Part shown: in pieces, positions 1 through 64,000 of the stretch
Position numbering within the stretch: position 1 is the first letter of the stretch
Layout of the letters: every line of letters begins with the position of its first letter
From: Desulfovirgula sp.
GTDB lineage: Bacteria > Bacillota > Desulfotomaculia > Desulfotomaculales > Nap2-2B
NCBI GenBank assembly: GCA_020725585.1
Contig: DYES01000072.1
Location: 921 to 64,920, forward strand
Length of the DNA: 64,000 bases
Reading direction: 5' to 3'
Made by a program: the position numbers and the translations under genes
The notes under the pieces: model-generated
What the model saw: the letters and a program-made list of their open reading frames with translations, nothing else
Databases searched by the model: none
What the model was told of the DNA's origin: nothing

Positions 1-1894
1 GGTCGCCGCCAACGGCGGGCACCTGGCACCTAATCTGGGCGTGGTGGAGCTTACCTTGGCGCTGCATAGAGTTTTTCGCGCTCCGGAGGATAAGATTGTC
101 TGGGACGTAGGCCACCAGTGCTACGCACACAAGCTTTTAACCGGGCGCCGGGAGGAGTTTCGAACCTTAAGGAAGTTTGGGGGGATCAGCGGTTTCCCCC
201 GGCCGCAGGAAAGTCCGTACGACGCTTTTGCCACCGGGCACAGCAGCACGTCCATTTCCGCCGCCCTGGGAATGGCTTTGGCGCGTGATTTACAAAAGAA
301 AAAATACGCGGTGGTGGCCGTGATTGGCGACGGCGCCATGACCGCGGGAATGGCTTTTGAGGCTTTAAATCACGCCGGGCACATCCAGCGGGACTTAATC
401 GTTGTGCTCAACGACAACGAAATGTCGATCGCCCGCAACGTGGGGGCGCTGTCCAGGTATTTAACCCGCCTGCGCACCGAACCAATGTATTCCCGGAGCA
501 AAGAGGAAATCGAACAGCTGCTCAAAAAAATCCCGGCCATCGGTCCGGCGGTGGTAAAGGCAGTGGAGAGGTTAAAAGATTCGTTAAAATATCTGGTCGT
601 GCCCGGCATGTTTTTTGAAGAACTGGGCTTTAAGTATTTGGGGCCGATCAACGGGCATAACATCCCGGAAATGCTTGCCGTTTTTGAGCAGGCCAGGACC
701 GGCCGGGGGCCCGTGCTGGTGCACGTGATTACCCAGAAAGGGAAAGGCTACCCCCCGGCGGAGGAAAAGGCGGATAAGTTCCACGGAATTGGCCCTTTTT
801 CGGTGGAAACGGGCAAGAGTGCGGCCGGTGCTTCCCCTCCTACCTATACGGAGGTGTTTGGCGAAACGTTAATCCAGCTGGCCCGGCAGGATGAAAAGAT
901 CGTGGCCATTACGGCCGCCATGCCTTCCGGTACCGGGCTCTCCAAATTTGCCCGGCTCTTTCCGGAAAGGTTTTTCGACGTGGGAATAGCGGAGCAGCAC
1001 GCCGTAACCCTGGGCGCGGGACTCGCTTCCGGCGGGTTAAAGCCGGTGGTGGCCATTTATTCTACCTTTTTGCAAAGAGCGTACGATCAGGTGCTTCATG
1101 ATGTTTGTTTACAAAAACTTCCGGTAACTTTTGCCATCGATCGGGGCGGTTTGGTGGGGGATGACGGCCCTACCCACCACGGCGTTTTTGATTACGCCTA
1201 CCTGCGCTCCATACCCAACATGGTGGTTATGGCGCCTAAGGATGAAGACGAGCTCCGGCACATGCTGAAAACCGCCCTCGACCACCACGGACCGGCGGCC
1301 GTTCGCTACCCGCGGGATAAAGGAACGGGTTGTCCGCTCACCGGGGAGCCGGAACAATTACCCCTCGGCCGGGCGCAAACGCTTCGCGACGGTTGCGATG
1401 TAGCCCTGGTAGCGATTGGAAGCATGGTGAAAGTGGCCCAGGAGGCGGCGGAGCTTTTGGCGGAGCATGGTGTTGACGCGGCGGTAATCAACGCGCGGTT
1501 TGTAAAACCGCTGGATGAAGAATGTCTTACCCGTTACGCCCTGAAGACCAGGCTGATGATCACTATGGAGGAGCATGTTCTGGCGGGAGGTTTCGGCAGT
1601 GCGGTGCTGGAGGCGCTGGAGCGCCGGCAGGTTTATAATTGCCCGCTGTTCCGGCTGGGCATCGGCGATACCTTTGTCGAACACGGCAGTCGCGATATTC
1701 TCCTCGCTCAGCAGGGGCTGACCGCAGAAAATGTAGTGAACCTCGTCCTGTCCAATTTAGGGGTGCGCCCGGCAAGTGTGGCCGTAGGCCGCCATATTTC
1801 AGAGACCAGAAAAAAAGAGGGAAAAACGAACCGCCAGGTTCCTGCCCCCCGGCGATTAACGGCTGAGGACAGGCTGAAGGCAGGGGGGAAATAA
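1..1894 (+). CDS. dxs: 1-deoxy-D-xylulose-5-phosphate synthase, 5' end cut by window edge; carries an unusual ~45-aa basic C-terminal tail
   Basis: Frame open from nt 2 ([22 protein letters not shown]...). TPP-binding motif '[20 protein letters not shown]'. Transketolase-like middle and C-terminal domains recognisable over the full length. Confidence 0.95.
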
Positions 1895-1895
1895 T

Positions 1896-2711
1896 TTGGT
1901 TCCGCCGAAGATCAGGCTGGACGTGCTGTTGGTTAGAAAGGGGTTGTTTGCCAGCCGGGAAAAAGCAAGGGCGGCGACCATGTCCGGCCAGGTGCTGGTC
2001 AACGGCCAAAAGGTGTTCAAGCCTGCCGCGCAAGTCCAGCCCGATGCGGAGCTCACTGTTGTGGAGCGCATGCCTTACGTCAGCCGGGGCGGTTTAAAGT
2101 TAGAAAAAGCTATTCACGCCTTTCACCTGGATTTGAGAGATAAAATTGTTTTGGACGTGGGCGCTTCCACGGGGGGCTTCACCGATTGTGCGTTAGCGCA
2201 CGGAGCGCGCCTTGTCTACGCGGTAGACGTGGGTTACGGTCAGCTTGCCTGGAAGCTGCGCACCTCTCCCCAGGTGGTGGTTTTGGAGCGCACGAATATC
2301 CGGGACCTTTCCCCAGAAGCATTTGCCCTTCCCCCCAATTTTGCGGTCATTGATGTATCTTTCATCTCCCTGGCCATAGTTTTGCCCAAAATAAAAGACC
2401 TGACCACGGCGGACGCTCAGGGCGTAGCCTTAATCAAACCCCAGTTTGAAGCGGGGCGAGAAAAAGTCGGCAAAAAGGGCGTCGTCAGGGACCCTCTTGT
2501 CCACCGGGAAGTGATTGCCAAAGTATGCGCGGTGGTGAGTGCTTTAGGCTGGGCTGTGCGGGGGCTGGATTTTTCTCCTCTCAAAGGTCCGGAAGGAAAT
2601 ATTGAATACCTGCTTTATTTTGATAAGGATGCGCAAAACGGGCTCAGTCCTTCAGCAGTCGAAGCCAGGACCTCCGCCGCGGTGGAGGAGGCGCACCGCA
2701 CCCTGAAGTGA
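1896..2711 (+). CDS. tlyA: TlyA-family rRNA 2'-O-methyltransferase (S4 domain + FtsJ-like methyltransferase)
   Basis: N-terminal S4-like 'RLDVLLVRKGLFASREKARAATMSGQVLVNG'; SAM-binding 'LDVGASTGGFTDC'; TTG start 1 nt after the dxs stop. Confidence 0.9.
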   Translation: MVPPKIRLDVLLVRKGLFASREKARAATMSGQVLVNGQKVFKPAAQVQPDAELTVVERMPYVSRGGLKLEKAIHAFHLDLRDKIVLDVGASTGGFTDCALAHGARLVYAVDVGYGQLAWKLRTSPQVVVLERTNIRDLSPEAFALPPNFAVIDVSFISLAIVLPKIKDLTTADAQGVALIKPQFEAGREKVGKKGVVRDPLVHREVIAKVCAVVSALGWAVRGLDFSPLKGPEGNIEYLLYFDKDAQNGLSPSAVEARTSAAVEEAHRTLK

Positions 2712-2746
2712 GCGTCCCCCCAGCATCCTGATTCGAGGTGTATGAA

Positions 2747-3640
2747 ATGCAGAATGTTGGCCTGGTAATAAATCTTGATAAAGAGAATATACAAGACTTG
2801 GTCAAGAAAACCATTAACTGGCTCCAGGCCAACCGGTGCAAACCTTTGCTGGCTCCGGAAGCCGCGCAAGCCCTGGGCTTTCCTGAATACACGGCCGCGG
2901 AATTAGTTAAAGAAGCCCAGTGCCTGATTGTGCTTGGGGGCGACGGCACGTTGCTGAATAGCGCCAGGCTGGCCGCCCCTGCCGGCATCCCCCTTTTGGG
3001 GATCAACATCGGTCGGATGGGATTTTTAACGGAGGTTGACGCTCCCGAACTCTTTTTTGCCCTGGAAAAGCTTTTGAAAGGTGAATACAGTGTCGATGAT
3101 CGCATGATGCTGGAGGCAAAGGTGTATCGCCGGGGCAGTTGCGTCGCCCGTTCCACGGCGCTTAATGACGCGGTGGTAACCAAGGGCGCCTTCGCGCGGC
3201 TCATTTTTTTGGAGACTTATGTTAACGACGAATATGTTGCCACCTACCCGGCGGATGGTTTAATTATCGCCAGTCCCACGGGTTCTACGGCATATTCCCT
3301 CTCGGCGGGCGGGCCCCTGGTTTCTCCCGACCTGGCCTTGATGCTGGTGACTCCCATCTGCCCGCATTCCCTGTGGGCCAGGCCCCTGGTGATTGGAGCA
3401 GAAAGCGAGATCAGGGTAATCGTTAATTCCCAGAAGGAAGAGGTAATGCTGACCATGGACGGGCAGTACGGCGTTCGGTTGGAGCAAAACGACGCCGTGG
3501 TCGTCACCAGGTCTCCATTTCAGGCGAAATTTATCCGGTTGAAAAACCGGAGCTTCTATTATCTTTTACGCAGGAAGTTGAGCGAAGGCGAAAAGGCTGG
3601 TATTTCCAATGAAGGTTCAGCGGCAAAAGAAAATTCTTGA
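2747..3640 (+). CDS. nadK: NAD kinase
   Basis: 'GGDGTLL' and 'ASPTGSTAYSLSAGGP' motifs. ATG at 2747 lies 8 nt after GAGG; the ORF-track GTG at 2738 has no spacer to the SD. Confidence 0.9.
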   Translation: MQNVGLVINLDKENIQDLVKKTINWLQANRCKPLLAPEAAQALGFPEYTAAELVKEAQCLIVLGGDGTLLNSARLAAPAGIPLLGINIGRMGFLTEVDAPELFFALEKLLKGEYSVDDRMMLEAKVYRRGSCVARSTALNDAVVTKGAFARLIFLETYVNDEYVATYPADGLIIASPTGSTAYSLSAGGPLVSPDLALMLVTPICPHSLWARPLVIGAESEIRVIVNSQKEEVMLTMDGQYGVRLEQNDAVVVTRSPFQAKFIRLKNRSFYYLLRRKLSEGEKAGISNEGSAAKENS

Positions 3641-4073
3641 GATCATTTCCCAAAGGCAGGTGCAGACCCAAAAGGAACTGGCCCTGGCCCTGCAGGCACA
3701 AGGGCTCAAAGCCACCCAGGCCACCATTTCCCGTGACATCAAAGAACTGGGTCTGATCAAAGCGCCGACTGGAAACAACGCGGCGTGCTACATCTTGCCG
3801 GAGGCTCCCCGGTCATTATACCGCGAGGAGCGTTTGAAAAGGGCGTTTAAGGATTCTGTTGTTTCGTTTGATTACAGCGAAAATCTGATCGTTTTAAAGA
3901 CTCTTCCGGGAGAAGCACAGGGAGTAGCTTGTGCTCTCGACCACGCCAATTTGACGGGAATTATCGGCACGGTCGCTGGAGACGACACTATTTTAGCCGT
4001 TGTCAAACCGAAAAAATATGTGTCCAGGCTTTTGAAGCGTTTTCACCAGCTGATTAATCAAAAGCCAGGCTAA
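3609..4073 (+). CDS. argR: Arginine repressor ArgR/AhrC
   Basis: N-terminal winged-helix 'RQKKILEIISQRQVQTQKELALALQAQGLKATQATISRDIKELGL'; typical ~150-aa length; overlaps the nadK 3' end. Confidence 0.9.
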   Translation: MKVQRQKKILEIISQRQVQTQKELALALQAQGLKATQATISRDIKELGLIKAPTGNNAACYILPEAPRSLYREERLKRAFKDSVVSFDYSENLIVLKTLPGEAQGVACALDHANLTGIIGTVAGDDTILAVVKPKKYVSRLLKRFHQLINQKPG

Positions 4074-4086
4074 GGAGTTGGCGGCC

Positions 4087-5793
4087 ATGTTAGTTCTGCT
4101 GGAAATTCAGGATTTCGGCCTGATCGGTCAGGCGAGCATAGAATTCACGCCCGGCTTAAACGTTTTAACCGGGGAAACAGGAGCAGGGAAGTCCATTATT
4201 GTCGATGCCCTGCAGGTCGCTCTGGGTCAGCGGGCGTCGGCGGAATTTATCCGCACCGGCAGGGAAAAGGCGCGCGTCACGGCGGTATTCGAGATCGGCA
4301 GGCACTTGCCGCTGAAAGAAAAATTATCCGGGTGGGGAATTCCCGGGGAGGAAGACGGTACTTTAGTAATGTCCCGGGAGTTAACCAGGAGCGGCCGGAA
4401 TACTTGCCGTTTAAATGGACAGGCCGTTACGGTGGGCCTTTACCGGGAAGCGGGTCGTTTCCTGGTGGCACTGCAGGGACAGTATGAGCAGCAAACCCTG
4501 GCGATGCCAGAACATCAGCTGGATTTGCTGGATCGTTTTGGCGGCGCGCAAACGGAAAGCCTGCAAAAGGCCGTCAGGGAAATATACGGCCGGTGGCGGG
4601 CTGCAAAAGTGCGTCTTGGCGAAATAACCAGCAACGCGAAGGACCGGGCGCGCCGCCTGGACATGTTGCGCTACCAGATGGAAGAAATTGACCGGGCTAA
4701 ATTGTCCGCGCCGACTGAGGAAGAGGAACTTCTCAGGGAACGCCGGCGGCTGGCCAACGCAGAAAAAATTTTATCCTTGGCCGGGGAAGGTTACGAATTT
4801 TTACAGGGAAGCGGAGGACACGGGCCGTCTGCCCTGGATTGCCTGGGGCAGGCCAGGCGTTGCTTAAGCGAGCTGTCCCGCTTAGATGAGGCGCTGGCCC
4901 CTTCGTTAGCGGCGGTGGAAAGCGCTTATTACCAGCTGGAGGATGTGGCGCGCGAACTGTCCGGCTACCGCGAGCAAATCCAGGTTGACCCCGAGCAGTT
5001 ACAACTGGTTGAGGAACGCCTGGCTCTGCTTAAAAATTTAAAAAGAAAGTATGGCGATACGATTGCCGACATACTGCGCTACCGGGAGCAGGCCGCCCGC
5101 GAGCACGACCAGCTGGCCGCCCTGGAGGAAGATACCGCCGCTTTAGAGGAGGAGGTTAACCGCCTGGAAGCCGAGTGGCGCCAGGTTTCCCGGGAGCTAA
5201 CGCGCGCCCGCCGAGAAGCCGCCCGCCGGCTCCAAGAGGCAGTTGCGGCGGAACTGGCTTCTCTGGAAATGGGCAAGGTTGAATTTTGTGTTCAGTTCGA
5301 ACAATTAACGGGTATTTCTGCTCACGGGCAGGAAAGAATTGAGTTTTTTATCTCTCCCAATCCCGGAGAGCCGCCCCGGCCGTTGGCCAAAATTGCCTCC
5401 GGAGGGGAGCTGTCCAGAATTATGCTGGCGTTAAGAACTATTTTGGCCTCGCTAGACGAGATTCCCACCCTGGTTTTTGACGAGGTGGACACGGGCATAG
5501 GCGGCAGGACCCTTCAGGCGGTGGCCGAAAAACTTTCCCGCCTTGCCGCCCGCGTCCAGGTAATTTGCGTGACGCACGCCGCGCAGGTGGCCTGCCACGC
5601 GGACAACCATTATTACGTTTGCAAAGCGGTCCAGGACGGACAGACGAATATTTACGTGGAAGCGCTCCGGGAAGAAAAGCGCGTTAAAGAGATTGCCCGC
5701 ATGCTGGCGGGAAAAGACGACGGACTGGCCTGGGAACACGCCCGCCAGCTCGTCTGGCAGGCGAAGCAGGCCAAAGAAGCGTGGTCCACGTAA
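4087..5793 (+). CDS. recN: DNA repair protein RecN
   Basis: Walker A 'GETGAGKS', long coiled-coil middle, ABC signature 'SGGELSRIMLAL'. ATG 4087 lies 9 nt after AAGGAG; the ORF-track TTG 4078 abuts the SD. Confidence 0.95.
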   Translation: MLVLLEIQDFGLIGQASIEFTPGLNVLTGETGAGKSIIVDALQVALGQRASAEFIRTGREKARVTAVFEIGRHLPLKEKLSGWGIPGEEDGTLVMSRELTRSGRNTCRLNGQAVTVGLYREAGRFLVALQGQYEQQTLAMPEHQLDLLDRFGGAQTESLQKAVREIYGRWRAAKVRLGEITSNAKDRARRLDMLRYQMEEIDRAKLSAPTEEEELLRERRRLANAEKILSLAGEGYEFLQGSGGHGPSALDCLGQARRCLSELSRLDEALAPSLAAVESAYYQLEDVARELSGYREQIQVDPEQLQLVEERLALLKNLKRKYGDTIADILRYREQAAREHDQLAALEEDTAALEEEVNRLEAEWRQVSRELTRARREAARRLQEAVAAELASLEMGKVEFCVQFEQLTGISAHGQERIEFFISPNPGEPPRPLAKIASGGELSRIMLALRTILASLDEIPTLVFDEVDTGIGGRTLQAVAEKLSRLAARVQVICVTHAAQVACHADNHYYVCKAVQDGQTNIYVEALREEKRVKEIARMLAGKDDGLAWEHARQLVWQAKQAKEAWST

Positions 5794-5844
5794 ATGTTAA
5801 AGTTAATGCCATATTTCGCGAAGATACCGCCGGGATTATTGGTT

Positions 5845-6543
5845 TTAGCTGCCCGCAACAAGGAAGTTGGCCCTGAAGGGAAAGGCAGGATTGTTTATGG
5901 TGATCCTTGTCCAGGAGCCTATGCTCGGATCAGGGGTGAGCAAATGGGCCCTGTGTGCTGAAATCAACTCTACGTTTCTTATTCTATGAGGCAACCGAAT
6001 GTGAAGGGTCTCCGGAGGCCGGTATCCTGTTGGAATCCGGCCCTCTTTTTTTAAGTTAATTTTACCCTCGATAAAATCTGTTCGGATTGAAAATTGGATT
6101 TCGTAAGCAAGCAGCGACTCGCCGTCAAAATATTCGATTGCTGCCCCTTCCGCTTGATCTTTCAATACAACAAGAATCTCCAGGTCTTCCAGTGAACGAT
6201 CAGGAATATAGGACGGCGCTTCCGGGTACGTGGGAACGATGGCGTTTTCCCGGATAAAAAGGGGGAGATCGGTATCTTCTTCCCAACTTGTCTGGTACGT
6301 TTGGCCTCCCTGGCGTTCTTTCCCGCACCACCACGAATACCAGGTGCCGGGAGGGAGATAGCAGGTCCGAGTTGGTGCCCGGTCCATTAACGGGGCAGCC
6401 AGCAGGTAGGGCCCCAGGAGAAATTCGGTTTCGTAGAAGACGGGTTCTAGCGCCTCGGCTGTGGGTGCGTGATAAAAAATTGGCCTCATGATCGGCTGGC
6501 CGTATTGGACTGTTCGCTTATCCAGCGTCAGGAAAAAAAACAT
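5845..6543 (-). pseudogene. C-terminal ~230-aa remnant of a GH31 alpha-glucosidase; catalytic N-terminal two-thirds absent
   Basis: 'PIMRPIFYHAP...FLLGPYLLAAPLMDRAPTRTCYLPPGTWYSWW...LPLFIRENAIVP' matches the distal beta-sandwich end of GH31 enzymes (normally 700-800 aa). Upstream on this strand is only AT-rich spacer. Confidence 0.6.
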
Positions 6544-6794
6544 AAGAAGAAAGCGGCAGTGATGCGCGAAAGGCTTGCTGCCGCCTCGTTGCTGGTTTGC
6601 CCCCCGGAGCGGGGTTTAATTTTTTACAAAATATTACAGTACAAGTCTAGAGCTTATAAATCAGCATATTGGCAAACTACGGCACATTTAGGCAGAATAA
6701 TCGCAATTATCTCAGGTTACTTTAAAAATACACGATTATATTTTATATATCTTAAAATTACACCAGATATTGTCCAGTTGAGGGGGAAAGCAAC

Positions 6795-8081
6795 CTGAAG
6801 AAAAGGATTTACAAAATCGAATGGGTATTATTTTATTTTTTAGTTCTGGCTTTTCTAGTGAAAAACCTGTTCGCTCTTCCTGTCCAGCAAAACGTTAAAA
6901 TCGGCGACCCGATCCTTCCCCGGCCGTTTTTTCATTCCGGGCTATCCCGTCACCTGAATGGATATCTTGACGACCGGCCCAAAGTTATTGATTTTTCGCA
7001 AAGCGTTCCGCTGGCCGCGGAGCCGGGCCAGTTGCACATCCGGCTCAAGCTGTTCGGGCTGATCCCTTTTCACGAAATGCTGGTGAATGTTGTTGCCCCA
7101 CCGCAGGTGATGGTTTGCGGGCATTCCATCGGTGTCTTTTTGCATGCGGAAGGAGTAATGGTCGTCGGCCACACGGCGGTGGAAGATTCTACCGGGAAAA
7201 AGTATCACCCCGCCGAAAAAGGAGGTATTCTGGCGGGCGATTTGATCGTCAAGGTGAACAATATCCCTGTGCAAAACGAAAAGCAGCTCAGGGAGGAAAT
7301 AAATCGCAGCGGGCGGGAGGGAAAGCCCGTCACCCTGGAGATAAAAAGGAATAAGAAAATGTTTGCCGTGCGCCTTAATCCCGTTTTTTGCCGGGAGACA
7401 GGGCGGTACCGGATCGGTTTATTGATCCGGGACAGCACGGCAGGCATGGGCACTTTGACTTTTTACGACCCTAAGACAAGGCTTTACGGCGCTTTGGGAC
7501 ATATGGTTACAGATGCGAGTGCAGCCTGGAAAGTGGATTTGAGTGACGGAAAAATAGTGAATGCGCTGGTCCGGGATATCTATTCGGGCTGCCGGGGGAG
7601 GCCGGGAGAAAAAATAGGCATTTTCCTGGGAAAGGCCAGCTTTACGGGCAACATCCAGAAAAACACGCCCTTTGGCATCTTCGGTACATTGCAGCAGCCG
7701 CCCGGCCAATTTTTTTACCCACGGCCGATGCCCGTAGCGATGGCTTACGAAATAGCCGCCGGACCGGCAGAAATATTAACAGTGCTGAAAGAAGAACGAA
7801 TAGAACGCTTTGCCATTGAAATAGAGAAAGTAAACCCGCAAATCAGGCCGGAAGGGAAGGGGTTGGTAATCAGGGTTACCGACCGCGAGTTGATCCGGCG
7901 GGCGGGAGGGATTATCCAGGGAATGAGCGGCAGCCCGATTATCCAAAACGGAAAATTTGTCGGTGTCGTGACGCATGTTTTCGTCAACGATCCCACCCGC
8001 GGTTACGGTGTGCCGGCGGAATGGATGCTCCAGGAAGCCGGCCTTTTGATTGTGAAGAGGGGCAATAAAATTGTTGCTTGA
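6795..8081 (+). CDS. spoIVB: Stage IV sporulation signalling serine peptidase SpoIVB (S55, PDZ domain)
   Basis: PDZ region and catalytic 'GMSGSPI'. The conservative start is GTG 6858. I favour CTG 6795, which lies 4 nt after the strong SD GAGGGGGAAAG and adds the expected membrane anchor KKRIYKIEWVLFYFLVLAFLV. Confidence 0.85.
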   Translation: MKKRIYKIEWVLFYFLVLAFLVKNLFALPVQQNVKIGDPILPRPFFHSGLSRHLNGYLDDRPKVIDFSQSVPLAAEPGQLHIRLKLFGLIPFHEMLVNVVAPPQVMVCGHSIGVFLHAEGVMVVGHTAVEDSTGKKYHPAEKGGILAGDLIVKVNNIPVQNEKQLREEINRSGREGKPVTLEIKRNKKMFAVRLNPVFCRETGRYRIGLLIRDSTAGMGTLTFYDPKTRLYGALGHMVTDASAAWKVDLSDGKIVNALVRDIYSGCRGRPGEKIGIFLGKASFTGNIQKNTPFGIFGTLQQPPGQFFYPRPMPVAMAYEIAAGPAEILTVLKEERIERFAIEIEKVNPQIRPEGKGLVIRVTDRELIRRAGGIIQGMSGSPIIQNGKFVGVVTHVFVNDPTRGYGVPAEWMLQEAGLLIVKRGNKIVA

Positions 8082-8173
8082 AATGAGTTTTTCGATCTTT
8101 TTAAAACTGTAAAATAAACAATGTAATAATATGGGAAATATTGGTACTTTTAAGCAGCCAGGGAGGACTTTTT

Positions 8174-8199
8174 AATTGTCCGTCGAAATACTTTTAGCT
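8174..8199 (+). promoter_or_regulatory. Candidate sigma-H-type promoter (AGGACTT-N14-GAAAT) overlapping a 0A-box-like CGTCGAA upstream of spo0A
   Basis: Partial matches to the B. subtilis sigma-H consensus (AGGAwwT / GAAT) and to the Spo0A box TGNCGAA (6/7) at 8191-8197. By-eye only. Confidence 0.25.
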
Positions 8200-8256
8200 A
8201 ATGGATATAAATACCTGGAAATAAACTGGGGAAAAAATAAATAGGAGGCAAGGGAA

Positions 8257-9027
8257 ATGAGCAGGAAAAAGGTCAAGATATTGGTCGCTGACGACAACAA
8301 AGAGTTTTGTGAATTACTAAAAGACTACTTTACTCAGCAAGAGGATTTTATTCTTACTGGGATTGCCTATAACGGGTTGGAAGCCCTGGAAATGATTGAG
8401 CAGCATAACCCGGACGTTGTTATCCTGGATATCATCATGCCTCACCTGGACGGAATAGGGGTTCTTGAAAAGCTGTCGACCGGAACGATCAACCCGCGGC
8501 CAAAAGTAATCATGCTCACTGCTTTTGGGCAAGAAACCTTCACCCAGCGGGCGATGGACCTGGGCGCGGATTATTATGTATTGAAACCTTTCGATTTTTC
8601 CGTGCTTGCTACCCGGATCCGCCAACTGGCGGACGGATTTAACGTCTCTCAATACGTTTCCCCCGTTAAGCCCAAAAACCTGGATATTGCCGTCACCAAC
8701 ATCATCCACGAAATGGGCGTACCGGCGCATATTAAGGGCTATCATTACCTGCGGGACGCGATTTTGATGGTGATCAACGAAATCAACTTATTGGGCGCGG
8801 TGACCAAGGAATTATACCCGATGATTGCCCAGAAATACAATACAACTCCCAGCCGGGTGGAAAGGGCCATTCGCCACGCCATTGAACTTGCCTGGGACCG
8901 GGGAAACGTAGAAATGATGACGAAGTTTTTTGGATATACTATCAATCTGGAGAGGGGTAAGCCGACCAACTCAGAATTCATCGCCATGGTTGCCGATAAA
9001 CTGCGCATCGAAGCAAAGGTGAGCTGA
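8257..9027 (+). CDS. spo0A: Sporulation master regulator Spo0A
   Basis: Receiver domain '[15 protein letters not shown]...[14 protein letters not shown]'; Spo0A-specific C-terminal DNA-binding domain '[20 protein letters not shown]...[12 protein letters not shown]'. Confidence 0.97.
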
Positions 9028-9053
9028 CCGGAGAAGTAAACCGGACCAAGTCA

Positions 9054-9080
9054 AACCTGACCCCTGCGTCAGGTTTTTTA
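9054..9080 (+). terminator. Rho-independent terminator after spo0A
   Basis: AACCTGAC-cctgc..-GTCAGGTT 8-bp perfect stem followed by TTTTTAT. Confidence 0.8.
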
Positions 9081-9135
9081 TTAGCTGATTTGACTAACCT
9101 TTTTAAAAATTGTAAAATTCTTTTGGTGAACAATA

Positions 9136-10257
9136 ATGCATGTCCGAGGCGTGGCCAGGATCGATAGACGCACAAAAAACCTGGTGAAGAGGTTGACTCC
9201 CGGCGATATCGCCGTCATCAGCCACCCCAATCTGGACGGCCTGGCGGCCCGGTCGCTGCTTTGTGTCCGTCCCCGCGCCGTAGTTAACACCGCCCGCTCC
9301 ACGACCGGCGACTACCCGAATGCAGGGCCGCTTACCCTGGTCAGAGCGGGCATTGTTTTGCTGGATAACGTCGGGGAAAAGATCATGGAGAAAATTAAAG
9401 AAGGCCAGGTAATCGAGATTGTTGAAGATAAAATTTACCTGGAGGGTGCGCTGATTGGCTCCGGAGAGCTTTTGCGGGAGGATATGCTCCAGAAAAAAAT
9501 GGAAGAGGCCCGCCGGAAAATGAACGGGGTGCTGGCCGGTTTTATCCGGAATACAATCGAGCACGCCCGGAGCGAAATTGGCCTGGTCACCGGGGAATAT
9601 AGGCTGCCCTCCTTGCGGACGAGAATAGAAGGGCGGCATGCCCTGGTGGTGGTGAGAGGGGAGAGTTACAAGGAAGATTTAAAAGCGATCCGATCTTACA
9701 TCAGGGAAGTAAGGCCTGTCTTGATCGGGGTGGACGGCGGCGCCGACGCGATCGTGGAATTTGGTTACCGGCCCGATCTAATTGTCGGCGACATGGATAG
9801 CGTAAGCGACGAAGCCCTCTTAAGCGGGGCGGAGGTGGTCGTCCACGCCTACCCGGACGGCCGCTCTCCCGGTTTAAAGAGAATAAAAGATTTGGACCTG
9901 CCGGCGGCCATCTTTGCCGCGCCCGGGACAAGCGAGGATATCGCCATGCTCCTGGCTTACGAAAAAGGGGCGGAGCTGATCGTCATCGTAGGCGCCCATT
10001 TCTGCGTGGAAGACTTTTTAGAGAAAGGGCGCCGGGGGATGGGCAGCACCTTTTTGGTCAGGATGAAAATCGGCTCGGTCCTGGTGGATGCTAAAGGAGT
10101 AAGCAAGCTTTATCGCGGCCGCCTGTGCGCCCGTCACGTGGCGCAGATATTTTTAGCCGCTCTTTTGCCGGTGGGGATCGTTATTTTTGTCTCTCCCGTG
10201 ACGAGGGAGTTGCTGCACCTGATTTTTCTGCAATTTAAACTTTTCCTGGGGATTTAG
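9136..10257 (+). CDS. SteA-like protein (thiamine-pyrophosphokinase-like fold; homologue of the actinobacterial cytokinetic-ring protein SteA)
   Basis: 'GVARIDRRTKNLVKRLTPGDIAVISHPNLDGLAARSL...VVNTARSTTGDYPNAGP' is the hallmark SteA N-terminus; C-terminal TM helix. Confidence 0.75.
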   Translation: MHVRGVARIDRRTKNLVKRLTPGDIAVISHPNLDGLAARSLLCVRPRAVVNTARSTTGDYPNAGPLTLVRAGIVLLDNVGEKIMEKIKEGQVIEIVEDKIYLEGALIGSGELLREDMLQKKMEEARRKMNGVLAGFIRNTIEHARSEIGLVTGEYRLPSLRTRIEGRHALVVVRGESYKEDLKAIRSYIREVRPVLIGVDGGADAIVEFGYRPDLIVGDMDSVSDEALLSGAEVVVHAYPDGRSPGLKRIKDLDLPAAIFAAPGTSEDIAMLLAYEKGAELIVIVGAHFCVEDFLEKGRRGMGSTFLVRMKIGSVLVDAKGVSKLYRGRLCARHVAQIFLAALLPVGIVIFVSPVTRELLHLIFLQFKLFLGI

Positions 10258-11163
10258 GTGACGGCTTTGATTATTGAGTTGCGTTATCACCTCGCCTCGC
10301 TGGCCGCTGTTTTTTTAGCCCTCGGTTTGGGAATTCTGATCGGAGGAACAATGCTCAAAACCGATGCGCTGATGGAAAGCCGCCGGCAAATTGCCGACCG
10401 TCTGGAAAGACAACTGGAGCAGCTGCGGCGGGATAACGAAGCTACCCAGGCGCGTCTTGATCGTTTTCAGATGGACAACAACATGCAAAGGGACTTTGCC
10501 AGGCAAATTCTTCCCTGCCTGGTGAAAGGACGACTTGCCGGGCATCAAATAGCGGTCATTGAAACTAATAGTTACGGCTTCCCCGACGATTTGATCGCTA
10601 CCCTTCAACTGGCCGGGGCCGAGGTACAGTCAATTACAACGATCATGAGGGGTTTTGACGGTAGTTTAAACAAAGGAGCGCTGGCCGAAAAATTCGGCGG
10701 GAAGATGTTAAGCGAGGCACAGTTAAATATCCGCCTGGCCAGGGAGATTGCCCGCGGCATTATCCAAAACGATAACCGGCGCGTTCTTGACGATCTGATG
10801 GAAGCCAACATGGTCAAAATATCGGGCCGGTACGGGGTGCCTTTAAATGCCGTGGTCCTGATCGGCGGGAGCCAGGAGCGGGAAATGGTGAAGACAGAGT
10901 CGATCGACTTGCCCCTGATTGAATATTTTCTCGCGAAAAAAATACCCGTTTACGGGGTGGAAGAAACGAATGTCCTTTATTCTTACATGAGGGACTACCA
11001 GAAAAAAAGAATCAGTACTGTGGACAACATTGATACTGTCCCCGGTCAGGTTGCCCTGGTGCTGGCTATGTCCGGACGGCAGGGTCACTACGGAATTAAA
11101 TCCACCGCGCAAAAACTCCTCCCCCCTTGTGATGACCCCGGAGGGGGAGACAGTGCCGGTTAA
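10258..11163 (+). CDS. SteB/MctB-like 'copper transporter' family membrane protein (DUF3186)
   Basis: N-terminal 'LRYHLASLAAVFLALGLGILIGG' followed by a coiled coil, as in MctB/SteB. GTG start directly after the steA-like stop. Confidence 0.7.
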   Translation: MTALIIELRYHLASLAAVFLALGLGILIGGTMLKTDALMESRRQIADRLERQLEQLRRDNEATQARLDRFQMDNNMQRDFARQILPCLVKGRLAGHQIAVIETNSYGFPDDLIATLQLAGAEVQSITTIMRGFDGSLNKGALAEKFGGKMLSEAQLNIRLAREIARGIIQNDNRRVLDDLMEANMVKISGRYGVPLNAVVLIGGSQEREMVKTESIDLPLIEYFLAKKIPVYGVEETNVLYSYMRDYQKKRISTVDNIDTVPGQVALVLAMSGRQGHYGIKSTAQKLLPPCDDPGGGDSAG

Positions 11164-11824
11164 GAAAACGGCAATGGCCATCATACCCGCTTTTAATGAA
11201 GAAGAGCGGATTTTTGAGACAGTGCGGGCGGTGTTTTCCATACCGGAAATTGATGGCGTGCTGGTGGTGGATGACGGTTCCACAGACGGCACCGCCGGGG
11301 CCGCTCGGCTGGCCGGGGCGCAGGTTCTCTCTTTGCCCTCCAACCGGGGAAAAGGAGAGGCCCTTAATCAAGGGGTGGCGAAAATTAAGCCCGACGTAGT
11401 TGTGCTCCTGGATGCAGATTTAGGGGGCACCGCTCAAGAGGCCGGGCGTTTGCTCATGCCGGTTTTGGAGGGGGAGGCGGACATGGCCGTCGCCCTTTTT
11501 CCCGGGAGCGCCCGCAAGGCGGGCTTTGGGCTGGTGAGGCGACTGGCCAGGGCAGGAATAAAATTTTATACCGGTCTGGACATGCAATCTCCCCTTTCCG
11601 GGCAGAGAGCGCTGACAAAAGAAGTACTCCGCCGCGTCATCCCCTTTGCCTCCGGCTTTGGCGTGGAGGTAGCTTTGACCATTAAAGCCGCCCGCGCGGG
11701 GTTTCGAATCCTGGAGGTTCCCGTGAATATGGGCCACAAAGAAACAACCCGCGATTTACCCGGCTTTTTGCACCGGGGGAGGCAGTTCTGGCACGTGGCC
11801 AGGACACTCTGGAAGCTGAGTTGA
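11153..11824 (+). CDS. Family 2 glycosyltransferase (polyprenol-phosphate sugar synthase-like)
   Basis: 'AIIPAFNEEERI', 'VVDDGSTDGT', 'LDADL'. GTG 11153 follows GGAGGGGGAG; the ORF-track start at 11030 lies inside the previous gene. Confidence 0.8.
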   Translation: MPVKKTAMAIIPAFNEEERIFETVRAVFSIPEIDGVLVVDDGSTDGTAGAARLAGAQVLSLPSNRGKGEALNQGVAKIKPDVVVLLDADLGGTAQEAGRLLMPVLEGEADMAVALFPGSARKAGFGLVRRLARAGIKFYTGLDMQSPLSGQRALTKEVLRRVIPFASGFGVEVALTIKAARAGFRILEVPVNMGHKETTRDLPGFLHRGRQFWHVARTLWKLS

Positions 11825-11834
11825 GTTCTTTAGG

Positions 11835-12665
11835 GTGGTGGTTAATTTATATTGGGCACATGTTTTCCTGGCCTTTGGGGCGGGGTTTGTGATTACCCGT
11901 TTAATTTTACCCGCCTTGATCGCGCTGATCGCCCGGGCTCAATTTTTGCGCCCCAACTACCGGGGTGATTTGATCCCTACCGGGGCGGGATTAATTTTCT
12001 TTTTGGCGAGCTTTTTTATGGCCGGCATTTACTGCTCCCTTTTTCAGGATGCGTTGGCGGCGCTGGCCGTTTTGTTTGCTGTTGCCGCCTTTACCTGCCT
12101 GGGGCTGGTTGACGACGTCTGGGGGGCGCGGGAAACTTCCGGTCTTTTTGGGCACGGGCAAAGTTTTATCCGGGGTTACTTAACTACCGGCGCCTTAAAA
12201 GCCTTCGGCGGCCTGCTTGCGGCCGGGTTGGTTTCCGTTTTTTTCGGCCCGTGGTGGTTAATCCCGGTCAACGCCTTAATCATCGCGCTTTCTGCCAACG
12301 CCGTCAACCTTTTGGATTTGCGGCCGGGAAGGGCGGGGAAGGGGTTTATTTTGCTTGCTTCAGTTTTTGTTTTGGCGGGTTGGGGCCAGGACAAAACGCT
12401 TTTTTTAATCTTTTTTTTGGGGTGCCTGCTGGCCTATTTGCATGTTGACTTAAAGGCAATAGCAATGATGGGGGACACGGGGTCCAATCCCCTGGGGGCA
12501 ATTTTGGGCGTGAGCGCAATTTGGACGTTGAGCGGGCCTTATCTGCTCGTCTATCTGATTGCCTTGCTCTTTTTTCACCTGCTTACAGAAAAATATTCCT
12601 TGACCGAAATTATTATTAAAAATCGAGTTCTTGACTACCTGGACAGGCTGGGAAGAAAAACGTAA
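11835..12665 (+). CDS. Polytopic membrane protein, MraY/WecA-like (GT4-family phosphosugar transferase)
   Basis: ~9-10 hydrophobic helices, 'GLVDDVWG' and 'NAVNLLDLRPG' loops resembling the polyprenyl-phosphate N-acetylhexosamine-1-P transferase family. Divergent. Confidence 0.55.
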   Translation: MVVNLYWAHVFLAFGAGFVITRLILPALIALIARAQFLRPNYRGDLIPTGAGLIFFLASFFMAGIYCSLFQDALAALAVLFAVAAFTCLGLVDDVWGARETSGLFGHGQSFIRGYLTTGALKAFGGLLAAGLVSVFFGPWWLIPVNALIIALSANAVNLLDLRPGRAGKGFILLASVFVLAGWGQDKTLFLIFFLGCLLAYLHVDLKAIAMMGDTGSNPLGAILGVSAIWTLSGPYLLVYLIALLFFHLLTEKYSLTEIIIKNRVLDYLDRLGRKT

Positions 12666-12707
12666 CCTATGATGTAAGTGTTCAAGGGGATTTAAAGGAG
12701 GGCGCGG

Positions 12708-13007
12708 ATGGTCAACGAACGGCGAATTTTGGATGAATTTTTGCAGCTGGCGCGGATAACCAGCACGAGCGGTAAAGAGAGGCCGCTGGCCGCCGCGCGC
12801 AACCTTCACTTTCCCGCCAGGCTGGTCAGCAGCGGCGGAGGCAGCGACGCCAATATTTTTAACAACCTGGGCATTGCCTGCGCCAATCTGGGCATCGGCA
12901 TGAAAAAAGTGCATACCACGGAAGAGTTTATAAAAGTAGAGGATCTCGTGAACATCGCGAGGCTTCTTTTGGAGATTATCCGTCTGGCCAAAGAGGTTGA
13001 CTCATGA
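12708..13007 (+). pseudogene. In-frame internally deleted M20-family (YqjE/tripeptidase-like) peptidase: N-terminal ~28 aa fused to C-terminal ~65 aa
   Basis: 'NERRILDEFLQLARITSTSGKE' matches an M20 N-terminus. 'GGGSDANIFNNLGIACANLGIGMKKVHTTEEFIKVEDLVNIARLLLEII' matches an M20 C-terminus. The ~270-aa catalytic/dimerisation core is missing. Confidence 0.65.
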
Positions 13008-14080
13008 TCAGGATCCGGGCAGGGAAGGTTGTGGGGGTAACGGCGGCCCGGCCCGGGGTAAGCGAACTGGAAGTGATCGTCGAAGGCAAACGAGAGCGGG
13101 CGGTTAACTACGATGATCTGACTGGGCCGGTGCGGCCGGGGGACGAGGTTTTCCTAAACACCACCGCCGTTTATAAAAGGCTGGGCACGGGCGGCGTTCA
13201 TTTTGTAATGGCCAACTTAAACGCGCCGCAAAAAGACGTTTTTGAAGCAGGCCACATCATGAAAGTGCGTTATACCCCGTCGCAGGTGAAAGTGCTGGCC
13301 GTTGAGGAAGCAGACCACCCCCGGAATAACCTTTTTCGCGCCGCCAAAACTCTGGCCAAAACGCCCGTCATCGTAGCCTCTTTGCACAGTGTTCTGGGAC
13401 CGGCGGCGGCAGTGATCCACAAGCTTACCGGCGGAAAAGCCCGTCTGGTTTACCTGATGACTGACGGAGGAGCGTTGCCTATCTGTTTAAGTAGACTGGT
13501 CGGGGAGTTAAAGCAAAAAGGATTGCTCGCGGCCACTGTCACCTGCGGTCACGCCTTCGGCGGGGACTACGAAGCGGTCAATATCTACAGCGGCCTCTTA
13601 GCGGCGAAAGGAGCGGCCGGGGCGGACATTATCGTTGCGGCCACGGGTCCGGGTGTTGTCGGAACGGCCCACGAATTCGGGCATACCGCCGTGGAGCAGG
13701 GAGAACTCGTCAACGCCGTGAACATTTTGGGAGGCTCCCCGGTAGCTGTACCCCGCCTGAGTTTTGCCGACCCGCGGGAGCGCCACCGGGGCTTAAGCCA
13801 CCACACGCGCACTGCACTGGGTAAAATTGCCTTGACGAAATGCACGGTAACGCTGCCGGAAATGGCCCCCGAAAAAAAAGCCTACGTAGAGAAGCAACTT
13901 GAACAGAGCGGGATTTCTGCCCGGCACCGGATTGTTTATCTAGAGGCTTCGCTAACTTTTGAGGCGGTAAAAGCATACGCATTGGAAGTTACAACGATGG
14001 GCAGAAGGATCGAAGAGGATCCTGAATTCTTTCTAGCCGCTGGGGCGGCGGGCATTTACGCCTGCAGGCGGGTAAAGTAG
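13004..14080 (+). CDS. DUF3866-family protein (function unknown)
   Basis: N-terminus 'IRIRAGKVVGV...ELEVIVEGKRERAVNYDDLTGPVRPGDEVFLNTTAV' is typical of the Firmicute DUF3866 family; ~360 aa. Confidence 0.6.
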   Translation: MIRIRAGKVVGVTAARPGVSELEVIVEGKRERAVNYDDLTGPVRPGDEVFLNTTAVYKRLGTGGVHFVMANLNAPQKDVFEAGHIMKVRYTPSQVKVLAVEEADHPRNNLFRAAKTLAKTPVIVASLHSVLGPAAAVIHKLTGGKARLVYLMTDGGALPICLSRLVGELKQKGLLAATVTCGHAFGGDYEAVNIYSGLLAAKGAAGADIIVAATGPGVVGTAHEFGHTAVEQGELVNAVNILGGSPVAVPRLSFADPRERHRGLSHHTRTALGKIALTKCTVTLPEMAPEKKAYVEKQLEQSGISARHRIVYLEASLTFEAVKAYALEVTTMGRRIEEDPEFFLAAGAAGIYACRRVK

Positions 14081-14081
14081 G

Positions 14082-14756
14082 GTGAATTTGTTGGTTCCGG
14101 TGGTTTTTCTTGGCGCCGATGCCAGCGGGGCGGCCCGTGCCGCCGGCAGCGGTCAAATTGTCATGGTTGTGGATGTTGTAGACATGTCCACCACTTTGGA
14201 AGCGGCTCTGGATGAGGGCGCTCTGGCCGTATACGGGGCCGCTCCGGACGATGCCCGCCCTCCGGTGCCCGTTGATCCGGCCCAAGTAGGGCGACTGGCC
14301 GGAAAAAAAGCCTGCACCGGCGGCTCCGGGGTAATTATAATTGCCGAACCGCGCACGGGTTCCGACCGGGAGAGGCTCTCCCGGGTGCAGAAAGTGCTCC
14401 GGGGGATCAGGGAAAGCGGAGCCAGGCTAGAAGGCGTTTTTCCCAATTTGGGTGCGGAAACCGTAACCCTGGCCGATTTCCGAAAGCGGGTGGTGGTGGC
14501 CGTATCTTACGCGGGCGGGGTTGCCTTCGATGCCGCATTGACTGCCGGCGCCCCGGCTGTTTTGACAGGAACCGTGGCCCGGACAAGAAAAAAGAAGGGT
14601 CGTGCTTCGGCCCTTTCGGCGGCAAACAGAGCCTTCGCGGCGGCCCGCCGGTGGCAAAGAGACGTAACTGTTGTCGCTGCCAGCGCCAGTTCCTTAGAGG
14701 ATCTTCTGGCCGCGGAGTATATTTTTAAATTGCTTTTGGATAAGATCAGGATTTAG
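14082..14756 (+). CDS. Hypothetical protein, distant 2-phosphosulfolactate phosphatase (ComB)-like
   Basis: 'VMVVDVVDMSTTLEAALDEGA' and C-terminal 'SLEDLLAAEYIFKLL' resemble the ComB-family 'VVIDVLRATTT...' and 'sLEDtlcAG' motifs. GTG start 1 nt after the DUF3866 stop. Confidence 0.4.
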   Translation: MNLLVPVVFLGADASGAARAAGSGQIVMVVDVVDMSTTLEAALDEGALAVYGAAPDDARPPVPVDPAQVGRLAGKKACTGGSGVIIIAEPRTGSDRERLSRVQKVLRGIRESGARLEGVFPNLGAETVTLADFRKRVVVAVSYAGGVAFDAALTAGAPAVLTGTVARTRKKKGRASALSAANRAFAAARRWQRDVTVVAASASSLEDLLAAEYIFKLLLDKIRI

Positions 14757-14911
14757 GGTAAAAAATTAAGCCGTAAATATTTTACTTCCTGGTTATTGCA
14801 TACTTCAGCAAGCCGTCGCTAATTCTTAGTTGTCCCGGGGTCGGGTTATAATTTACTCTCCGTCGCCATAAAGATAAAAGTGGGACAGGTTTGGGCGGGG
14901 AGGAAGCGGGC

Positions 14912-15568
14912 GTGTGGGGGGTCTGGAAAAGCTTTTGGACGTGGAAGCAAAACTGGCTTTGCTACTTAGTTGTTTTGATTTTTTTTCTTTTGGGCGCCGG
15001 GCTCGGGATGTTTGCCGCAAACAATCTCTCCCCGGAACAGCTCGCTGAAATACATGGTTACCTGGATGCTTTCCTAATCCAAATGGAACGCTTCCAGATC
15101 GACTCCACCAAAGCGGCACGTTCAATTCTGCATGAAAATATAATCGTGATCAGCGTTATTTATTTTTTAGGTTTAACTTTTGTGGGCATCCCTTTTATTC
15201 TGGCTTTAATTCTGGTACGCGGCTTTATTTTAGGTTTTGCGGTTTCTTGCCTGAGCAAAGCCATGTCCTGGCCGGGATTTATCCTGGCGGTTGTTTCTCT
15301 TTTTCCCCATAACTTTATCTACCTGCCCGCCCTGGTTGTGGGCGGGGTGACGGCTATTTCTTTTGCTTTGTTTACTTTCAAACTCCACGGGGAGTACAGG
15401 GCCAGGTTATGGAGCTGCGTGCTGGGCTATACCGCAGTGATGCTGATGGTAATGGCTGTTACCCTGGGAGCGGGTTTAATTGAAGCATATTTTTCACCCT
15501 GGCTGACCCGGCTGGCCGCCGGGTTTATCCAGACGTCCTTTTTTAGCGAATTAATCAGGTCAAATTAA
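14912..15568 (+). CDS. spoIIM: Stage II sporulation protein M
   Basis: Five-helix membrane protein with 'LFPHNFIYLPAL'. GTG 14912 lies 5 nt after GGGGAGGAAG (ORF-track start 14891). Confidence 0.8.
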   Translation: MWGVWKSFWTWKQNWLCYLVVLIFFLLGAGLGMFAANNLSPEQLAEIHGYLDAFLIQMERFQIDSTKAARSILHENIIVISVIYFLGLTFVGIPFILALILVRGFILGFAVSCLSKAMSWPGFILAVVSLFPHNFIYLPALVVGGVTAISFALFTFKLHGEYRARLWSCVLGYTAVMLMVMAVTLGAGLIEAYFSPWLTRLAAGFIQTSFFSELIRSN

Positions 15569-15631
15569 AAGGAAAAATTTGAGCTTTATAGAATGTAAAC
15601 AACAAACAAATTCAAAAGAGGGGGTCAAGCC

Positions 15632-16741
15632 GTGCCTGCGGACGTGTTTTTTGCGGACATGCGCGCCCGGCACAAAGAAAGCCTTTTAGACAAAGTGGAT
15701 AAATTATTTGAGAAAGCCGGTATGAAGGAGTTAATTGCGCCCGGCGATCTGGTTGCTCTTAAAGTCCACTTCGGCGAGCGTGGCAACACCGGTTACATCC
15801 GGCCGCAATTTGTGCGCAGGCTGGTGAATCAGGTGAAAAGCCTGGGCGGCAAGCCCTTTCTCACCGATGCCAATACTCTTTACGTGGGCAGCCGGGCCAA
15901 CGCCGTGGACCATTTGCAGACGGCCATCGAGAACGGCTTTACCTACGCCGTCGTGGATGCTCCGTTGATCATTGCCGACGGCCTGGTGGGCAAAGATTAT
16001 GTGCATGTGCCGGTGCAGTTAAAACACTTCGGAGAAGTAAAAATCAGCAGCGCCATTTATCACGCCGACGCCTTGCTCGTCATCAGCCATTTTAAGGGAC
16101 ACGAGCTGGTCGGCTTCGGCGGCGCTATAAAAAATATCGGGATGGGCTCCGGCTCCCGGGGCGGAAAACAAATGATGCATTCCGATGTGCTCCCGAAAGT
16201 GAAAGAAGAAAAATGCCTTGGCTGCGGAAAGTGCATCCAGTGGTGCCCGGCACAAGCAATTACAGTTGACCGGGAAAAACGCAAGGCTCAAATTAATGCT
16301 CAAAAATGTATCGGTTGCGGTGAATGCACCATTACCTGTCCGCACAGGGCGATTGCGATCAGCTGGAAGACAGAACCCCACGTGGCTCAGGAAAAAATTG
16401 TGGAATACAGTGTAGGCGTATTGAAAAACAAACAAAGTAAAGCAGGATTTTTCAACTTTATTATGAATGTTTCCCCGGACTGCGATTGCGCGGGCTGGAC
16501 GGACGCTTCCATTGTAAGGGATATAGGAATTCTTGCCTCTTTAGATCCCGTCGCCCTGGATCAGGCCAGCGTTGATCTGGTGAACAAAGAAAGAGGTCTT
16601 CCGGAATCCAGGCTGGCCGGCTGCGAAGGCGCGGTGGACAAGTTCGGCGCCATCTGGCCCAACGCCAACTGGGAGCGTCAGCTGGCCTATGCGCAGGAAG
16701 TGGGGCTGGGAACGCGATCTTATAACTTAATTAAAGTTTAA
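15632..16741 (+). CDS. DUF362 domain protein with two 4Fe-4S ferredoxin motifs
   Basis: 'CLGCGKCIQWCP' and 'CIGCGECTITCP' embedded in a DUF362-type scaffold ('VALKVHFGERGNTGYIRPQFV'). Confidence 0.8.
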   Translation: MPADVFFADMRARHKESLLDKVDKLFEKAGMKELIAPGDLVALKVHFGERGNTGYIRPQFVRRLVNQVKSLGGKPFLTDANTLYVGSRANAVDHLQTAIENGFTYAVVDAPLIIADGLVGKDYVHVPVQLKHFGEVKISSAIYHADALLVISHFKGHELVGFGGAIKNIGMGSGSRGGKQMMHSDVLPKVKEEKCLGCGKCIQWCPAQAITVDREKRKAQINAQKCIGCGECTITCPHRAIAISWKTEPHVAQEKIVEYSVGVLKNKQSKAGFFNFIMNVSPDCDCAGWTDASIVRDIGILASLDPVALDQASVDLVNKERGLPESRLAGCEGAVDKFGAIWPNANWERQLAYAQEVGLGTRSYNLIKV

Positions 16742-16856
16742 TTCGATTCATCTATAACTAAAAAACTGCATTTCATGATTGGTTGGCTTTAACGAAACGG
16801 GAAAGGTAATCAGGCTGAGGTTGGATACTATTTTACGGGGGAGGTGGCGTAACCCC

Positions 16857-17750
16857 ATGGAAAGGCTGGTCGATAGTTTCCTTGGTTACTTGCTCCTGGA
16901 GCGGGGGCTGGCTGAAAATACTCTGGTTTCTTATAAGCTGGACCTCATTGACTTTCATGCCTTTTGTCGGCAGGAAGGTTTCGATCCCCTGTCTTTGACG
17001 GCCCGGCAGGCAATTATCCTCTACCTTTTAAAACTTAAACGGGAAGGCAAGGCGCCGGCGACAGTTTCCCGCCGCCTGGCTGCGTTAAGGACTTTTTATC
17101 GTTTTCTCTTAAACGAGGGGATGTTGCACCAGGACCCCACAAACAACCTGGAATCGCCCCGGATTATGGAAAGGCTGCCTCAGGTGCTGAGCGTTTCCGA
17201 GGTGGAAAGTCTGCTCAACCAGCCCCGGGTAACCGATCCGGCCGGTCTGCGGGATAAAGCCATGCTTGAGCTGCTTTATGCCACCGGCATCAGGGTATCG
17301 GAACTCATTTCGCTCGATCTCGACCAGGTAAATCTCAAGCACGGATTCATTCGCTGTCTGGGAAAGGGGTCCAAGGAGCGCATAATTCCCTTGGGGAGCG
17401 TGGCCAGCCATTACGTTTCTGAATATCTTGTTCGCGCTAGAGCGAAACTAACCAGGGGCAAGCTCACCTCGGCTTTGTTTGTTAACCGGCGGGGCCGCCG
17501 GCTGACTCGCCAGGGTTTCTGGAAAATTATTAAAAAGTACGCGTCCGCGGCCAGAATAAAAAAGGACATTCACCCTCATACCCTGCGTCATTCCTTTGCT
17601 ACGCATATGCTGGAGAACGGAGCGGATTTACGTTCCGTTCAGGAGCTGTTGGGGCACGCCGATATCAGCACCACGCAGATTTACACGCACCTGACCAGGG
17701 CGCGGTTAAAAGAAGTGTACGACCAGGCGCACCCCCGGGCGAATTATTAA
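16857..17750 (+). CDS. xerD: Tyrosine recombinase XerD
   Basis: 'LVDSFLGYLLLERGLAENTLVSYKLDL' and catalytic 'HTLRHSFATHMLENGADLRSVQELLGHADISTTQIYTH'. ATG 16857 follows GGGGGAGGTGG. Confidence 0.9.
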   Translation: MERLVDSFLGYLLLERGLAENTLVSYKLDLIDFHAFCRQEGFDPLSLTARQAIILYLLKLKREGKAPATVSRRLAALRTFYRFLLNEGMLHQDPTNNLESPRIMERLPQVLSVSEVESLLNQPRVTDPAGLRDKAMLELLYATGIRVSELISLDLDQVNLKHGFIRCLGKGSKERIIPLGSVASHYVSEYLVRARAKLTRGKLTSALFVNRRGRRLTRQGFWKIIKKYASAARIKKDIHPHTLRHSFATHMLENGADLRSVQELLGHADISTTQIYTHLTRARLKEVYDQAHPRANY

Positions 17751-17924
17751 GTAAGTAAGATGCATGAGGCACAAAGTACAAAGCATAAAAACACAACGAG
17801 GTGCTGTACCTGAGCTTATTTAAAAGAGGGTGCAAAGGAAGCAAAGGCGGGGAAGGGCAAAAGAATAGCTGGCGAAATTATGCTTTAAATTTCAAAACAT
17901 TGATGGGGGAGGAAGCTTTTTTCG

Positions 17925-19109
17925 TTGCCGGACAACGCGCAAGTCAACCGGATTATTTTAATCGTCTTAGACGGCGTTGGCATAGGCGCCTTGCCTGACG
18001 CCGATCAATACGGTGATGCGGGAAGCAATACACTCGTGAATACGGCGCGGGCTGTAGGAGGGTTAAGTTTACCCCACCTGGCCAGGCTGGGCCTGGGGAA
18101 TATTACCCAAATTCCTGGTGTTCCTGCGGCAGCCGAGCCGGCAGGCAGTTTTGGGAAAATGGCGGAGCGTTCCCCGGGAAAAGACACGACCACCGGCCAC
18201 TGGGAAATCGCCGGCCTTGTTTTGGACAAGCCCTTTCCAGTTTATCCAAACGGCTTTCCCGAAGAATTAATAGAGTTTTTCGAAGAGCAAATTGGCAGGC
18301 GCGTGCTCGGGAATAAAGTTGCTTCCGGAACGGAAATCATTGAGGAACTTGGTGCTGAACACATGCGCACAGGTTATCCGATTGTTTACACCTCAGCGGA
18401 CAGCGTTTTTCAGATTGCCGCCCACGAAGAAATCATCCCCGTTCAGGAACTTTACCGCATCTGCCAAATTGCCCGCAAAATTTTAAGCGGCAAACACGCT
18501 GTAGCGCGCGTCATCGCCCGACCCTTTATCGGACGGCCGGGCGCGTTTATCCGCACGGCTAGAAGACATGATTTTTCTTTAGCGCCCCCCAAACCCACCA
18601 TTTTAGACGCGCTTTGCGAGAATGGCTTTGCCGTGCTGGCGGTGGGAAAAATTGAAGATATTTTTGCCGGCCGGGGGATCACCAGAACTGTGCACACGAA
18701 GGACAATATGGACGGAGTAAACAGGACCCTGGAATTCATGCGCGGGGGCGAACGAGGGCTCATCTTCGCCAACTTAGTAGACTTTGATATGGTCTACGGC
18801 CACCGCAACAACGCGCCGGGGTACGCCGAGGCGCTTGCCGCCTTCGATCGCCGCCTCCCGGAGATAATGAACGCCCTGCGCTCTGACGATATTTTAATTG
18901 TTACCGCCGATCACGGCTGCGATCCCACAACTCCCAGCACAGACCACAGCCGGGAATACGTTCCGGTTTTAGTCTACGGCCACAAGGTGCGCCCGGGGGT
19001 GAACCTGGGGATTAGACAAACCTTTGCCGACATAGCCGCTACTGTGGCCGATCTTTTTCACCTGGACTTTAGATCACCCGGAACAAGTTTTGCCGGCGAA
19101 ATTTTTTAA
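17925..19109 (+). CDS. deoB: Phosphopentomutase
   Basis: Full-length match to the DeoB/Drm family ('[12 protein letters not shown]...', 'TADHGCDPT'). TTG start after GGGGGAGGAAG. xerD-deoB linkage as in Bacillus. Confidence 0.9.
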
Positions 19110-19163
19110 AAACAGGACTGGCGAAAAAATATAAGCCTGAATAAACAAAAAGTTGAGGGGTAT

Positions 19164-19709
19164 ATGAAGAACATTGTTTTAATTGGCTTTATGGGCACGG
19201 GAAAAACGGCCGTGGGCAGGCGTTTGGCCAGCCGTTTGGGCCGGAAATTTATCGATACGGATGCTGAAATAGAGCGGGTGACGGGGAAGACCATCCCCCA
19301 GATATTTGCCCAGGACGGCGAGTTAAGATTTCGTTCCGAGGAGAGGCTGGTGATTCAAAAGCTTTCCCGCCAGGAAGGAATGGTGATCGCCACGGGCGGG
19401 GGTGCTGTTTTGAACCCCGAAAACATGGCCGATTTAAAACGAAACGGGATAACGATCTGCCTTACCGCTGAGCCGGAAATAATCTACCAGCGGGTCAGGG
19501 GCAAAAAGCACAGGCCGCTGCTGAATAAAAAAGGAGATCTCTTGGGGCAAATAAAAGAACTCTTGGACAGGAGAAAACCCTTTTATCAGGCGGCCGATTA
19601 TACAGTGGACACAAGTTATAAGACGCCGGAAAAAGTAGTGGACGAGATCATTGCTTATTTGACAGCAGGTAATCTAAAGAACGGATGGGAACCAGACTCA
19701 AACCTCTAG
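19164..19709 (+). CDS. aroK: Shikimate kinase
   Basis: P-loop 'GFMGTGKT', 'FRSEE', 'ATGGG' motifs. Confidence 0.92.
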   Translation: MKNIVLIGFMGTGKTAVGRRLASRLGRKFIDTDAEIERVTGKTIPQIFAQDGELRFRSEERLVIQKLSRQEGMVIATGGGAVLNPENMADLKRNGITICLTAEPEIIYQRVRGKKHRPLLNKKGDLLGQIKELLDRRKPFYQAADYTVDTSYKTPEKVVDEIIAYLTAGNLKNGWEPDSNL

Positions 19710-19737
19710 TAAATTAAAAAGTAAAGCAGGGAAGAAA

Positions 19738-20859
19738 ATGACAGTTGATATTTTCCTGAATCTGACGGGGCGCGGTTACCACATCTATATCGGCCCCGGA
19801 TTAGTCGGCAGGCTGGGCGCCTACCTGAAAGGTTTACCTTTAAGCGCGAAGGCGCTGCTGGTAACAAATCCAAAGGTGCGCGTGCTTTACGGCGCCCTCG
19901 CGGAAAAAAGCCTTCTTTGCGCCGGTTTTCAGGTGGTTACCGCCGAAGTACCCGATGGCGAGGAGGCAAAAAGCCTGTCCAGCGCAGAAAAACTTTACGA
20001 CCTGGCCTACACCGGCGGACTCGACCGAAAATCTCCCGTGATCGCCTTAGGTGGTGGGGTAGTTGGCGATCTCGCCGGTTTTGTAGCGGCCACTTACATG
20101 CGCGGAGTTCCTTTCGTCCAGGTGCCCACCACCCTGCTTGCCCAGGTGGACAGCAGCGTGGGCGGCAAGGTGGCGGTAAACCACCCCCGCGGGAAAAATA
20201 TCATCGGCGCCTTTTACCAGCCCAGGCTCGTCGTGGCCGATACGGACACGCTGGCCACGCTTGACCCGCACGAGCTGAGATCGGGTCTGGCCGAGGTGAT
20301 CAAATACGGCGTGATTGCCGATGCCGGCTTTTTTGCCTGGCTGGAGAGTAATTTGGAAAATCTTCTTGCCTTGGAACCGGAAGCCCTGGTTCACGCCGTG
20401 GCCACATCCTGCCGGATCAAGGCGCGGGTGGTGGAAGAAGACGAGACTGAACAGGGACGCCGGGCCATCCTCAACTTCGGCCACACCGTCGGCCACGCCC
20501 TGGAGGCCCTCTCCGGCTACAGGGTCTTTCGCCACGGCGAGGCGGTGGCCATCGGGATGGTGGCAGAAGCGAGGCTGGCCGAGGCAATGGGCATTTTTCC
20601 GGAAGAAGATGCGGCCCGCCTCGAGCTCCTCGTGAAAAGGGCGGGGCTGCCGGCTGGAGTTCCCCCCGCACTCTCCGCCGCGCCCACAACCGCCCGAACC
20701 GGCGAATTTTTAGAACTCCTGCAGCGGGACAAAAAGGCGCGGGCCGGCAGATACGCCTTTGCCCTGCCGGTTAAAATCGGGCGGGCGGAAGTTTTTCGGG
20801 ATGTGTCGGAAGAGAAAATCAGGCAGTACATATTGGAAAATCTATCGCTTGACATATGA
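19738..20859 (+). CDS. aroB: 3-dehydroquinate synthase
   Basis: 'GGGVVGDLAGFVAATYMRGVPFVQVPTTLLAQVDSSVGGK', 'NFGHTVGHALE'. Confidence 0.93.
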   Translation: MTVDIFLNLTGRGYHIYIGPGLVGRLGAYLKGLPLSAKALLVTNPKVRVLYGALAEKSLLCAGFQVVTAEVPDGEEAKSLSSAEKLYDLAYTGGLDRKSPVIALGGGVVGDLAGFVAATYMRGVPFVQVPTTLLAQVDSSVGGKVAVNHPRGKNIIGAFYQPRLVVADTDTLATLDPHELRSGLAEVIKYGVIADAGFFAWLESNLENLLALEPEALVHAVATSCRIKARVVEEDETEQGRRAILNFGHTVGHALEALSGYRVFRHGEAVAIGMVAEARLAEAMGIFPEEDAARLELLVKRAGLPAGVPPALSAAPTTARTGEFLELLQRDKKARAGRYAFALPVKIGRAEVFRDVSEEKIRQYILENLSLDI

Positions 20860-20898
20860 CATATATAACGGGTATACTTTTCCTGAGGTGGTCCTGCA

Positions 20899-21126
20899 AT
20901 GAGAAAGACGATGGTCTACCTGGAAAATGACCAGTTTCTTATGTTAAAAAAAGCGGCGGCTTCTTCTAAAAAGAAGGTTTCGGAAATTATCCGCGAAGCT
21001 ATAGCAAATTACCTGAAAGATAAAAATAAAGTAGACTACTTTTCGTTTGTGGGTATTGCCGAAGGGCCTAGGAATGGCAGAACATCAGAGGAAGCGGAGG
21101 TTGTGCTCCGGGAGGTCCTGCGTTGA
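20899..21126 (+). CDS. vapB: Ribbon-helix-helix (CopG/VapB-type) antitoxin
   Basis: 75 aa, RHH-like 'MVYLENDQFLMLKKAAASSKKKVSEIIREAIANYL'; 4-nt overlap with the downstream PIN gene. Confidence 0.75.
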   Translation: MRKTMVYLENDQFLMLKKAAASSKKKVSEIIREAIANYLKDKNKVDYFSFVGIAEGPRNGRTSEEAEVVLREVLR

Positions 21127-21539
21127 TCTTTTTCGATACCGGCGCAATCTATGCCCTGATCGATAAAAACGACGTTAATCACAAACAAGCTAAAGAACTT
21201 TATAAAAACCTGGCGGGTAAAGAAGTTCTCTGCACTTCGCTCCCCGTTCTTACCGAAGCGTATTTACTGATTGACGCCCGGCTCGGTAATTACTTTGCCA
21301 ACCGGCTGTGGAAAGGGATCTGCGACGGCGTCCTTGAAATCTTGCCTGTCGAAAGCGAAGAATTAAAAATGGCCTTAGAGATTGAAAGCAAGTACGGCGA
21401 TATCGGCTTTGGGTTCGTAGACGCCACATGTTTTGCCCTCTGTGAAAAATACAAAATCCGCCGGGTTTTTACATATGACAAAAAACATTTTTCCATCTAC
21501 AAACCTGGCTTCACTGACGCACTGGAACTACTTCCATAG
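21123..21539 (+). CDS. vapC: PIN-domain ribonuclease toxin VapC
   Basis: 'IFFDTGAIYALIDKND' (first acidic residue), later conserved E/D positions ('LTEAY', 'FVDATCF'); 138 aa. Confidence 0.8.
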   Translation: MIFFDTGAIYALIDKNDVNHKQAKELYKNLAGKEVLCTSLPVLTEAYLLIDARLGNYFANRLWKGICDGVLEILPVESEELKMALEIESKYGDIGFGFVDATCFALCEKYKIRRVFTYDKKHFSIYKPGFTDALELLP

Positions 21540-21614
21540 ACTCTTCAAAAAATACCCGGCCCTTGCTTCCTTACCCGTGCCGATACTTAAAACCTGCCGC
21601 CAGGTTGGGCGGGA

Positions 21615-23336
21615 ATGCGGGGTTGGTTCCGTTTGAACGGCAAACAAGGTTACCGAAAGCGATTGGGCGACCTGCTGGTAGACGCCGGTTTGATCAACGC
21701 CGCTCAGCTGCAGCAGGCTCTCCAGGTGCAGCGGCAAACCGGCGAGCGCCTGGGCCGGGTGCTGGTTAACCTGGGGTTTGTTACCGAGCAGGATATTTTA
21801 AACACTCTGGAAATGCAGTTGGGCATTCCCCAGATTACCTTGGCGGACAAGTTAAATATCCAGCTGGTCAGAAGTATCCCGGAGGCCATCCTGCGCCGGC
21901 ACAAGGTAGTGCCCGTAAAAAGAGAAGGCAACCGCCTGATGGTCGCCATGAGCGACCCCTTGAACGTGGTGGCCATCGACGACCTGCGCCTGGCGACGGG
22001 ACTGGAAATCGATCCTGTGCTGGCCAGGGAGCAGGAGATCGACAGCGCGCTCCAGAAAGCCTTCACCCTTTCCAGCTTAGAAAAGGCCTTCGCCGAAATG
22101 CCGGACGAGCCGGAGGCCGTAGAATTGCAGGCTTTAGACTTAACCCCGGACAGTGCCGGAGGGGCCGAGGCCCCCGTTATCCGCCTGGTTAATTCGCTGA
22201 TTGCTCAGGCCGTAAACGACAAGGCCAGCGATATCCATATCGAGCCCCAGGAAAAGAAAGTGCTGGTGCGCTTCCGGCAGGACGGCCTGTTGCGGGAAAT
22301 AATGACCCTTTCCCACCAGACCCGCCTGCCCCTCGTCTCGCGGATAAAAATAATGGCCGGAATGGACATTGCCGAAAAACGCCTCCCCCAGGACGGGCGC
22401 ATCCAGATTAAATTTGCCGGGCGTAATATCGACCTGCGGGTTTCCAGCATGCCGACCGTTTTCGGAGAAAAAATCGTCCTGCGCATTTTAGATAAAAGCA
22501 CCAGCATTTTGCCTATCGAAGAACTGGGTTTTGACGATTATAATTTCAACCGCTTTTTAAGCCTTCTCCGCCACGCTTACGGAATGGTGCTGATCACTGG
22601 GCCCACCGGAAGCGGGAAGACCACCACCCTGTACGCCGTGTTGAATAAGCTGCGTTCTCCCGAACGAAACATAGTAACTATTGAGGATCCCGTGGAGTAC
22701 CTTTTAGAAGGTATTAATCAAACGCAGGTAAATGTAAAGGCGGGCCTTACTTTTGCTTCCGGGCTGCGCTCGATTTTACGCCAGGATCCGGACGTGATTA
22801 TGGTGGGAGAAATCCGCGACCACGAAACGGCGGAGATCGCCGTGCGCGCGGCTTCCACGGGGCACCTCGTGCTGAGCACCCTGCATACGAACGACGCCGC
22901 CGGAGCCCTGACCAGGCTTATCGACATGGGTGTAGAGCCGTTTCTGGTGGCTTCCTCGGTACTGGGGGTAGTGGCCCAGCGCCTGGTCCGGGTGCTTTGC
23001 CCGCACTGCCGGCAGGAATACCGGCCCGCCCCCGACACCGTGGAAAGAATATTCATGGGCGCCGCCCCGGCGGACGACGTAACCCTGTACGCTCCCGGCA
23101 GGTGCGCCCGCTGCGACCAGACCGGCTACCGGGGGCGGATCAGCATCCAGGAGGTGCTCAACGTTACGGGAAGCATCCGCAGTTTAATCAACCAAAAGCG
23201 CCCCGCCGGCGAAATCAAGCGCCAGGCAATCAAAGAAGGGATGGTAACCCTGCAGCAGGACGGGATCAACAAGGCCCGGCGCGGCGTGACAAGCATCCAG
23301 GAAGTCATGCGCGTGGCCTACAGTGAAGAAAGATAG
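21615..23336 (+). CDS. pilB: Type IV pilus assembly ATPase PilB (GspE family)
   Basis: N-terminal T2SSE_N repeat ('LGDLLVDAGLINAAQLQQALQVQ'), Walker A 'GPTGSGKTTT', tetracysteine CPHC...CARC motif. Confidence 0.93.
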   Translation: MRGWFRLNGKQGYRKRLGDLLVDAGLINAAQLQQALQVQRQTGERLGRVLVNLGFVTEQDILNTLEMQLGIPQITLADKLNIQLVRSIPEAILRRHKVVPVKREGNRLMVAMSDPLNVVAIDDLRLATGLEIDPVLAREQEIDSALQKAFTLSSLEKAFAEMPDEPEAVELQALDLTPDSAGGAEAPVIRLVNSLIAQAVNDKASDIHIEPQEKKVLVRFRQDGLLREIMTLSHQTRLPLVSRIKIMAGMDIAEKRLPQDGRIQIKFAGRNIDLRVSSMPTVFGEKIVLRILDKSTSILPIEELGFDDYNFNRFLSLLRHAYGMVLITGPTGSGKTTTLYAVLNKLRSPERNIVTIEDPVEYLLEGINQTQVNVKAGLTFASGLRSILRQDPDVIMVGEIRDHETAEIAVRAASTGHLVLSTLHTNDAAGALTRLIDMGVEPFLVASSVLGVVAQRLVRVLCPHCRQEYRPAPDTVERIFMGAAPADDVTLYAPGRCARCDQTGYRGRISIQEVLNVTGSIRSLINQKRPAGEIKRQAIKEGMVTLQQDGINKARRGVTSIQEVMRVAYSEER

Positions 23337-23353
23337 GGCAAAAGAGGGAGAAG

Positions 23354-24457
23354 ATGAGCTCAGTAGATTCCCGGACCTTAATAAAACTCGCCTTTCAAAT
23401 CGGCGCCTCGGATATTCATTTAACTACCGGCTTTCCCCCGGCCTTTCGCCTGCACGGGGAGTTGCTCCCGGCCAGTGCCCTGGCGGCCCGGGGCGTCCTG
23501 GATATTGCGGATCCGGCCCCTTTGCAGCCGGCCGACACCGATCGTCTGGCGCGGGAAATAATGAACGAAGAACAGTACGCCCGGTTGCTCGAAAAAGGAG
23601 AGTACGACTTTTCTATCTCCCTGCCCGGGACCGGCCGCTGCCGGGTAAACGCTTTCAAGCAACGCGGCTCGGTAGCCCTGGCCATCCGCCCCGTTTCCGA
23701 CCAGATTCCCTCCCTGGAACAGTTAGGGCTTCCGGAGTCCGTCAAATACCTGGCCCGCCGCCCGCGCGGCCTTGTCCTGGTCACCGGCCCCACCGGGAGC
23801 GGTAAATCCACTACGCTGGCGGCCATGATCGACCTGCTCAACAGTGAGCGGCACTGCCACATTATCACCCTGGAAGACCCCATCGAGTACATCCATCAGC
23901 ACAAAAAAAGTATCGTTAACCAGCGCGAAATCGGCCGGGACAGCCTTTCCTTTGCCAGCGCCTTGCGCGCCGCCATGCGCGAAGACCCGGACGTAATTTT
24001 AGTGGGGGAAATGCGCGACCTGGAAACCATCGCCACCGCCATCACCGCCGCGGAGACCGGCCACCTGGTGCTGGCCACGCTGCACACCAGCAGCGCCGCG
24101 CAAACCATCGACCGCATCGTCGACGTTTTTCCTCCCCACCAGCAGCAGCAGATCAGGCTGCAGCTGGCCGGTTCTCTGCAGGGGGTCATCGCGCAGCAGC
24201 TGCTCCCCCGCCGGGACCGCCCGGGACGGGTGGCGGCGGTGGAAATCATGATCGCCACGCCGGCAATCAGCAACCTGATCCGTGAAGGGAAAACCTACCA
24301 GATTATTTCCCAAATTCAAACAGGCGCCAGGTACGGCATGCAGACGATGGATACGGCCCTGCGCAACCTCTACCGGGCGGGAGCAATCGGGCGCGAAGAG
24401 GCGCTTGGCTGCTCCGCCGATCCCGAAGGCCTGTCCAGGATGCTTGATAACTTTTAA
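23354..24457 (+). CDS. pilT: Type IV pilus retraction ATPase PilT
   Basis: 'GASDIHLTTG', Walker A 'GPTGSGKSTT', 'ILVGEMRDLETI', 'GHLVLATLHT'. Confidence 0.92.
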   Translation: MSSVDSRTLIKLAFQIGASDIHLTTGFPPAFRLHGELLPASALAARGVLDIADPAPLQPADTDRLAREIMNEEQYARLLEKGEYDFSISLPGTGRCRVNAFKQRGSVALAIRPVSDQIPSLEQLGLPESVKYLARRPRGLVLVTGPTGSGKSTTLAAMIDLLNSERHCHIITLEDPIEYIHQHKKSIVNQREIGRDSLSFASALRAAMREDPDVILVGEMRDLETIATAITAAETGHLVLATLHTSSAAQTIDRIVDVFPPHQQQQIRLQLAGSLQGVIAQQLLPRRDRPGRVAAVEIMIATPAISNLIREGKTYQIISQIQTGARYGMQTMDTALRNLYRAGAIGREEALGCSADPEGLSRMLDNF

Positions 24458-24476
24458 TAGATTTTTAAAAAATATG

Positions 24477-24505
24477 TTGCATTTTGTTTTGTTAACAGGT
24501 ATAAT
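24477..24505 (+). promoter_or_regulatory. Sigma-A promoter internal to the pilus locus (TTGCAT-17 nt-TATAAT)
   Basis: TTGCAT at 24477-24482, exactly 17-nt spacer, perfect TATAAT at 24500-24505, 20 nt after the pilT stop. Confidence 0.7.
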
Positions 24506-24535
24506 TACACCTGAATTAAACAGGGGAAATTTTCT

Positions 24536-24700
24536 CCATAAAAGGCAACTCCTTAAGGCGAAAGCCAGGAGGCGCAAAGCCACGGGCCTAAAGCCCGGCA
24601 CTCACTAAAAAGCTGCTGTTTTAGTGGCAGCTGATCCCATGCAGGTGGTCGACAAGCAATCTTAACTGCGTGGTCTGCTTAAGTGAGTGCCGGGTATGGC
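24536..24700 (+). promoter_or_regulatory. c-di-GMP-I (GEMM-I) riboswitch aptamer with an enlarged second helix
   Basis: 'AAAGGCAACUCCUUAAGGCGAAAGCCAGGAGGCGCAAAGCCACGGGCCUAAAGCCCGG' reproduces the GEMM-I signature: GGCAA(A), a GAAA-capped hairpin, GnCGCAAAGCC, CGGGCCUAAA. A 13-bp stem CCCGGCACUCACU/AGUGAGUGCCGGG closes a ~76-nt insertion. A flanking CCAU/AUGG helix closes the aptamer. Confidence 0.8.
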
Positions 24701-24712
24701 AGGCGGGCTGCT

Positions 24713-24754
24713 GGAGGCATGTTTTCGGTAAAGAAGCGTGCCTTTTCATTTTTT
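24713..24754 (+). terminator. Intrinsic terminator forming the riboswitch expression platform
   Basis: GGAGGCAUG...CGUGCCUUU stem followed by UCAUUUUUU. The 5' arm abuts the 3' side of the aptamer. The pilC SD and ATG follow within 20 nt. Confidence 0.6.
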
Positions 24755-24769
24755 GAAGGCGGCGGGAGA

Positions 24770-25984
24770 ATGGCAGGCTTTTTTTACCGGGCGAGGAACA
24801 AAGAGGGAAAGCTGGTCACCGGTTACCTGGAAGCAGAAGGACAGGCGGCGGCGGCGGTCGCCCTGCGCCGCAGCAACTACGTAATCATCGAGATCCGCCC
24901 CGCGCCGGACAAATCCCGGCTGGTTAACCTGTCCCAACTTTTCGAGCCGCGCGTAAGCGTAAAGGAGCTGGCCCTGTTCTGCCGCCAGTTCGCCACCATG
25001 CTGGGGGCGGGGGTGCCCATCTTAAACTGCCTGCATGTCTTAAGCCAGCAGGCCGGCACTAAAAAGCTGCGCCAGACCGTCAGGGCAATCTCCGACCAGC
25101 TTCAAGGGGGAGCCACATTAACCGAGGCAACGAAAATGTTCCCCCGCGTTTTTCCGCCTGTTTTCGTCAGCATGGTAGAAGCGGGGGAAGTGGGCGGCGT
25201 CCTGGAGCAGGTGCTGGAAAACCTGGCCACCCATTTTGAGAAGGAGCACGAATTAAAGGAAAAGATTAAATCCGCCATGATTTACCCGGTGACGCTGGTC
25301 AGCTTTGCAATCCTGGTGGTAGCAGTACTTACCACTTTCGTGCTTCAAAAATTTATCAACCTGTTCTTCAACCTGGGCATCCCCCTGCCGCTGCCGACGC
25401 GCATCTTGATTACGCTCAGCGATCTTGCGCGGCGTTATCTGTTTTTAGGCGCGGCGGGCGCAGCAGCATTTTCAGTTGTTATGTTATGGCTGCTTCGCTC
25501 CGGGCGCAGGCTGGCGTGGGTGGACAAAGTATTTCTCAAGCTTCCCGTTTTCGGCCAGCTCGTCCAAAAAATCATCATCGCCCGCTTTACCCGTACGCTG
25601 GGAATTTTGCTCAAGAGCGGAATACCGGTTATTCGCGCTTTGGAGGTGGTGAAGAACACTGCCGGCAATATTCTCGTCGTGCGGACAGTAGAAAAAGTGA
25701 TCGAGGACGTCCGGCAGGGGCAGGCGATCGCCCGTTCCCTGGGTGAAAACGGCGTTTTTACCCCCATGGTGGTGCAAATGGTCTCCGTGGGGGAAGAAAC
25801 GGGCAGTCTCGACAAAATGCTCGAAAAGGTTGCCGTCTTTTACGAGCGCGAGGTGGACGCCAGCGTCGGCCGGCTGGCCGCAATGATCGAGCCCGTCTTG
25901 ATCATCGGAATGGGGGTGGTGGTCGGGTTTATTGTGATCGCAATTCTTCTCCCGTATTTTCAGATGTTCGGAGGCATTATGTAG
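24770..25984 (+). CDS. pilC: Type IV pilus platform protein PilC (GspF family)
   Basis: Two GspF repeats ('FCRQFATMLGAGVPIL', 'FTRTLGILLKSGIPVI'). ATG 24770 gives the canonical 'MAGFFYRARNKEGKLVTG' N-terminus; the ORF-track GTG 24683 lies inside the riboswitch. Confidence 0.9.
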   Translation: MAGFFYRARNKEGKLVTGYLEAEGQAAAAVALRRSNYVIIEIRPAPDKSRLVNLSQLFEPRVSVKELALFCRQFATMLGAGVPILNCLHVLSQQAGTKKLRQTVRAISDQLQGGATLTEATKMFPRVFPPVFVSMVEAGEVGGVLEQVLENLATHFEKEHELKEKIKSAMIYPVTLVSFAILVVAVLTTFVLQKFINLFFNLGIPLPLPTRILITLSDLARRYLFLGAAGAAAFSVVMLWLLRSGRRLAWVDKVFLKLPVFGQLVQKIIIARFTRTLGILLKSGIPVIRALEVVKNTAGNILVVRTVEKVIEDVRQGQAIARSLGENGVFTPMVVQMVSVGEETGSLDKMLEKVAVFYEREVDASVGRLAAMIEPVLIIGMGVVVGFIVIAILLPYFQMFGGIM

Positions 25985-26089
25985 CAGGCGTTTTTTAAGG
26001 AAACACCGGCGGAAGAGCACAATCAAAAACATTACTTTTATCTTGTAACCCACAACAACTAATTAACGAAATTCTAAGGAGGTTAAATT

Positions 26090-26530
26090 ATGCGGAAAAA
26101 GCAAAAGAATGAGCGCGGTTTCACCCTGGTGGAGCTTATGGTGGTCATTGCCATCATCGGCGTCCTCGTGGCTATTGCTCTGCCCAAGTTTATGAACCAG
26201 GCAAACAAGGCGAAAATTGCCAGTGCCCAGGCTACCCTCGCTAGCATGAAGACTTCTATAGAGGTGTATTATGCTGACACCAAAAACAACAAGTACCCTG
26301 CTAATGCGACAGAAGTAACCAGCGTGCTAGAGGATGACGGCTTTGCTTCAAACACAGTGGACCCGTGGGGTAACAAGTTTAAATACTGGGTAGATACAAA
26401 TAGGAAAAGTTATTATTTATGGTCGGTAGGGCCTGATGATACAACTAATACTAACGACGATGTATACGTAACCGAGTCCCTTCCTCCGACTATAGGGGCT
26501 GTAGATAAAACAGGGACTGATATATTCTAA
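26090..26530 (+). CDS. pilA: Major type IV pilin (GspG-like pseudopilin fold)
   Basis: Prepilin leader plus 'G|FTLVELMVVIAIIGVLVAIALP'; GspG-type 'DPWGNKFKY...SVGPDD'. C-terminal two-thirds visibly AT-richer than neighbouring genes. Confidence 0.9.
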   Translation: MRKKQKNERGFTLVELMVVIAIIGVLVAIALPKFMNQANKAKIASAQATLASMKTSIEVYYADTKNNKYPANATEVTSVLEDDGFASNTVDPWGNKFKYWVDTNRKSYYLWSVGPDDTTNTNDDVYVTESLPPTIGAVDKTGTDIF

Positions 26531-26724
26531 CTTTAACCTCCCCCAGGGGTAACGGCGATTTAAACGAAACCTAGAGTGGTGGTAACAGTGTTACAAGATT
26601 TGAGCAGGCTCTTCCCTCGTCGGTTGGGCCAGTTGTTGAAGGTAGAACATAGTAAATAATTTCCGGTGTGGAACGAGAGTGCGGCTAATGAACAGCAATA
26701 ACCTGAGTTATCAACGAAATGGTA

Positions 26725-26750
26725 CGGCGCGGGATTGCCGCGCCGTTTTT
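26725..26750 (+). terminator. Rho-independent terminator ~195 nt downstream of pilA
   Basis: CGGCGCGG-gattg-CCGCGCCG perfect 8-bp GC stem followed by TTTTT. Confidence 0.85.
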
Positions 26751-26840
26751 CCTGCTTCCATTGCGGTTGAAAAGGCTTCTCCGCCGCGTGGTTAAAGCGA
26801 GGTGTTTGTTGCCCAGGTGCGAGAGGAGATGTTTTCTGGT

Positions 26841-27587
26841 ATGGGCGTGGTTTTGGCTGCGTTTTTCGGGCTCATCATCGGCAGTTTCCTCAACGTGGTG
26901 GTCTACAGGTTGCCGCAGGGGAAATCGGTGGTTGCGGGGCGCTCCCGCTGTCCTACCTGCGGGCGGGCGCTGGGCTGGCGCGATCTCGTGCCTGTTCTGA
27001 GCTATCTTTTGCTGCGGGGAAAATGCCGTTACTGCCGGGCGCCTATTTCCCCCCGTTACCCTGCGGTTGAGCTTTTGACCGCCGTGGTGTTTGCCGCGCT
27101 TTTTCTTCGCTACGGGCTTTCGCCGGCCCTGGGCAAGTACCTTTTCCTTTGTTCTGTGCTGATTGCCGCTTCTTTCATCGATCTGGAACACTACCTGATT
27201 CCCGACCGGCTTGTGTTTGCCGGGCTGCTCGGCGGGATCATCTTAAGCCTGCTTGCCCGGGACGTAGAAATAAAATCTGCCGTATTGGGAGCTGCCCTGG
27301 CAGGAGGATTTTTTCTTTTGGTTGTCGTAATTAGTAAAGGAGGCATGGGCGGCGGAGACGTCAAGCTGGCGGGAATGACGGGGTTTTTCCTGGGCTGGCC
27401 GCTGGTGGCGCCCGCTCTTTTTATGACCCTTTTTCTGGGTGGCGCCGCAGGAATCAGTCTTTTGGTCCTGGGCGTTAAAAAGCGGAAGGATCTGGTACCC
27501 TATGGCCCGTTTATTTCTGCCGGGGCGCTTCTGGCTTTATTCTTCGGTCGGGAAATTATTAACTGGTACGTGCAGTTCCTGCAGTAA
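26841..27587 (+). CDS. pilD: Prepilin peptidase / N-methyltransferase PilD (A24)
   Basis: 'IGSFLNVVVYRLP', zinc motif 'CPTCG...CRYC', catalytic 'GGGDVKL'. Start ambiguous (GTG 26802, ATG 26829 or ATG 26841). Confidence 0.9.
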   Translation: MGVVLAAFFGLIIGSFLNVVVYRLPQGKSVVAGRSRCPTCGRALGWRDLVPVLSYLLLRGKCRYCRAPISPRYPAVELLTAVVFAALFLRYGLSPALGKYLFLCSVLIAASFIDLEHYLIPDRLVFAGLLGGIILSLLARDVEIKSAVLGAALAGGFFLLVVVISKGGMGGGDVKLAGMTGFFLGWPLVAPALFMTLFLGGAAGISLLVLGVKKRKDLVPYGPFISAGALLALFFGREIINWYVQFLQ

Positions 27588-27597
27588 TTTCAAAAGC

Positions 27598-28089
27598 CTG
27601 CAGAAGCTCTCTAAAAGCAAGAGTTCAGGCGGCTTTACTTTAATTGAAGTCTTAATCGTGTTGTTGATTACCTCTACTTTGCTCCTGGTGGCCATGCCTC
27701 AGCTGGCGAAGGCCGTGGAAAAATACAGCCTGGACGCAGCGGCCCGGCAGCTGGCGGAGGACATCCGGATTACCCAACAGCAGGCGCTCAATGAAGAAAG
27801 CGCGAGTTATTTTCTTCAGCTTTATCCGTATGATCCCTATAATGACTGGTACGAAATCAAAAAGGGATCATTAAGAGTAGCCAGAGTAAAGCTCCCTAAA
27901 AGCGTAGACATGTACCCGACCAATTTTTCGGGCAATAAAATAGTTATTTCCGCGCGCGGCACCGCGGTGGCAGGCGGGACGGTAACTTTGCGCGAGCGGG
28001 CGTCGGGCAGGTTTAAATACGTTATCGTGACCCCTGTGACAGGAAGGGTGCGGGTCAGTGACAGCCCTCCGGAGAATTGGGAAAAGTAA
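27598..28089 (+). CDS. Minor pilin, FimT/GspH-like
   Basis: 'GG|FTLIEVLIVLLITSTLLLVAMP', 'AARQLAEDIRITQQQA'. No ATG/GTG/TTG lies between the pilD stop (27587) and the cleavage motif, so CTG 27598 is proposed. The ORF-track ATG 27439 would give a 63-aa leader inside pilD. Confidence 0.75.
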   Translation: MQKLSKSKSSGGFTLIEVLIVLLITSTLLLVAMPQLAKAVEKYSLDAAARQLAEDIRITQQQALNEESASYFLQLYPYDPYNDWYEIKKGSLRVARVKLPKSVDMYPTNFSGNKIVISARGTAVAGGTVTLRERASGRFKYVIVTPVTGRVRVSDSPPENWEK

Positions 28090-28099
28090 ATCCGGATGC

Positions 28100-28516
28100 A
28101 TGAACGTTGCGAACTTTTGCAAGGACGGGCGCGGTTTTACCCTGGTCGAGGTATTGATCGCGGCGGTTATTCTGGTCGCCGTTGTAATCCCTTTGATGAC
28201 CTCGTTTATCAACGCCACCCGGTGGAAGGCCGAAGCGCAGGCGTTGCTCACCGCGGCGAACCTCGCCCAGAGCAAACTGGAAGAGGCGAAAAACAAGCCG
28301 TATGTCGAAGTGCAAAATGATCCCGCCGATTCTAGCGCACCGCCGGTTCCTTTTGCCGACTATCCCGGTTACGCCTGCCGGATTACCGTATCAGAATACA
28401 CGGGAGATGATCCGGATTTGATCGGACAACTGAAAACGGTGACGGCAACCGTCTTCTACGAAACCCCGGGCGGGCAGAAGACCGTTTCTTTAACTATGGA
28501 TAAGGGTGATCGATAA
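28100..28516 (+). CDS. Minor pilin, PilV/GspI-like
   Basis: 'RG|FTLVEVLIAAVILVAVVIPL'. ATG 28100 gives a short basic leader; the ORF-track start at 28058 overlaps the previous gene. Confidence 0.8.
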   Translation: MNVANFCKDGRGFTLVEVLIAAVILVAVVIPLMTSFINATRWKAEAQALLTAANLAQSKLEEAKNKPYVEVQNDPADSSAPPVPFADYPGYACRITVSEYTGDDPDLIGQLKTVTATVFYETPGGQKTVSLTMDKGDR

Positions 28517-28518
28517 AC

Positions 28519-29013
28519 ATGCGGCAATCCGGCGGTCAAAGCGGCTTTACTTTAATTGAGCTGGTAGTGGCCGTGTCGCTTTTTACCATAGTTATCGGGG
28601 CGGCTATCTCCTTATACCAACAGGGCGTGCTCGCCTGGCAGCGCGGGGAAAAAGGGGTGGATGTGCAAGAAAATCTGCGCCTCGGCCTTGACCGGATGAG
28701 CAGAGAACTGCGCACGGCGACCGTCCTTCGGGAAGCAAAAGCCAATTCAGTTAAGTTCGATACCGCCTATGCCAAAACCGTTCGCTATTATTACGATCCG
28801 GAAAAAGGACAGTTAATGCGCGAGGTTGACGGGGGCAGCAACCCGCTGGCAAGTTGCGTGACCGGTTTGTCACTTAAGTATTATAATCAAAATGGCGAAG
28901 AAATTAATGACCCTGGCGAAATTACTCTTGTATGCATCACCTTAGAAGGAAAAAAGGGAGATTTAAAGCCCTTAAAACTCACCACCTCGGTAAGAATACG
29001 CGCGCGCGAATAA
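28519..29013 (+). CDS. Minor pilin, PilW/GspJ-like
   Basis: 'SG|FTLIELVVAVSLFTIVIGA', 'LRLGLDRMSRELRTA'. Confidence 0.8.
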   Translation: MRQSGGQSGFTLIELVVAVSLFTIVIGAAISLYQQGVLAWQRGEKGVDVQENLRLGLDRMSRELRTATVLREAKANSVKFDTAYAKTVRYYYDPEKGQLMREVDGGSNPLASCVTGLSLKYYNQNGEEINDPGEITLVCITLEGKKGDLKPLKLTTSVRIRARE

Positions 29014-29028
29014 CGGGGTGCTTTAAAT

Positions 29029-30177
29029 TTGCGGGAGCGGAAAAAGAAGAATTTTCCAGAAGAGGGGCAGGCCCTGATCCTGGTGATGCTGGTGCTCCTC
29101 GTCCTGGCCCTGCTGGGCGCTGCTTCGTTAACGCTAACGAGTGCCCACGGCAGAACGGCGAGGTACCAGCGAGACCTCATGCAGGCGTACTACACCGCGG
29201 AAGCCGGCGTGGAAAGGGCGCTGATCAAAATACGCGAAAACCCTTCATGGTTTGCCGGGCTGCCGGAAAACAGCGAAGTTTTCTCCCGGGTGCCCTACGC
29301 GGGCGGCGAAATTAATGAGGTACGGCTTACCAAAACCTCGGCCGGCATCGCGACGCGGGCGGAGATAACTTCCGTCGGCAAATTTGGTACGGCGCAAAAA
29401 ACGCTCAAGGTGAGTGCGCTTGTGTTTGGTGTTTCTGACCTGCTCAAGGGGGCCAGCATCTTGTCTTTAGATCCTTTAGATCTTCGGATCACTGGAAATT
29501 TTACATTAAGCAGCGAACAGGGAAGCGGGGCGGGTGTATTTGTCATCCGGGGAAGTCTGGATCTCGGCGGCTCCAGCAGGGTAGAAGCCGACGTTTACGC
29601 ATCCGGAAACGTAACAGGGAGAGAAAAGATCACTGGCAATGTATACCCTTATTACCAGGCTATACCATCCTTCCCTGCAATAGATGAGGGGTACTATAGG
29701 AGCGAAGCCCAAAAAAGCGGTCAGTATTACCCGGGCAATGCCGATTTCAGTGACAAAGGACGTGGTCACCGCAGCGAAGAAATCGATAATTATAACGGAA
29801 TCTATTTTATCGATGGAACGTTCACGATTTCTGGCACGTACAGCGGAAAGGCAATTTTTGTAGCGAGAAGTATCGAAATCGATGGCGACCTGATAGCAAA
29901 TACACCCAATGACTTACTCACCCTTATTTCCTTTGGCGACGTGGACATAAAGAACCAAGAAGTAAATGCTTTAATCGTTGCGGCAGGCGCTTTCCGCGCC
30001 CAGGGAGGCGCCGAATTGCGCGGCGGTTTCCTGGCACGAGACATGGATGTTTCCGGTAATGTTCAAATTATCTGCAACCCGGCGCTGGCGGCGCAAAATC
30101 CGCCGCCGGGCTTTTCCTATGGTTCTGGCGGGGTAAAAATCGAGTCCTGGAAGGAACAATACCCCGTTGTTTCATAG
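29029..30177 (+). CDS. PilX/GspK-like large minor pilin with C-terminal beta-helix-like repeat region
   Basis: N-terminus 'EEGQALILVMLVLLVLALLGAASLTLTS...YYTAEAGVERAL' (PilX_N type, no methylation motif). C-terminal half rich in G-N/S-x-x-G turns ('SGNVTGREKITGNVYP', 'DVSGNVQIICNP'). Confidence 0.7.
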   Translation: MRERKKKNFPEEGQALILVMLVLLVLALLGAASLTLTSAHGRTARYQRDLMQAYYTAEAGVERALIKIRENPSWFAGLPENSEVFSRVPYAGGEINEVRLTKTSAGIATRAEITSVGKFGTAQKTLKVSALVFGVSDLLKGASILSLDPLDLRITGNFTLSSEQGSGAGVFVIRGSLDLGGSSRVEADVYASGNVTGREKITGNVYPYYQAIPSFPAIDEGYYRSEAQKSGQYYPGNADFSDKGRGHRSEEIDNYNGIYFIDGTFTISGTYSGKAIFVARSIEIDGDLIANTPNDLLTLISFGDVDIKNQEVNALIVAAGAFRAQGGAELRGGFLARDMDVSGNVQIICNPALAAQNPPPGFSYGSGGVKIESWKEQYPVVS

Positions 30178-30260
30178 CACCATTTTCAACCTCATGACGG
30201 CACCGTCAGAGGCGGTATGGACAGCCACCCGGCAGTCAGCGGAAGAGGAAGGGTATTTTC

Positions 30261-31331
30261 TTGCGGCTAAAAAAATTTGGGAAAAAAACATACGTAGCTG
30301 TGGATGTCGGCTCATTCGCGCTTAAGATATTGTGTCTTTCTTCTTTTAAAAAAGGCTTTTCTGTTGAAAATGCAGTCAGCCTCCCGGGTATACCCGATCT
30401 CAATTTAGACGGCCGGGGTTTAGAAAATTTTTCCCGGCTGCTTAAGGAAGCCGCGCAGGCCGCCGGTATTGAAAACGCGCAATTGATCACCGCCATCGGT
30501 CACCACAAAGTGATTACCCGCCATATTCTGGTTCCCCAAATGCCCCGCCGCGATCTGGAAAAGGCCATCAAATGGGAGGCGGAAAAGTACATCCCGCTGC
30601 CGGTTGACGAATTGATCATCCGCTACCTCGAACTGGGCACAAAGAAAATAGAAAACGCCGTCCAGATGCACCTTCTCCTGGCGGCCGTTCCCAGGCAGGT
30701 CGTTTACGGCTATTATGAAGCTTTCGCGCGCGCGGGCTTAACAATTGCGGCCATTGACCTCCACGCCCTGGCGCTGTGGCGGGTGTTCGGGGGGGTAATC
30801 GCGCCTGCGCCGGCGGAAGCTGCCTGCGGAGTGCTGGACATCGGTTTTACGAACACCCATTTTGTTGTCATCAGGCAAAAAGAACTTTGCTTTGTGCGTG
30901 CGTTTCCTGCCGGAAGCAGCCAGGCTGCGGCTCAAATCGAGCGCACCCTGGGGTTGAGCGAAAAAGAAGCCCGGCGGACAATCGAAGAAAAGGCGGGGTT
31001 TCTGTTGGAGGCCGCCGTCGCCGAAGATCTGGATGCGGTGCAGTACGACCTGCTTTTGCGGGAGAGCTTCTCCGGGCTGGTCACGGAAGTCCGCCGCTCC
31101 CTGGACTTTTACCGGCTCCAGGAAAGAGATTTACCTTTAGAAAAACTGATCATTACCGGAGGCGCCAGCAAAATAAAGGGGCTGGCCGGCTTTTTGAGCA
31201 GTGAGCTGGGCCTGCCGGTGGAGCCGGGATACCCCCTTTTGCCGGTGCAGGGAAAGCCGGGCCAGTTTGAGCCGCTGGACCCCTCCCTGGCGGTGGCGGC
31301 GGGGCTGGCCCTGCGGGAGGCAATCCGATGA
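30261..31331 (+). CDS. pilM: Type IV pilus assembly protein PilM (actin-like ATPase fold)
   Basis: 'VAVDVGSFALKI', 'VLDIGFTNTHFVV', 'LIITGGASKIKGL'. Confidence 0.88.
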   Translation: MRLKKFGKKTYVAVDVGSFALKILCLSSFKKGFSVENAVSLPGIPDLNLDGRGLENFSRLLKEAAQAAGIENAQLITAIGHHKVITRHILVPQMPRRDLEKAIKWEAEKYIPLPVDELIIRYLELGTKKIENAVQMHLLLAAVPRQVVYGYYEAFARAGLTIAAIDLHALALWRVFGGVIAPAPAEAACGVLDIGFTNTHFVVIRQKELCFVRAFPAGSSQAAAQIERTLGLSEKEARRTIEEKAGFLLEAAVAEDLDAVQYDLLLRESFSGLVTEVRRSLDFYRLQERDLPLEKLIITGGASKIKGLAGFLSSELGLPVEPGYPLLPVQGKPGQFEPLDPSLAVAAGLALREAIR

Positions 31332-32044
31332 ACTACCGGATTGACCTGCTTCCCGAGGAACTCCAAAGCAAGCCGCCGGTAAACCTGCGCCGCCTCCTTT
31401 ACATAGCCCTGACAGTGCTTTTAACAGCGGGCCTTCTGGCCATCTACGGCCTCTTTCTCTGGGATTATTACCGGGTTTCTGGAGAGTTAGCAAGACTCAA
31501 CGAGAGATTGCCGCAAATCAAAAGGGAGACTGCCCGCCTGGAAGAGGTTAAAAGGCAGCGCCTGGACTTAGAAAAAAGGGCCGGAGAACTGGAAGCCCTT
31601 ATTCAGAACCGGCGCACCTGGCCCGGGATGCTGGCCGAAATCGCCAGGGCCGTACCAGGGGAAGTCTGGCTGACCAGTCTGCGGCTGGAAGAAGTTAAGG
31701 AAAAGCAGGCCTCCGCGGAGAAGAAACCCTCTGCGGGCCCTCTGCCTCAAGCGCAGTCCGACCAAACGCAAAAAAACCTGGAGCGGCTTACGCCGGAAGA
31801 AGGCAAGGAAACAAAAGCAGAAAGTACATCAACCGTCCCCGGCGTTCCAAATACTCTTTTTATCGAAGGGGCCAGCTATTCCGTACCGGCAGTGGGGATT
31901 TTTACTTACCGCCTTGGCCAGTTGCCTTATTTTTCGAAGGTTGTTTTGACCGACTTACATTCTGAGGAAAACAACGGCTACGTGGTGTTTACCGTGGTAG
32001 CTTCTTTAAAGGCAGGCGCGCCCAATGTGGAACAGGTTAAGTAA
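31328..32044 (+). CDS. pilN: Type IV pilus assembly protein PilN
   Basis: 'RIDLLPEE' N-terminus, single TM, coiled coil; 4-nt overlap with pilM. Confidence 0.8.
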   Translation: MNYRIDLLPEELQSKPPVNLRRLLYIALTVLLTAGLLAIYGLFLWDYYRVSGELARLNERLPQIKRETARLEEVKRQRLDLEKRAGELEALIQNRRTWPGMLAEIARAVPGEVWLTSLRLEEVKEKQASAEKKPSAGPLPQAQSDQTQKNLERLTPEEGKETKAESTSTVPGVPNTLFIEGASYSVPAVGIFTYRLGQLPYFSKVVLTDLHSEENNGYVVFTVVASLKAGAPNVEQVK

Positions 32045-32717
32045 CCGGGAGAAGATATTGCTTTCCATTACAGCCTTTGCAGCCTTTGCCTATGCCGCCT
32101 ACCATTTTCTCCTGGGCCCCCAGATCAAAGCCTATCAAGACAAAGCGGCCCGGCTGAAGGAAGCCCGGGCGATGTTCGCACACCTGGATGCGCAGGCAGG
32201 CGCCCTAAAGCTGGAGACTGCTGCACTGGAGCAGGCCCAGGCCCGTTTAAAAAAACTGCTCGATAAGTTTTCTACCCAGATGCAGGACGGCCTGTTTCTG
32301 GTGCAGTTTGGCCGGCAGGCCGAAAAAAACGGCGTCCAGATCCGGAAATTTAAACCTTTAGATCCGGTGGATTTCGGGTATATCTCAGTCCTGCCCGTAG
32401 AGATAGAATTGCGCGGCACGTACCCTTCGATAATTTCAGTAATCAATTATCTGGAAAATGTAGCTAACCTGACCGAGATAAGAAACTTAAAATTTCAGGC
32501 CGATACACAACAGACCACCAAAAGCAACCGGCAGGAAGCTGCCACCGTGGGTTCCGCCGTTTACGAAACTCAAGCCGCCCCCCTGCCGGAAACAATAACT
32601 GCCAGTATGTTGTTACTTATCTACTCCCAGCCTTCTCCGGAGGGCAGGATGCAGCTGGAAGAAATCAAGAAATGGAGCGCAGGGCGGCCAAATCCATTCA
32701 TCCCCCAAATAAGGTAA
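32025..32717 (+). CDS. pilO: Type IV pilus assembly protein PilO
   Basis: N-terminal TM plus coiled coil ('LLGPQIKAYQDKAARLKEA'), ferredoxin-like C-terminal domain ('LPVEIELRGTYPSIISVINYLEN'). Confidence 0.75.
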   Translation: MWNRLSNREKILLSITAFAAFAYAAYHFLLGPQIKAYQDKAARLKEARAMFAHLDAQAGALKLETAALEQAQARLKKLLDKFSTQMQDGLFLVQFGRQAEKNGVQIRKFKPLDPVDFGYISVLPVEIELRGTYPSIISVINYLENVANLTEIRNLKFQADTQQTTKSNRQEAATVGSAVYETQAAPLPETITASMLLLIYSQPSPEGRMQLEEIKKWSAGRPNPFIPQIR

Positions 32718-32872
32718 GGGGAGACGCCGACCGGCGGCTTTATAAAGCCGGGGAAAAGGGAGCACAACCGGGCTGTTTGAATAACGAAAAAGTAGTAGTA
32801 AACCACTGTCTGGGAAAAAGGTGGATGAAAAAAGCTAAACACGGGCAGAATTTAAAAAAGGGGTGTTTTATT

Positions 32873-34318
32873 TTGACCGGCCGGAAATTTCCGAAGAATA
32901 TCCCAGATAGAGGGACCCTGAAAGAAGTGCTGGATCTCGCTCTGACCAACGGAGGGGATTTTGCCGACATTTTTATCGAGTTCAAGACGGCTACGGGAAT
33001 CGGGGCGGAAGGCAGAAAGATCGAGCGCGTGCACTCCGGAATCGACGCCGGCGCCGGGATCCGGGTGGTCGCCGGCGAAACCACGGCCTACGCCTACACC
33101 AACGACCTTACACCGCCGGGTTTAAAAGAGGTGGCGCGCACCGTCAGCCGGGCGGTTCAGGCCGGAAAAAAGGAGTACAACCTGGACATGCGCAGCGTAA
33201 AACCGGCGGTCGACTTTCATTTTGAGGAGAGGCCCGACGAGGTGGACACCGCGCGCAAGGCAGAAGCCGTGACCGCCGCCGACCGGGCGGCGCGGGAGGT
33301 GGACAGGAACCTGGTCAAGCAGGTGATCGTCACTTACGGGGATACTATTCAGCAGGTGATCATCGCCAACAGCGCCGGGGAATACGTAGAAGACGAGCGC
33401 ATCCGCACGCGCCTGACGGTCCACGCCGTCGCTGCCGAAAGTGAGGTCATCCAGACAGGGTACGAAGCTGCCGGCAGCCTGGCCGGATTCGATCTTTTGA
33501 AGCGCTGCCCGCCGGAAGAACTGGGGAAAATCGCGGGCACGCGGGCAGTCCAGATGCTCAAGGCCCAGCCCGCTCCGGCCGGGAGGATGCCCGTGATCAT
33601 GGCCGGGGAGGCGGGCGGCACGATGGTTCACGAGGCCTGCGGCCACGGCCTGGAAGCGGACCTGGCCCAGAAGAAGTTATCCGTTTACGCGGACAAGAAA
33701 GGGCAACAAGTCGCCTCCGAACAGGTTACGGTCATCGACGACGCCACCATGGAGGATCGTTACGGCTCCTACCGGTTTGACGACGAAGGTGTGCCGGCGC
33801 GAAAGGTAACTCTGATTGAGAACGGCATCCTTACCGATTACCTGTACGACCGCCTCGCGGCCGGAAAGGAAGAAAGAGAGTCTAACGGCCACGGACGGAG
33901 GGAGTCATACCAGCACAAGCCAATCCCCCGTATGGGCAACACATACATTGCTCCCGGAAAGATGGACCCGGAAAAAATCATCAGGGAAACAAAAAGGGGG
34001 CTGCTGGTAAAAAAGATGGGCGGCGGCCAGGTAAATACCACTAACGGAGACTTCGTTTTTGACGTGGCGGAAGGGTACCTAATTGAAGACGGCGAGGTGG
34101 GGCCAATGGTTCGCGGCGCCACTTTGACGGGCAACGGCCCCGAAGTGCTGAGGATGGTGGAAATGGTCGGACGGGACCTGGGCTTCGCGATCGGCACCTG
34201 CGGAAAAGACGGGCAGGGCGTGCCCGTGAGCGACGCGCAGCCTACCATGGCCATTAAGGAACTGGTTGTCGGCGGCACCGGCCACCCGCATTCCCAGGGG
34301 AAAATTCGCCGTTTATAA
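32873..34318 (+). CDS. tldD: TldD metalloprotease (U62/TldD-PmbA family)
   Basis: HExxxH 'HEACGHGLE', C-terminal 'GTCGKDGQGVPVSDAQPT'. TTG 32873 lies 7 nt after GGGGTG and gives 481 aa; ATG 32825 is the alternative. Confidence 0.88.
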   Translation: MTGRKFPKNIPDRGTLKEVLDLALTNGGDFADIFIEFKTATGIGAEGRKIERVHSGIDAGAGIRVVAGETTAYAYTNDLTPPGLKEVARTVSRAVQAGKKEYNLDMRSVKPAVDFHFEERPDEVDTARKAEAVTAADRAAREVDRNLVKQVIVTYGDTIQQVIIANSAGEYVEDERIRTRLTVHAVAAESEVIQTGYEAAGSLAGFDLLKRCPPEELGKIAGTRAVQMLKAQPAPAGRMPVIMAGEAGGTMVHEACGHGLEADLAQKKLSVYADKKGQQVASEQVTVIDDATMEDRYGSYRFDDEGVPARKVTLIENGILTDYLYDRLAAGKEERESNGHGRRESYQHKPIPRMGNTYIAPGKMDPEKIIRETKRGLLVKKMGGGQVNTTNGDFVFDVAEGYLIEDGEVGPMVRGATLTGNGPEVLRMVEMVGRDLGFAIGTCGKDGQGVPVSDAQPTMAIKELVVGGTGHPHSQGKIRRL

Positions 34319-34343
34319 ACACTTATCAAAAGCTTTAAAAAAA

Positions 34344-34411
34344 GGGGCGCCCAACTGGCAGTTTGGCGCCGGTCGACCGGACGTCGGTCAGGTTGGCCGG
34401 CCTTGTTTTTT
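34344..34411 (+). terminator. Probable tldD terminator region: two GC hairpins followed by a T tract
   Basis: GGCGCCCAAC-tggca-GTTTGGCGCC and GACCG-gacgt-CGGTC hairpins, then GGCCGGCCTTG followed by TTTTTT. Confidence 0.4.
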
Positions 34412-34469
34412 AGCACAGATTTTTAGGGAAAGCATATTCTTAATTTAAAGGGCTGGAGGTGGCTTGCTG

Positions 34470-34682
34470 ATGAAAATTGGGGACATCGTGACGCGCCGTA
34501 TATACGGGGAGGATGTGCAATTTTGTATCCTGGGATTTTACACCAAACAAACCACGGGGGAGCGGGTGGCGATTCTGGCCATACTGGACCCTGCTTTAAT
34601 TGTGGAGGCTTCGGTGGATGAACTGGCGCCGGTTTCTCCGCGGGATTTGTTCGCCCTGACCACAAACCTGTATACCCATTAA
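34470..34682 (+). CDS. 70-aa protein equal to the N-terminal domain of sporulation peptidase YabG; peptidase domain absent
   Basis: 'MKIGDIVTRRIYGEDVQFCILGFYTKQTTGERVAILAILDPALIVEASVDELAPV' parallels B. subtilis YabG residues ~1-65 ('IGDMVARKSYQMDVLFRIIGIE...'). ATG lies 7 nt after GGAGGTGG. Confidence 0.55.
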   Translation: MKIGDIVTRRIYGEDVQFCILGFYTKQTTGERVAILAILDPALIVEASVDELAPVSPRDLFALTTNLYTH

Positions 34683-34781
34683 CAAAAAACATTTAAAACT
34701 TGCCAGGCCGTTAAAATTGCTGTTAAAATATCGACAAAATAGTTCGGATGAAATAACCGTCACTTATGATGAGGTGGCCAT

Positions 34782-35984
34782 TTGTTTCGTAAGCTTTTTG
34801 CTTTGCCCATTTTAGTCTTGGTTGCGTTTTTATTTGTCTTCCTCGGCGGCTGCCCGCCAAAAAATTTAATCACGCCACAAAAACGCGACTTCTCCCCTTC
34901 AAAACCGCGTCAGGTTTATGTAACCATTGCCGCCATGGGTGATTTTTTAATGCACATGCCGGTGGTGGATTCGGTAAAGAATCCCACTACAGGCCGTTTC
35001 GAATTTAGTCAACTTTTTTCTGAGGTTAAGGATTTAATTGCGGGCGCCGATTACAGCCTCGCCAACCTGGAAACCCCGCTGGCGGGGGCCGAACGCGGCT
35101 ACTCCGGTTATCCCAGGTTCAATTGCCCCGAAGATCTGGCCGGGGAGATGGGCAAGTGCGGCCTGGACATGTTTCTCACCGCCAACAACCACAGCCTGGA
35201 CAAAGGGGTGGAGGGTGTGATAGCCACCATTCGCCACCTTGAGGCCGCCGGCCTGGAACACGCAGGCACGTACACCAGCGCGGAAGAAAAAAAGAAGCCG
35301 TTTCTCAAAGACATCAAGGGTGTGCGGATAGGCATTTTAAATTACACCGATTCCACCAACGGTTTACCGGTGCCCCGGGACAAGCCTTACCTGGTAAACA
35401 TCGTCCGCCGCCCGGATATGCTGGAGGAAATCAATAAAATGCAGCAGGCCGGGGCGGACCTGATTATCGCCTGCCTCCATTTTGGCGTCGAATACAGCCG
35501 TTATCCGGACAATAAACAAAAAGAGCTTGTTGATTTCCTTTTTCACTCTGGAGTGGACGTTGTGCTGGGAAGCCACCCGCACGTGGTGCAATCCGTTCAA
35601 ATCCGGACGGAAGAAAAAAACGGGGCGCAAAAAAAGAAATTTGTGGCCTATTCCCTGGGGAACTTTATTTCCAACCAGCGCTGGCGCTATGCAGACAGTG
35701 GTTTATTGGTCAACTTGATAATTAAAAAGGACCTGGAAAGCGGGGAAACTGCCCTTGATGATGTGCAATTAATCCCCACGTGGGTGGATACCTACCGGGT
35801 AAACGGCCGGCAGCATTACCGCGTGCTGCGGGTAGACAAGGCCATTGCAAATTACGAAAGCAAAACAGATCCGCTGCTCACTGATGACGATTACCGGCGG
35901 TTAAAAGAGGTGGCCGAAGAACTGGGCCCCGCTTTTCTATTTTTAAACGATGGGGGGCCTGAAGAGGGACGGGCAACTGAATGA
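34782..35984 (+). CDS. CapA/PgsA-like metallophosphoesterase lipoprotein
   Basis: Lipobox 'FLGGC'; 'AAMGDFLMH', 'LANLETPLAG', 'NNHSLDKG', 'GSHPHVVQ' motifs of the CapA (PGA_cap) family. Confidence 0.8.
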   Translation: MFRKLFALPILVLVAFLFVFLGGCPPKNLITPQKRDFSPSKPRQVYVTIAAMGDFLMHMPVVDSVKNPTTGRFEFSQLFSEVKDLIAGADYSLANLETPLAGAERGYSGYPRFNCPEDLAGEMGKCGLDMFLTANNHSLDKGVEGVIATIRHLEAAGLEHAGTYTSAEEKKKPFLKDIKGVRIGILNYTDSTNGLPVPRDKPYLVNIVRRPDMLEEINKMQQAGADLIIACLHFGVEYSRYPDNKQKELVDFLFHSGVDVVLGSHPHVVQSVQIRTEEKNGAQKKKFVAYSLGNFISNQRWRYADSGLLVNLIIKKDLESGETALDDVQLIPTWVDTYRVNGRQHYRVLRVDKAIANYESKTDPLLTDDDYRRLKEVAEELGPAFLFLNDGGPEEGRATE

Positions 35985-36052
35985 GGCCAGCAAGAAAGCT
36001 GGCCTCATTCATCTGGGAGGTAAAACCGGGAGAGTCCGGTCAATGCATTTAC

Positions 36053-36682
36053 TTACTCGGCTTGTTCGGCAGCGGGCGGGCCGAAAGGCCTAAACCCTTT
36101 ATGTTGTGGCGCGTTCTGGATCTTCTGGATCAGCTCATCGGCCTTTTCCTGCGTGATCTTGCCGTCCTTCACCGCCTGTTGAATAGTCCCAATTCTTAGT
36201 TCTTTCATTTTCTGGTGCAGCTGTTCCATGGATATGCCCTGCTGCTGGGCGATGTCGTCAATTCTTTTCCCTTCTTTCAGCTGGGCTTCCAGTTCATCTT
36301 CGCTCATGCCCAGAGCCTGCGCCAGCAGTGCGGCGTTACCGCCCCTTGCCTGCTTGTGGCCGAAATGCTTGTGGCCGAAAAAGGGGCTGAAGAACCACTG
36401 GTCGTTTTGCAGTTTTTCTTTGATTTTCGCCGCCTGATCCGGTGTCATCTTACCCTGCTGGACGGCTTCGTCAACCATTTGCTGCTGCGTTTGTTTGATG
36501 GCTTCCGTTACCCTTTCTTTGTCCACCCCGAGGTTGGCTGCAAACTTGTCCAGGAAAGTCTGGAAGAACTGGGGAACCTTGTCCGTGTTCGCGTTGGGCG
36601 CGGCTTGCGCCAGGGCAATTCCCGCAAAGAGCGCGGTCAAAACTAGAGCAGCCAGGGTTGCCATTAAGATTTTTCTTTTCAA
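36053..36682 (-). CDS. Secreted YckD/DUF2680-like protein with duplicated LTXXQ-type helices and a His-rich linker
   Basis: TTG start 5 nt after GGAAGGAGGAG. Signal peptide 'KRKILMATLAALVLTALFAGIALAQA'. Internal duplication '...QQGKMTPDQAAKIKEKLQN' / '...KDGKITQEKADELIQKIQN'. 'FFGHKHFGHK' recalls the YckD 'HHPHPHKFEH' tail. Confidence 0.6.
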   Translation of the reverse strand: MKRKILMATLAALVLTALFAGIALAQAAPNANTDKVPQFFQTFLDKFAANLGVDKERVTEAIKQTQQQMVDEAVQQGKMTPDQAAKIKEKLQNDQWFFSPFFGHKHFGHKQARGGNAALLAQALGMSEDELEAQLKEGKRIDDIAQQQGISMEQLHQKMKELRIGTIQQAVKDGKITQEKADELIQKIQNAPQHKGFRPFGPPAAEQAE

Positions 36683-36907
36683 GTGTACTCCTCCTTCCAA
36701 GGAATGTATCTTTTGTTTGGTGAAAATACAACTGCCGGTTGTGCTTTGGCACCACCTCCTGGGAATTAATGTTTGTGTGGGACATTTTCGGCACCCCTTG
36801 ATCTTAGTAAAGCAAAAACTTGTTGCAAATCTAAGGAGATTTTATGGTGGATTTGTTAAAGGTTAGTCAATAATTTTTGGACATTTTGATTCATGTTGAG
36901 GGTTTTT

Positions 36908-38680
36908 TTAAGCCGGCGCCAGCGGCAAGGTAAAGCTAAAGGTAGAGCCAATTCCCTCCCGGCTGCTCACCAGGACCTTTCCGCCGTGAATTTCCACAAT
37001 TTGCTTCACGATGGCCAGACCCAGGCCGGTTCCGCCCAAAGCGCGCGATCGTGATTTTTCGACCCGGTAAAAGCGCTCCCAGATATGCGGCAGGTCCTCT
37101 TCCGGGATGCCCGGGCCCTGGTCGGTGAAGCTTATTGTTACTTCTTCCCCGGAAAAAGAGGCCTGCATTTTGATCACCCCGCCGGGCGGGGAAAAACGGA
37201 TGGCATTTTGTAAAAGGTTAATCAAAACTTGCTCGATGCGCTCTTCGTTTGCCGGCAGGATGGGAGCGTCACGGGGTATTTTCTGCTCAATGCGCAGGTT
37301 CTTTTCTTCCAGTTGGGGCTTAAGTTTTAGCAAAACGCCGGCAAATAAATCGGGTATGTGGATGGGATTCAGGTCCCAGCTTATTTTGCCCGATTCCAGC
37401 CGCGCCAGGTCCAGCAGTTCGTTAATCAGGCGGCCCAGGCGCAGGCTTTCCTCGTGGATTACCTTTAAGTACTCTGCTTGAACTGTTCTGTCTATGGTTA
37501 CTTCATCGAGAAGGGCTTCGGTGAAGCCCTGGATGGAAGTAAGGGGGGTGCGTATTTCGTGGGAAACGTCCGCTATAAAGTCGCGGCGGAGCTGTTCCAG
37601 CTTCTTAGCTTCAGTAATGTCCTTAATCACCCCCACTGCCCCGTAGATAACCTGGTCCCTTCCCCGAAGGGGAGCCACCCGGGCGGAAAGGATAATTTTC
37701 CCGCCGGACAGGGTAAATTCTAAAGAACCCTGTTCCCCTGTCTCCATAACCTTCTTAAAAAGAGCTCCCAGAGGCTGACAACCCTCAAAACTCGCTAAAT
37801 CCTGGTCGAGAGCTTTTTTTTGTTCCAATCCAAGAAGGTATTCCGCCGCCGGGTTGAGAAGGGTCGTTTTCCCAGCTAGATCGGTGGCGATGACTCCCTC
37901 GGCCAGGTTGGAAAGAATGTTTTCGTTTTGCGTCTTTTCCCGGGAGAGCTTGTTGATCGTCTGCTCCAGCTCAACGCCCAGTTGGTTGAAGTTTTCGGCA
38001 AGCCTGCCTATTTCATCTTGGGAGGTTACCGGGATGTGTTGGCGGAAGTTTCCCCTGGCCATCTCCAGGGTAAGCGCACTCATTTGTTTTATGGGGCGGG
38101 ATATCGAGCGGGACAGGCAGTACGCCGGGATGAGCGCAAGGAGAATGGCAACCCCCGCTGAATACAAAATTAGCCTCTGGACGGCCGAGACGGTCGCCCG
38201 GATATCAGCCACGGGGGTGGAAAGGAGGATTGCCCCTGCAACCTGTTCCCTGTACGTGAAGGGGACCGCCGCCGTTAAAATCGTCTGGTTGGACCGCGGG
38301 ATCTGTCTTTGCCAGGTGATCGCCCGCCCCTGAAGGAGCTTCTGGCCGTCGGCCGGTTCCAGGGGAAGCGGGTGGAGGCCGGGGCCCGGATTCAGGGAGG
38401 AGTCCAAAACCTCCCTGCCGACGATCATGATCCGGGTGTCCTGCTGGGTGCGCAGGCTCCGGGCAGTTAAAAAATTGATCGTTTCTCTGTTTGCCTGCTC
38501 CCCCAGGGAAGCGCTAAAAAGGCCGGCAATCTCTTCCCCCTGGCTGACGAGCTCCTTTTCTTTGGTGTAAAAGTAAAAGGAGTTGAAGAGCCAGGACAGA
38601 ACCAGGCTGGTTACCACAAGGGTAACAAGGATGATTCCCGCAAAGGACACGAGCAGCCTGCTAAATAGGCTCTTGCCCAT
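36908..38680 (-). CDS. Sensor histidine kinase (2 TM + extracytoplasmic loop, HAMP, PAS, HisKA, HATPase_c)
   Basis: H-box 'SHEIRTPL', 'NLLQNAIRFSP', 'GTGLGLAIVK'. ATG abuts the RR stop (TGAATG). Confidence 0.9.
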   Translation of the reverse strand: MGKSLFSRLLVSFAGIILVTLVVTSLVLSWLFNSFYFYTKEKELVSQGEEIAGLFSASLGEQANRETINFLTARSLRTQQDTRIMIVGREVLDSSLNPGPGLHPLPLEPADGQKLLQGRAITWQRQIPRSNQTILTAAVPFTYREQVAGAILLSTPVADIRATVSAVQRLILYSAGVAILLALIPAYCLSRSISRPIKQMSALTLEMARGNFRQHIPVTSQDEIGRLAENFNQLGVELEQTINKLSREKTQNENILSNLAEGVIATDLAGKTTLLNPAAEYLLGLEQKKALDQDLASFEGCQPLGALFKKVMETGEQGSLEFTLSGGKIILSARVAPLRGRDQVIYGAVGVIKDITEAKKLEQLRRDFIADVSHEIRTPLTSIQGFTEALLDEVTIDRTVQAEYLKVIHEESLRLGRLINELLDLARLESGKISWDLNPIHIPDLFAGVLLKLKPQLEEKNLRIEQKIPRDAPILPANEERIEQVLINLLQNAIRFSPPGGVIKMQASFSGEEVTISFTDQGPGIPEEDLPHIWERFYRVEKSRSRALGGTGLGLAIVKQIVEIHGGKVLVSSREGIGSTFSFTLPLAPA

Positions 38681-39361
38681 TCATTCAGTCACCCCGAACC
38701 GGTAACCCTTTCCCCAAACCGTGACGATGTAGTTCTTGCTCCCGGGGTTTTTAAGTTTTTCCCGTAACTTTTTGATATGTGTGTCTACCGTTCGGGAATC
38801 CCCGGGGTATTCATAACCCCAGACCTGTTCTAATATTTGCTCGCGCGAGTAAACGCGCTGGGGGTGGGAGGCTAAAAACCATAACAGATCAAACTCTTTA
38901 GGGGTGAGTTGGATCTCCTGTCCCCAGGCCTCTACCCGGCAGGCGTTACGGTCGATCAGCAGCCCGGGGTAGCATAAAACGTCATTCTGGCTGCCGGCAA
39001 GCTTTGCGCGACGCAATACCGCCTTCACCCTGGCCACCATTTCGCGGGGGCTGAAAGGCTTGGTGATATAGTCGTCGGCGCCCAGTTCTAAGCCAAAGAC
39101 ACGGTCAAATTCCTCGCCTCTGGCCGTCAGCATGATGATGGGGACTGTCAAGTTTTTTCTGATTTCTTTGCAGACGGTCCAGCCGTCCAGTTTGGGCAGC
39201 ATGAGATCCAAAAGGATCAGGTCGGGGACGAAAGAGCGCAGCATCGCAAGCGCTTTTTCCCCGTCTTCGGCCGTTTCTACTCGGAAACCTTCCCTTCTCA
39301 GATATACGCTTACCAACTCGCGGACAGGCTCTTCGTCTTCGACCACGAGGATGGTCTCCAT
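38681..39361 (-). CDS. OmpR/PhoB-family response regulator
   Basis: Receiver 'ILVVEDEEPVREL...DLILLDLMLPKLDG'; winged-helix 'LTPKEFDLLWFLASHPQRVYSREQIL...VWGKGYRF'. Confidence 0.92.
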   Translation of the reverse strand: METILVVEDEEPVRELVSVYLRREGFRVETAEDGEKALAMLRSFVPDLILLDLMLPKLDGWTVCKEIRKNLTVPIIMLTARGEEFDRVFGLELGADDYITKPFSPREMVARVKAVLRRAKLAGSQNDVLCYPGLLIDRNACRVEAWGQEIQLTPKEFDLLWFLASHPQRVYSREQILEQVWGYEYPGDSRTVDTHIKKLREKLKNPGSKNYIVTVWGKGYRFGVTE

Positions 39362-39627
39362 GGGCGGCTGCTCGCCTCCTGATATATATAGATAATAATT
39401 TTTTTGTTTTTCAGAGTTGAGTAATTTATACCAGGTTTTTGTTACGATTTTGTGAACAAATTCAGATCAAAAAGTGAATAATTTGGTTGACAAACCCAAT
39501 GATGCTTTCTGTTTGGAAATTTTTCATATTTTGTTCACAGGTTGGCAACAATTTCTTGCTACTGTTTAAGGAGGAATTTTAAATTGTCTTTAGGCAGTTT
39601 GGATTAAGTGTGGGAGGCTTTCTGCCC

Positions 39628-39666
39628 ATGATAAACGCTACAACAAAAATAATTCAAAAAAAGTAA
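39628..39666 (+). other. 12-codon mini-ORF (MINATTKIIQKK*) with its own SD, in frame with and 3 nt upstream of the lipoprotein GTG
   Basis: GGGAGG (39612-39617), 10 nt, then ATG. TAA at 39664-39666, then GGG, then GTG 39670 in the same frame. A second SD-equipped mini-ORF (AAGGAGGA-8 nt-TTG, MSLGSLD*) lies at 39584-39607. Confidence 0.35.
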
Positions 39667-39669
39667 GGG

Positions 39670-40287
39670 GTGTTCAATCTGTTTAAAAAATTAGTAATTA
39701 TTGTGCTTATATTTGCTTTTGTAACAAGTGGCGGATGCACTAGCGTTGGCAAAGAAGAGCCCAAAAATAATGGTAAAACTGCTGTTGCAGAAAACGAAAA
39801 GATAGTTCTTCCGGAAGAAAAACCGGAGTTGGTGGGCAGAGTTAAAGATATTGTCGGTAATGAGGTGACTGTATATAAGGTTCAGGCCGATACGCAAACA
39901 GAGCCGGGCGGAGGAAGCCGGAATCTGCCGGACCAAAGTGCAAACCAGAATAATAGAGGGGCCATGATGAGAGCAACTGCGATGAGAGTAACGGATGAAA
40001 CTGAAACGTTTATTATCCCTGTAGGCACTCCCATAGTCACAATCCAAAGGGGTACTGATGAAGTTAAAGCCATTAACTTAACGGAAATAAAAAAAGACCA
40101 GATTTTAAGGATATGGAAGAAAGATGGTTCGGTTGTATTTGTGCAAGTTATGGGCGGCATTGGAGAAAGGGCTGGAAACAGGGGCTCGGGAAACCCAGCC
40201 GAAGGGGCTAGAAGCGGGGAAGGTTTTGGCGGTGCAGGACCGGGTATGGGCGTGAGGGAAGGTCCGGGTGGCATCAGACAGCCATGA
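39670..40287 (+). CDS. Lipoprotein of unknown function with Gly-rich C-terminal tail, first gene of the efflux operon
   Basis: Lipobox 'VTSGGC'. No family recognised. The stop overlaps the ABC ATPase start (ATGA). AT-rich codon usage. Confidence 0.6.
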   Translation: MFNLFKKLVIIVLIFAFVTSGGCTSVGKEEPKNNGKTAVAENEKIVLPEEKPELVGRVKDIVGNEVTVYKVQADTQTEPGGGSRNLPDQSANQNNRGAMMRATAMRVTDETETFIIPVGTPIVTIQRGTDEVKAINLTEIKKDQILRIWKKDGSVVFVQVMGGIGERAGNRGSGNPAEGARSGEGFGGAGPGMGVREGPGGIRQP

Positions 40288-40973
40288 GCAGTAACCCAAA
40301 GTGCGTTATAGATGCAAAGAATATAGTAAAAATCTACCAAAGTGGGTCGGAAGAACTGAGGGTCCTGGATGATGTGAACCTACAAGTCTATGAAGGAGAG
40401 TTTATGGCAATCTTAGGGCCCTCCGGGTCGGGTAAATCTACCTTGATGAATATACTGGGCTGTTTGGATTTACCAACCTCCGGGCAGTATTATTTAGACG
40501 GTTTGGATATCCTGAAAGCCAAAGAGAATCAATTGGCAGAAATCCGAAACAAAAAAATTGGTTTTGTCTTTCAAAAGTTTAATTTGCTGCCCCGGCTAAC
40601 AGCCGTCCAAAACGTCATGCTTCCGCTATTGTATCGAGGGGTAGACGAAAAGGAAGCAATTAAGTTAGCTAAGGAAAAACTGGATTTGTTAGGGTTGGGG
40701 GACAGGTGCAATCACTTGCCGAACGAGTTATCCGGAGGGCAGCAGCAGCGGGTTGCCATTGCAAGGGCGATAATTGGCAATCCCAACATCCTGTTAGCAG
40801 ATGAGCCCACTGGTAACTTAGATAGCAAATCCGGAAAAGATGCCATAGAAATCTTTAAGAGTCTCAATAAACAAGGAAATACCATAATAGTTATTACTCA
40901 TAACAATGAAGTGGCTGAGCAGGCGAAAAAAATAATCTACTTACGGGATGGTAAAATTTATGAGCATAATTAA
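40284..40973 (+). CDS. MacB/LolD-type ABC transporter ATP-binding protein
   Basis: Walker A 'GPSGSGKST', signature 'LSGGQQQRVAIARA', Walker B 'ILLADEPTGNLD'. Confidence 0.92.
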   Translation: MSSNPKCVIDAKNIVKIYQSGSEELRVLDDVNLQVYEGEFMAILGPSGSGKSTLMNILGCLDLPTSGQYYLDGLDILKAKENQLAEIRNKKIGFVFQKFNLLPRLTAVQNVMLPLLYRGVDEKEAIKLAKEKLDLLGLGDRCNHLPNELSGGQQQRVAIARAIIGNPNILLADEPTGNLDSKSGKDAIEIFKSLNKQGNTIIVITHNNEVAEQAKKIIYLRDGKIYEHN

Positions 40974-42123
40974 GAGCTGGTGGTTGAAATTAAGAACAAA
41001 AAAGCGCTTAGGGATGGTTATTCTATTAATTATCCTTTGGGCGGCTGGAACAGGTTTATGGATAAAGAAGAACGGCAGCGAAAAAAGCGCAGAAATCCAA
41101 TATGAGCAAGCAAAGGTTAGAAGAGGCGATATTATTGTTGGCTTTGAATCTGACGGTAATATCGCTTTTTCCAAGGTAAACCTAAGGTTCGGGGTGAAGG
41201 GGACGATATCTGAAATATTGGTGAACGAGGGCAGTAAAGTTAAAAAGGGTGACATTATTGCCAAATTAGACAGCCAGGATTACCAGGACCAGTATCAGCT
41301 GGCTTTAGCGAAGCTAACAGACGCCCAGGAACAAAAAATAACAAATCTTCTTGATGATGAATTGAAGATCAAGAACGCGGAAATTGAGCTGCAAAAACTA
41401 AAAGACACGTACAGAGAAATGGAAGCTTTGCCCGATGCGTACTCGCCAAACGAATTAAAGATGAAAAAAATGGAGCTGGAAAATAAAGAAATAGAATATA
41501 AGAACATGTTAAGAAAATTTGAATTACAGCAGAACAAAGAATTGAACCAGGAAGAACTGGCGGTTAAAATGGCCAAAGAAAACTTGGAAGATACAATTTT
41601 GTACTCTCCAGTTTCAGGCACCATATTAACTTTGTCAAACAAAGTAGGGGAAAGTATTTCTGATGAGAAGGATTTTGCTGTAATTCATGAAAACGATGCG
41701 ATAAAGGCGATAACGAAGGTAATAGAGTATGATGTTGGCCAGATTAAAGTGGGGCAAAAAGTATACGTGACCGTGGAGGCCCTTCCGGATCAAAAATTTG
41801 TGGGTGAAGTATGCAAGGTAAACTCCTTGCCGCTGGCTGATTCTACGGGTCTGGTGAATTATTCGGTAGAGATTGATATTAAAGATCCCGGTCCGGAGCT
41901 AAAAGATGGTATGAGTTGCACAGTCTCTTTTGTGGTAAAAGAGGTGAAAGATTGCTTAATTGTGCCTTATAAGGCTGTTAAAATTATTAACCAAAAACAG
42001 TTCGTAACTGTTATTGATGAGGATGGTCAAACGACAGAAAGAGAAATAAAAACGGGATTTACCGATGGGAACAGTGTAGAAGTTTTGGAAGGTCTGAAAG
42101 TAAACGAAACTGTGGTTTTTTAA
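40960..42123 (+). CDS. Periplasmic-adaptor / membrane-fusion protein (HlyD/MacA family)
   Basis: N-terminal TM, lipoyl-like 'GTISEILVNEGSKVKKGDIIAKLD', long coiled-coil hairpin, beta-barrel 'SPVSGTILTL'. Start ATG 40960 or 40948. Confidence 0.85.
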   Translation: MSIIKSWWLKLRTKKRLGMVILLIILWAAGTGLWIKKNGSEKSAEIQYEQAKVRRGDIIVGFESDGNIAFSKVNLRFGVKGTISEILVNEGSKVKKGDIIAKLDSQDYQDQYQLALAKLTDAQEQKITNLLDDELKIKNAEIELQKLKDTYREMEALPDAYSPNELKMKKMELENKEIEYKNMLRKFELQQNKELNQEELAVKMAKENLEDTILYSPVSGTILTLSNKVGESISDEKDFAVIHENDAIKAITKVIEYDVGQIKVGQKVYVTVEALPDQKFVGEVCKVNSLPLADSTGLVNYSVEIDIKDPGPELKDGMSCTVSFVVKEVKDCLIVPYKAVKIINQKQFVTVIDEDGQTTEREIKTGFTDGNSVEVLEGLKVNETVVF

Positions 42124-42141
42124 AAAAAAGAAGGTGATTTT

Positions 42142-43317
42142 TTGCAGCTAAAGCAGCTTTTGAAGATAATCTTAATAAACATTTACCATAACAAAATGCG
42201 GACCTTCCTGACTACATTGGGGGTAATCGTCGGCACCGCCACTATTTTTCTCGTCGTATCGATCGGCAAAGGCGGAGAGGCTAAGGTTAATGAGCAGTAT
42301 TCCAGGCTGAATGTAGGAACCATAATTGTTGCCCCGGCCCAGAGGGGAAGAGTTGTCGACCCGTTAACAGAAAAAGACGCGCAGATGTTCGAGAAAAGCG
42401 GCAATATTGCCCATGCCTTTCCTGTATTACGGGGGTCCGGGGATATAAACTATGGTAATTTTTCCTTTCGGGGTAACTTTTCAGCAATACTTCCGAAGTT
42501 TCAGGCGAGTAATAACCTAACTGTTCAATATGGCAGAGCCCTTGCGGATGAAGACGAGACCAAAAAAAATAAATGCGCAGTTCTAGGAGCGGAATTGGCA
42601 AACACACTTACGGACGGCAATCCTTCTAGGATAGTCGGGGAAAATATTAGCATCAATGGTCGAAGATTTGAGGTAATCGGAATCTATAACCGGGTGGGAG
42701 ATTCAAGTTACGACGAATCAGCTTTTATTGTTTACTCCGTGGGAAAAAAATATTTGTTGGGAACCAGGGCAAACCCAACGATTATAGTGCAGGCTACGGG
42801 TATAAAAACAGTTCAATCAGCTATCGAAGATATTAAAGCTGTTCTTGACGAGACTCATCGCCTGGGAGGTTCAGAGCAATTCCGTGTTTTGGACGCAGGA
42901 AGCAGGCTGTTAGCCGCGCAGGAATCAGCCCGGACTATGTCCCTCCTTTTGCTGGCCGTCGCGATAGTCGTCTTAATTGTAAGTGGCATTGGCATTATGA
43001 ACGTAATGTTCGTGACAGTAAAAGAACGGACCAGGGAAATCGGAATATTAAAGGCAATTGGCGCCAAAAAGAAAGATATATTAAGTCAGTTTTTAATAGA
43101 GGCCGTTATTATCAGCCTGGCAGGCGGAGTAATTGGCGTTATAGCCGGCTTTTTTTCCATACCTGTTTTAAAATATTTCGAGCTTCCATCCCTTCCATCA
43201 ATAAACGGGGTTTTATTAGGGTTAATATTTTCCGTGTTAACGGGGATATTTTTCGGGTTTTATCCGGCCTGGAAAGCCGCTGACTTGAACCCGATCGAAG
43301 CGTTAAGATATGAGTAA
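42142..43317 (+). CDS. MacB-type ABC permease (FtsX fold with large extracytoplasmic domain)
   Basis: 'MRTFLTTLGVIVGTATI', ~220-aa external domain, C-terminal 'ERTREIGILKAIGAKKKDI...FGFYPAWKAADLNPIEALRYE'. Confidence 0.9.
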   Translation: MQLKQLLKIILINIYHNKMRTFLTTLGVIVGTATIFLVVSIGKGGEAKVNEQYSRLNVGTIIVAPAQRGRVVDPLTEKDAQMFEKSGNIAHAFPVLRGSGDINYGNFSFRGNFSAILPKFQASNNLTVQYGRALADEDETKKNKCAVLGAELANTLTDGNPSRIVGENISINGRRFEVIGIYNRVGDSSYDESAFIVYSVGKKYLLGTRANPTIIVQATGIKTVQSAIEDIKAVLDETHRLGGSEQFRVLDAGSRLLAAQESARTMSLLLLAVAIVVLIVSGIGIMNVMFVTVKERTREIGILKAIGAKKKDILSQFLIEAVIISLAGGVIGVIAGFFSIPVLKYFELPSLPSINGVLLGLIFSVLTGIFFGFYPAWKAADLNPIEALRYE

Positions 43318-43331
43318 AAGGGGATAAAAAA

Positions 43332-44543
43332 ATGAATAAAAAGCTAATCTTATTACTAACCATGCTGATTGTCCTGAGCTTCTGTGCAACTGGACATGCT
43401 TCTGAGGATAATGTTATTACGTTAGACCAGGCCAGGATGCTTGCCAATTCAAACAGCCGCAACTTAGCCAAATATGATCTAAAAGTGAAAAAGGCGCAAT
43501 ATCAGCTGTACCAGTTGGAGGCTCAGCGCAACGATATTTACTACCAATCAAACTATTTGTTTAACCGATACAATAGCTTATACGAAAAGTACTACTCACT
43601 CCAGGAACAATTAAACCAGGGTGACGAAAGCGTTGTTCCCCAGATGGATGAAATAATGGAAGAAATCCAAAATATTGAAAGAGAAATGGAAACACAGTCC
43701 GAAAAGATAAGCGCACTGGAAGACAGTATAGAAAGCGCCGAAATGAATTACGATGAAAGTACCGTAAACAAGAATAACTTCGAGAAGCAACTGCAATTCG
43801 AAGTTGATCGACTTTACGTAACAATATTAAATCAGGAAGATGCTCTTCTAACGGCAGGCAAGGAATACGAATTAAAGCTTAATTTGTTAAATGTGGAAAA
43901 AACCAGATTAAATCTGGGCAGCAGCAGCCTGCAGAAAGTAGACCAAATGGCCGCAGAGGTAGCCGATCAGAAAAAAAGAATAGTGGAGCAAACTCACTTA
44001 ATTAAAACCCTGAAAGGTAAATTGAATGTCATGATGGGGAGGGGTTATGACGATGAATTAAAATTGGTCCCTTTTAACGTACCGGACGCCGTTGAGGTGC
44101 CTAAATATGATCAATTATTGTCAAACGCTTTTCAAAAATATAATGTTCTAAAAAAGCTGCAAAACGAAATAGAGCAGGACGAAGATGAGTTAGAAGATGA
44201 GAATGATTATTATCAAAGTATATTGTTGGGTCTCCAGATTGAAGAGAAAAAGTTACAGCTAGAAGATGAAGAGATAAAATTAAAGGAAATGGTTTACAAT
44301 CTATTGGCAGACCTGGAAGCAAAGCAAGAAGACTATTGTTTATCTATAATCAATTATGAAAATGCCAAAAAGGCGTTTGAGTGGGATAAAAAGAGGTTTG
44401 AAATGGGCCATATTTCTAAACTTTCCCTTATGAAAAGTGAATTAAGCTATCTGAATGCAAAAAACAAGAAAACTTCATCAGGATATGCATTTTATTTAGC
44501 TGAACGTACTTTAAGGCTGGCTGAAGAGGGTATATTTGTGTAG
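43332..44543 (+). CDS. TolC/OEP-like secreted coiled-coil protein
   Basis: Signal peptide 'KKLILLLTMLIVLSFCATGHA'. 'ITLDQARMLANSNSRNLAKYDLKVKKAQYQL' and C-terminal 'RFEMGHISKLSLMKSELSYLNAKNKKTSSGYAFYLAERTLRLAEEG' mirror the two OEP repeat signatures. Confidence 0.65.
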   Translation: MNKKLILLLTMLIVLSFCATGHASEDNVITLDQARMLANSNSRNLAKYDLKVKKAQYQLYQLEAQRNDIYYQSNYLFNRYNSLYEKYYSLQEQLNQGDESVVPQMDEIMEEIQNIEREMETQSEKISALEDSIESAEMNYDESTVNKNNFEKQLQFEVDRLYVTILNQEDALLTAGKEYELKLNLLNVEKTRLNLGSSSLQKVDQMAAEVADQKKRIVEQTHLIKTLKGKLNVMMGRGYDDELKLVPFNVPDAVEVPKYDQLLSNAFQKYNVLKKLQNEIEQDEDELEDENDYYQSILLGLQIEEKKLQLEDEEIKLKEMVYNLLADLEAKQEDYCLSIINYENAKKAFEWDKKRFEMGHISKLSLMKSELSYLNAKNKKTSSGYAFYLAERTLRLAEEGIFV

Positions 44544-44557
44544 TTGAAAACAGGGCC

Positions 44558-45052
44558 ATGGAACCCATCATCACCCTTGATGCGGTTATCCTGGGCAAAG
44601 TGGAAGGCCCGTGATTGTCGGCGGCGACCCGGCAAAGCGCCACGGGGTGGTGCTGGCCGCCAGCTACGAGGCCAAGGCCAAAGGGGTCAAGACCGGGATA
44701 ACCGTCTACGAAGCCCAAAGGCTTTGCCCAGGAGCAGTCTATTTTCAGCCCCAGCATCACCTCTACGTCCACTTTTCCGCCCGCATCCTGCGCATCCTGC
44801 GCATCATGCGCAGCTTCACTCCCTTAGGCGAGCCCTTTTCCATCGACGAGGCCTTTTTAGACATGACCGGCTGCGAAAAACTTTTCGGTTCCCGGTCTGG
44901 CCGCCCGCCGCGCTGAACAACTAACCCTCTTTGGAGAAAGAGAAAAGCTAAAAAACAGCGGGAAGGCCTGTGATTTGATCCGCAGCAGGTTTGGATCCAA
45001 GGCCATTTTCCGGGCCGTTTCGCTCACGAAGGCGGGTGTCTACCATGCGTGA
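44558..45052 (+). pseudogene. dinB: Decayed Y-family DNA polymerase IV gene: frameshifted N-terminus, ~250-aa internal deletion, C-terminal stub
   Basis: 'MEPIITLDAVILGKVEGP*' then a +frame 'VIVGGDPAKRHGVVLAASYEAKAKGVKTG...PFSIDEAFLDMTGCEKLFGS'. It then jumps to a C-terminal-type 'QLTLFGEREKL...DLIRSRFGSKAIFRAVSL' in another frame. The catalytic 'DMDAFYASVE' block is destroyed. Confidence 0.75.
44782..44808 (+). repeat. 9-bp tandem repeat (CGCATCCTG x2 + CGCATCATG) inside the dinB relic
   Basis: Read directly: cgcatcctg cgcatcctg cgcatcatg, encoding (A)RILRILRIM. Confidence 0.9.
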
Positions 45053-45308
45053 CAACAAGCTGTGGGAGAGCCGCCGGCTGATCCTGCCGGAGATGAGGGA
45101 AAAAGCGGTTAAGTGCTGCCGCGACTACCGGTTTTTCGTAAAGATCAGGGGTAGGGAAGAGGAGCGGTGGGGGTGCGTGGTGGGAATTCCGGCGTACGGC
45201 ACGCTAAAGAAAAGGGTGCCGAAGGTGATACAGGCAGCAGATATTTTAAAAACGGCAGGGAAGGGCGGTTTGAAAAAAATCTTGGCCTGCAGCGACCCGG
45301 ACGCGTAG
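45045..45308 (+). CDS. Possible YolD-like (UmuD-analogue) protein fragment downstream of the dinB relic
   Basis: 'RDNKLWESRRLILPEMREK' resembles the YolD-family 'RGxxKW...MLPEH' motif. The ATG overlaps the dinB-relic stop (ATGCGTGA). The remainder of the ORF is not recognisable. Confidence 0.3.
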   Translation: MRDNKLWESRRLILPEMREKAVKCCRDYRFFVKIRGREEERWGCVVGIPAYGTLKKRVPKVIQAADILKTAGKGGLKKILACSDPDA

Positions 45309-45504
45309 GCGTGCGGGCTGTATCTGAAAAGTTTCCCGCCGCCCCGGGCAAAATAAGCTGCTGGAATCACGGCAGGAAAAAATGGCGGGCAAGGAGAATA
45401 ACAAATGTGTAAAGCTCGCATGGCGGGGAAAGTTTTTTGCGCCGTTCCTCCGCATAGGCTCATTTCCATTGCATAATACTAAAGTGGGAAGGAGCGAAAA
45501 GCCA

Positions 45505-46854
45505 GTGATTCAGGAAAGCGATTTTTTGAGCCTGGGCAGTTTTGTCTGCGAACGGGCCAGGCGCTGCGGAGCGGCAGAGGTCGAAGCCTACCTTTCCGAG
45601 AACAAAGAGATCGCGATCGAAGTGCGCAACCAAGAGGTGGAAACAATGAAGCTGGCCCGGGAACAGGGTCTGGGCCTGCGCGTGATTGTAGCGCACAAAG
45701 TGGGCTTTGCCTTTACTTCTGATTTGAGTAAAGAAGCCCTGGAGGAAATTGTTCGGCAGGCGCTGGCCAACGCCCGGGAGGTTGCCGAAGACCCGTTCCG
45801 CCGGCTGCCCCCTCCCTCTCCCCAATATCCGAACCTCGCTCTTGATGATCCCGCCATCCCGGATACCCCCCTGGAGGAGAAGATAAAACTGGCCAAAACG
45901 CTGGAGGAATCGGGAAAGACTTTCGACCCCCGGGTAAAAATCTGCGAGCGTTCGGCTTACGAGGACGTTCAAACCAGGATCGCCCTGGTGAATACTTTAG
46001 GCCTGGCTAGCATCTACCAGGCGACTTACTGCGGCCTTTACCTCTCCCTGGTGGCGGAAGAAAACGGCGACCAGCAGACAGGCTTTGCCGTTCAACACAG
46101 CTTGCGCTTTCACGATTTAAACCCCTGGGAGCTGGGGCGCGAAGCTGCCGGGCGGGCGGTCCGAATGCTGGGCGCAAAACCGGTAACCACCCGGAAAATT
46201 CCGGTAATCCTGGACCCTTACGTGGCGGTGGGTTTCTTAAATCTGTTGGCGCCGGGCCTCACCGCGGAAGCCGTTCAAAAGGGCCGCTCTCTGTTTAGGG
46301 GAAAAGTGGGGCGGCAAGTCGCCGCGCAGAAAATAACCCTGGTTGACGACGGTATTTTGCCGAACGGAATTGCCTCCGCTCCATTTGACGGCGAAGGAAG
46401 CCCGATGTCCCGCACCGTGTTAATCCAGGAGGGGGTTCTGCAGGGGTTTTTGCATAACACGTATACGGCTGCGAAGGATAACACTCTTTCAACCGGGAAC
46501 GGCGTCCGCACCTCCTATAAAAGCACTCCGGAAGTGGGCACCACGAACTTTTTTATCGAGCCGGGCAACGTTTCTCCGGGTGAGTTAATCAGCGAGTTGC
46601 AGGAAGGTTTTTACGTTACGGATGTCATCGGCATGCATACCGCCAACCCCATCTCGGGAGATTTTTCCGTTGGCGCGACAGGAATTTTAATTGAAAACGG
46701 CGAATTAACCCGTCCGGTGAGGGGGGTGGCGATAGCCGGGAACATTCAGGAGATGCTTCACCAGGCGGACGGTGTGGGGAACGACCTGAGATTTTTCGGC
46801 AGCTACGGTTCGCCCACCATCCGGATCGCCCGGCTGTCTGTCAGCGGACACTAA
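45505..46854 (+). CDS. pmbA: PmbA/TldE metalloprotease partner of TldD
   Basis: U62 family throughout ('AEVEAYLSENKEIAIEVRNQEVE', 'FDGEGSPMSRTVLIQEGVLQGFLHN', 'GDFSVGATGILIENGE'). GTG 45505 follows GGGAAGGAG and gives 449 aa. Confidence 0.88.
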   Translation: MIQESDFLSLGSFVCERARRCGAAEVEAYLSENKEIAIEVRNQEVETMKLAREQGLGLRVIVAHKVGFAFTSDLSKEALEEIVRQALANAREVAEDPFRRLPPPSPQYPNLALDDPAIPDTPLEEKIKLAKTLEESGKTFDPRVKICERSAYEDVQTRIALVNTLGLASIYQATYCGLYLSLVAEENGDQQTGFAVQHSLRFHDLNPWELGREAAGRAVRMLGAKPVTTRKIPVILDPYVAVGFLNLLAPGLTAEAVQKGRSLFRGKVGRQVAAQKITLVDDGILPNGIASAPFDGEGSPMSRTVLIQEGVLQGFLHNTYTAAKDNTLSTGNGVRTSYKSTPEVGTTNFFIEPGNVSPGELISELQEGFYVTDVIGMHTANPISGDFSVGATGILIENGELTRPVRGVAIAGNIQEMLHQADGVGNDLRFFGSYGSPTIRIARLSVSGH

Positions 46855-46950
46855 AGATTAGTCGGCAATCTGGGAGGTGGTATATTTTTTGATTCTTAAC
46901 TTGCAGGCGCGAGGAGCGCCGCGGTGATTTGGCGAGAGGTGAGGAATCCT

Positions 46951-47412
46951 TTGCGTGTCCTTGTTTTGCATGGTCCAAACTTAAATCTCCTGGGCCGGCG
47001 CGAGCCGGATGTTTACGGTTCGCTTACTTTGGAGGAAATTAACACTTCTCTCCAAAATCTGGCTGCAGAGCTGAATATCCAGGTAGAGTTTTATCAATCA
47101 AATCATGAAGGAGAACTGATAGATCGACTGCATCAGGCGCAGGATAACGTGGCCGCCGTAATTTTTAACCCCGGCGCTTTTACGCATTACAGCCTGGCCC
47201 TGCGCGACGCGGTGGCGGCCGTATCGGTGCCGGTCATCGAAGTGCATCTTTCCAATGTTTATGCGCGGGAAGGGTTCCGGCGCCATTCGGTCATTGCTCC
47301 GGTGGCGGCCGGACAGATCAGCGGGCTGGGCCTGGACAGCTACCTGCTTGCACTCCGGGCGGCGGTAAACCTGGCGGAAAAGAGGAGAAGGCAGCTTGGC
47401 GGGAAGGATTGA
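46951..47412 (+). CDS. aroQ: Type II 3-dehydroquinate dehydratase
   Basis: 'LRVLVLHGPNLNLLGRREPDVYG', 'NPGAFTHYS', 'EVHLSNV'. TTG 46951 follows GAGAGGTGAGGA (ORF-track GTG 46924). Confidence 0.9.
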   Translation: MRVLVLHGPNLNLLGRREPDVYGSLTLEEINTSLQNLAAELNIQVEFYQSNHEGELIDRLHQAQDNVAAVIFNPGAFTHYSLALRDAVAAVSVPVIEVHLSNVYAREGFRRHSVIAPVAAGQISGLGLDSYLLALRAAVNLAEKRRRQLGGKD

Positions 47413-48472
47413 ACGCCTCCGGGAGCAATTAAAGGAGCGGGGCGTGGAGGCAATTTTCGTTACGCAGCCGGAAAACCGCCGGTATTTAAGCGGGTTTACA
47501 GGCACCGCCGGAGCTCTTTTGATTACCAGGCAGGAATGTTATTTGCTTACTGATTTCCGTTATCTCGAGCAGGCGGCCGGCGAATGCCCGGGATGGAATA
47601 TTTACGAAGTTAAGGAGTCTACCTTTGCCTCCCTGGCGGAACTCCTCGGACAACTGAAGGTGAACAGCCTGGCCTGCGAAGGCGGCTTTCTGACTTATAA
47701 ACAATTTATCGACCTCCAGGAAAAGTTGCCGGAAGCTGTAAAGATTATCCCGGGATATGATTGGATAGAGGAACTGAGAAAAATAAAGGAGCCGGCGGAA
47801 ATAGAAAATTTGCGTAGAGCGGCCGAACTGGCCGATCATGCCTTCTGGCATATTCTGGATTTTATCCGTCCGGGCGTGCGGGAGGAAGACGTGGCTTTAG
47901 AGCTGGAATTTTTCTTGCGCAAAAGAGGCGCCCGAAAAATTTCCTTTGAGATCATCGTGGCTTCTGGTCCCCGGGGCGCAATGCCGCACGGGACGGCTTC
48001 GGATAAGATGTTGCAGGCGGGGGAGCTTGTGACCATCGATTATGGCTGCGAGTACCAGGGATATTATTCTGATTTAACCCGTACTGTTTCCCTGGGACCG
48101 CCTAGCCGCGAGCAGGAAAAAATTTACGCGATTGTGCTGGAAGCGCAAGTCGCGGGCCTTGCCGCGCTCAAAGCGGGCGTTGGGGCCTGCGCCGTCGACC
48201 AGGCGGTGAGGGAAGTAATCGAAAAATACGGTTACGGGGAAAATTTCCGGCACAGTACGGGCCATGGCGTAGGGCTGGTGGTTCACGAAGCCCCCCGGCT
48301 TTCCAAAAAGGAAGAAACCGTTTTGCAGGCCGGGATGGTGGTCACCGTAGAGCCGGGGATTTATTTGCCGGGATGGGGCGGCGTCCGCATCGAAGACATG
48401 GCCGTGGTGGAAGAAGAGGGCTGCCGGCTGCTCACCCACGCGCCCAAAGATGAATTGATCGTTTGCGGCTAA
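47396..48472 (+). CDS. M24B Xaa-Pro aminopeptidase/dipeptidase (YqhT-like)
   Basis: Creatinase-like N-domain plus the 'pita-bread' metal ligands ('[16 protein letters not shown]', '[13 protein letters not shown]', 'VEPGIY', 'IEDMAVV'). Confidence 0.88.
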
Positions 48473-48543
48473 AAAACGGCGGACTGCAATCAGCCCGCCT
48501 GGAAAAGTTCACATCAACCTTATTTTTTGGGGGGGTTTTTAAC

Positions 48544-49101
48544 TTGATTTCCACCAACGATTTTCGCACGGGGTTGACTATTGATCTGGACGGGGAAGCC
48601 TACCAGGTGATTGATTTTCAGCATGTCAAGCCGGGCAAGGGTTCGCCCTTTGTGCGCTCGAAGCTGAAAAATTTGCGTACGGGAGCGGTGATCGAGAGAA
48701 CTTTTAACGCCGGGGAAAAAATCCCGCGCGCCCACGTGGAAAGACGGGAAGTCCAATACCTGTATAACGACGGGAGTAACTACTATTTTATGGACATGGA
48801 AAATTATGAGCAGATGCCCTTAACCGAAGAGCAACTGGGCGACGCAGTAAAATTTTTAAAGGAAAACATGACCCTGCACATTGTTATGTACCAGGGTAAA
48901 TCCATCGGCGTTGACTTGCCCAATTACGTTGAACTGAAAGTAATTGACACCGCCCCGGGAATTAGGGGAGACACCGCCACGGGTGGTTCCAAGCCCGCCA
49001 CCCTGGAAACAGGTTACGTGGTTCAGGTCCCCTTATTTGTGAATGTGGGGGATGTACTGCAGATTGACACCCGCACTGGCTTATATTTAAAACGCGTCTA
49101 G
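48544..49101 (+). CDS. efp: Translation elongation factor P
   Basis: '[46 protein letters not shown]'. TTG 48544 gives the canonical 185 aa. Confidence 0.93.
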
Positions 49102-49195
49102 GAAAGTGAACATGTTTAAGACCCCCGCGCAGAAGAAATAATATTCTTATAATGATCAAGAAAAAATATAAGGCAGCGTTCAAGGGGGTTAAAAA

Positions 49196-49651
49196 ATGCC
49201 TGAACTCAAATCAAAAGTGGCTTATTTGCAGGGTTTATCGTCCGGCTTGAACCTGAACCCCGAAACCACGGAAGGAAAACTGTTTCAAAGTATTATCAGT
49301 GTTCTTCAGGAATTTGCTGATTCCTTCGACAGGCTGGAGAAATCTCAGGAGGAGCTGGAAGATTACCTGGAAACCGTCGATCAAGATCTTTCCACCCTCG
49401 AAGAGGAGATTTACCGAAGAAATAACCAATTAGCCCAAGACGCCGATTACGTGGAAGTGGAATGCCCCAACTGCGGGGAAACCGTTTGCTTCGCTTCGGA
49501 TGTCCTGGAAGATGACGAGAGAATTGAAGTCATCTGCCCAAACTGCGACGAGGTAGTTTTTATCAACGACGACAACCTGGAAACGGCGGACGAACCCGAA
49601 GCGCTGGAAGGAAAAGTTGCCGGAAGGACCGGCGAGGAAGAGGACATTTAG
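49196..49651 (+). CDS. Acidic coiled-coil protein with a CPNC...CPNC zinc ribbon (CD1247 N-terminal-domain-like)
   Basis: 'VECPNCGETVCF...VICPNCDEVVF'. Conserved position after efp in Clostridia, as far as I recall. Confidence 0.55.
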   Translation: MPELKSKVAYLQGLSSGLNLNPETTEGKLFQSIISVLQEFADSFDRLEKSQEELEDYLETVDQDLSTLEEEIYRRNNQLAQDADYVEVECPNCGETVCFASDVLEDDERIEVICPNCDEVVFINDDNLETADEPEALEGKVAGRTGEEEDI

Positions 49652-49695
49652 TTGCCTTGCTCGCAAAAGCGATGAGTAATGACATGAGTAATATA

Positions 49696-49724
49696 AGGTG
49701 GGAGAACAATGTTGCCTCCCACCT
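49696..49724. terminator. Bidirectional terminator between the convergent zinc-ribbon gene and acs
   Basis: AGGTGGGAG-11 nt-CTCCCACCT perfect 9-bp stem, A/T-rich on both flanks. Confidence 0.7.
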
Positions 49725-49761
49725 TTATTCCCATTTTTGCTCGTTTGGCGGCCTGCCCTGT

Positions 49762-51735
49762 TTAAGTTTGTTTCATCTTTTTCACTGCTTCCCTGATTTC
49801 CTCCACGGAGGCTTCCTCTTCAATTGTTGATATATCCCCGATCTCCTTTTCCGTCCAAAGCGCCCTCATTACCCGGCGCATAATTTTCCCGCTGCGCGTC
49901 TTGGGCAGCCCCTTAATAAATTCAATGTCCCTGATCACCACAATGGCCCCCATGGTTTTGCGAACGTGCTCAATCAATTCTTTCTTAAGCTCTTCCGACG
50001 GTTCGTAACCCGGCTTTAAAACGACAAAGGCGCAGGCCACCTCTCCCCTTAACTCGTCGGGGACTCCGGAAACCCCTGCCTCCACCACCGCCGGGTGGGC
50101 GATCAGAGCGCTTTCAATCTCAATGGTGCCGATGCGGTGGGCGGCAATCTTGATCACTTCGTCCGATCTCCCGGCAAACCAGATGTAGCCGTCTTCGTCC
50201 CAGTAAGCGGCGTCTCCGGAGTAGTAGGCGCCTTTGGTGGCGGGGTATCTTTCCCAGTACTCGGCCTGGTACCTTTCCGGTTCTCCCCAGAGTGTGGGCG
50301 TCAGGCCAGGGAAGGGTCTTCTGATCACCACCACCCCTTTTTCTCCCGGTCCCAGGGAACGGCCGTCCTTCTCGTCCAGGATATCGGCGACGATTCCCGG
50401 GACGGGGATGCAGGCGGAGCCCGGCTTGATGGGGAGCAGCCCCAGGCCGTAGGGGTTGGCGAAAATGGGGCCGGAGGTTTCCGTCTGCCACATGTGGTCG
50501 ATGACGGGAATTTTATTCTGGAAGACCTCTTCCTGCAGCCACTGCCAGGCCGGGGGGTTTAATACCTCGCCGGCGCAAAAGATTCTTTCTACCGTGCTCA
50601 AATCGTGCTTGCGGGCCTGCTCGATGCCCAGTTTCATCAGGCCCCTAACCCCCGTAGGGGAGAGCCACAACCCCGTGGCCCGGTTGCGCTCGACAATTTC
50701 CCACCACATGTCCGGCCGGGGGTAGTCGGGGGTGCCTTCGTAAAGGATGGAAGTGCAGCCAAAGAGCAGGGGGCCGTAGACGTTGTAGCTGTGGCCGACG
50801 ATCCAGCCGATGTCCGAGGTGCAGAACCAGACGTCTTCTTCTTTTAAGGCGTAGATCCACTTGCCCATGGAGTAGACGTAAATCTGGTAGCCCCCGTGGT
50901 TCTGGACGGTAACCTTAGGCTTGGCGGTGGTTCCGGAAGTGGGGAGCATAAAGAGAGGTTCGTTGGCCTCCACCGGCACAACCTCGGCGGTGTGCCCTTC
51001 TCCCAGGGACAGGAATTCTTCCCAGAAGATATCTCTTCCTTGTTGCATGGGGGGAGGAGTTTCTTTGTTTCTTTTCAGGACAACTACTTTTTGCACCTGG
51101 CCGGGGCAAATGGCAAGGGCCTCGTCGATGATTTTCTTTAGCTCCACGGGTTTGCCGCGGCGGGAACCTTCGTCCTGGGTGAGGATGAACCTGGCGCCGG
51201 AAATGTCCAGCCGGTCGGCCACTGCGTTGGCGGAAAAGCCGGCGAAAATGACGACGTGCACGGCGGCAATCCGCGCTAAGGCCAGCATGGCCACCACCGC
51301 TTCGATTCCCATGGGCATGTAGATGGCCACGCGGTCCCCCTTTTGGACGCCCAGGCCCTTTAAGGCGGCGGCGTATTGCTTAACCAGGGTGAGCAGTTGC
51401 CCGTAGGTGACTGTTTTGCTTTCTCCGGTTTCCCCGGATTCGGCAATGAGGGCCGCCCTGCCCGCTCTCCCCCTTTTTACGTTGTAGTCCACGCAGTTGT
51501 AGCTGATGTTGGTCAACCCCCCCACGTACCATTTAAAGGTGGGGTATTCCCAGCTAAAGACTTTTTCCCATTTCTTAAACCAGTAGATGTCGTGGATCGC
51601 TTTGTTGGCGGCGTCTTCCCAGAAGCCTTCGGGATCTTCCTTGGCCCAGTCAAGGAAGCGTTTAACCGGCGGCGGGACCAGGCCGGTACCCATTTTGTGA
51701 GTAGTCATTTCCAGGCTTGCCTCCTTTTGTTTCAT
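49762..51735 (-). CDS. acs: AMP-forming acetyl-CoA synthetase family ligase
   Basis: Collinear with Acs: 'YMPMGIEAVVAMLALARIAAVHVVIFAGFSA', 'LPTSGTTAKPK', 'WQTETSGP', 'SGDAAYWDEDGYIWFAGRSDEVIKIAAHRIGTIEIE', 'LPKTRSGKIMRR'. Substrate not certain. Confidence 0.88.
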   Translation of the reverse strand: MKQKEASLEMTTHKMGTGLVPPPVKRFLDWAKEDPEGFWEDAANKAIHDIYWFKKWEKVFSWEYPTFKWYVGGLTNISYNCVDYNVKRGRAGRAALIAESGETGESKTVTYGQLLTLVKQYAAALKGLGVQKGDRVAIYMPMGIEAVVAMLALARIAAVHVVIFAGFSANAVADRLDISGARFILTQDEGSRRGKPVELKKIIDEALAICPGQVQKVVVLKRNKETPPPMQQGRDIFWEEFLSLGEGHTAEVVPVEANEPLFMLPTSGTTAKPKVTVQNHGGYQIYVYSMGKWIYALKEEDVWFCTSDIGWIVGHSYNVYGPLLFGCTSILYEGTPDYPRPDMWWEIVERNRATGLWLSPTGVRGLMKLGIEQARKHDLSTVERIFCAGEVLNPPAWQWLQEEVFQNKIPVIDHMWQTETSGPIFANPYGLGLLPIKPGSACIPVPGIVADILDEKDGRSLGPGEKGVVVIRRPFPGLTPTLWGEPERYQAEYWERYPATKGAYYSGDAAYWDEDGYIWFAGRSDEVIKIAAHRIGTIEIESALIAHPAVVEAGVSGVPDELRGEVACAFVVLKPGYEPSEELKKELIEHVRKTMGAIVVIRDIEFIKGLPKTRSGKIMRRVMRALWTEKEIGDISTIEEEASVEEIREAVKKMKQT

Positions 51736-51914
51736 AATATAAAACTCTGTCTTTCATTTTAAATGAGAATTGGGCAATGATTAAGAATATTTAGCCTAAA
51801 TGTTATTTTTTACGGTTAAAAGGACGTTTTTGGGAGGTTAACGGTTTCCCCTTGGCTTTGCCAGTAAAAATGCTTCCCTGAACGAAAGGGGACGGGGAGA
51901 TTTCGGTTTTACCC

Positions 51915-51944
51915 TTGACTTATACTGCTGAAAAGGGTTAGAAT
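51915..51944 (+). promoter_or_regulatory. Sigma-A promoter (TTGACT-18 nt-TAGAAT) for the CoADR-rhodanese gene
   Basis: Read directly; 43 nt upstream of the ATG with GGGGGGA as SD. Confidence 0.55.
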
Positions 51945-51987
51945 ATCTGCGGTGTGCAAGCCTAAGCAATCAGGGGGGAAATAAAAA

Positions 51988-53670
51988 ATGGGTGAAAAAA
52001 TAGTTATCATCGGAGGAGTGGCGGCCGGCCCGAAAGTTGCCGCCCGCGCGCGCAGGCTTTCGCCCCAGGCTGAAATTGCAATCGTCGAACGCGGCCGGCT
52101 GATCTCCTACGCGGGCTGCGGCATGCCCTTTTATCTTGCAGGCCAGGTAAAAGACTTTCAAGAATTGTTTACCACTCCTTACGGAGTGAAAAGAGACGAG
52201 GAATTTTTCCTCAGCGAGCGAAACGTACGCGTGTTCACGCTTACGGAAGCCGTGGCCATAAATCGCCGGAAAAAAGAAGTGGCGGCGGTAGATCTGGCCA
52301 CCCGCCGGGAATCCGTGATCCCCTACGATAAGCTTGTCCTGGCCACCGGATCGGTTCCCGTGGTTCCGCCCTTTGAAGGGATCGGCTTACAAGGAGTGCA
52401 CCGTTTAAACCACCCCGATGACGTACAAAAGATTATGGACCAAATCGAAAACGTCGACGACGCGGTCATCATCGGCGCCGGCATGATCGGCATGGAAGCG
52501 GCGGACGCACTGGTCAGGCGAAAAATGTTCGTCACCGTGGTTGAATTGCAAGAGCAAATTTTACCCGGGATGCTGGACGCGGACCTGGCTGCCGTGTTAA
52601 AAGCCAGGCTTGAGGAGCGGGGCGTGGAGTTTCACCTGGGCGAAAAGGTGCTGCGCCTGGAAGGGGACGAAGCCGGCCGCGTGACGCGGGTGGTGACGGA
52701 AAAACGCGCCCTGGACGCCGCCCTGGTGATCATCGCGGTCGGGGTGCGCCCCAACGTGGAGCTGGCGAAGGCGGCGGGGCTGACCATTGGAGAAACCGGC
52801 GCCATTTCCGTAAACGAATATTTGCAAACCGACGACCCGGACATTTACGCGCTGGGGGATTGCGTGGAAAACCTCCACCTGGTTTCCAGGCGGAAGGTTT
52901 ACCTTCCGCTGGCCTCTATTGCCGCCCGGCAGGGCAGGGTGGTCGGCGACAACGTGGTGGGTGGAAAAAGTAAATTTCCCGGAGTGCTGGGCACTACCGT
53001 GTTAAAACTGATGAACATCAATGTGGGCAGAACGGGCTTGGGCGAGGAGCAGGCCCGAGAAGCCGGCTTTTCTGTCTCCGTTGCTACCATCGGCACTCAT
53101 GACCGGACGCATTACTACCCGGAGCACGGCCGTTTCCTGCTGAAACTGATTACGGAGGCGAAAACGGGGCGAATTCTCGGCGCCCAGGCGGTTGGTGAAG
53201 GGGATGCGGTCAAACGGATCGACGTGCTGGCCTGCGCCATCAACTACGGAGCGGGGATTGACGACCTGGCCCACGTGGATTTGGGCTACGCTCCGCCTTT
53301 CAGCACGCCCCTGGATCCCGTCCACCATTGCGTCAATACGGCGCGCAACAAAGCGCAGGGAATCGCCAAAGGAATCACCGCTCAAGAATTATACAGCAAG
53401 CTAAACAGTCAAGATGATTTCGTTTTATTGGACGTACGGACCCCTTCACAATACAGGGCGGGGCACATTGAAGATAAGCGCGCGCTGTTAATCCCCATCG
53501 GCGAGTTGCGCCGGCGGGTCGGCGAGATCCCCCAGGGGAAAGAGGTAATTGTTGTGTGCGCTGTCGGCAGCCGCAGCTACGAAGCACAGCGCATCCTGGA
53601 AGGAGCCGGCTTTGCAAACGTCCGCTTTTTAGAAGGCGGCCTGCAGGCCTGGCCTTATGAGCTGGATTAA
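51988..53670 (+). CDS. CoA-disulfide/persulfide reductase-type flavoprotein with C-terminal rhodanese domain
   Basis: 'IVIIGGVAAGPK', redox Cys 'SYAGCGMPFY', second Rossmann 'AVIIGAGMIGME', rhodanese active-site loop 'VVCAVGSRS'. Confidence 0.85.
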   Translation: MGEKIVIIGGVAAGPKVAARARRLSPQAEIAIVERGRLISYAGCGMPFYLAGQVKDFQELFTTPYGVKRDEEFFLSERNVRVFTLTEAVAINRRKKEVAAVDLATRRESVIPYDKLVLATGSVPVVPPFEGIGLQGVHRLNHPDDVQKIMDQIENVDDAVIIGAGMIGMEAADALVRRKMFVTVVELQEQILPGMLDADLAAVLKARLEERGVEFHLGEKVLRLEGDEAGRVTRVVTEKRALDAALVIIAVGVRPNVELAKAAGLTIGETGAISVNEYLQTDDPDIYALGDCVENLHLVSRRKVYLPLASIAARQGRVVGDNVVGGKSKFPGVLGTTVLKLMNINVGRTGLGEEQAREAGFSVSVATIGTHDRTHYYPEHGRFLLKLITEAKTGRILGAQAVGEGDAVKRIDVLACAINYGAGIDDLAHVDLGYAPPFSTPLDPVHHCVNTARNKAQGIAKGITAQELYSKLNSQDDFVLLDVRTPSQYRAGHIEDKRALLIPIGELRRRVGEIPQGKEVIVVCAVGSRSYEAQRILEGAGFANVRFLEGGLQAWPYELD

Positions 53671-53712
53671 AGAGGGTTCGCCTGACTAAAGCCTTATCTA
53701 AAAGAAATCGTT

Positions 53713-53750
53713 AAACGGTGCTTTTGTTTAGCAAAAGGCGCCGTTTTTTA
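53713..53750 (+). terminator. Rho-independent terminator after the CoADR-rhodanese gene
   Basis: AAACGGTGCTTTTG-tttag-CAAAAG(G)CGCCGTTT stem with a one-nt bulge, followed by TTTTA. Confidence 0.7.
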
Positions 53751-53846
53751 TTTAAGGACGCACTAAGAAACATATGGGCAAAACTATCCGGAGTCAAATA
53801 ATTTTGGACCTGTTCTTTGCCGTGCGCTTTCGACAAAAAGGTTCTG

Positions 53847-53875
53847 GAATAAAACAGCGCCGGCCGCCATACCTA
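53847..53875 (+). promoter_or_regulatory. Candidate sigma-E promoter of the spoIIIA operon (GAATAAA-14 nt-CATACCTA)
   Basis: Matches the B. subtilis sigma-E pattern (-35 xxATAxx, 14-nt spacer, -10 CATACAhT; 6/8 in the -10), 25 nt upstream of the spoIIIAA GTG. Confidence 0.4.
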
Positions 53876-53899
53876 TGGGATAAAGGGAGGGACAAACAG

Positions 53900-54973
53900 G
53901 TGCAAAAAGCGCATCTGCTCCCCAGGAGGGCTGCTGCCGGGCAGCCGAACGGCAGGCCGGTCGCGGAAGAAGACGCCGGAGGGCCCCGGCCGGCACCCTG
54001 GCAGGAAATTTTACCCTTTTTGCCCCCAGCTTTGGCCGCAATTATTGCCAACCTCCCGGGGGCGGTCCTGGAGAAACTGGAGGAAATTCGCCTCCGGCAG
54101 GGCAAGCCGCTGATCATCGGCCTGCCCGGCGCGGACCAAATGGTCGGTCCCCAGGGCGGGCCAGTCAAAGATTGCACCCAGGCTTACCTGGTTACCAAGG
54201 ACGACATTCAGCGGGTTACCCAGCTGGTCAGCGGATGCTCTTTGTACGCCTTTGAAGAAGAAATAAAAAACGGGTTCATCACTTTACCGGGCGGTCACCG
54301 GGTGGGCCTGACGGGAAAAGCGGTGGTGGAAAAGGGGCGGGTGAAAACGCTCAAACACATCTGTAGCCTGAATATCCGCATCTCCCGGGAGGTCAGGGGT
54401 ATCGCTGAACCCGTCTTGCCGTACCTGCTCGATTGCCGGGCGCTCAATATCTATCACACGTTAATTTTTTCTCCGCCGCGCTGCGGCAAAACCACTCTTT
54501 TACGCGATCTGGTCCGGCAGATCAGCAGCGGCATACCGCAGTTGAATTTTCCGGGCTTAAACGTCGGCCTGGTCGACGAGCGATCGGAAGTGGCCGGCTG
54601 CTACCGGGGGGTTCCCCAGCGCGACGTTGGTTTACGGACAGACGTCCTGGACGGGTGTCCCAAGGCGGAAGGGATGATCATGCTGCTGCGCGCGATGGCC
54701 CCCCAGGTCATCGCTACCGATGAAATCGGCAGCCGCGAGGACGTGGCTGCCCTAGAGGAAGTTTTTAACGCGGGGGTCAAGGTAATCGTTACGGTGCACG
54801 GATCGTCGCTGGCCGAACTGGCCGCCAGGCCTTCCCTGAATTACTTGCTTAACCTGAAGGTGATCGAGCGTTACGTGCTGCTGGGGCGCTCTTCCGGCAC
54901 CGGAACGGTGGAGCAAATCATCGACGGCAGATCTATGCTTCCCCTGCGGAAAGGGTCGAATTGCCGTGCTTAA
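53900..54973 (+). CDS. spoIIIAA: Stage III sporulation protein AA (secretion-type ATPase)
   Basis: 'EEIRLRQGKPL', Walker A 'SPPRCGKTTLLRD', 'IATDEIG'. GTG 53900 follows AAAGGGAGGGA; the ORF-track ATG 53774 adds 42 implausible residues. Confidence 0.9.
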   Translation: MQKAHLLPRRAAAGQPNGRPVAEEDAGGPRPAPWQEILPFLPPALAAIIANLPGAVLEKLEEIRLRQGKPLIIGLPGADQMVGPQGGPVKDCTQAYLVTKDDIQRVTQLVSGCSLYAFEEEIKNGFITLPGGHRVGLTGKAVVEKGRVKTLKHICSLNIRISREVRGIAEPVLPYLLDCRALNIYHTLIFSPPRCGKTTLLRDLVRQISSGIPQLNFPGLNVGLVDERSEVAGCYRGVPQRDVGLRTDVLDGCPKAEGMIMLLRAMAPQVIATDEIGSREDVAALEEVFNAGVKVIVTVHGSSLAELAARPSLNYLLNLKVIERYVLLGRSSGTGTVEQIIDGRSMLPLRKGSNCRA

Positions 54974-55484
54974 ACTAATGGGTTCGCTGGTGATTATTTT
55001 CAGTTTTGGATTAATCGGCGTTTTCATCGCCCGCAGCTACGCTCTTCGGCCCGAGGAACTGCGCAGCCTGCAGGCCGCTCTGCAGATGTTGGAAACGGAA
55101 ATTGCCTACGCGGCCACCCCGCTGGCGGATGCTTTGCTTTCCCTGTCCGCCAGAGCGGATCAGCGCGTACGGCCTTTGTTTGCGTATGCTTTGAAGGAGC
55201 TTTCCGCCACGCCCGGCTGCACGGCCCAGGAGGCCTGGGACAAGGCATTAAAGAATTTTTACCCGCAAGCGGCGCTCACGAAAAGCGACCTGGTTATTTT
55301 GGGCAACCTGGGGAGGGCGTTGGGGATTTCGGACCGCCAGGATCAGGTCAGACACCTCCGCCTGGCCAGCGAGCAAATCGGTGCGGAAATAGCCCGGGCG
55401 CAGAACGCGGCTTTTAAATACGTAAAGCTTTGGAACTATCTGGGCTTTTTGGGCGGCCTGGTCCTTGTCCTGCTTCTATACTGA
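54966..55484 (+). CDS. spoIIIAB: Stage III sporulation protein AB
   Basis: N- and C-terminal TM helices, 'LQAALQMLETEIAYAATPLADAL'; position in the operon. Confidence 0.88.
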   Translation: MLKLMGSLVIIFSFGLIGVFIARSYALRPEELRSLQAALQMLETEIAYAATPLADALLSLSARADQRVRPLFAYALKELSATPGCTAQEAWDKALKNFYPQAALTKSDLVILGNLGRALGISDRQDQVRHLRLASEQIGAEIARAQNAAFKYVKLWNYLGFLGGLVLVLLLY

Positions 55485-55490
55485 AAAGAG

Positions 55491-55703
55491 GTGGAAAAAA
55501 TGGGGTACGATCTCAACCTGATCTTTAAAATTGTCGGCGTGGGCATTTTGGTCGGCGCAGCGCATTACATCCTGAAAAATTCCGGCAAGGAAGATTACGC
55601 CTTTTTGGCCACGCTGGGAGGCCTGGGTATCGTTTTAATCTGGGTTATCCAGTTGCTGGGAAATTTTTTTGAACAGGTCAGGTCAGTCTTTAAACTTTTT
55701 TAG
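55491..55703 (+). CDS. spoIIIAC: Stage III sporulation protein AC
   Basis: ~66-aa two-TM protein 'IFKIVGVGILVG...LGGLGIVLIWVI'. Confidence 0.88.
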   Translation: MEKMGYDLNLIFKIVGVGILVGAAHYILKNSGKEDYAFLATLGGLGIVLIWVIQLLGNFFEQVRSVFKLF

Positions 55704-55720
55704 CAAGGAGCTAAAAAAGC

Positions 55721-56107
55721 ATGGAGATTATGCAAATTGTCGGCATAGGAATAGTGGCGGCGGTTCTGGCCGTAACCATCCGGCAGAGTAAGCCCGAAAT
55801 CGCCGTTACTGTGAGCGTTGCCGCGGGAATTATGATTTTTTTTCTCGTCTTGGGAAAAATCGGCGCGGTAATCGACGTCTTAAAAGAGCTGGCCGAACGG
55901 GCTGACCTGCATGCCATTTACCTGGCGACCATTTTAAAAATTCTCGCCATTGCTTACATAGCCGAGTTTGGGGCGCAAATCTGCCGCGATGCCGGAGAAG
56001 GCGCGCTGGCCGTAAAAATAGAATTTGCCGCCAAGGTGCTGGTATTGATCTTGGCCGTGCCCATTTTAGCCGCGGTGCTGCAGGCTTTGCTGAAACTGGT
56101 GCCCTGA
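55721..56107 (+). CDS. spoIIIAD: Stage III sporulation protein AD
   Basis: 128-aa four-TM protein 'IVGIGIVAAVLAVTIRQSKPE...AEFGAQICRDAGE'. Confidence 0.88.
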   Translation: MEIMQIVGIGIVAAVLAVTIRQSKPEIAVTVSVAAGIMIFFLVLGKIGAVIDVLKELAERADLHAIYLATILKILAIAYIAEFGAQICRDAGEGALAVKIEFAAKVLVLILAVPILAAVLQALLKLVP

Positions 56108-56108
56108 G

Positions 56109-57323
56109 GTGAAGAAAATGAGAAAAATAATGTGGCTTTTCTTTTTTGCTTTCCTGCTGTTGCCGGTCCCTGCCCCCGCCGCCGGCCTCCCGCCGGCAGG
56201 CGAACCAGTTTCTTTTAGCCCACTGCCGGACCGCCGGCAAGACGATCCGGCAGGCCGGCCCGAGTTGAATATACAAACAATCGAAGAGTACATCAGCCGC
56301 CTGGACGGTGAAATTCAAAAATCTGTGCCGGAGCTTAGCTTTAAGGATCTTTTGCTCAAGCTGGCCAAGGGAGAGCTCGACCTGACCCCGGCCGGCATCC
56401 TGCAGAGCGTGCTCGCCTGCTTTTTCCGGGAAGTGGTGGCCAACTCCGCACTCTTGGGAAAATTGATCATCCTGGCGATTATCTGCGCCGTTCTCCATAA
56501 CCTTACCGTTGCCTTTGACCGGGGAACAACCGGCCAGCTGAGTTATACCGTGGTTTACCTGGTCATGATCGGCCTGGCCCTGGGCTCTTTCGCCCTGGCC
56601 GTAAATAGCGGGCGGGAAGTGGTGGACAAGATGGTTTCTTTTATGCAGGCCCTGCTGCCCCTTTTGCTTACTTTGCTGGTGGCCATGGGGGGAGTCGCTT
56701 CGGCCGCCATCTTTCACCCGGTTATTCTGGCCAGCCTGACCGTTATCGGCACGCTCACCAAAAATATTGTCCTGCCGCTGATCTTCTTTGCCGCCGTGCT
56801 GAGCATAGCCGGAAATCTTTCGCCGCAGTTCCGGGTGTCCCATCTGGCCGGCCTCCTGAAAACCATTGCCCTGGGGATACTGGGTGTATTTGGCACTATT
56901 TTTTTGGGCCTGCTGGCCATCCGCGGAGTGGCGGGCGGCGTAGGCGACGGGATTGCCTTGCGCACGGCCAAGTTTGCCGTGGACGCCTTTATCCCCATCG
57001 TAGGCGGGATGTTTTCCGACGCTTTGGAAGCCATCGTCAGCTCCTCTTTACTAATTAAAAACGCCGCGGGGATTGCCGGAATGATCATCGTTCTCCTGAT
57101 CATGGGCCTTCCCCTGCTCAAAATACTTACCCTGGCTCTAATTTACAAACTTGCCGGCGCCCTGGTGCAGCCCGTAGGAGAAGGGCAGGTGGTTGATTGC
57201 TTAAATGATTTGGGGGCCAGCCTGATGATGGTTTTTGCCGTGGTCTCCGTCGTAGGGCTGCTCTTCTTTTTCACCATCGCCATCCTCATCGGCGTAGGTA
57301 ATCTTACCGTTATGCTGCGCTGA
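56109..57323 (+). CDS. spoIIIAE: Stage III sporulation protein AE
   Basis: Signal peptide plus polytopic permease-like protein of ~400 aa; operon position. Confidence 0.88.
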   Translation: MKKMRKIMWLFFFAFLLLPVPAPAAGLPPAGEPVSFSPLPDRRQDDPAGRPELNIQTIEEYISRLDGEIQKSVPELSFKDLLLKLAKGELDLTPAGILQSVLACFFREVVANSALLGKLIILAIICAVLHNLTVAFDRGTTGQLSYTVVYLVMIGLALGSFALAVNSGREVVDKMVSFMQALLPLLLTLLVAMGGVASAAIFHPVILASLTVIGTLTKNIVLPLIFFAAVLSIAGNLSPQFRVSHLAGLLKTIALGILGVFGTIFLGLLAIRGVAGGVGDGIALRTAKFAVDAFIPIVGGMFSDALEAIVSSSLLIKNAAGIAGMIIVLLIMGLPLLKILTLALIYKLAGALVQPVGEGQVVDCLNDLGASLMMVFAVVSVVGLLFFFTIAILIGVGNLTVMLR

Positions 57324-57344
57324 CCCGGCAGGGGGGAAAATTCC

Positions 57345-58025
57345 TTGGAGATAATTCGCCTGCTCGTCCAAAACCTGATTGTCATTATCATCCTGTCCAC
57401 CTTTTTGGAAATGCTTCTTCCGGCGGGGGAGATGAAGCGTTACACCAAGCTGGTGATGGGGCTGTTGGTGATCATTACCGTGCTCGGTGCGCTGGGCAGC
57501 CTGCTCCGGGGGGATTGGGCGCGGGAACTGCCCGAACAGGCGATCGGCGTGAGGCAACCCGGTGCCGCCGGGCTGAGTGAAATCATGGCCAGCGCAAAAA
57601 AAGTAAGCCAGGAGCACCTGAAAAGGGCGGGCGAAGAATACCGGCGCTCGCTGGCCCGCCAGGTCAGCGCCCTTGCCGGCTTAAGCGGAGAAGTGGAGGT
57701 CCTCTGGGTAGAGGTGGATATTTACGACGAAGAAAGCAATCCAAAGTTCGGCCAGGTCAAGGAGATCAGGCTGGCGGCAAGCGGCGCCCGGCTTCCCGCA
57801 CAGGAGCGGAATACGCTTGCCGAACCGATCAAAATCGAGGTAGGAGAGCAAAAGAAAAAAGAATCTTTTGTTCGGGAGCGGCCGGATCAGGCGCAGTGCT
57901 TATCTTCTGCAGTCAAAGATAAGTTAAAAACGACGATAGCGAATTTTTACGGGCTTTCTCAAGAACAGGTGAAGGTTTTTGAGGGGAACCAGGCACCAGA
58001 GACAAAGAATCGAGAGGAGGGCTGA
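57345..58025 (+). CDS. spoIIIAF: Stage III sporulation protein AF
   Basis: 'LVQNLIVIIILSTFLEMLLP...KRYTKLVMGLLVI' N-terminus typical of SpoIIIAF. Confidence 0.85.
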   Translation: MEIIRLLVQNLIVIIILSTFLEMLLPAGEMKRYTKLVMGLLVIITVLGALGSLLRGDWARELPEQAIGVRQPGAAGLSEIMASAKKVSQEHLKRAGEEYRRSLARQVSALAGLSGEVEVLWVEVDIYDEESNPKFGQVKEIRLAASGARLPAQERNTLAEPIKIEVGEQKKKESFVRERPDQAQCLSSAVKDKLKTTIANFYGLSQEQVKVFEGNQAPETKNREEG

Positions 58026-58027
58026 AA

Positions 58028-58639
58028 ATGAAAGACTGGTGGAAAAAAGTGGTGGGCGGGGAGAACGGTGATTACCCCCCGAAACAGCAAAGGCAAAAGA
58101 TTATCTGGCTGGCGGGCGCAATTATCCTGGGCGTGGCTTTGATTTTAATCGGCAATAGCCACCGTCCCGGCCAGAGCGCCCCGGAGACGGCGGTTGCAAG
58201 AGGGGAGGAAAAGCCCGCTTTTCGTTCCGCAATGGCCCAGGAGGAAGAAGTTTTAGCCGCCAGGCTCAAAAAAATGCTCAGTCAGGTGGAGGGCGCGGGA
58301 AAAGTGGACGTGACGGTGCGCCTGGCCAGCTCCAAGCGGGATAAGTACGCCATCAACACCACCACCGGCCGAAAAACCACGGAAGAAAAAGATCAGGCGG
58401 GCGGAGCCAGGCTGATCACCGAAAACACCGGCAATGAGCAGCTTGTTGTGCTCCGTGACGGCCAGAAAGAAACTCCCGTCGTCGAGGAGGAGCAGGCCGC
58501 GCGCATTGCCGGCGTGCTGGTGGTGGCGGAAGGGGCAAAGAACCCGGTCATCAAGGCGCATTTATTCAAGGCCGTGCAGGTGGCCCTGGGCGCAGAACCG
58601 CAAAAAATTCTGGTTTTGCCTGCCGAAGGGGGAGAATAA
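58028..58639 (+). CDS. spoIIIAG: Stage III sporulation protein AG (ring-building motif protein)
   Basis: TM followed by 'EEEVLAARLKKMLSQVEGAGKVDVTV...IAGVLVVAEGA' (EscJ/YscJ-like RBM). Confidence 0.85.
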   Translation: MKDWWKKVVGGENGDYPPKQQRQKIIWLAGAIILGVALILIGNSHRPGQSAPETAVARGEEKPAFRSAMAQEEEVLAARLKKMLSQVEGAGKVDVTVRLASSKRDKYAINTTTGRKTTEEKDQAGGARLITENTGNEQLVVLRDGQKETPVVEEEQAARIAGVLVVAEGAKNPVIKAHLFKAVQVALGAEPQKILVLPAEGGE

Positions 58640-58640
58640 T

Positions 58641-59237
58641 ATGCTTACCGTAATTGTTCGCAAGCGCTTGCTTTATCTTTTTTTCTTTGTTTTCCTGGGC
58701 GCAGGGCTGCTTTTCGCAGGTCTTTTCGAAATCCCCTCCAGGCTGCTGAAAAAGGAAAAGGCGGCGGCCGTTGAAAGCGTCCAGCTCGAGCGGGCCTTTA
58801 GCCCGCCTCCCCAGTCCGCGCCAGGAGCAGCCGGTCCTTCGTCCCGGGCAATCACCGCCGACAAAAATAACCTGGATTTTTTCATTGAATACCGATTGGA
58901 TCGCGAACGCACGCGCGGCCGGCAAATAGAGCTTTTGCGGGAAATCATCAACAGTCCTTCCGCCAGTGAGCAGGCGCGCAAGAAAGCCCAAGAGGAACTT
59001 CTGGCCATCAGCCACAAACTGGCTAAGGAAACGGAACTGGAGCATTTAATCCGGGCGAAGGGATATCAAGACGCCACCGTCTGTATTGAGGAAAAAGGGG
59101 TAACTGTAATCGTCCAGCCGCTCAAGGGCAAGGAACCGGCCAAAATTTCCGCCGAGGACGTCGCCAGGATTTGCGAAGTGGTTTCTTGGGGAACAGGCGT
59201 TGGGGAGCAAAACATCATCGTTATTCCCAAAACGTGA
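58641..59237 (+). CDS. spoIIIAH: Stage III sporulation protein AH
   Basis: ATG 58641 follows GGGGGAGAA. TM followed by 'DFFIEYRLDRERTRGRQIELLREII' and a C-terminal RBM domain. The ORF-track start 58434 lies inside spoIIIAG. Confidence 0.85.
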   Translation: MLTVIVRKRLLYLFFFVFLGAGLLFAGLFEIPSRLLKKEKAAAVESVQLERAFSPPPQSAPGAAGPSSRAITADKNNLDFFIEYRLDRERTRGRQIELLREIINSPSASEQARKKAQEELLAISHKLAKETELEHLIRAKGYQDATVCIEEKGVTVIVQPLKGKEPAKISAEDVARICEVVSWGTGVGEQNIIVIPKT

Positions 59238-59274
59238 TCCTGAAAGAGCCATGAAAACTCAATTTTGCCAAGGG

Positions 59275-59303
59275 TTGCTAAAGGGCGGCGGTTACAGTAT
59301 AAT
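59275..59303 (+). promoter_or_regulatory. Sigma-A promoter (TTGCTA-17 nt-TATAAT) for the asp23 operon
   Basis: Read directly; 52 nt upstream of the asp23 GTG. Confidence 0.6.
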
Positions 59304-59355
59304 AGAAGCATGTTCTTTAAATTAAGGGTAATTTTTTAAGGGGGGTTTCACGCGC

Positions 59356-59745
59356 GTGGAAGAAAAAAAGGAAATTGTAGTCCAGCAGGAACAGACGGGC
59401 CTCGGCTCCATCAGGATCGCTGACGAAGTGGTAAGGATCATTGCCGGCCTGGCCGCTACGGAGGTGCCTGGCGTGGCCGGGATGAGCGGGGGAATCGTGG
59501 GCGGCATTACGGAAATGTTAGGGCGCAAGAACCTTTCCAAAGGTGTGAAGGTAGATGTGGGCGAAAAAGAAGCGGCCATCGATATTTTTGTGGTGATCGA
59601 GTACGGCAGTAAAATTCCGGAGGTTGCGTCCCAGATTCAGCAAAAGGTAAAGAAAGCCGTCCAGGAAATGACCGGCTTAAATGTTGTGGAAGTGAACGTA
59701 AACATCCAGGGAGTCACCTTTAGCGGAACGGAAGTGAAAGAATAG
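59356..59745 (+). CDS. Asp23/Gls24-family alkaline-shock envelope stress protein
   Basis: 'GSIRIADEVVRIIAGLAATEVPGVAGM...', 'IDIFVVIEYGSKIPEVASQIQQKVKKAVQEMTGL'. Confidence 0.88.
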   Translation: MEEKKEIVVQQEQTGLGSIRIADEVVRIIAGLAATEVPGVAGMSGGIVGGITEMLGRKNLSKGVKVDVGEKEAAIDIFVVIEYGSKIPEVASQIQQKVKKAVQEMTGLNVVEVNVNIQGVTFSGTEVKE

Positions 59746-59783
59746 GGAGCTCCGGGAACTTTCGTAGGGGAGGCTAAAAAACT

Positions 59784-60317
59784 GTGCAGCCTTTCGACCG
59801 TGGCCTGCTTTTTGTGTATACTCTGGCCTTGACCATCTGCTTTCTAACCGCGATACCTTTCTTGGCCGGCTGGCTGGATTGGTCTTTGCTGGCGCCCCTT
59901 TATAATCAATTGCCGGTCCGGCCGGAAATAGTTTTAATCTTCTTCCTGGGACTGCTTATCCTCATGGGAGCAAGGCTTTTTTGGGCGAACATCAAGCCCG
60001 CCCGTAAGCACGTAATTGTCCACGAAGGAGCTATGGGACAGGTGCGCGTTGCGCTGACGGCAATGGAAGACCTGGCGGCAAAAGTGGTGGCCCAAAACAG
60101 CGGCGTTCACGACGTGCGCGCCAGAGTGTTGGCGCTGCCGCAGGGGGTGGGCATCAGTGTGCAGGCCACGGTAACCCCCGACACACAAATCCCCGATCTT
60201 TCAAAAGCCATTCAAGAACAGGTAAAAGAAAAGATTCTGGCCGTAACGGGGATTGCCGTTCAGCAGGTGCACGTTTTTGTAAACAGTATTTCGGCCCGCA
60301 AGCCGCGGGTAGAATAG
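59784..60317 (+). CDS. amaP: Alkaline-shock response membrane anchor protein AmaP
   Basis: Two N-terminal TM helices followed by an Asp23-like fold ('QVRVALTAMEDLAAKVV...VHVFVNSI'); position after asp23. Confidence 0.75.
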   Translation: MQPFDRGLLFVYTLALTICFLTAIPFLAGWLDWSLLAPLYNQLPVRPEIVLIFFLGLLILMGARLFWANIKPARKHVIVHEGAMGQVRVALTAMEDLAAKVVAQNSGVHDVRARVLALPQGVGISVQATVTPDTQIPDLSKAIQEQVKEKILAVTGIAVQQVHVFVNSISARKPRVE

Positions 60318-60354
60318 CTCCTCTTAAAAAAGAGGCAAGAGGTGCTGCCAGGCA

Positions 60355-60564
60355 ATGGACTTCATGGATATTATTACTAAACATCGGGGCAAAATAATCG
60401 GCATTGCTTTAGGTTTGGTTTTCGCACTGCTGATTATTAAATACGGGTTTTTAAAGACCTTTTTTATTGCTTTCTGTGTGGGAATAGGGTATTATATAGG
60501 CAAGCGCATCGATGAGCGCATCGATCTGAAAGAAACGGTGGCCCGGCTTTTCCGAAAAGATTGA
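60355..60564 (+). CDS. DUF2273 small integral membrane protein
   Basis: 69 aa, 'HRGKIIGIALGLVFALLIIKYGFLKTFFIAFCVGIGYYIG'; typical third gene of asp23 operons. Confidence 0.75.
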   Translation: MDFMDIITKHRGKIIGIALGLVFALLIIKYGFLKTFFIAFCVGIGYYIGKRIDERIDLKETVARLFRKD

Positions 60565-60605
60565 AAAGCTCTTACGGCGGCTTTTGAAAAAAAGCGGGGT
60601 TATTT

Positions 60606-61022
60606 ATGAGCAGAAGGCAGGCCAGGGAACTTGCCTTGCAGGTTTTATTCCAGGTGGACGTTGGCGGAGCCGCACCGGAAGCAGCTACAGAATATGCGGC
60701 GCGGGAAAAACCGCTTAGCCAGGAGGATCTGGCCTTCGCCAGAAGGGTGATTTTTGGCACCCTGGCGCATTTAAAGTCCATTGATCAGGTCGTTTCCCGC
60801 GTCAGCCACGACTGGGAAATCGACCGGATGGCCGCCGTCGACCGCAACCTCATCCGCCTGGCCCTGTTTGAAATTTTTTATTGCGAAGATATTCCGGTGG
60901 CGGTTTCTGTGAACGAAGCGGTAGAGCTCGCCAAGGTTTACGGCGGCGATGACTCTAGCCGCTTTATAAACGGCATTCTGGGGAAGGTGGCAAGAGATCC
61001 GGCCAGTTATTTGCCGTCTTAA
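60606..61022 (+). CDS. nusB: Transcription antitermination factor NusB
   Basis: 'SRRQARELALQVLFQVD', 'DRMAAVDRNLIRLALFEI', 'INEAVELAKVYGGDDSSRFINGILG'. Confidence 0.93.
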   Translation: MSRRQARELALQVLFQVDVGGAAPEAATEYAAREKPLSQEDLAFARRVIFGTLAHLKSIDQVVSRVSHDWEIDRMAAVDRNLIRLALFEIFYCEDIPVAVSVNEAVELAKVYGGDDSSRFINGILGKVARDPASYLPS

Positions 61023-61047
61023 ATTACCTTAATTTTGGTTACTTCGT

Positions 61048-61073
61048 AAACTGCTTGACGAAAGCAGTTTTTT
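61048..61073 (+). terminator. Rho-independent terminator after nusB
   Basis: AAACTGCTT-gacga-AAGCAGTTT 9-bp stem followed by TTTCTGTTTT. Confidence 0.8.
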
Positions 61074-61185
61074 CTGTTTTAAAATTGGTTTCATTATTTC
61101 CCTTAGAGGCAGGAATTAGGGGATTTTGCGCGAAGTAATAGAGATAGCAAAAAGAAATATCCAAAAGGGAGGGGAAAGGTTTTTT

Positions 61186-62055
61186 ATGTACAAAATTCTC
61201 GAAAAGCAGGTGTTTTCGCCCATCATCAAACTAATGGTCATTGAAGCGCCAAAAGTAGCTAAAAAATGTCAACCCGGGCAGTTTGTCATCCTGCGCACCC
61301 ACGAGGAAGGCGAGCGCATTCCCTTGACTATTGCTGATTTCGACCGCGAAAAGGGAACCATTACCATTGTCTTCCAGGAAGTGGGCAAAACCACCAGGCG
61401 ACTGGGGAGGCTTGAAGCCGGCGACTGCCTCCGGGATTTTGTCGGTCCGCTGGGCACCCCCTCGCACATCGAAAATTTCGGCACAGTTATCTGCGTCGGC
61501 GGCGGGGTGGGCGTGGCTCCCGTCTTTCCCATCGCCAGAGCACTGAAGGAAGCCGGCAATCACGTCATCGGCATTATGGGCGCCCGGACGAAAGAGCTCA
61601 TTTTCTGGGAAGAAAAAATGCGCGAAGCGTGCAGCGAGCTGTTTGTTACCACGGATGACGGCTCTTACGTAAGAAAGGGTTTCGTTACCGATGTTTTAAA
61701 AGACGTTATTGAGGAGAGAGGAAAGGAGCAAATTGCCCTGGTCCTGGCCATCGGCCCCCAGCCGATGATGCGGGCCTGCTGCAATTTGACCAGGGAATAC
61801 GGGCTCAAGACCATCGTCAGCCTGAATTCGCTCATGGTTGACGGTACGGGGATGTGCGGTTGCTGCCGGGTTACCGTCGGCGGGCAAACCAGGTTTGTTT
61901 GCGTGGACGGCCCGGAATTCGACGGGCACCAGGTGGATTTTGCCGAGCTGGCGCGCCGTAACGCATTTTTCCTGGAAGAAGAAAAACTTTCGCTGGAGCG
62001 TTATCAAAGCAGCGGCGGCTGTAGCTGCGGCTGCGGTTGCGGAGGTGGTCAATAA
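61186..62055 (+). CDS. nfnA: NfnA-type ferredoxin-NADP+ reductase small subunit (PyrK/sulfide dehydrogenase-like, FAD + [2Fe-2S]) with Cys/Gly C-terminal tail
   Basis: 'MYKILEKQVFSP...', 'GQFVILR', cluster motif 'GTGMCGCCRV...FVCVDGP'. Extra tail 'SSGGCSCGCGCGGGQ'. ATG 61186 follows AAAGGGAGGGGAAAGG. Confidence 0.85.
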   Translation: MYKILEKQVFSPIIKLMVIEAPKVAKKCQPGQFVILRTHEEGERIPLTIADFDREKGTITIVFQEVGKTTRRLGRLEAGDCLRDFVGPLGTPSHIENFGTVICVGGGVGVAPVFPIARALKEAGNHVIGIMGARTKELIFWEEKMREACSELFVTTDDGSYVRKGFVTDVLKDVIEERGKEQIALVLAIGPQPMMRACCNLTREYGLKTIVSLNSLMVDGTGMCGCCRVTVGGQTRFVCVDGPEFDGHQVDFAELARRNAFFLEEEKLSLERYQSSGGCSCGCGCGGGQ

Positions 62056-63488
62056 TGGCAGAGTTGCAAGAGCCGAAGAAAAAGAAAGAAATCATCCCGA
62101 AAAAGCATCCCATGCCCGCCCAGGACCCGGCGGCGCGCGTGAAAAACTTTGACGAAGTGGCCCTGGGATACGATGAAGAAACTGCCGTGGCGGAGGCAAA
62201 CCGCTGCCTCCAGTGCAAAAAAGAGCCCTGCCGTCAGGGCTGCCCGGTGGAAGTGGAGATCCCGGCGTTTATTAAATTAATTGCCGAAAGGGACTTTGCC
62301 GGCGCCATCAAAAAGATTAAGGAGAAAAACGCCCTTCCGGCGGTTTGCGGCCGGGTATGCCCGCAGGAGAACCAGTGCGAGAAATACTGCACCCTGGGCA
62401 AAAAAAATGAGCCGGTGGCCATCGGCCGCCTGGAGCGCTTTTGCGCCGACTGGGAGCTGGCCCAGGGAGTTTTTCCCCAGGAAGTGGCGCCGCCTACGGG
62501 CTTTAAGGTGGCCGTGGTGGGATCCGGCCCCGGAGGGCTTACCTGCGCTGCCGACCTGGCCAAGCTGGGCCACCAGGTGACCATTTTTGAAGCCCTGCAC
62601 GTACCCGGGGGAGTGCTCATGTACGGAATTCCCGAGTTTCGTTTGCCCAAGCGGGTAGTGCAGGCGGAAATTGAGAACCTGAAAAAGCTGGGGGTAAACA
62701 TCGAAGTAAATTCCGTGGTCGGTAAATTTGCTACGATAGATGAACTGATGAACGAAGAAGGGTTTGCGGCCGTATACATCGGGACGGGCGCGGGCCTGCC
62801 TTATTTCATGAACATCCCGGGCGAAAATTCTTGCGGCGTGTATTCCGCCAACGAGTTTTTAACCCGGACGAACCTCATGAAGGCCTACCTCTTCCCCGAG
62901 TGGGACACCCCCATTAAAATCGGCAAGAAGGTGGCCGTCCTGGGCGGCGGCAACGTGGCCATGGACGCGGCGCGGACGGCTTTACGGCTGGGCGCTGAAG
63001 AATCCTGGATTGTTTACCGCCGCTCTAAAAACGAATTACCTGCCCGCCACGAAGAAGTGGAAAACGCCATTGAAGAAGGGGTTAAGTTTGCCTTTTTAAC
63101 CAGCCCCACCAGGATTCTGGCGGACGAAAACGGGAAGGTCAAGGCCATGGAGTGCTTGAAATATGAACTGGGCGAGCCCGATGCTTCCGGCAGGCGCAGC
63201 CCCGTTCCGATTCCCGGCTCGGAATTCATCATGGAAGTGGATACGGTCGTAGTAGCCATCGGCCAGGGGCCGAATCCTTTGGTGCCCAGAACCACCAAAG
63301 GCCTGGATGTAACCAAAAAAGGGAACATCGTGGCCGACCCAGCTACGGGAGCCACTTCCAAGCCGGGCGTATTCGCGGGGGGCGACGTGGTTACGGGCGC
63401 GGCGACCGTTATTCTGGCCATGGGTGCCGGCCGCGTGGCGGCCAAATCCATTCACCAGTACCTGATGGCCAAAAAGGGAGAGTCTTAA
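62055..63488 (+). CDS. nfnB: NfnB-type NADPH-dependent glutamate-synthase-small-subunit-like oxidoreductase
   Basis: Fe-S motifs 'CLQCKKEPCRQGCPV' and 'CGRVCPQENQCEKYC'; Rossmann 'VVGSGPGGLTCA' and 'VLGGGNVAMD'. The ATG overlaps the nfnA stop (TAATG). Confidence 0.88.
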   Translation: MAELQEPKKKKEIIPKKHPMPAQDPAARVKNFDEVALGYDEETAVAEANRCLQCKKEPCRQGCPVEVEIPAFIKLIAERDFAGAIKKIKEKNALPAVCGRVCPQENQCEKYCTLGKKNEPVAIGRLERFCADWELAQGVFPQEVAPPTGFKVAVVGSGPGGLTCAADLAKLGHQVTIFEALHVPGGVLMYGIPEFRLPKRVVQAEIENLKKLGVNIEVNSVVGKFATIDELMNEEGFAAVYIGTGAGLPYFMNIPGENSCGVYSANEFLTRTNLMKAYLFPEWDTPIKIGKKVAVLGGGNVAMDAARTALRLGAEESWIVYRRSKNELPARHEEVENAIEEGVKFAFLTSPTRILADENGKVKAMECLKYELGEPDASGRRSPVPIPGSEFIMEVDTVVVAIGQGPNPLVPRTTKGLDVTKKGNIVADPATGATSKPGVFAGGDVVTGAATVILAMGAGRVAAKSIHQYLMAKKGES

Positions 63489-63532
63489 AAACCTCCCAAA
63501 CATCAGGGATGAAATGAATTGAGAACAAAATT

Positions 63533-64000
63533 ATGCAGTTAAAGCAGTTAAATCCATCGGTAAAAAAGCTCCTTACGGTAAGCGAGCTGACCGTCTACAT
63601 AAAAGACCTGATGGACAAAGACCCCCTGCTTATCGGCCTGTGGGTAAGGGGGGAAATATCCAACTGCAAGCTGGCGGCAAGCGGCCACCTGTACTTTACT
63701 TTGAAAGACGAGCAATGCTGCATTAGGGCCATCATGTTTCGCTCCCGGTGCGCAAAGCTGCCTTTCCAGCCCAAAAACGGGCTGGCCGTCCGGGTGCGCG
63801 GCTACGTTACGGTTTACGAGCGTGACGGCACCTACCAGCTTTATGCGGAAGAAATGGAGCCGGACGGCGCCGGCGCGCTTTATTTAGCCTTTGCCCAGCT
63901 AAAGAACAGGCTTCAGCAAGAGGGGCTGTTTGACGCCCGGCGCAAGAAAAAGTTGCCCTTTTTGCCCCGGCGCATCGGCATCGTCACCTCGCCGACGGGT
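63533..64000 (+). CDS. xseA: Exodeoxyribonuclease VII large subunit, 3' end cut by window edge
   Basis: My translation: 'MQLKQLNPSVKKLLTVSELTVYIKDLMDKDPLLIGLWVRGEISNCKLAASGHLYFTLKDE...IGIVTSPTG'. OB-fold N-terminus typical of XseA; open to the window end. Confidence 0.9.
   Translation, partial: MQLKQLNPSVKKLLTVSELTVYIKDLMDKDPLLIGLWVRGEISNCKLAASGHLYFTLKDEQCCIRAIMFRSRCAKLPFQPKNGLAVRVRGYVTVYERDGTYQLYAEEMEPDGAGALYLAFAQLKNRLQQEGLFDARRKKKLPFLPRRIGIVTSPTG

Follow-up and report, generated by a model that had tools for sequence, protein, structure and literature searches.

Pilus-associated riboswitches and the spacer between pilT and pilC

In Clostridioides difficile, type IV pilus genes are reportedly controlled by Cdi2_4, a c-di-GMP-II riboswitch upstream of the pilin gene pilA1 that is said to be an ON switch. 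The 2007 description of the GEMM family tabulated GEMM elements upstream of pulF (PilC/GspF family), pilM, pilO and pilQ (PMC1950547). A riboswitch of the GEMM-I type precedes pilM inside the pilus locus of Geobacter metallireducens, where it senses 3',3'-cGAMP and acts as a transcriptional ON switch, the terminator competing with the 3' strand of the aptamer (PMC9262584). Members of the Rfam family RF01051 (c-di-GMP-I) include Vc2 of V. cholerae and Cd1 of C. difficile; Cd1 is an OFF switch in which aptamer and terminator coexist (PMC9262584).

The window, a 64-kb stretch of DNA from an uncultured thermophilic Desulfotomaculales lineage, contains a type IV pilus locus in which the 312-nt gap between pilT and pilC very probably holds a genuine c-di-GMP-I riboswitch. 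The element shares with Vc2 and Cd1 the two-hairpin aptamer, the AAA linker, the GAAA tetraloop with a receptor-like motif and the G, A and C of the ligand contacts, as well as the position in a 5'-UTR and an intrinsic terminator downstream. Unlike these members of RF01051, it carries an expansion of ~87 nt, folded as a three-way junction, on the apex of P2; relative to the family consensus, its P1a is 4 nt longer and its core reads GGCGC instead of GACGC. The platform looks ON-type, in contrast to that of Cd1. The Geobacter switch is similar in that a GEMM-I fold is placed in a type IV pilus locus, and the same switching logic is proposed here. However, the switch of the window has a G at 24544, precedes pilC rather than pilM, and its terminator overlaps the aptamer by only 4-6 nt. 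Like Cdi2_4, it would bring the type IV pilus genes of a Gram-positive anaerobe under the control of c-di-GMP, but its aptamer is of another class (that of Cdi2_4, RF01786, is absent here) and it is positioned before pilC instead of a pilin gene.

Further GEMM-I elements were found in other pilus loci, those of related Bacillota. L002, from an unrelated lineage, has one of canonical length in its pilT-pilC spacer, and L009, L016, L023 and L079 have one before the pilin gene (pilA). These five elements resemble that of the window in belonging to the same family (64-85 bits), in lying in a pilus locus and in being followed by a terminator-like hairpin. They differ from it in the canonical length of P2 and, in four of the five cases, in their position after pilC, and their leaders cannot be aligned with that of the window outside the aptamer core. 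Together with the tabulated genes and the pilM switch of Geobacter, they speak against the proposal of an earlier note on this DNA that a class I switch before pilC, with an expanded P2, would be a distinct architecture. The element represents a known kind of pilus-gene control and is unusual only in the apparently dispensable ~87-nt structure on P2.

Promoter and start codon of pilC

All features described here lie on the + strand. As read from the sequence, the stop codon of pilT ends at 24457 and the ATG of pilC is at 24770. A putative promoter of the sigma-A type (24477-24505) consists of TTGCAT (24477-24482), a 17-nt spacer and TATAAT (24500-24505). The -10 element is perfect, but the -35 element matches TTGACA at only three of six positions, which is why the promoter is not listed by a consensus scanner. 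The description of this internal promoter as near-consensus was therefore overstated for the -35 element. TTG and TATA.T are invariant and their spacing is conserved in eight orthologous leaders, and there is no conservation further upstream. Transcription would start near 24512. A scan of the segment between the pilT stop codon and the promoter found no terminator, so that transcription of pilT may equally well continue into the leader. The claim that the locus is split at this point, with pilB and pilT transcribed separately, is thus unsupported.

Homologues of PilC (404-407 aa) begin at the methionine of ATG 24770 (MAGFFYRA...), which is preceded by a purine-rich ribosome-binding region (24755-24772 including the start codon). 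The in-frame GTG at 24683, listed as the pilC start among the open reading frames, is therefore an artefact of the ORF caller, as the earlier note had recognized.

Predicted c-di-GMP-I aptamer

A covariance search with RF01051 matches positions 24534-24715 with 38.9 bits, above the gathering score of 35 (E = 4.4e-4 with the whole 64-kb window searched); in a local scan, the best clan member reaches E = 1.2e-6. The score is barely above the gathering score because of the penalty for an insertion in P2; orthologues with a short P2 score 42-45 bits. The negative control RF01786 (c-di-GMP-II) gives no match on 24440-24800 even at E≤10, and none at the gathering score in the whole window, which agrees with the earlier assignment to class I and not class II. 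The variant c-di-GMP-I-GGC (RF03167), which is marked by a G at the position equivalent to A47, was ruled out: its model scores 34.7 bits against a gathering score of 59, and 24576 is an A, as in canonical c-di-GMP-I.

The predicted aptamer (24534-24716) has the c-di-GMP-I layout of two adjacent hairpins that are joined by AAA and enclosed by P1. In P1, positions 24534-24538 pair with 24712-24716 (CUCCA/UGGAG, extendable to UCUCCA/UGGAGG). P1a (24545-24575) has a GAAA loop at 24560-24563, and P2 spans 24578-24709. The two are connected by the linker 24576-24578, which in GEMM elements is virtually always AAA (Weinberg 2007, PMC1950547). The receptor-like motif CCUAAAG...UAUGG in P2 (24587-24593 and 24695-24699) resembles the 11-nt tetraloop receptor and has one extra base that varies among the orthologues (A, U or C). 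The GAAA tetraloop of P1a would dock on this motif; a GNRA tetraloop with a receptor in the second hairpin is the form found in about half of the c-di-GMP-I members. The ligand-contact equivalents G24544, A24576 and C24711 are all intact in the Rfam alignment, and we take them to correspond to G20, A47 and C92, which contact the ligand in the Vc2 structures. Judged from its sequence, the leader RNA would bind c-di-GMP. The first contact position is G in binders of c-di-GMP and A in binders of cGAMP (PMC9262584); since this position is G24544 in the window, specificity for cGAMP is unlikely. The strings that the earlier note quoted as diagnostic of c-di-GMP-I are only approximate. The GAAA loop, the receptor-like motif and the contact bases are in place, but three strings were misread: the sequence contains GGCAAC instead of GGCAAA, GGCGCAAAGCC instead of GACGCAAAGCC, and CGGGCCUAAA instead of CCGGCCUAAA.

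Orthologous leaders

The same riboswitch is present in the same pilT-pilC spacer at eight orthologous loci of the uncultured Desulfotomaculales lineage (the window, L001, L082, L083, L084, L085, L086 and L087), and the element is therefore beyond chance. The relatives were searched with an nhmmer profile built from the 5' half of the element. RF01051 matches L001, L082, L084 and L085 with 37.5-44.8 bits. The insertion-bearing L083 and L086 reach only ~32-34 bits with a sister model in a permissive scan, and L083 has no match to RF01051 at the gathering threshold; these scores are low because the large insertion reduces them.

The earlier note had asked for a covariation analysis of orthologous spacers, and the eight leaders contain both-sided changes in two helices. 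In P1a, compensatory changes occur in alignment columns 84/102 (CG to UA) and 86/100, and in P2 in column pair 113/242 (CG in four sequences, UA in three and UG in one). P1 is invariant and hence uninformative. The 3' half of the aptamer together with the platform is identical at 79/80 to 81/81 positions within the close clade, where the identity of fourfold-degenerate sites is 0.76-0.94; between the window and L083 the values are 75/80 and 0.64. By this comparison, the aptamer 3' half and the terminator platform are under purifying selection. The history of the locus is mosaic, as the fourfold identity of the window and L001 is 0.76 in pilT and 0.90 in pilC.

Terminator and predicted switching

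An intrinsic-terminator-like hairpin with a U tract (24713-24754) adjoins P1 of the aptamer, as described in the earlier note. The hairpin (24713-24745) has 13 pairs and is followed by UCAUUUUUU. It is conserved in all eight orthologues, and the first bases of its 5' arm also belong to the 3' strand of P1, the overlap being at 24713-24717. A further hairpin, P0 (24523-24537; GGGGAA/UUCUCC), is present in the unconstrained minimum free energy (MFE) fold and has a duplex energy of -5.7 kcal/mol. P0 is only loosely conserved in the relatives, and poorly in L085. In the modelled ligand-free fold it would sequester the 5' strand of P1.

Folding with and without an aptamer constraint indicates that P1 competes with the base of the terminator. 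Every unconstrained MFE structure contains the full terminator and no P1. When P1 is stabilized by -10 kcal/mol, its probability rises from ~0 to ~1 and the lower terminator pairs are abolished. The energy of the hairpin in the window changes from -14.7 to -7.8 or -4.4 kcal/mol; in the relatives it changes from -17.5/-20.4 to -4.0/-1.4 kcal/mol if P1 extends to 8-9 bp. These folds favour an ON switch, but the upper hairpin survives: with a minimal 5-bp P1 stabilized, 9-10 bp of it persist together with U residues (P = 0.6-0.98), and the ligand-bound leader might therefore still terminate. For an ON effect, either weak U-G pairs would have to lengthen P1, or termination would have to depend strongly on the bottom pairs of the stem.

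In the proposed mechanism, the internal promoter would start a leader of ~260 nt, which read-through from pilT may also enter, and the leader would fold into the two-hairpin GEMM-I aptamer. Without ligand, P0 would hold the 5' strand of P1, the 13-bp terminator would form down to its base and transcription would stop before pilC. With c-di-GMP bound, P1 would form, the lowest 3-5 bp of the terminator stem would be lost and termination would be lowered, allowing the transcription of pilC and the pilin gene. In this modelling, the riboswitch probably acts through the terminator. The direction is less certain; because the lowest part of the terminator shares bases with P1, ON is the best model and is somewhat favoured over OFF. 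An OFF-type antiterminator from the 3' strand of P1 is impossible because P1 directly adjoins the terminator. Pairing of AAAAGGCA of the aptamer with UGCCUUUU in the 3' arm of the terminator was rejected as an antiterminator: it is kinetically implausible, the local 5' arm competes with it and the motifs are generic.

Expansion of P2

The apex of P2 carries a lineage-specific expansion of ~87 nt (24602-24688) with an extended stem and the hairpins H1 (24611-24632) and H2 (24637-24673); in the Rfam alignment, the insertion at this apex amounts to 96 nt. In the long stem, 24594-24606 pair with 24682-24694 in 13 perfect base pairs that enclose 75 nt. The perfect 13-bp stem was correctly noted before, with the 3' arm placed one base off at 24683-24695. 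The three-way junction atop P2 is probably a derived, self-contained growth of a structurally unconstrained apex.

Five of the eight leaders (the window, L001, L082, L083 and L086) have the expansion, and L084, L085 and L087 lack it. The expanded P2 of the earlier note is thus present in the window, but it does not define the element. L087, which lacks the expansion, shares 95.8% identity with L083, which has it, and outside the expansion the two leaders are identical at 211/211 positions. Within the close clade, the identity of the expansion is 0.86-0.98, about the same as that of neutral sites. In comparisons across the two clades, the similarity of the expansion (0.79-0.84) exceeds that of the fourfold sites (0.57-0.70), which could mean some constraint and not only later transfer. 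Since the locus history is mosaic, the patchy distribution could be due to homologous recombination. The expansion is likely a neutral passenger, and it is probably dispensable and not needed for switching.

A metagenome scan with the insertion core GATCCCATGCAGGTGGTCGAC gave a single match, L081, which lies in GC-rich coding sequence and is due to chance. A leader peptide in the expansion (ATG 24639, MQVVDKQS*) was rejected; neither its start nor its stop codon is kept in L082 or L083, and it has no Shine-Dalgarno (SD) sequence.

Alternative explanations

The aptamer may be real and the switch nevertheless be of the OFF type or not act through the terminator at 24713-24745, the residual hairpin terminating in both states. 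c-di-GMP may instead raise termination, change the access of ribosomes (UCUCC of the P1 5' strand could pair with GGAGA at 24765-24769) or affect RNA stability. The upper terminator pairs that persist with P1 stabilized speak for such an output, and RNAalifold predicts long-range pairs of GCUG(CU) at the 3' junction of the aptamer with GGCGGC just upstream of the start codon, which one-sided changes in L085 preserve. Furthermore, the terminator of L002 is ~25 nt from P1, and the 3' strand of P2 is complementary to the 5' arm of that terminator, which by inspection looks OFF-like. However, the apo state allows no antiterminator to be drawn, and since the full terminator is already part of all apo MFE structures, there would be no transcription left for an OFF switch to shut down. 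The long-range pairings with the SD region comprise only 4-6 bp across >200 nt, and the activation of pilus genes by c-di-GMP fits the MshEN domain of PilB. We regard an OFF-type or other output as unlikely, and prefer ON control through the terminator.

The expansion could itself be a functional module, in which a three-way junction inside the aptamer serves as an additional binding site for a ligand or a protein, or a small site-specific mobile element, similar to a MITE or PATE, that targets the P2 loop. Its self-contained fold is very stable (-48.5 kcal/mol, z = -5.5), and the junction strands AAAAA, CUGAUCCC and UGGUCUGCUU are invariant in the five sequences, whereas the tips of the hairpins are variable or have lost 6 nt. 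Relative to the short apex common to L087 and L085, the expansion seems to be a gain in L083, its ends resemble terminal inverted repeats (TCACTAA...TTAAGTGA), and the similarity between clades exceeds that of neutral sites. In contrast, blastn-short found no second copy in the 64-kb window and 87 loci, and the only match in a plasmid collection is a 29-nt chance match (blastn, E = 0.8). No Rfam family is found inside the expansion at E≤10, and covariation within it is not significant (302/500 shuffles). The near-neutral drift in the close clade, the otherwise identical leader of L087 and the mosaic locus likewise argue against a module or mobile element, which is quite improbable relative to a passenger. 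The borderline Rfam score, with two orthologues below the gathering score, might also be read as a sign of a decaying, non-functional relic disrupted by the insertion. This reading can hardly be reconciled with the intact ligand contacts, the compensatory helix changes and the conservation of the aptamer core and platform (94-100%, against 64-90% identity at synonymous sites), and the insertion penalty accounts for the low score, given the scores of the short-P2 orthologues; we give it almost no weight.

Genes under the predicted control

The locus encodes the extension ATPase PilB (21615-23336; Pfam T2SSE 480 bits, N-terminal MshEN 71 bits), the retraction ATPase PilT (23354-24457; Pfam T2SSE, homologues named PilT by their sources), the platform protein PilC of the T2SSF family (24770-25984; Pfam T2SSF 219.7 bits) and a type IV pilin (26090-26530; Pfam N_methyl and T2SSG). 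The pilin gene is followed by a strong terminator-like hairpin (26724-26746) with a 9-bp stem, eight of its pairs G-C, and then TTTTTCC; the main unit gated by the riboswitch probably ends there. The position of this hairpin suggests that the unit is mainly pilC-pilA, and the genes from pilD to pilO would rely on transcription that passes it. The earlier proposal that pilC-pilA-pilD, the minor pilins and pilMNO are gated as one unit was overstated.

The MshEN domain of PilB has two intact 24-aa c-di-GMP-binding motifs (residues 16-39 and 45-68, five residues apart) according to the published motif consensus (PMC11731258). Because PilB of the same locus has an intact MshEN, c-di-GMP would favour the assembly of pili not only through an RNA but also through a protein.

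Implications

The complete model, in which a promoter, a c-di-GMP-I aptamer and a terminator exert ON control over pilC and the pilin gene and the P2 expansion is a passenger, is likely to be correct. It reveals no new regulatory principle. Two corrections to the annotation follow: the start of pilC is at 24770, and its leader is a regulatory RNA. Such expansions lower the scores of true riboswitches to below the Rfam thresholds, as seen in two of the five insertion-bearing orthologues, which are under the gathering score. The near-identical leaders with and without the ~87-nt P2 expansion are a natural experiment that could show how far GEMM-I tolerates extra structure. In the improbable case that the expansion is a transferable RNA module, it would have moved between lineages, L083 having apparently gained it relative to the 96%-identical L087. 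For the uncultured thermophilic Desulfotomaculales lineage, the model predicts that c-di-GMP drives type IV pili at two levels, through the riboswitch before pilC-pilA and through the MshEN domain on PilB.

A conserved c-di-GMP-I riboswitch in the pilT-pilC spacer

The 312-nt spacer that separates pilT (stop at 24457) from pilC (ATG at 24770) contains an element that is, judged by family match and conservation, a real c-di-GMP-I riboswitch. The Rfam family RF01051 (c-di-GMP-I) matches positions 24534-24715 with 38.9 bits, above its gathering score of 35, and is the sole family above threshold across the 64-kb window. The model is spanned end to end, with 96 nt counted as an insertion at the apex of the aptamer hairpin P2. 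The class II family (RF01786), searched as a negative control, has no match on 24440-24800 at E<=10.

Inspection of the sequence recovered all the spacer elements listed in the earlier note, with some corrections. The promoter (TTGCAT 24477-24482, 17 nt, TATAAT 24500-24505, forward strand) had been called near-consensus, but its -35 matches only 3/6 of TTGACA and was therefore missed by the promoter scan. The quoted aptamer sequence starts at 24541 on the forward strand; the strings regarded as diagnostic from the Vibrio cholerae reference Vc2 are only approximate, as the window reads GGCAAC, GGCGCAAAGCC and CGGGCCUAAA. The 13-bp stem (24594-24606 with 24682-24694, forward strand, 75 nt inside) is perfect, although its 3' arm had been placed one base out. 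A terminator-like hairpin of 13 pairs (24713-24745, forward strand) is followed by UCAUUUUUU.

The flanking genes have the identities originally proposed: pilB (21615-23336), pilT (23354-24457), pilC (24770-25984) and a pilin gene (26090-26530), with a prepilin peptidase, minor pilins, a PilX_N protein, pilM, pilN and pilO also in the locus. PilC homologues (404-407 aa) begin with MAGFFYRA, which corresponds to the ATG at 24770; this confirms the earlier suspicion that the in-frame start called at GTG 24683 is an ORF-caller artefact. Between aroB (19738-20859) and pilB lies a ribbon-helix-helix and PIN-domain pair (VapBC-like toxin-antitoxin, 20899-21539). In two orthologous loci, L085 and L086, pilB begins about 70-100 nt after aroB, and by this gene order the window's lineage has gained the pair by insertion. 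At 20849-20878 there is a promoter-like site close to consensus (TTGACA, 18 nt, TATACT).

Searches with PilC and PilT place the window in an uncultured lineage, members of which are labelled "Desulfotomaculales bacterium" by their sources, with one MAG labelled Armatimonadota; PilC relatives outside the lineage are at most 53% identical. The Armatimonadota MAG provides locus L001 (contig JAIMBK010000027.1); other close relatives carry the Desulfotomaculales label, and mis-binning of this contig or a wrong label for its MAG is possible. Seven orthologous spacers were recovered, giving eight leaders with that of the window: L001, L082, L083, L084 and L085 (PilC 92, 93, 81, 76 and 76% identical to the window, respectively), and L086 and L087 (PilT 91 and 84%). 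All eight can be aligned from the -35 to the ATG, with TTG and TATA.T of the promoter invariant and their spacing fixed; conservation is absent 5' of the -35. RNAalifold recovers the aptamer hairpins P1a and P2, and the covariation check proposed in the earlier note revealed two-sided changes in both helices, at columns 84/102, 86/100 and 113/242 (the last CG in four leaders, UA in three and UG in one). Within the close clade of the window, L082, L086 and L001, the aptamer 3' half and expression platform are 79/80 to 81/81 identical, against 0.76-0.94 at fourfold-degenerate sites of pilT and pilC; for the window and L083, the values are 75/80 and 0.64. Since leader identity exceeds that of fourfold sites, selection on the leader is evident from the alignment, indicating that the element is functional and not a relic.

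Switching mechanism and extent of control

In unconstrained folds of the leaders of six orthologues, the full terminator forms and P1, the enclosing helix, is absent from all. In the window, a small upstream hairpin, P0 (GGGGAA/UUCUCC, 24523-24537), pairs with the 5' strand of P1, and the P1 3' strand UGGAG (24712-24716, extendable to G24717) is the foot of the terminator 5' arm (24713-24725). In the folding model, a ligand-like bonus of -10 kcal/mol on P1 changes its probability from about 0 to about 1 and costs the terminator its lowest three or four pairs; the window additionally loses the first core G-C pair. The full hairpin of the window (-14.7 kcal/mol) is weakened to -7.8 with a 5-bp P1 and to -4.4 with a 6-bp P1; that of L087 changes from -17.5 to -4.0 (8-bp P1), and that of L084 from -20.4 to -1.4 (9-bp P1). 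If P1 is only 5 bp long, though, 9-10 bp of the upper hairpin, with U residues after it, remain (P = 0.6-0.98).

Without ligand, P0 would hold the P1 5' strand, the full terminator would form and transcription would end, whereas P1 stabilised by c-di-GMP would open the terminator foot and allow read-through into pilC (ON). For the opposite sign, with c-di-GMP stopping transcription (OFF), no antiterminator could be drawn for the window leader because P1 abuts the terminator. As the apo state already terminates, an ON switch is the coherent reading, and the folding moderately favours such a platform; as the upper hairpin persists, the effect may be small or even of the opposite sign. The GEMM-I-type switch of Geobacter pilM is similarly ON, with aptamer and terminator mutually exclusive there (PMC9262584). 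In the window, GCUGCU (24708-24713, including the C92 equivalent) can also pair with GGCGGC (24757-24762), just 5' of the ribosome-binding region of pilC; L085 has GGCAGU as partner, and all six pairs are kept. The pairing may add translational control as a second layer, or be chance.

The terminator scan of the spacer found no terminator between pilT and the riboswitch promoter, so upstream transcripts may run into the leader, and the proposed split of the locus, with pilB-pilT transcribed separately, is not established. A strong terminator-like hairpin (26724-26746; 9 bp, 8/9 G-C, then TTTTTCC) lies about 190 nt 3' of the pilin stop and 5' of the prepilin peptidase gene; the DNA leading up to it, 26531-26720, is without an assigned feature. 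Of the gated unit suggested earlier, pilC through pilMNO, pilC-pilA is therefore probably the main part, and pilD onward would depend on read-through. The MshEN domain of PilB has two intact 24-residue c-di-GMP-binding motifs (residues 16-39 and 45-68, five residues apart; consensus from PMC11731258), from which c-di-GMP sensing by the locus is predicted at two levels, by protein and by riboswitch. The domain fits c-di-GMP as a positive signal for the pilus.

The P2 expansion

The P2 of the window is unusually large, as noted earlier, and the 2007 description of GEMM included "variable-length stems of P2" (PMC1950547). The expansion (about 24602-24688) consists of an extended stem and two hairpins and folds alone at -48.5 kcal/mol (z = -5.5). 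It is carried by the close clade, with a 6-nt deletion in hairpin 2 of L086, and by L083. In L084, L085 and L087 (42-45 bits on Rfam models), it is missing and P2 closes in a short loop. Over 1.5 kb, L083 matches L087 at 95.8% identity, and the two leaders are identical at 211/211 positions outside the apex, yet only L083 has the expansion. On this comparison, the expansion is polymorphic at about species level, and the conserved leader does not require it. L087 and L085 have similar short apices (GGCAC-CCGG-GTGCC in L087), which points to a probable gain of the expansion by L083.

The expansion is unlikely to serve as a functional module or to be a mobile one. Its fold is kept in the five carriers (outer stem 97% paired, hairpin 1 83%, hairpin 2 95%), and between the two clades it is 0.79-0.84 identical, compared with 0.57-0.70 at fourfold sites. 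Within the close clade, its identity (0.86-0.98) is no better than that of synonymous sites, and its covariation among the five carriers is no higher than in shuffles, 302/500 of which reach the observed score. No Rfam family matches inside it (E<=10), and no second copy was found in the window, the 87 sampled pilus loci or plasmids. A tiny ORF inside it was rejected, its sequence being unconserved. Fourfold identity between the window and L001 (0.76 in pilT, 0.68 in the promoter region, 0.90 in pilC) indicates from sequence that the locus is mosaic, and homologous recombination is sufficient to explain the distribution of the expansion. The jump in identity from pilT to pilC (23354-25984) points to a recombination breakpoint within the leader or close by. 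The expansion is apparently a tolerated, self-contained and dispensable passenger on a structurally free apex.

Comparison with known switches

The placement before pilC had been proposed as a distinct architecture, which does not hold: GEMM elements before pulF (PilC/GspF family), pilM, pilO and pilQ were tabulated in 2007 (PMC1950547), and among the 87 pilus loci five others from Bacillota have canonical-length GEMM-I switches with terminator-like hairpins. The switch of L002 (positions 3690-3900 of that locus), from an unrelated lineage, occupies the same pilT-pilC spacer with its own promoter; those of four relatives, L009 (5304-5450), L016 (5360-5560), L023 (5255-5400) and L079 (5346-5530), lie between pilC and the pilin gene (64-85 bits). 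In L002, where P1 and the terminator do not adjoin, the P2 3' strand could pair with the terminator 5' arm; this layout looks OFF-type, opposite to the window. The class II switch before pilA1 of Clostridioides difficile is a functional analogue of the class I switch described here. The riboswitch of the window is thus a known type of regulator, here with an oversized P2, and stands out for how large the expansion is and for its presence/absence polymorphism.

Follow-up and report, generated by a model that had tools for sequence, protein, structure and literature searches.

We identified an AT-rich cassette of five genes in the stretch of DNA analysed here (the window, 64,000 nucleotides), encoding in order a lipoprotein, an ABC ATPase, a membrane-fusion (adaptor) protein, a MacB-type permease and a TolC-like protein, next to a divergent unit that encodes a response regulator (RR), a sensor histidine kinase (HK) and a secreted DUF2680 protein (Table 1). 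All five cassette ORFs are intact, lie on the + strand and are tightly coupled: the lipoprotein and ATPase genes share a 4-nt ATGA overlap, the adaptor gene overlaps the ATPase gene, and gaps of 18 and 14 nt precede the permease and TolC-like genes, respectively, so that the ORF coordinates bear out each junction given in an earlier note on this DNA (the ATGA overlap at 40284, the overlap at 40960 and both gaps). The GC content of 39362-44543 is 40.7%, vs 54.3% in the remaining window (z = -9.1 against same-size windows elsewhere in the window), with sharp edges in a 200-nt profile (a drop at ~39300 and a climb at ~44500); GC3 of the five genes is 0.40-0.47, vs a host-like 0.66 in the adjoining response regulator and kinase genes. 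The compositional anomaly seen earlier is therefore real, but the 55-70% GC claimed for its surroundings is too high, since 1-kb windows outside the island lie between 0.45 and 0.62. Directly next to the 3′ edge of the island is a decayed Y-family polymerase gene.

Table 1. Cassette genes, adjoining regulatory unit and control region (positions in the window).
Feature	Position	Strand	Basis
Secreted DUF2680 protein, 215 aa, last in the RR-HK-DUF2680 unit	36053..36700	-	Pfam DUF2680
Sensor histidine kinase, 590 aa (HAMP, PAS, HisKA, HATPase_c)	36908..38680	-	Pfam
OmpR-family response regulator, 226 aa, divergent from the cassette	38681..39361	-	Response_reg + Trans_reg_C
AT-rich divergent control region with candidate response-regulator boxes	39362..39669	.	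Inverted pair, sequence
Candidate box facing the response-regulator gene	39439-39460		
Candidate box facing the cassette, TTCATA-N5-TTCACA	39520-39551		
Lipoprotein, 205 aa	39670..40287	+	Signal peptide, invariant Cys23 (alignment)
ABC ATPase, MacB/LolD/DevA clade, 229 aa, own polypeptide	40284..40973	+	ABC_tran 120 bits
Membrane-fusion (adaptor) protein, 391 aa	40948..42123 (start maybe 40960)	+	HlyD_D23, TIGR01730
MacB-type permease, 391 aa (TM1, extracytoplasmic MacB_PCD, FtsX C-terminal TM bundle)	42142..43317	+	Pfam
TolC-like protein, 403 aa	43332..44543	+	OEP match, AF2 model, Foldseek

Matches in Pfam and NCBIfam, with OEP, MacB_PCD, FtsX and HlyD_D23 all detected, agree with the earlier gene calls and with the tripartite MacA-MacB-TolC logic. 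The ATPase scores 267.6 bits against the N-terminal half of MacB, 242.9 against DarD and 237.4 against LolD (NCBIfam); the permease scores 97.6 bits for MacB_PCD and 83 bits for FtsX (Pfam), with hydrophobic segments at residues 20-45, 261-295 and 312-377. These two proteins, 72-79% and 68-81% identical across loci, respectively, are an ATPase and a 4-TM permease with a MacB extracytoplasmic domain, that is, a transporter of the MacB/LolCDE/YknYZ type. The adaptor (HlyD_D23, 62 bits; TIGR01730 RND_mfp, 143.8 bits vs a cutoff of 94.9) has an N-terminal TM anchor at residues 19-41 and an alpha-hairpin of about 105 residues, the tip of which, with a conserved EMEA(I/L)P(D/E)AYS, is better conserved than the arms (0.82 vs 0.72). 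The canonical RLS tip motif is not retained (the Arg position varies), and the adaptor orthologue in locus L019 carries YknX-type Pfam labels.

The last gene encodes a Sec-secreted TolC-family homologue that keeps both helical repeats and Gly-containing tip loops. OEP matches it in two stretches (Pfam, 33.4 bits; cutoff 22). Its AlphaFold2 (AF2) model has TolC-type helices only (residues 43-95, 99-194, 200-234, 259-289, 293-357 and 363-398) and no beta-barrel strands, with tight turns at 96-98 and 290-292, the positions of the strands of TolC; the pLDDT is 91.4, obtained from a shallow alignment of 21 sequences, and such high scores are common for long helices. All 44 Foldseek matches of the model in the PDB with E <= 0.001 are TolC-family outer-membrane channels (including TolC, OprM, CusC, CmeC, VceC and MtrE; TM-score about 0.5). 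A hydropathy scan found no hydrophobic segment after the signal peptide; the mature protein reaches a 19-residue hydropathy of 0.42 at most, with 31% charged residues and a net charge of -23. The family comprises 1401 representatives at E <= 1e-3; among the best 150 representatives at 50% identity, the distal turn region of repeat 2 spans 13-33 residues in alignable homologues, with no room for strands, and the extension of repeat 1 ranges from about 0 to 112 residues. In the window protein this extension is a variable, acidic helical hairpin (about residues 62-132; conservation 0.45). L195-G196 and G359, at the two tip turns, are invariant; tip 2 ranks with the best-conserved stretches (0.81), and tip 1 is merely average (0.63). 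We predict from the model that the protein lacks the outer-membrane beta-barrel and keeps the alpha-helical tunnel. The earlier note rightly saw both OEP repeats and held that such a protein makes little sense without an outer membrane; because the barrel is predicted to be absent, that paradox largely dissolves.

The lipoprotein consists of a split small beta-barrel, a variable disordered loop and a Gly/Pro-rich tail (AF2 pLDDT above 90 in the core, 67 overall). No Pfam or NCBIfam family matched it, nor did any PDB fold at E below 0.1; its own family was found solely in monoderm Firmicutes, and it could be an accessory subunit or cargo. All 16 complete loci, each from a monoderm Firmicute, have the five genes in the same order with the lipoprotein gene first, and all the named carriers (Desulfallas, Desulfoscipio, Desulforamulus, Desulfotruncus, Heliobacteria, Thermoanaerobacterales and Peptococcaceae MAGs) are in Firmicute groups known as monoderm. 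In relatives, purifying selection acts on the cassette: in the closest pair, the four genes whose dS is unsaturated have a dN/dS of 0.10-0.32 (the ATPase is left out), the lipoprotein being the least constrained of those scored (0.32). The low GC would fit a cassette acquired horizontally from a monoderm relative of lower GC.

A two-component system (TCS) adjoins the cassette in most loci. In L004, L008, L009, L016 and L018 the cassette is closely preceded by a homologue of the response regulator (44-65% identity), and a full-length kinase homologue (47% identity) is upstream in L004. The DUF2680 protein (31.9 bits; cutoff 25) has a signal-peptide-like N-terminus and is probably an accessory of the sensing module; a DUF2680 or related secreted helical-repeat gene adjoins the cassette or its TCS in L001-L005, L007, L011, L012 and L019, and PspA or LTXXQ genes are near the cassette in L019 and L004. 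Upstream of the cassette in at least nine other loci we found an array related to the candidate boxes, TTTCACAATTTCCCATAATT..TTCATA..CCACA, with yCAyA units at about 10-11 bp. Judging from these sequences, the boxes may act as response-regulator binding sites, and the adjoining OmpR-type TCS probably controls the cassette.

The host is a Moorella-like Gram-positive spore-former; its proteins cluster with Moorella sp. MAG proteins, and its monoderm status is based on relatives with at least 90% identity labelled Moorella sp. The type IV pilus locus of the window encodes PilB, PilT, PilC, a prepilin peptidase, minor pilins, PilX_N, PilM, PilN and PilO, followed by TldD, and contains no secretin-sized ORF, as the earlier note had stated; with the Moorella clustering, this leaves its suggestion of a diderm organism unsupported.

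On balance, we think that the locus encodes a TCS-controlled tripartite ABC exporter of the MacB type, suited to an envelope with one membrane. The tunnel is kept and the barrel is predicted to be absent, and therefore the TolC-like protein probably carries the pump on across the cell wall; of the three readings first offered (a wall-spanning or spore-outer-membrane conduit, a non-functional import, a diderm host), the wall-spanning conduit is the best supported. In such a machine the permease and ATPase would form a 2:2 motor, above which six adaptor copies would build a tube, by analogy with E. coli MacAB and S. pneumoniae Spr0693-0695; three helix-only TolC homologues would dock tip-to-tip on the adaptor hairpins (trimer and docking by homology), adding an alpha-barrel of about 100 Å and three hairpin prongs of about 45 Å. 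Together with the pneumococcal assembly, modelled at roughly 154 Å, this would give a duct that extends about 25-30 nm from the membrane and crosses the wall zone and peptidoglycan, perhaps up to an S-layer. Substrates, putatively antimicrobial peptides, toxins or other amphiphiles, would be picked up at the outer face of the membrane and expelled by MacB-style mechanotransmission. Expression would probably be induced through the adjoining OmpR-type regulator and kinase, under envelope-stress control, and the secreted protein with DUF2680 or helical repeats is likely to serve as an accessory. We found no anchor, SLH domain or wall-binding domain in the TolC-like protein, the retention of which hinges entirely on the proposed adaptor docking.

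It is possible, if rather unlikely, that the TolC-like trimer of the same pump instead resides in, or is attached to, an S-layer made of protein, as PMC8809574 proposes for monoderm Firmicutes. According to that study, S-layer genes are present in the monoderm carriers and the C. difficile protein comes off the cell together with S-layer proteins; a thesis cited in PMC11170357 found association with proteins of the surface layer and cell wall. The hairpin extension, variable and acidic, could offer a surface for contact with a lineage-specific layer, but it cannot be a universal anchor because it is nearly absent in many homologues; moreover, Pfam places no SLH or other S-layer-binding domain in any of the five proteins, and no S-layer gene is present among the examined parts of the window.

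We consider it unlikely that the MacB-type module works as a mechanotransmitter or extractor and not as a drug or peptide exporter, with the lipoprotein as client or cargo and the TolC-like tube as route or scaffold, on the model of FtsEX activating wall hydrolases or of LolCDE/Aat handling lipidated proteins. The invariable first place of the lipoprotein gene, the confinement of its family to monoderm Firmicutes, the kinship of MacB with LolCDE and FtsEX (PMC5768738) and the closeness of the ATPase to LolD in NCBIfam point that way; however, the permease falls far under the LolC/E cutoffs (60 bits vs 362), the cassette has no hydrolase or acyltransferase gene, a lipid-anchored cargo would have no obvious destination beyond a single membrane, and the lipoprotein is the least constrained of the scored genes.

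The GC and GC3 deficit, the sharp edges and the decayed polymerase gene would suit the earlier proposal of a recent import from a diderm Firmicute that is non-functional in the host. Acquisition itself agrees with the composition, but the proposed donor does not agree with the best matches, as the named relatives come from monoderm Firmicute lineages and none from diderm Firmicutes, and the alignable homologues among the best 150 representatives have no strand room at the repeat-2 turn; loss of function is unlikely because the cassette is conserved and under purifying selection in relatives. With five intact, coupled ORFs and an adjoining TCS of host GC with matching candidate boxes, we regard a dead import as very improbable. 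Equally improbable is a spore-outer-membrane conduit, or a diderm host with the protein in its outer membrane: the window encodes spoIIIAA and spoIIIAE and OEP is otherwise an outer-membrane family, but the mature protein has neither beta-strands nor a hydrophobic or amphipathic membrane segment (AF2, hydropathy), the cassette lies downstream of candidate response-regulator boxes, control appears to be by the TCS and not by a sporulation promoter, the host evidence is that given above, and the Firmicutes described as having an LPS outer membrane are Negativicutes and Halanaerobiales (PMC5007114).

The wall-spanning exporter we favour resembles several known systems. Cyanobacterial DevBCA-HgdD likewise has a DevA-like ATPase, a DevB-like adaptor, a MacB-type permease and a TolC homologue (NCBIfam DevA and DevB give 211.7 and 75.3 bits for the window proteins, both under cutoff), but HgdD forms a true channel in the outer membrane of a diderm, and heterocyst glycolipid is what that system transports. 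E. coli MacAB-TolC shares the MacB_PCD/FtsX permease, MacB-clade ATPase, hairpin adaptor, TolC-fold exit duct and Gly in the tip loops; in the window, by contrast, two genes encode ATPase and permease, the RLS motif of the adaptor is not retained, the duct is predicted to have a helical hairpin extension in place of a 12-stranded outer-membrane barrel, and the host presumably has no outer membrane. Two Gram-positive MacAB-like pumps, S. pneumoniae Spr0693-0694-0695 and B. subtilis YknWXYZ, have been linked to resistance against antimicrobial peptides or toxins (PMC5768738, PMC4887032). They too have a split ATPase and permease, an adaptor nanotube (hexameric there) and a single membrane, but end at the adaptor apex, at about 154 Å (PMC5768738); they lack a TolC-like third component and a lipoprotein like that of the cassette, YknW being a membrane protein.

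A pump of this kind is already known from Firmicutes with a single membrane: Stubenrauch et al. (2022; PMC8809574) described TolC-like proteins in pump operons of monoderm Firmicutes without BAM, which, like C. difficile CD630_24060-24080 (PMC11170357) and the window cassette, combine a Sec-secreted OEP protein, an adaptor and an inner transporter, and cell-surface association of the C. difficile protein has been reported (PMC8809574, PMC11170357). The C. difficile system is RND-driven, whereas the window has a split MacB-type ABC transporter and adds the conserved lipoprotein and the associated TCS/DUF2680 unit; the published homology model (PMC8809574) kept a hydrophilic barrel region, of which our AF2 model has none. 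To call this a poorly described envelope machine, as the earlier note did, is fair, but its kind has been described, and the Desulfallas geothermicus orthologue of the window TolC-like protein (A0A1I6EGW8) is already in the S1 dataset of PMC8809574, where the opening 61 residues given for it agree with P0005, a protein that shares 52% identity with the one in the window.

The GC-poor island encodes, on the forward strand, a lipoprotein, a MacB/LolD-type ATPase, a membrane-fusion protein (the adaptor), a MacB-type permease and a TolC-like protein, in this order (see the table, which also lists the neighboring features). The gene coupling claimed in the earlier note (an ATGA overlap, a second overlap, and gaps of 18 and 14 nt) was reproduced in full from the ORF layout, and a Pfam check of the cassette returned all four domains looked for (OEP, MacB_PCD, FtsX, and HlyD_D23). 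The cassette belongs to a known, poorly understood kind of pump: TolC-like proteins are widespread in monoderm Firmicutes, often in operons with two other pump components (Stubenrauch et al., 2022; PMC8809574). The same authors noted that these hosts lack BAM, proposed the S-layer as a housing, described an "omission in the beta-barrel domain" in a C. difficile homology model, and put the question, thus already in print, of where and how TolC-like proteins assemble in single-membrane Firmicutes lacking BAM (PMC8809574). Like those pumps, our cassette encodes a secreted-type OEP protein (it has a signal peptide) together with an adaptor and a transporter. Moreover, their S1 dataset includes A0A1I6EGW8 from Desulfallas geothermicus, whose opening 61 residues, as given there, are those of P0005, a homologue 52% identical to the TolC-like protein of the window. 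An RND version has been described in C. difficile, with fractionation with surface-layer proteins cited (PMC11170357); in the literature that we searched, no study dealt with the structure or function of the ABC-type cassette. What we add is a confident model-based prediction of a helix-only protein, general across its clade, a conserved five-gene cassette that includes a lipoprotein, and an associated sensing unit.

Coordinates of the cassette genes and of other features discussed in the text (window positions, unless a locus in another genome is named)
Feature	Position	Remarks
Lipoprotein	39670-40287	No Pfam or NCBIfam family
ABC ATPase	40284-40973	4-nt ATGA overlap with the lipoprotein gene
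Membrane-fusion protein (adaptor)	40948-42123	Start at 40948 or 40960, within the ATPase gene; HlyD_D23
Permease	42142-43317	18-nt gap before, 14-nt gap after; MacB_PCD (97.6 bits) and FtsX (83 bits)
TolC-like protein, 403 aa	43332-44543	Cleavable signal peptide; OEP match
OmpR-family regulator, HAMP-PAS kinase, secreted DUF2680 protein		In this order, divergent from the cassette
DUF2680/helical-repeat genes	36053-36700; L019, 4304-4921; L003, about 11058-11573; L004, 3186-3914	
Two TldD/PmbA-family genes	32672-34318 and 45382-46854	11 kb apart
XerC/D-type tyrosine recombinase	16779-17750	Phage_integrase and SAM-like N domain
Decayed Y-family (DinB/ImpB-type) DNA polymerase gene	44555-45040	Starts 12 nt after the TolC-like stop

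We modeled the TolC-like protein with AlphaFold2 from an alignment of 21 homologues (mean pLDDT 91.4). After the signal peptide, the model consists of helices (residues 31-41, 43-95, 99-194, 200-234, 259-289, 293-357, and 363-398) and nothing else. TolC-family proteins are textbook outer-membrane channels, and in TolC the four barrel strands separate the ascending helix of each repeat from the descending one; in our model, three-residue turns at 96-98 and 290-292 occupy these strand positions. Whether the protein has a beta-barrel or only the alpha-barrel was the question left by the earlier note, and the prediction answers it with helices and no strands at either repeat. The predicted fold, with its long antiparallel helical hairpins, is that of the alpha-barrel: when the model was compared with the PDB using Foldseek, all 44 matches at E <= 0.001 were TolC-family channels (TolC, ST50, OprM, OprN, OprJ, CmeC, CusC, SilC, VceC, and MtrE; TM-score about 0.45-0.59 over ~330 columns, at 10-15% identity), and no match outside the family was better than E = 0.06. 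In sequence, OEP (PF02321) matches in two stretches at 33.4 bits (gathering cutoff 22), and TIGR01844 scores only 24.3 bits against a cutoff of 225. We also sought a sequence link to solved TolC structures: the profile of the TolC-like alignment (A1), searched against PDB sequences, gave nothing but coiled-coil noise (including the designed helical hairpin WA20, at residues 56-148), and when hhalign was run against an approximate E. coli TolC sequence, tip 2 alone was aligned, at negligible probability; it is therefore the Pfam OEP model and the fold search that support the relationship.

Helix lengths were set against the known dimensions of TolC. With 65 residues, the descending helix of repeat 2 is close in length to a TolC long helix, so the height of the alpha-barrel should be normal, roughly 100 Å. 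In repeat 1, the descending helix has 96 residues and its partner 53, giving an extra hairpin of ~30 residues per arm (~45 Å), placed in the model where the barrel would otherwise begin; for this extension, the A1 profile matches only designed and natural helical hairpins among the PDB sequences. In line with the model, hydropathy over 19 residues peaks at 0.42 in the mature protein, charged residues make up 31% of it, and its net charge is -23. L195-G196 and G359, in the proximal tip loops, are invariant, and conservation at tip 2 (0.81) ranks with the highest of any window.

Among 1.84 billion representative proteins, a search with the profile detected 1401 relatives at E <= 1e-3, 75 of them at E <= 1e-30, and the best 150 of the 1401 were aligned to the profile. 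Among the alignable sequences of these best 150, the distal turn region of repeat 2 has 13-33 residues (21 in the window protein), which is insufficient for two strands plus a loop, and both proximal tip loops are almost constant in length. The repeat-1 extension ranges from almost nothing to ~112 residues and is the least conserved part of the protein (column identity 0.45 versus 0.64 overall). The predicted absence of a barrel, as read from these alignments, is thus a trait of the clade and not of one model. Since the protein is predicted to lack the four strands per protomer of a 12-stranded outer-membrane barrel, we liken its working to that of TolC's tunnel part and do not call it an outer membrane factor.

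Scanning one genome from each species yielded 18 loci, 16 of them complete, and all 16 have the same five genes in the same order. The carriers include Desulfoscipio geothermicus, Desulfallas, Desulforamulus, and Desulfotruncus, as well as MAGs labeled Peptococcaceae, Desulfotomaculum, Clostridia, Bacillota, or Thermoanaerobacterales; Desulfoscipio geothermicus DSM 3669 has two diverged copies of the whole cassette on different contigs (L002 and L003). Every named carrier belongs to a Firmicute group known as monoderm. A 2.3-kb contig with the TolC-like gene (L015) is binned as Desulfuromonadales, probably in error. Among Firmicutes, the Negativicutes and Halanaerobiales are described as the ones with an LPS outer membrane (PMC5007114). 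In the window itself, the type IV pilus locus (PilB, PilT, PilC, peptidase, pilins, PilM, PilN, and PilO, then directly tldD) contains no secretin, and spoIIIA genes are present; two housekeeping proteins of the host group at >= 90% identity with partial proteins of "Moorella sp." MAGs. Of the relatives that share 90% identity with the window's PilB, one bears the label Armatimonadota, probably a binning error. In the closest pair of loci, the lipoprotein gene has a dN/dS of 0.32, the adaptor gene 0.17, the permease gene 0.10, and the TolC-like gene 0.18 (four genes are covered, since dS is saturated for the ATPase); these values indicate that the cassette is kept by selection in its carriers.

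The best NCBIfam matches of the ATPase are the N-terminal half of MacB (267.6 bits), DarD, and LolD, all under the equivalog cutoffs; by these scores, it belongs to the MacB/LolD clade and is not an equivalog. The permease has hydrophobic segments at 20-45, 261-295, and 312-377, and its predicted layout (an N-terminal TM segment, a MacB core domain, and an FtsX C-terminal bundle) is that of a MacB-type (type VII) ABC exporter. It is not fused to the ATPase: the two genes are separate, with the adaptor gene between them, whereas in E. coli MacB the NBD and the permease are one polypeptide; a split layout like that of the cassette is found in Gram-positive, Lol, and Dev systems. The adaptor has a single N-terminal TM segment, and family models recognize its lipoyl, beta-barrel, and hairpin domains (HlyD_D23, 62.3 bits; HlyD_3, 46.4 bits; TIGR01730, 143.8 bits against a cutoff of 94.9). 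In AcrA/MacA-type adaptors, the canonical hairpin-tip motif R-x3-L-x6-S contacts TolC. Our adaptor and its orthologues have Y-x-EMEA(I/L)P(D/E)AYS at this tip; across 17 orthologues, R, K, Q, M, A, L, or E stands where the canonical motif has Arg, and only the Leu/Ile and Ser of that motif are kept, with altered spacing. Because the motif is not retained, contact of the adaptor with the TolC homologue, if real, would be a variant one; the tip EMEA(I/L)P(D/E)AYS is more conserved than the hairpin arms (0.82 versus 0.72).

We aligned 28 homologues of the lipoprotein, which share a signal peptide, a pair of conserved beta-rich segments with a variable low-complexity loop between them, and a tail rich in Gly and Pro. 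Cys23, following the hydrophobic h-region, is invariant in all 28, and the window's lipobox is SGGC; the protein is thus predicted to be lipidated. The family reaches Heliobacteria and Alkalibacter. A Pfam scan of all 28 members gave no match, a profile search with the family found uncharacterised proteins only, and Foldseek found nothing in the PDB under E = 0.17, only small OB/S1-like barrels. We rejected the lipoprotein as a degenerate adaptor reduced to its beta-barrel domain, since hhalign of the lipoprotein and adaptor alignments (A2 and A3) gave 2.7% probability over 11 columns; Pfam did not reproduce a single UniRef label, "DUF5666". Within 39660-39680, the GTG start at 39670 directly abuts a likely ribosome-binding site, AAGGGG, whereas the lipoprotein genes of other loci have GAGGTG, a gap of 4-6 nt, and then ATG; translation may therefore begin some codons farther downstream.

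The 308-bp spacer between the regulator and the cassette contains an inverted pair, one arm facing each transcription unit, each arm with TTCAyA-type half-sites at a distance of 11 bp. Upstream of the cassette in at least nine other loci, four yCAyA units recur every 10-11 bp as a conserved array, and a -10-like hexamer comes next; we infer from sequence that the half-sites and arrays are candidate regulator boxes. In most loci, a two-component system (TCS) lies next to the cassette, its position and orientation differing between loci, and DUF2680 or a related secreted helical-repeat protein is encoded beside the cassette or regulator in L001, L002, L003, L004, L005, L007, L011, L012, and L019 (loci in other genomes). 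The helical-repeat proteins carry G(K/T)(L/I)TPEQA motifs, and a similar helical insert occurs in the variable loop of the lipoprotein homologues P0193, P0198, P0200, P0201, P0212, and P0213. In addition, there is an LTXXQ/Spy-like gene near the cassette in L004 and a PspA gene in L019. Together, the TCS, DUF2680/helical-repeat, LTXXQ/Spy-like, and PspA genes point to an envelope-stress module.

Starting from the parts list and the predicted helix-only duct, both reported here as results, an assembly can be proposed by homology with MacAB-TolC and pneumococcal Spr0693-0695: the permease and ATPase would form a 2:2 motor, the adaptor a hexameric tube, and the TolC homologue a trimer docked on the adaptor hairpin tips. 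The modeled Spr0693-0695 assembly stands ~154 Å above the membrane (PMC5768738). As estimated from helix lengths, the adaptor, the ~100 Å barrel, and the ~45 Å prongs would make a duct of roughly 25-30 nm, a reach sufficient for the wall zone plus thin peptidoglycan; by analogy with Gram-positive MacB-type pumps, the likely substrates are antimicrobial peptides or other membrane-active compounds. We tentatively propose, as a reading that seems to us plausible and a little short of probable, that proteins of this clade (at least 150 representatives at 50% identity) form with the adaptor hexamer an all-protein duct of this length across the Gram-positive wall, with the lipoprotein and the DUF2680/TCS unit as dedicated parts. 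The interpretation in the earlier note is supported in part, and it is the trimer, its docking, its location, and its substrate that we infer. If the proposal is true, this exporter would span the envelope and would be distinct from the tripartite pumps of diderms as well as from the MacAB-like pumps of Gram-positives, which have two parts. The model suggests that TolC-like proteins of this clade need neither an outer membrane nor BAM, because the barrel is lost and the helical tunnel alone is kept. Confirmation would mean that a diderm-type machine has been re-used in a walled single-membrane envelope, with a bearing on the diderm-to-monoderm transition in Firmicutes; culturable carriers (e.g., Desulforamulus ruminis and Desulfoscipio geothermicus) could serve for imaging a wall-spanning duct.

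The GC content of the island (39,362-44,543) is 40.7%, versus 54.3% in the remaining window (z = -9.1 among same-size windows, of which all others have 50.5% or more). The deviation claimed in the earlier note is thereby borne out; its figure of 55-70% for the surroundings was an overestimate, as 1-kb windows outside the island span 0.45-0.62. In a 200-nt profile, GC drops from ~0.52-0.60 to 0.30-0.39 near 39,300, and rises from 0.39 to 0.57-0.63 at ~44,500, around the stop codon of the last gene. GC3 is 0.40-0.47 in the five cassette genes and 0.66 in the adjoining regulator and kinase; since third codon positions share the deficit, amino-acid composition alone is insufficient as its cause, and horizontal arrival is the natural reading. 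Import from a diderm Firmicute with loss of function, as the earlier note considered, is supported by GC as regards transfer, but the named relatives of the cassette come from groups known as monoderm, and its genes are under selection in relatives. The window would be one more, horizontally acquired, example of a monoderm TolC-like cassette.

A single recent transfer as the full account of the GC drop was dropped. Wherever host GC3 is 0.5 or more, cassette GC3 is lower (for example, 0.42 versus 0.62 in L001, and in L018 0.60, versus 0.86 in the adjacent TCS and 0.82-0.86 in the flank comparison) and in low-GC hosts the two are equal, and across L001-L019 the adjacent two-component genes track host GC3, not cassette GC3. 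This pattern fits an accessory cassette from a reservoir of ~40% GC that has undergone repeated transfer or replacement, in which its regulator took no part. In Desulfotruncus arcticus, the cassette lies between pilus genes and pmbA-aroQ-pepQ-efp, just upstream of the latter (L017, 10148-11491); the persistent deficit and this shared pmbA-proximal position imply a history more complicated than one recent insertion. The TldD/PmbA-proximal position is common to the window and Desulfotruncus arcticus, although cassette GC looks foreign. We found no direct repeats bracketing the island, no integrase or transposase inside it, no plasmid relatives, and no link to the XerC/D-type recombinase gene 22 kb upstream. 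The 11 kb between the two TldD/PmbA-family genes hold PGA_cap, DUF2680, the kinase, the regulator, the island, and a polymerase remnant. This last, at the 3′ edge of the island, consists of a short N-terminal ORF, a frameshift, a 101-aa fragment (matching positions 24-112 of the 148 in the IMS profile), and, farther along, a scrap of the C-terminal part; judged by these pieces, it is a pseudogene of a Y-family polymerase.
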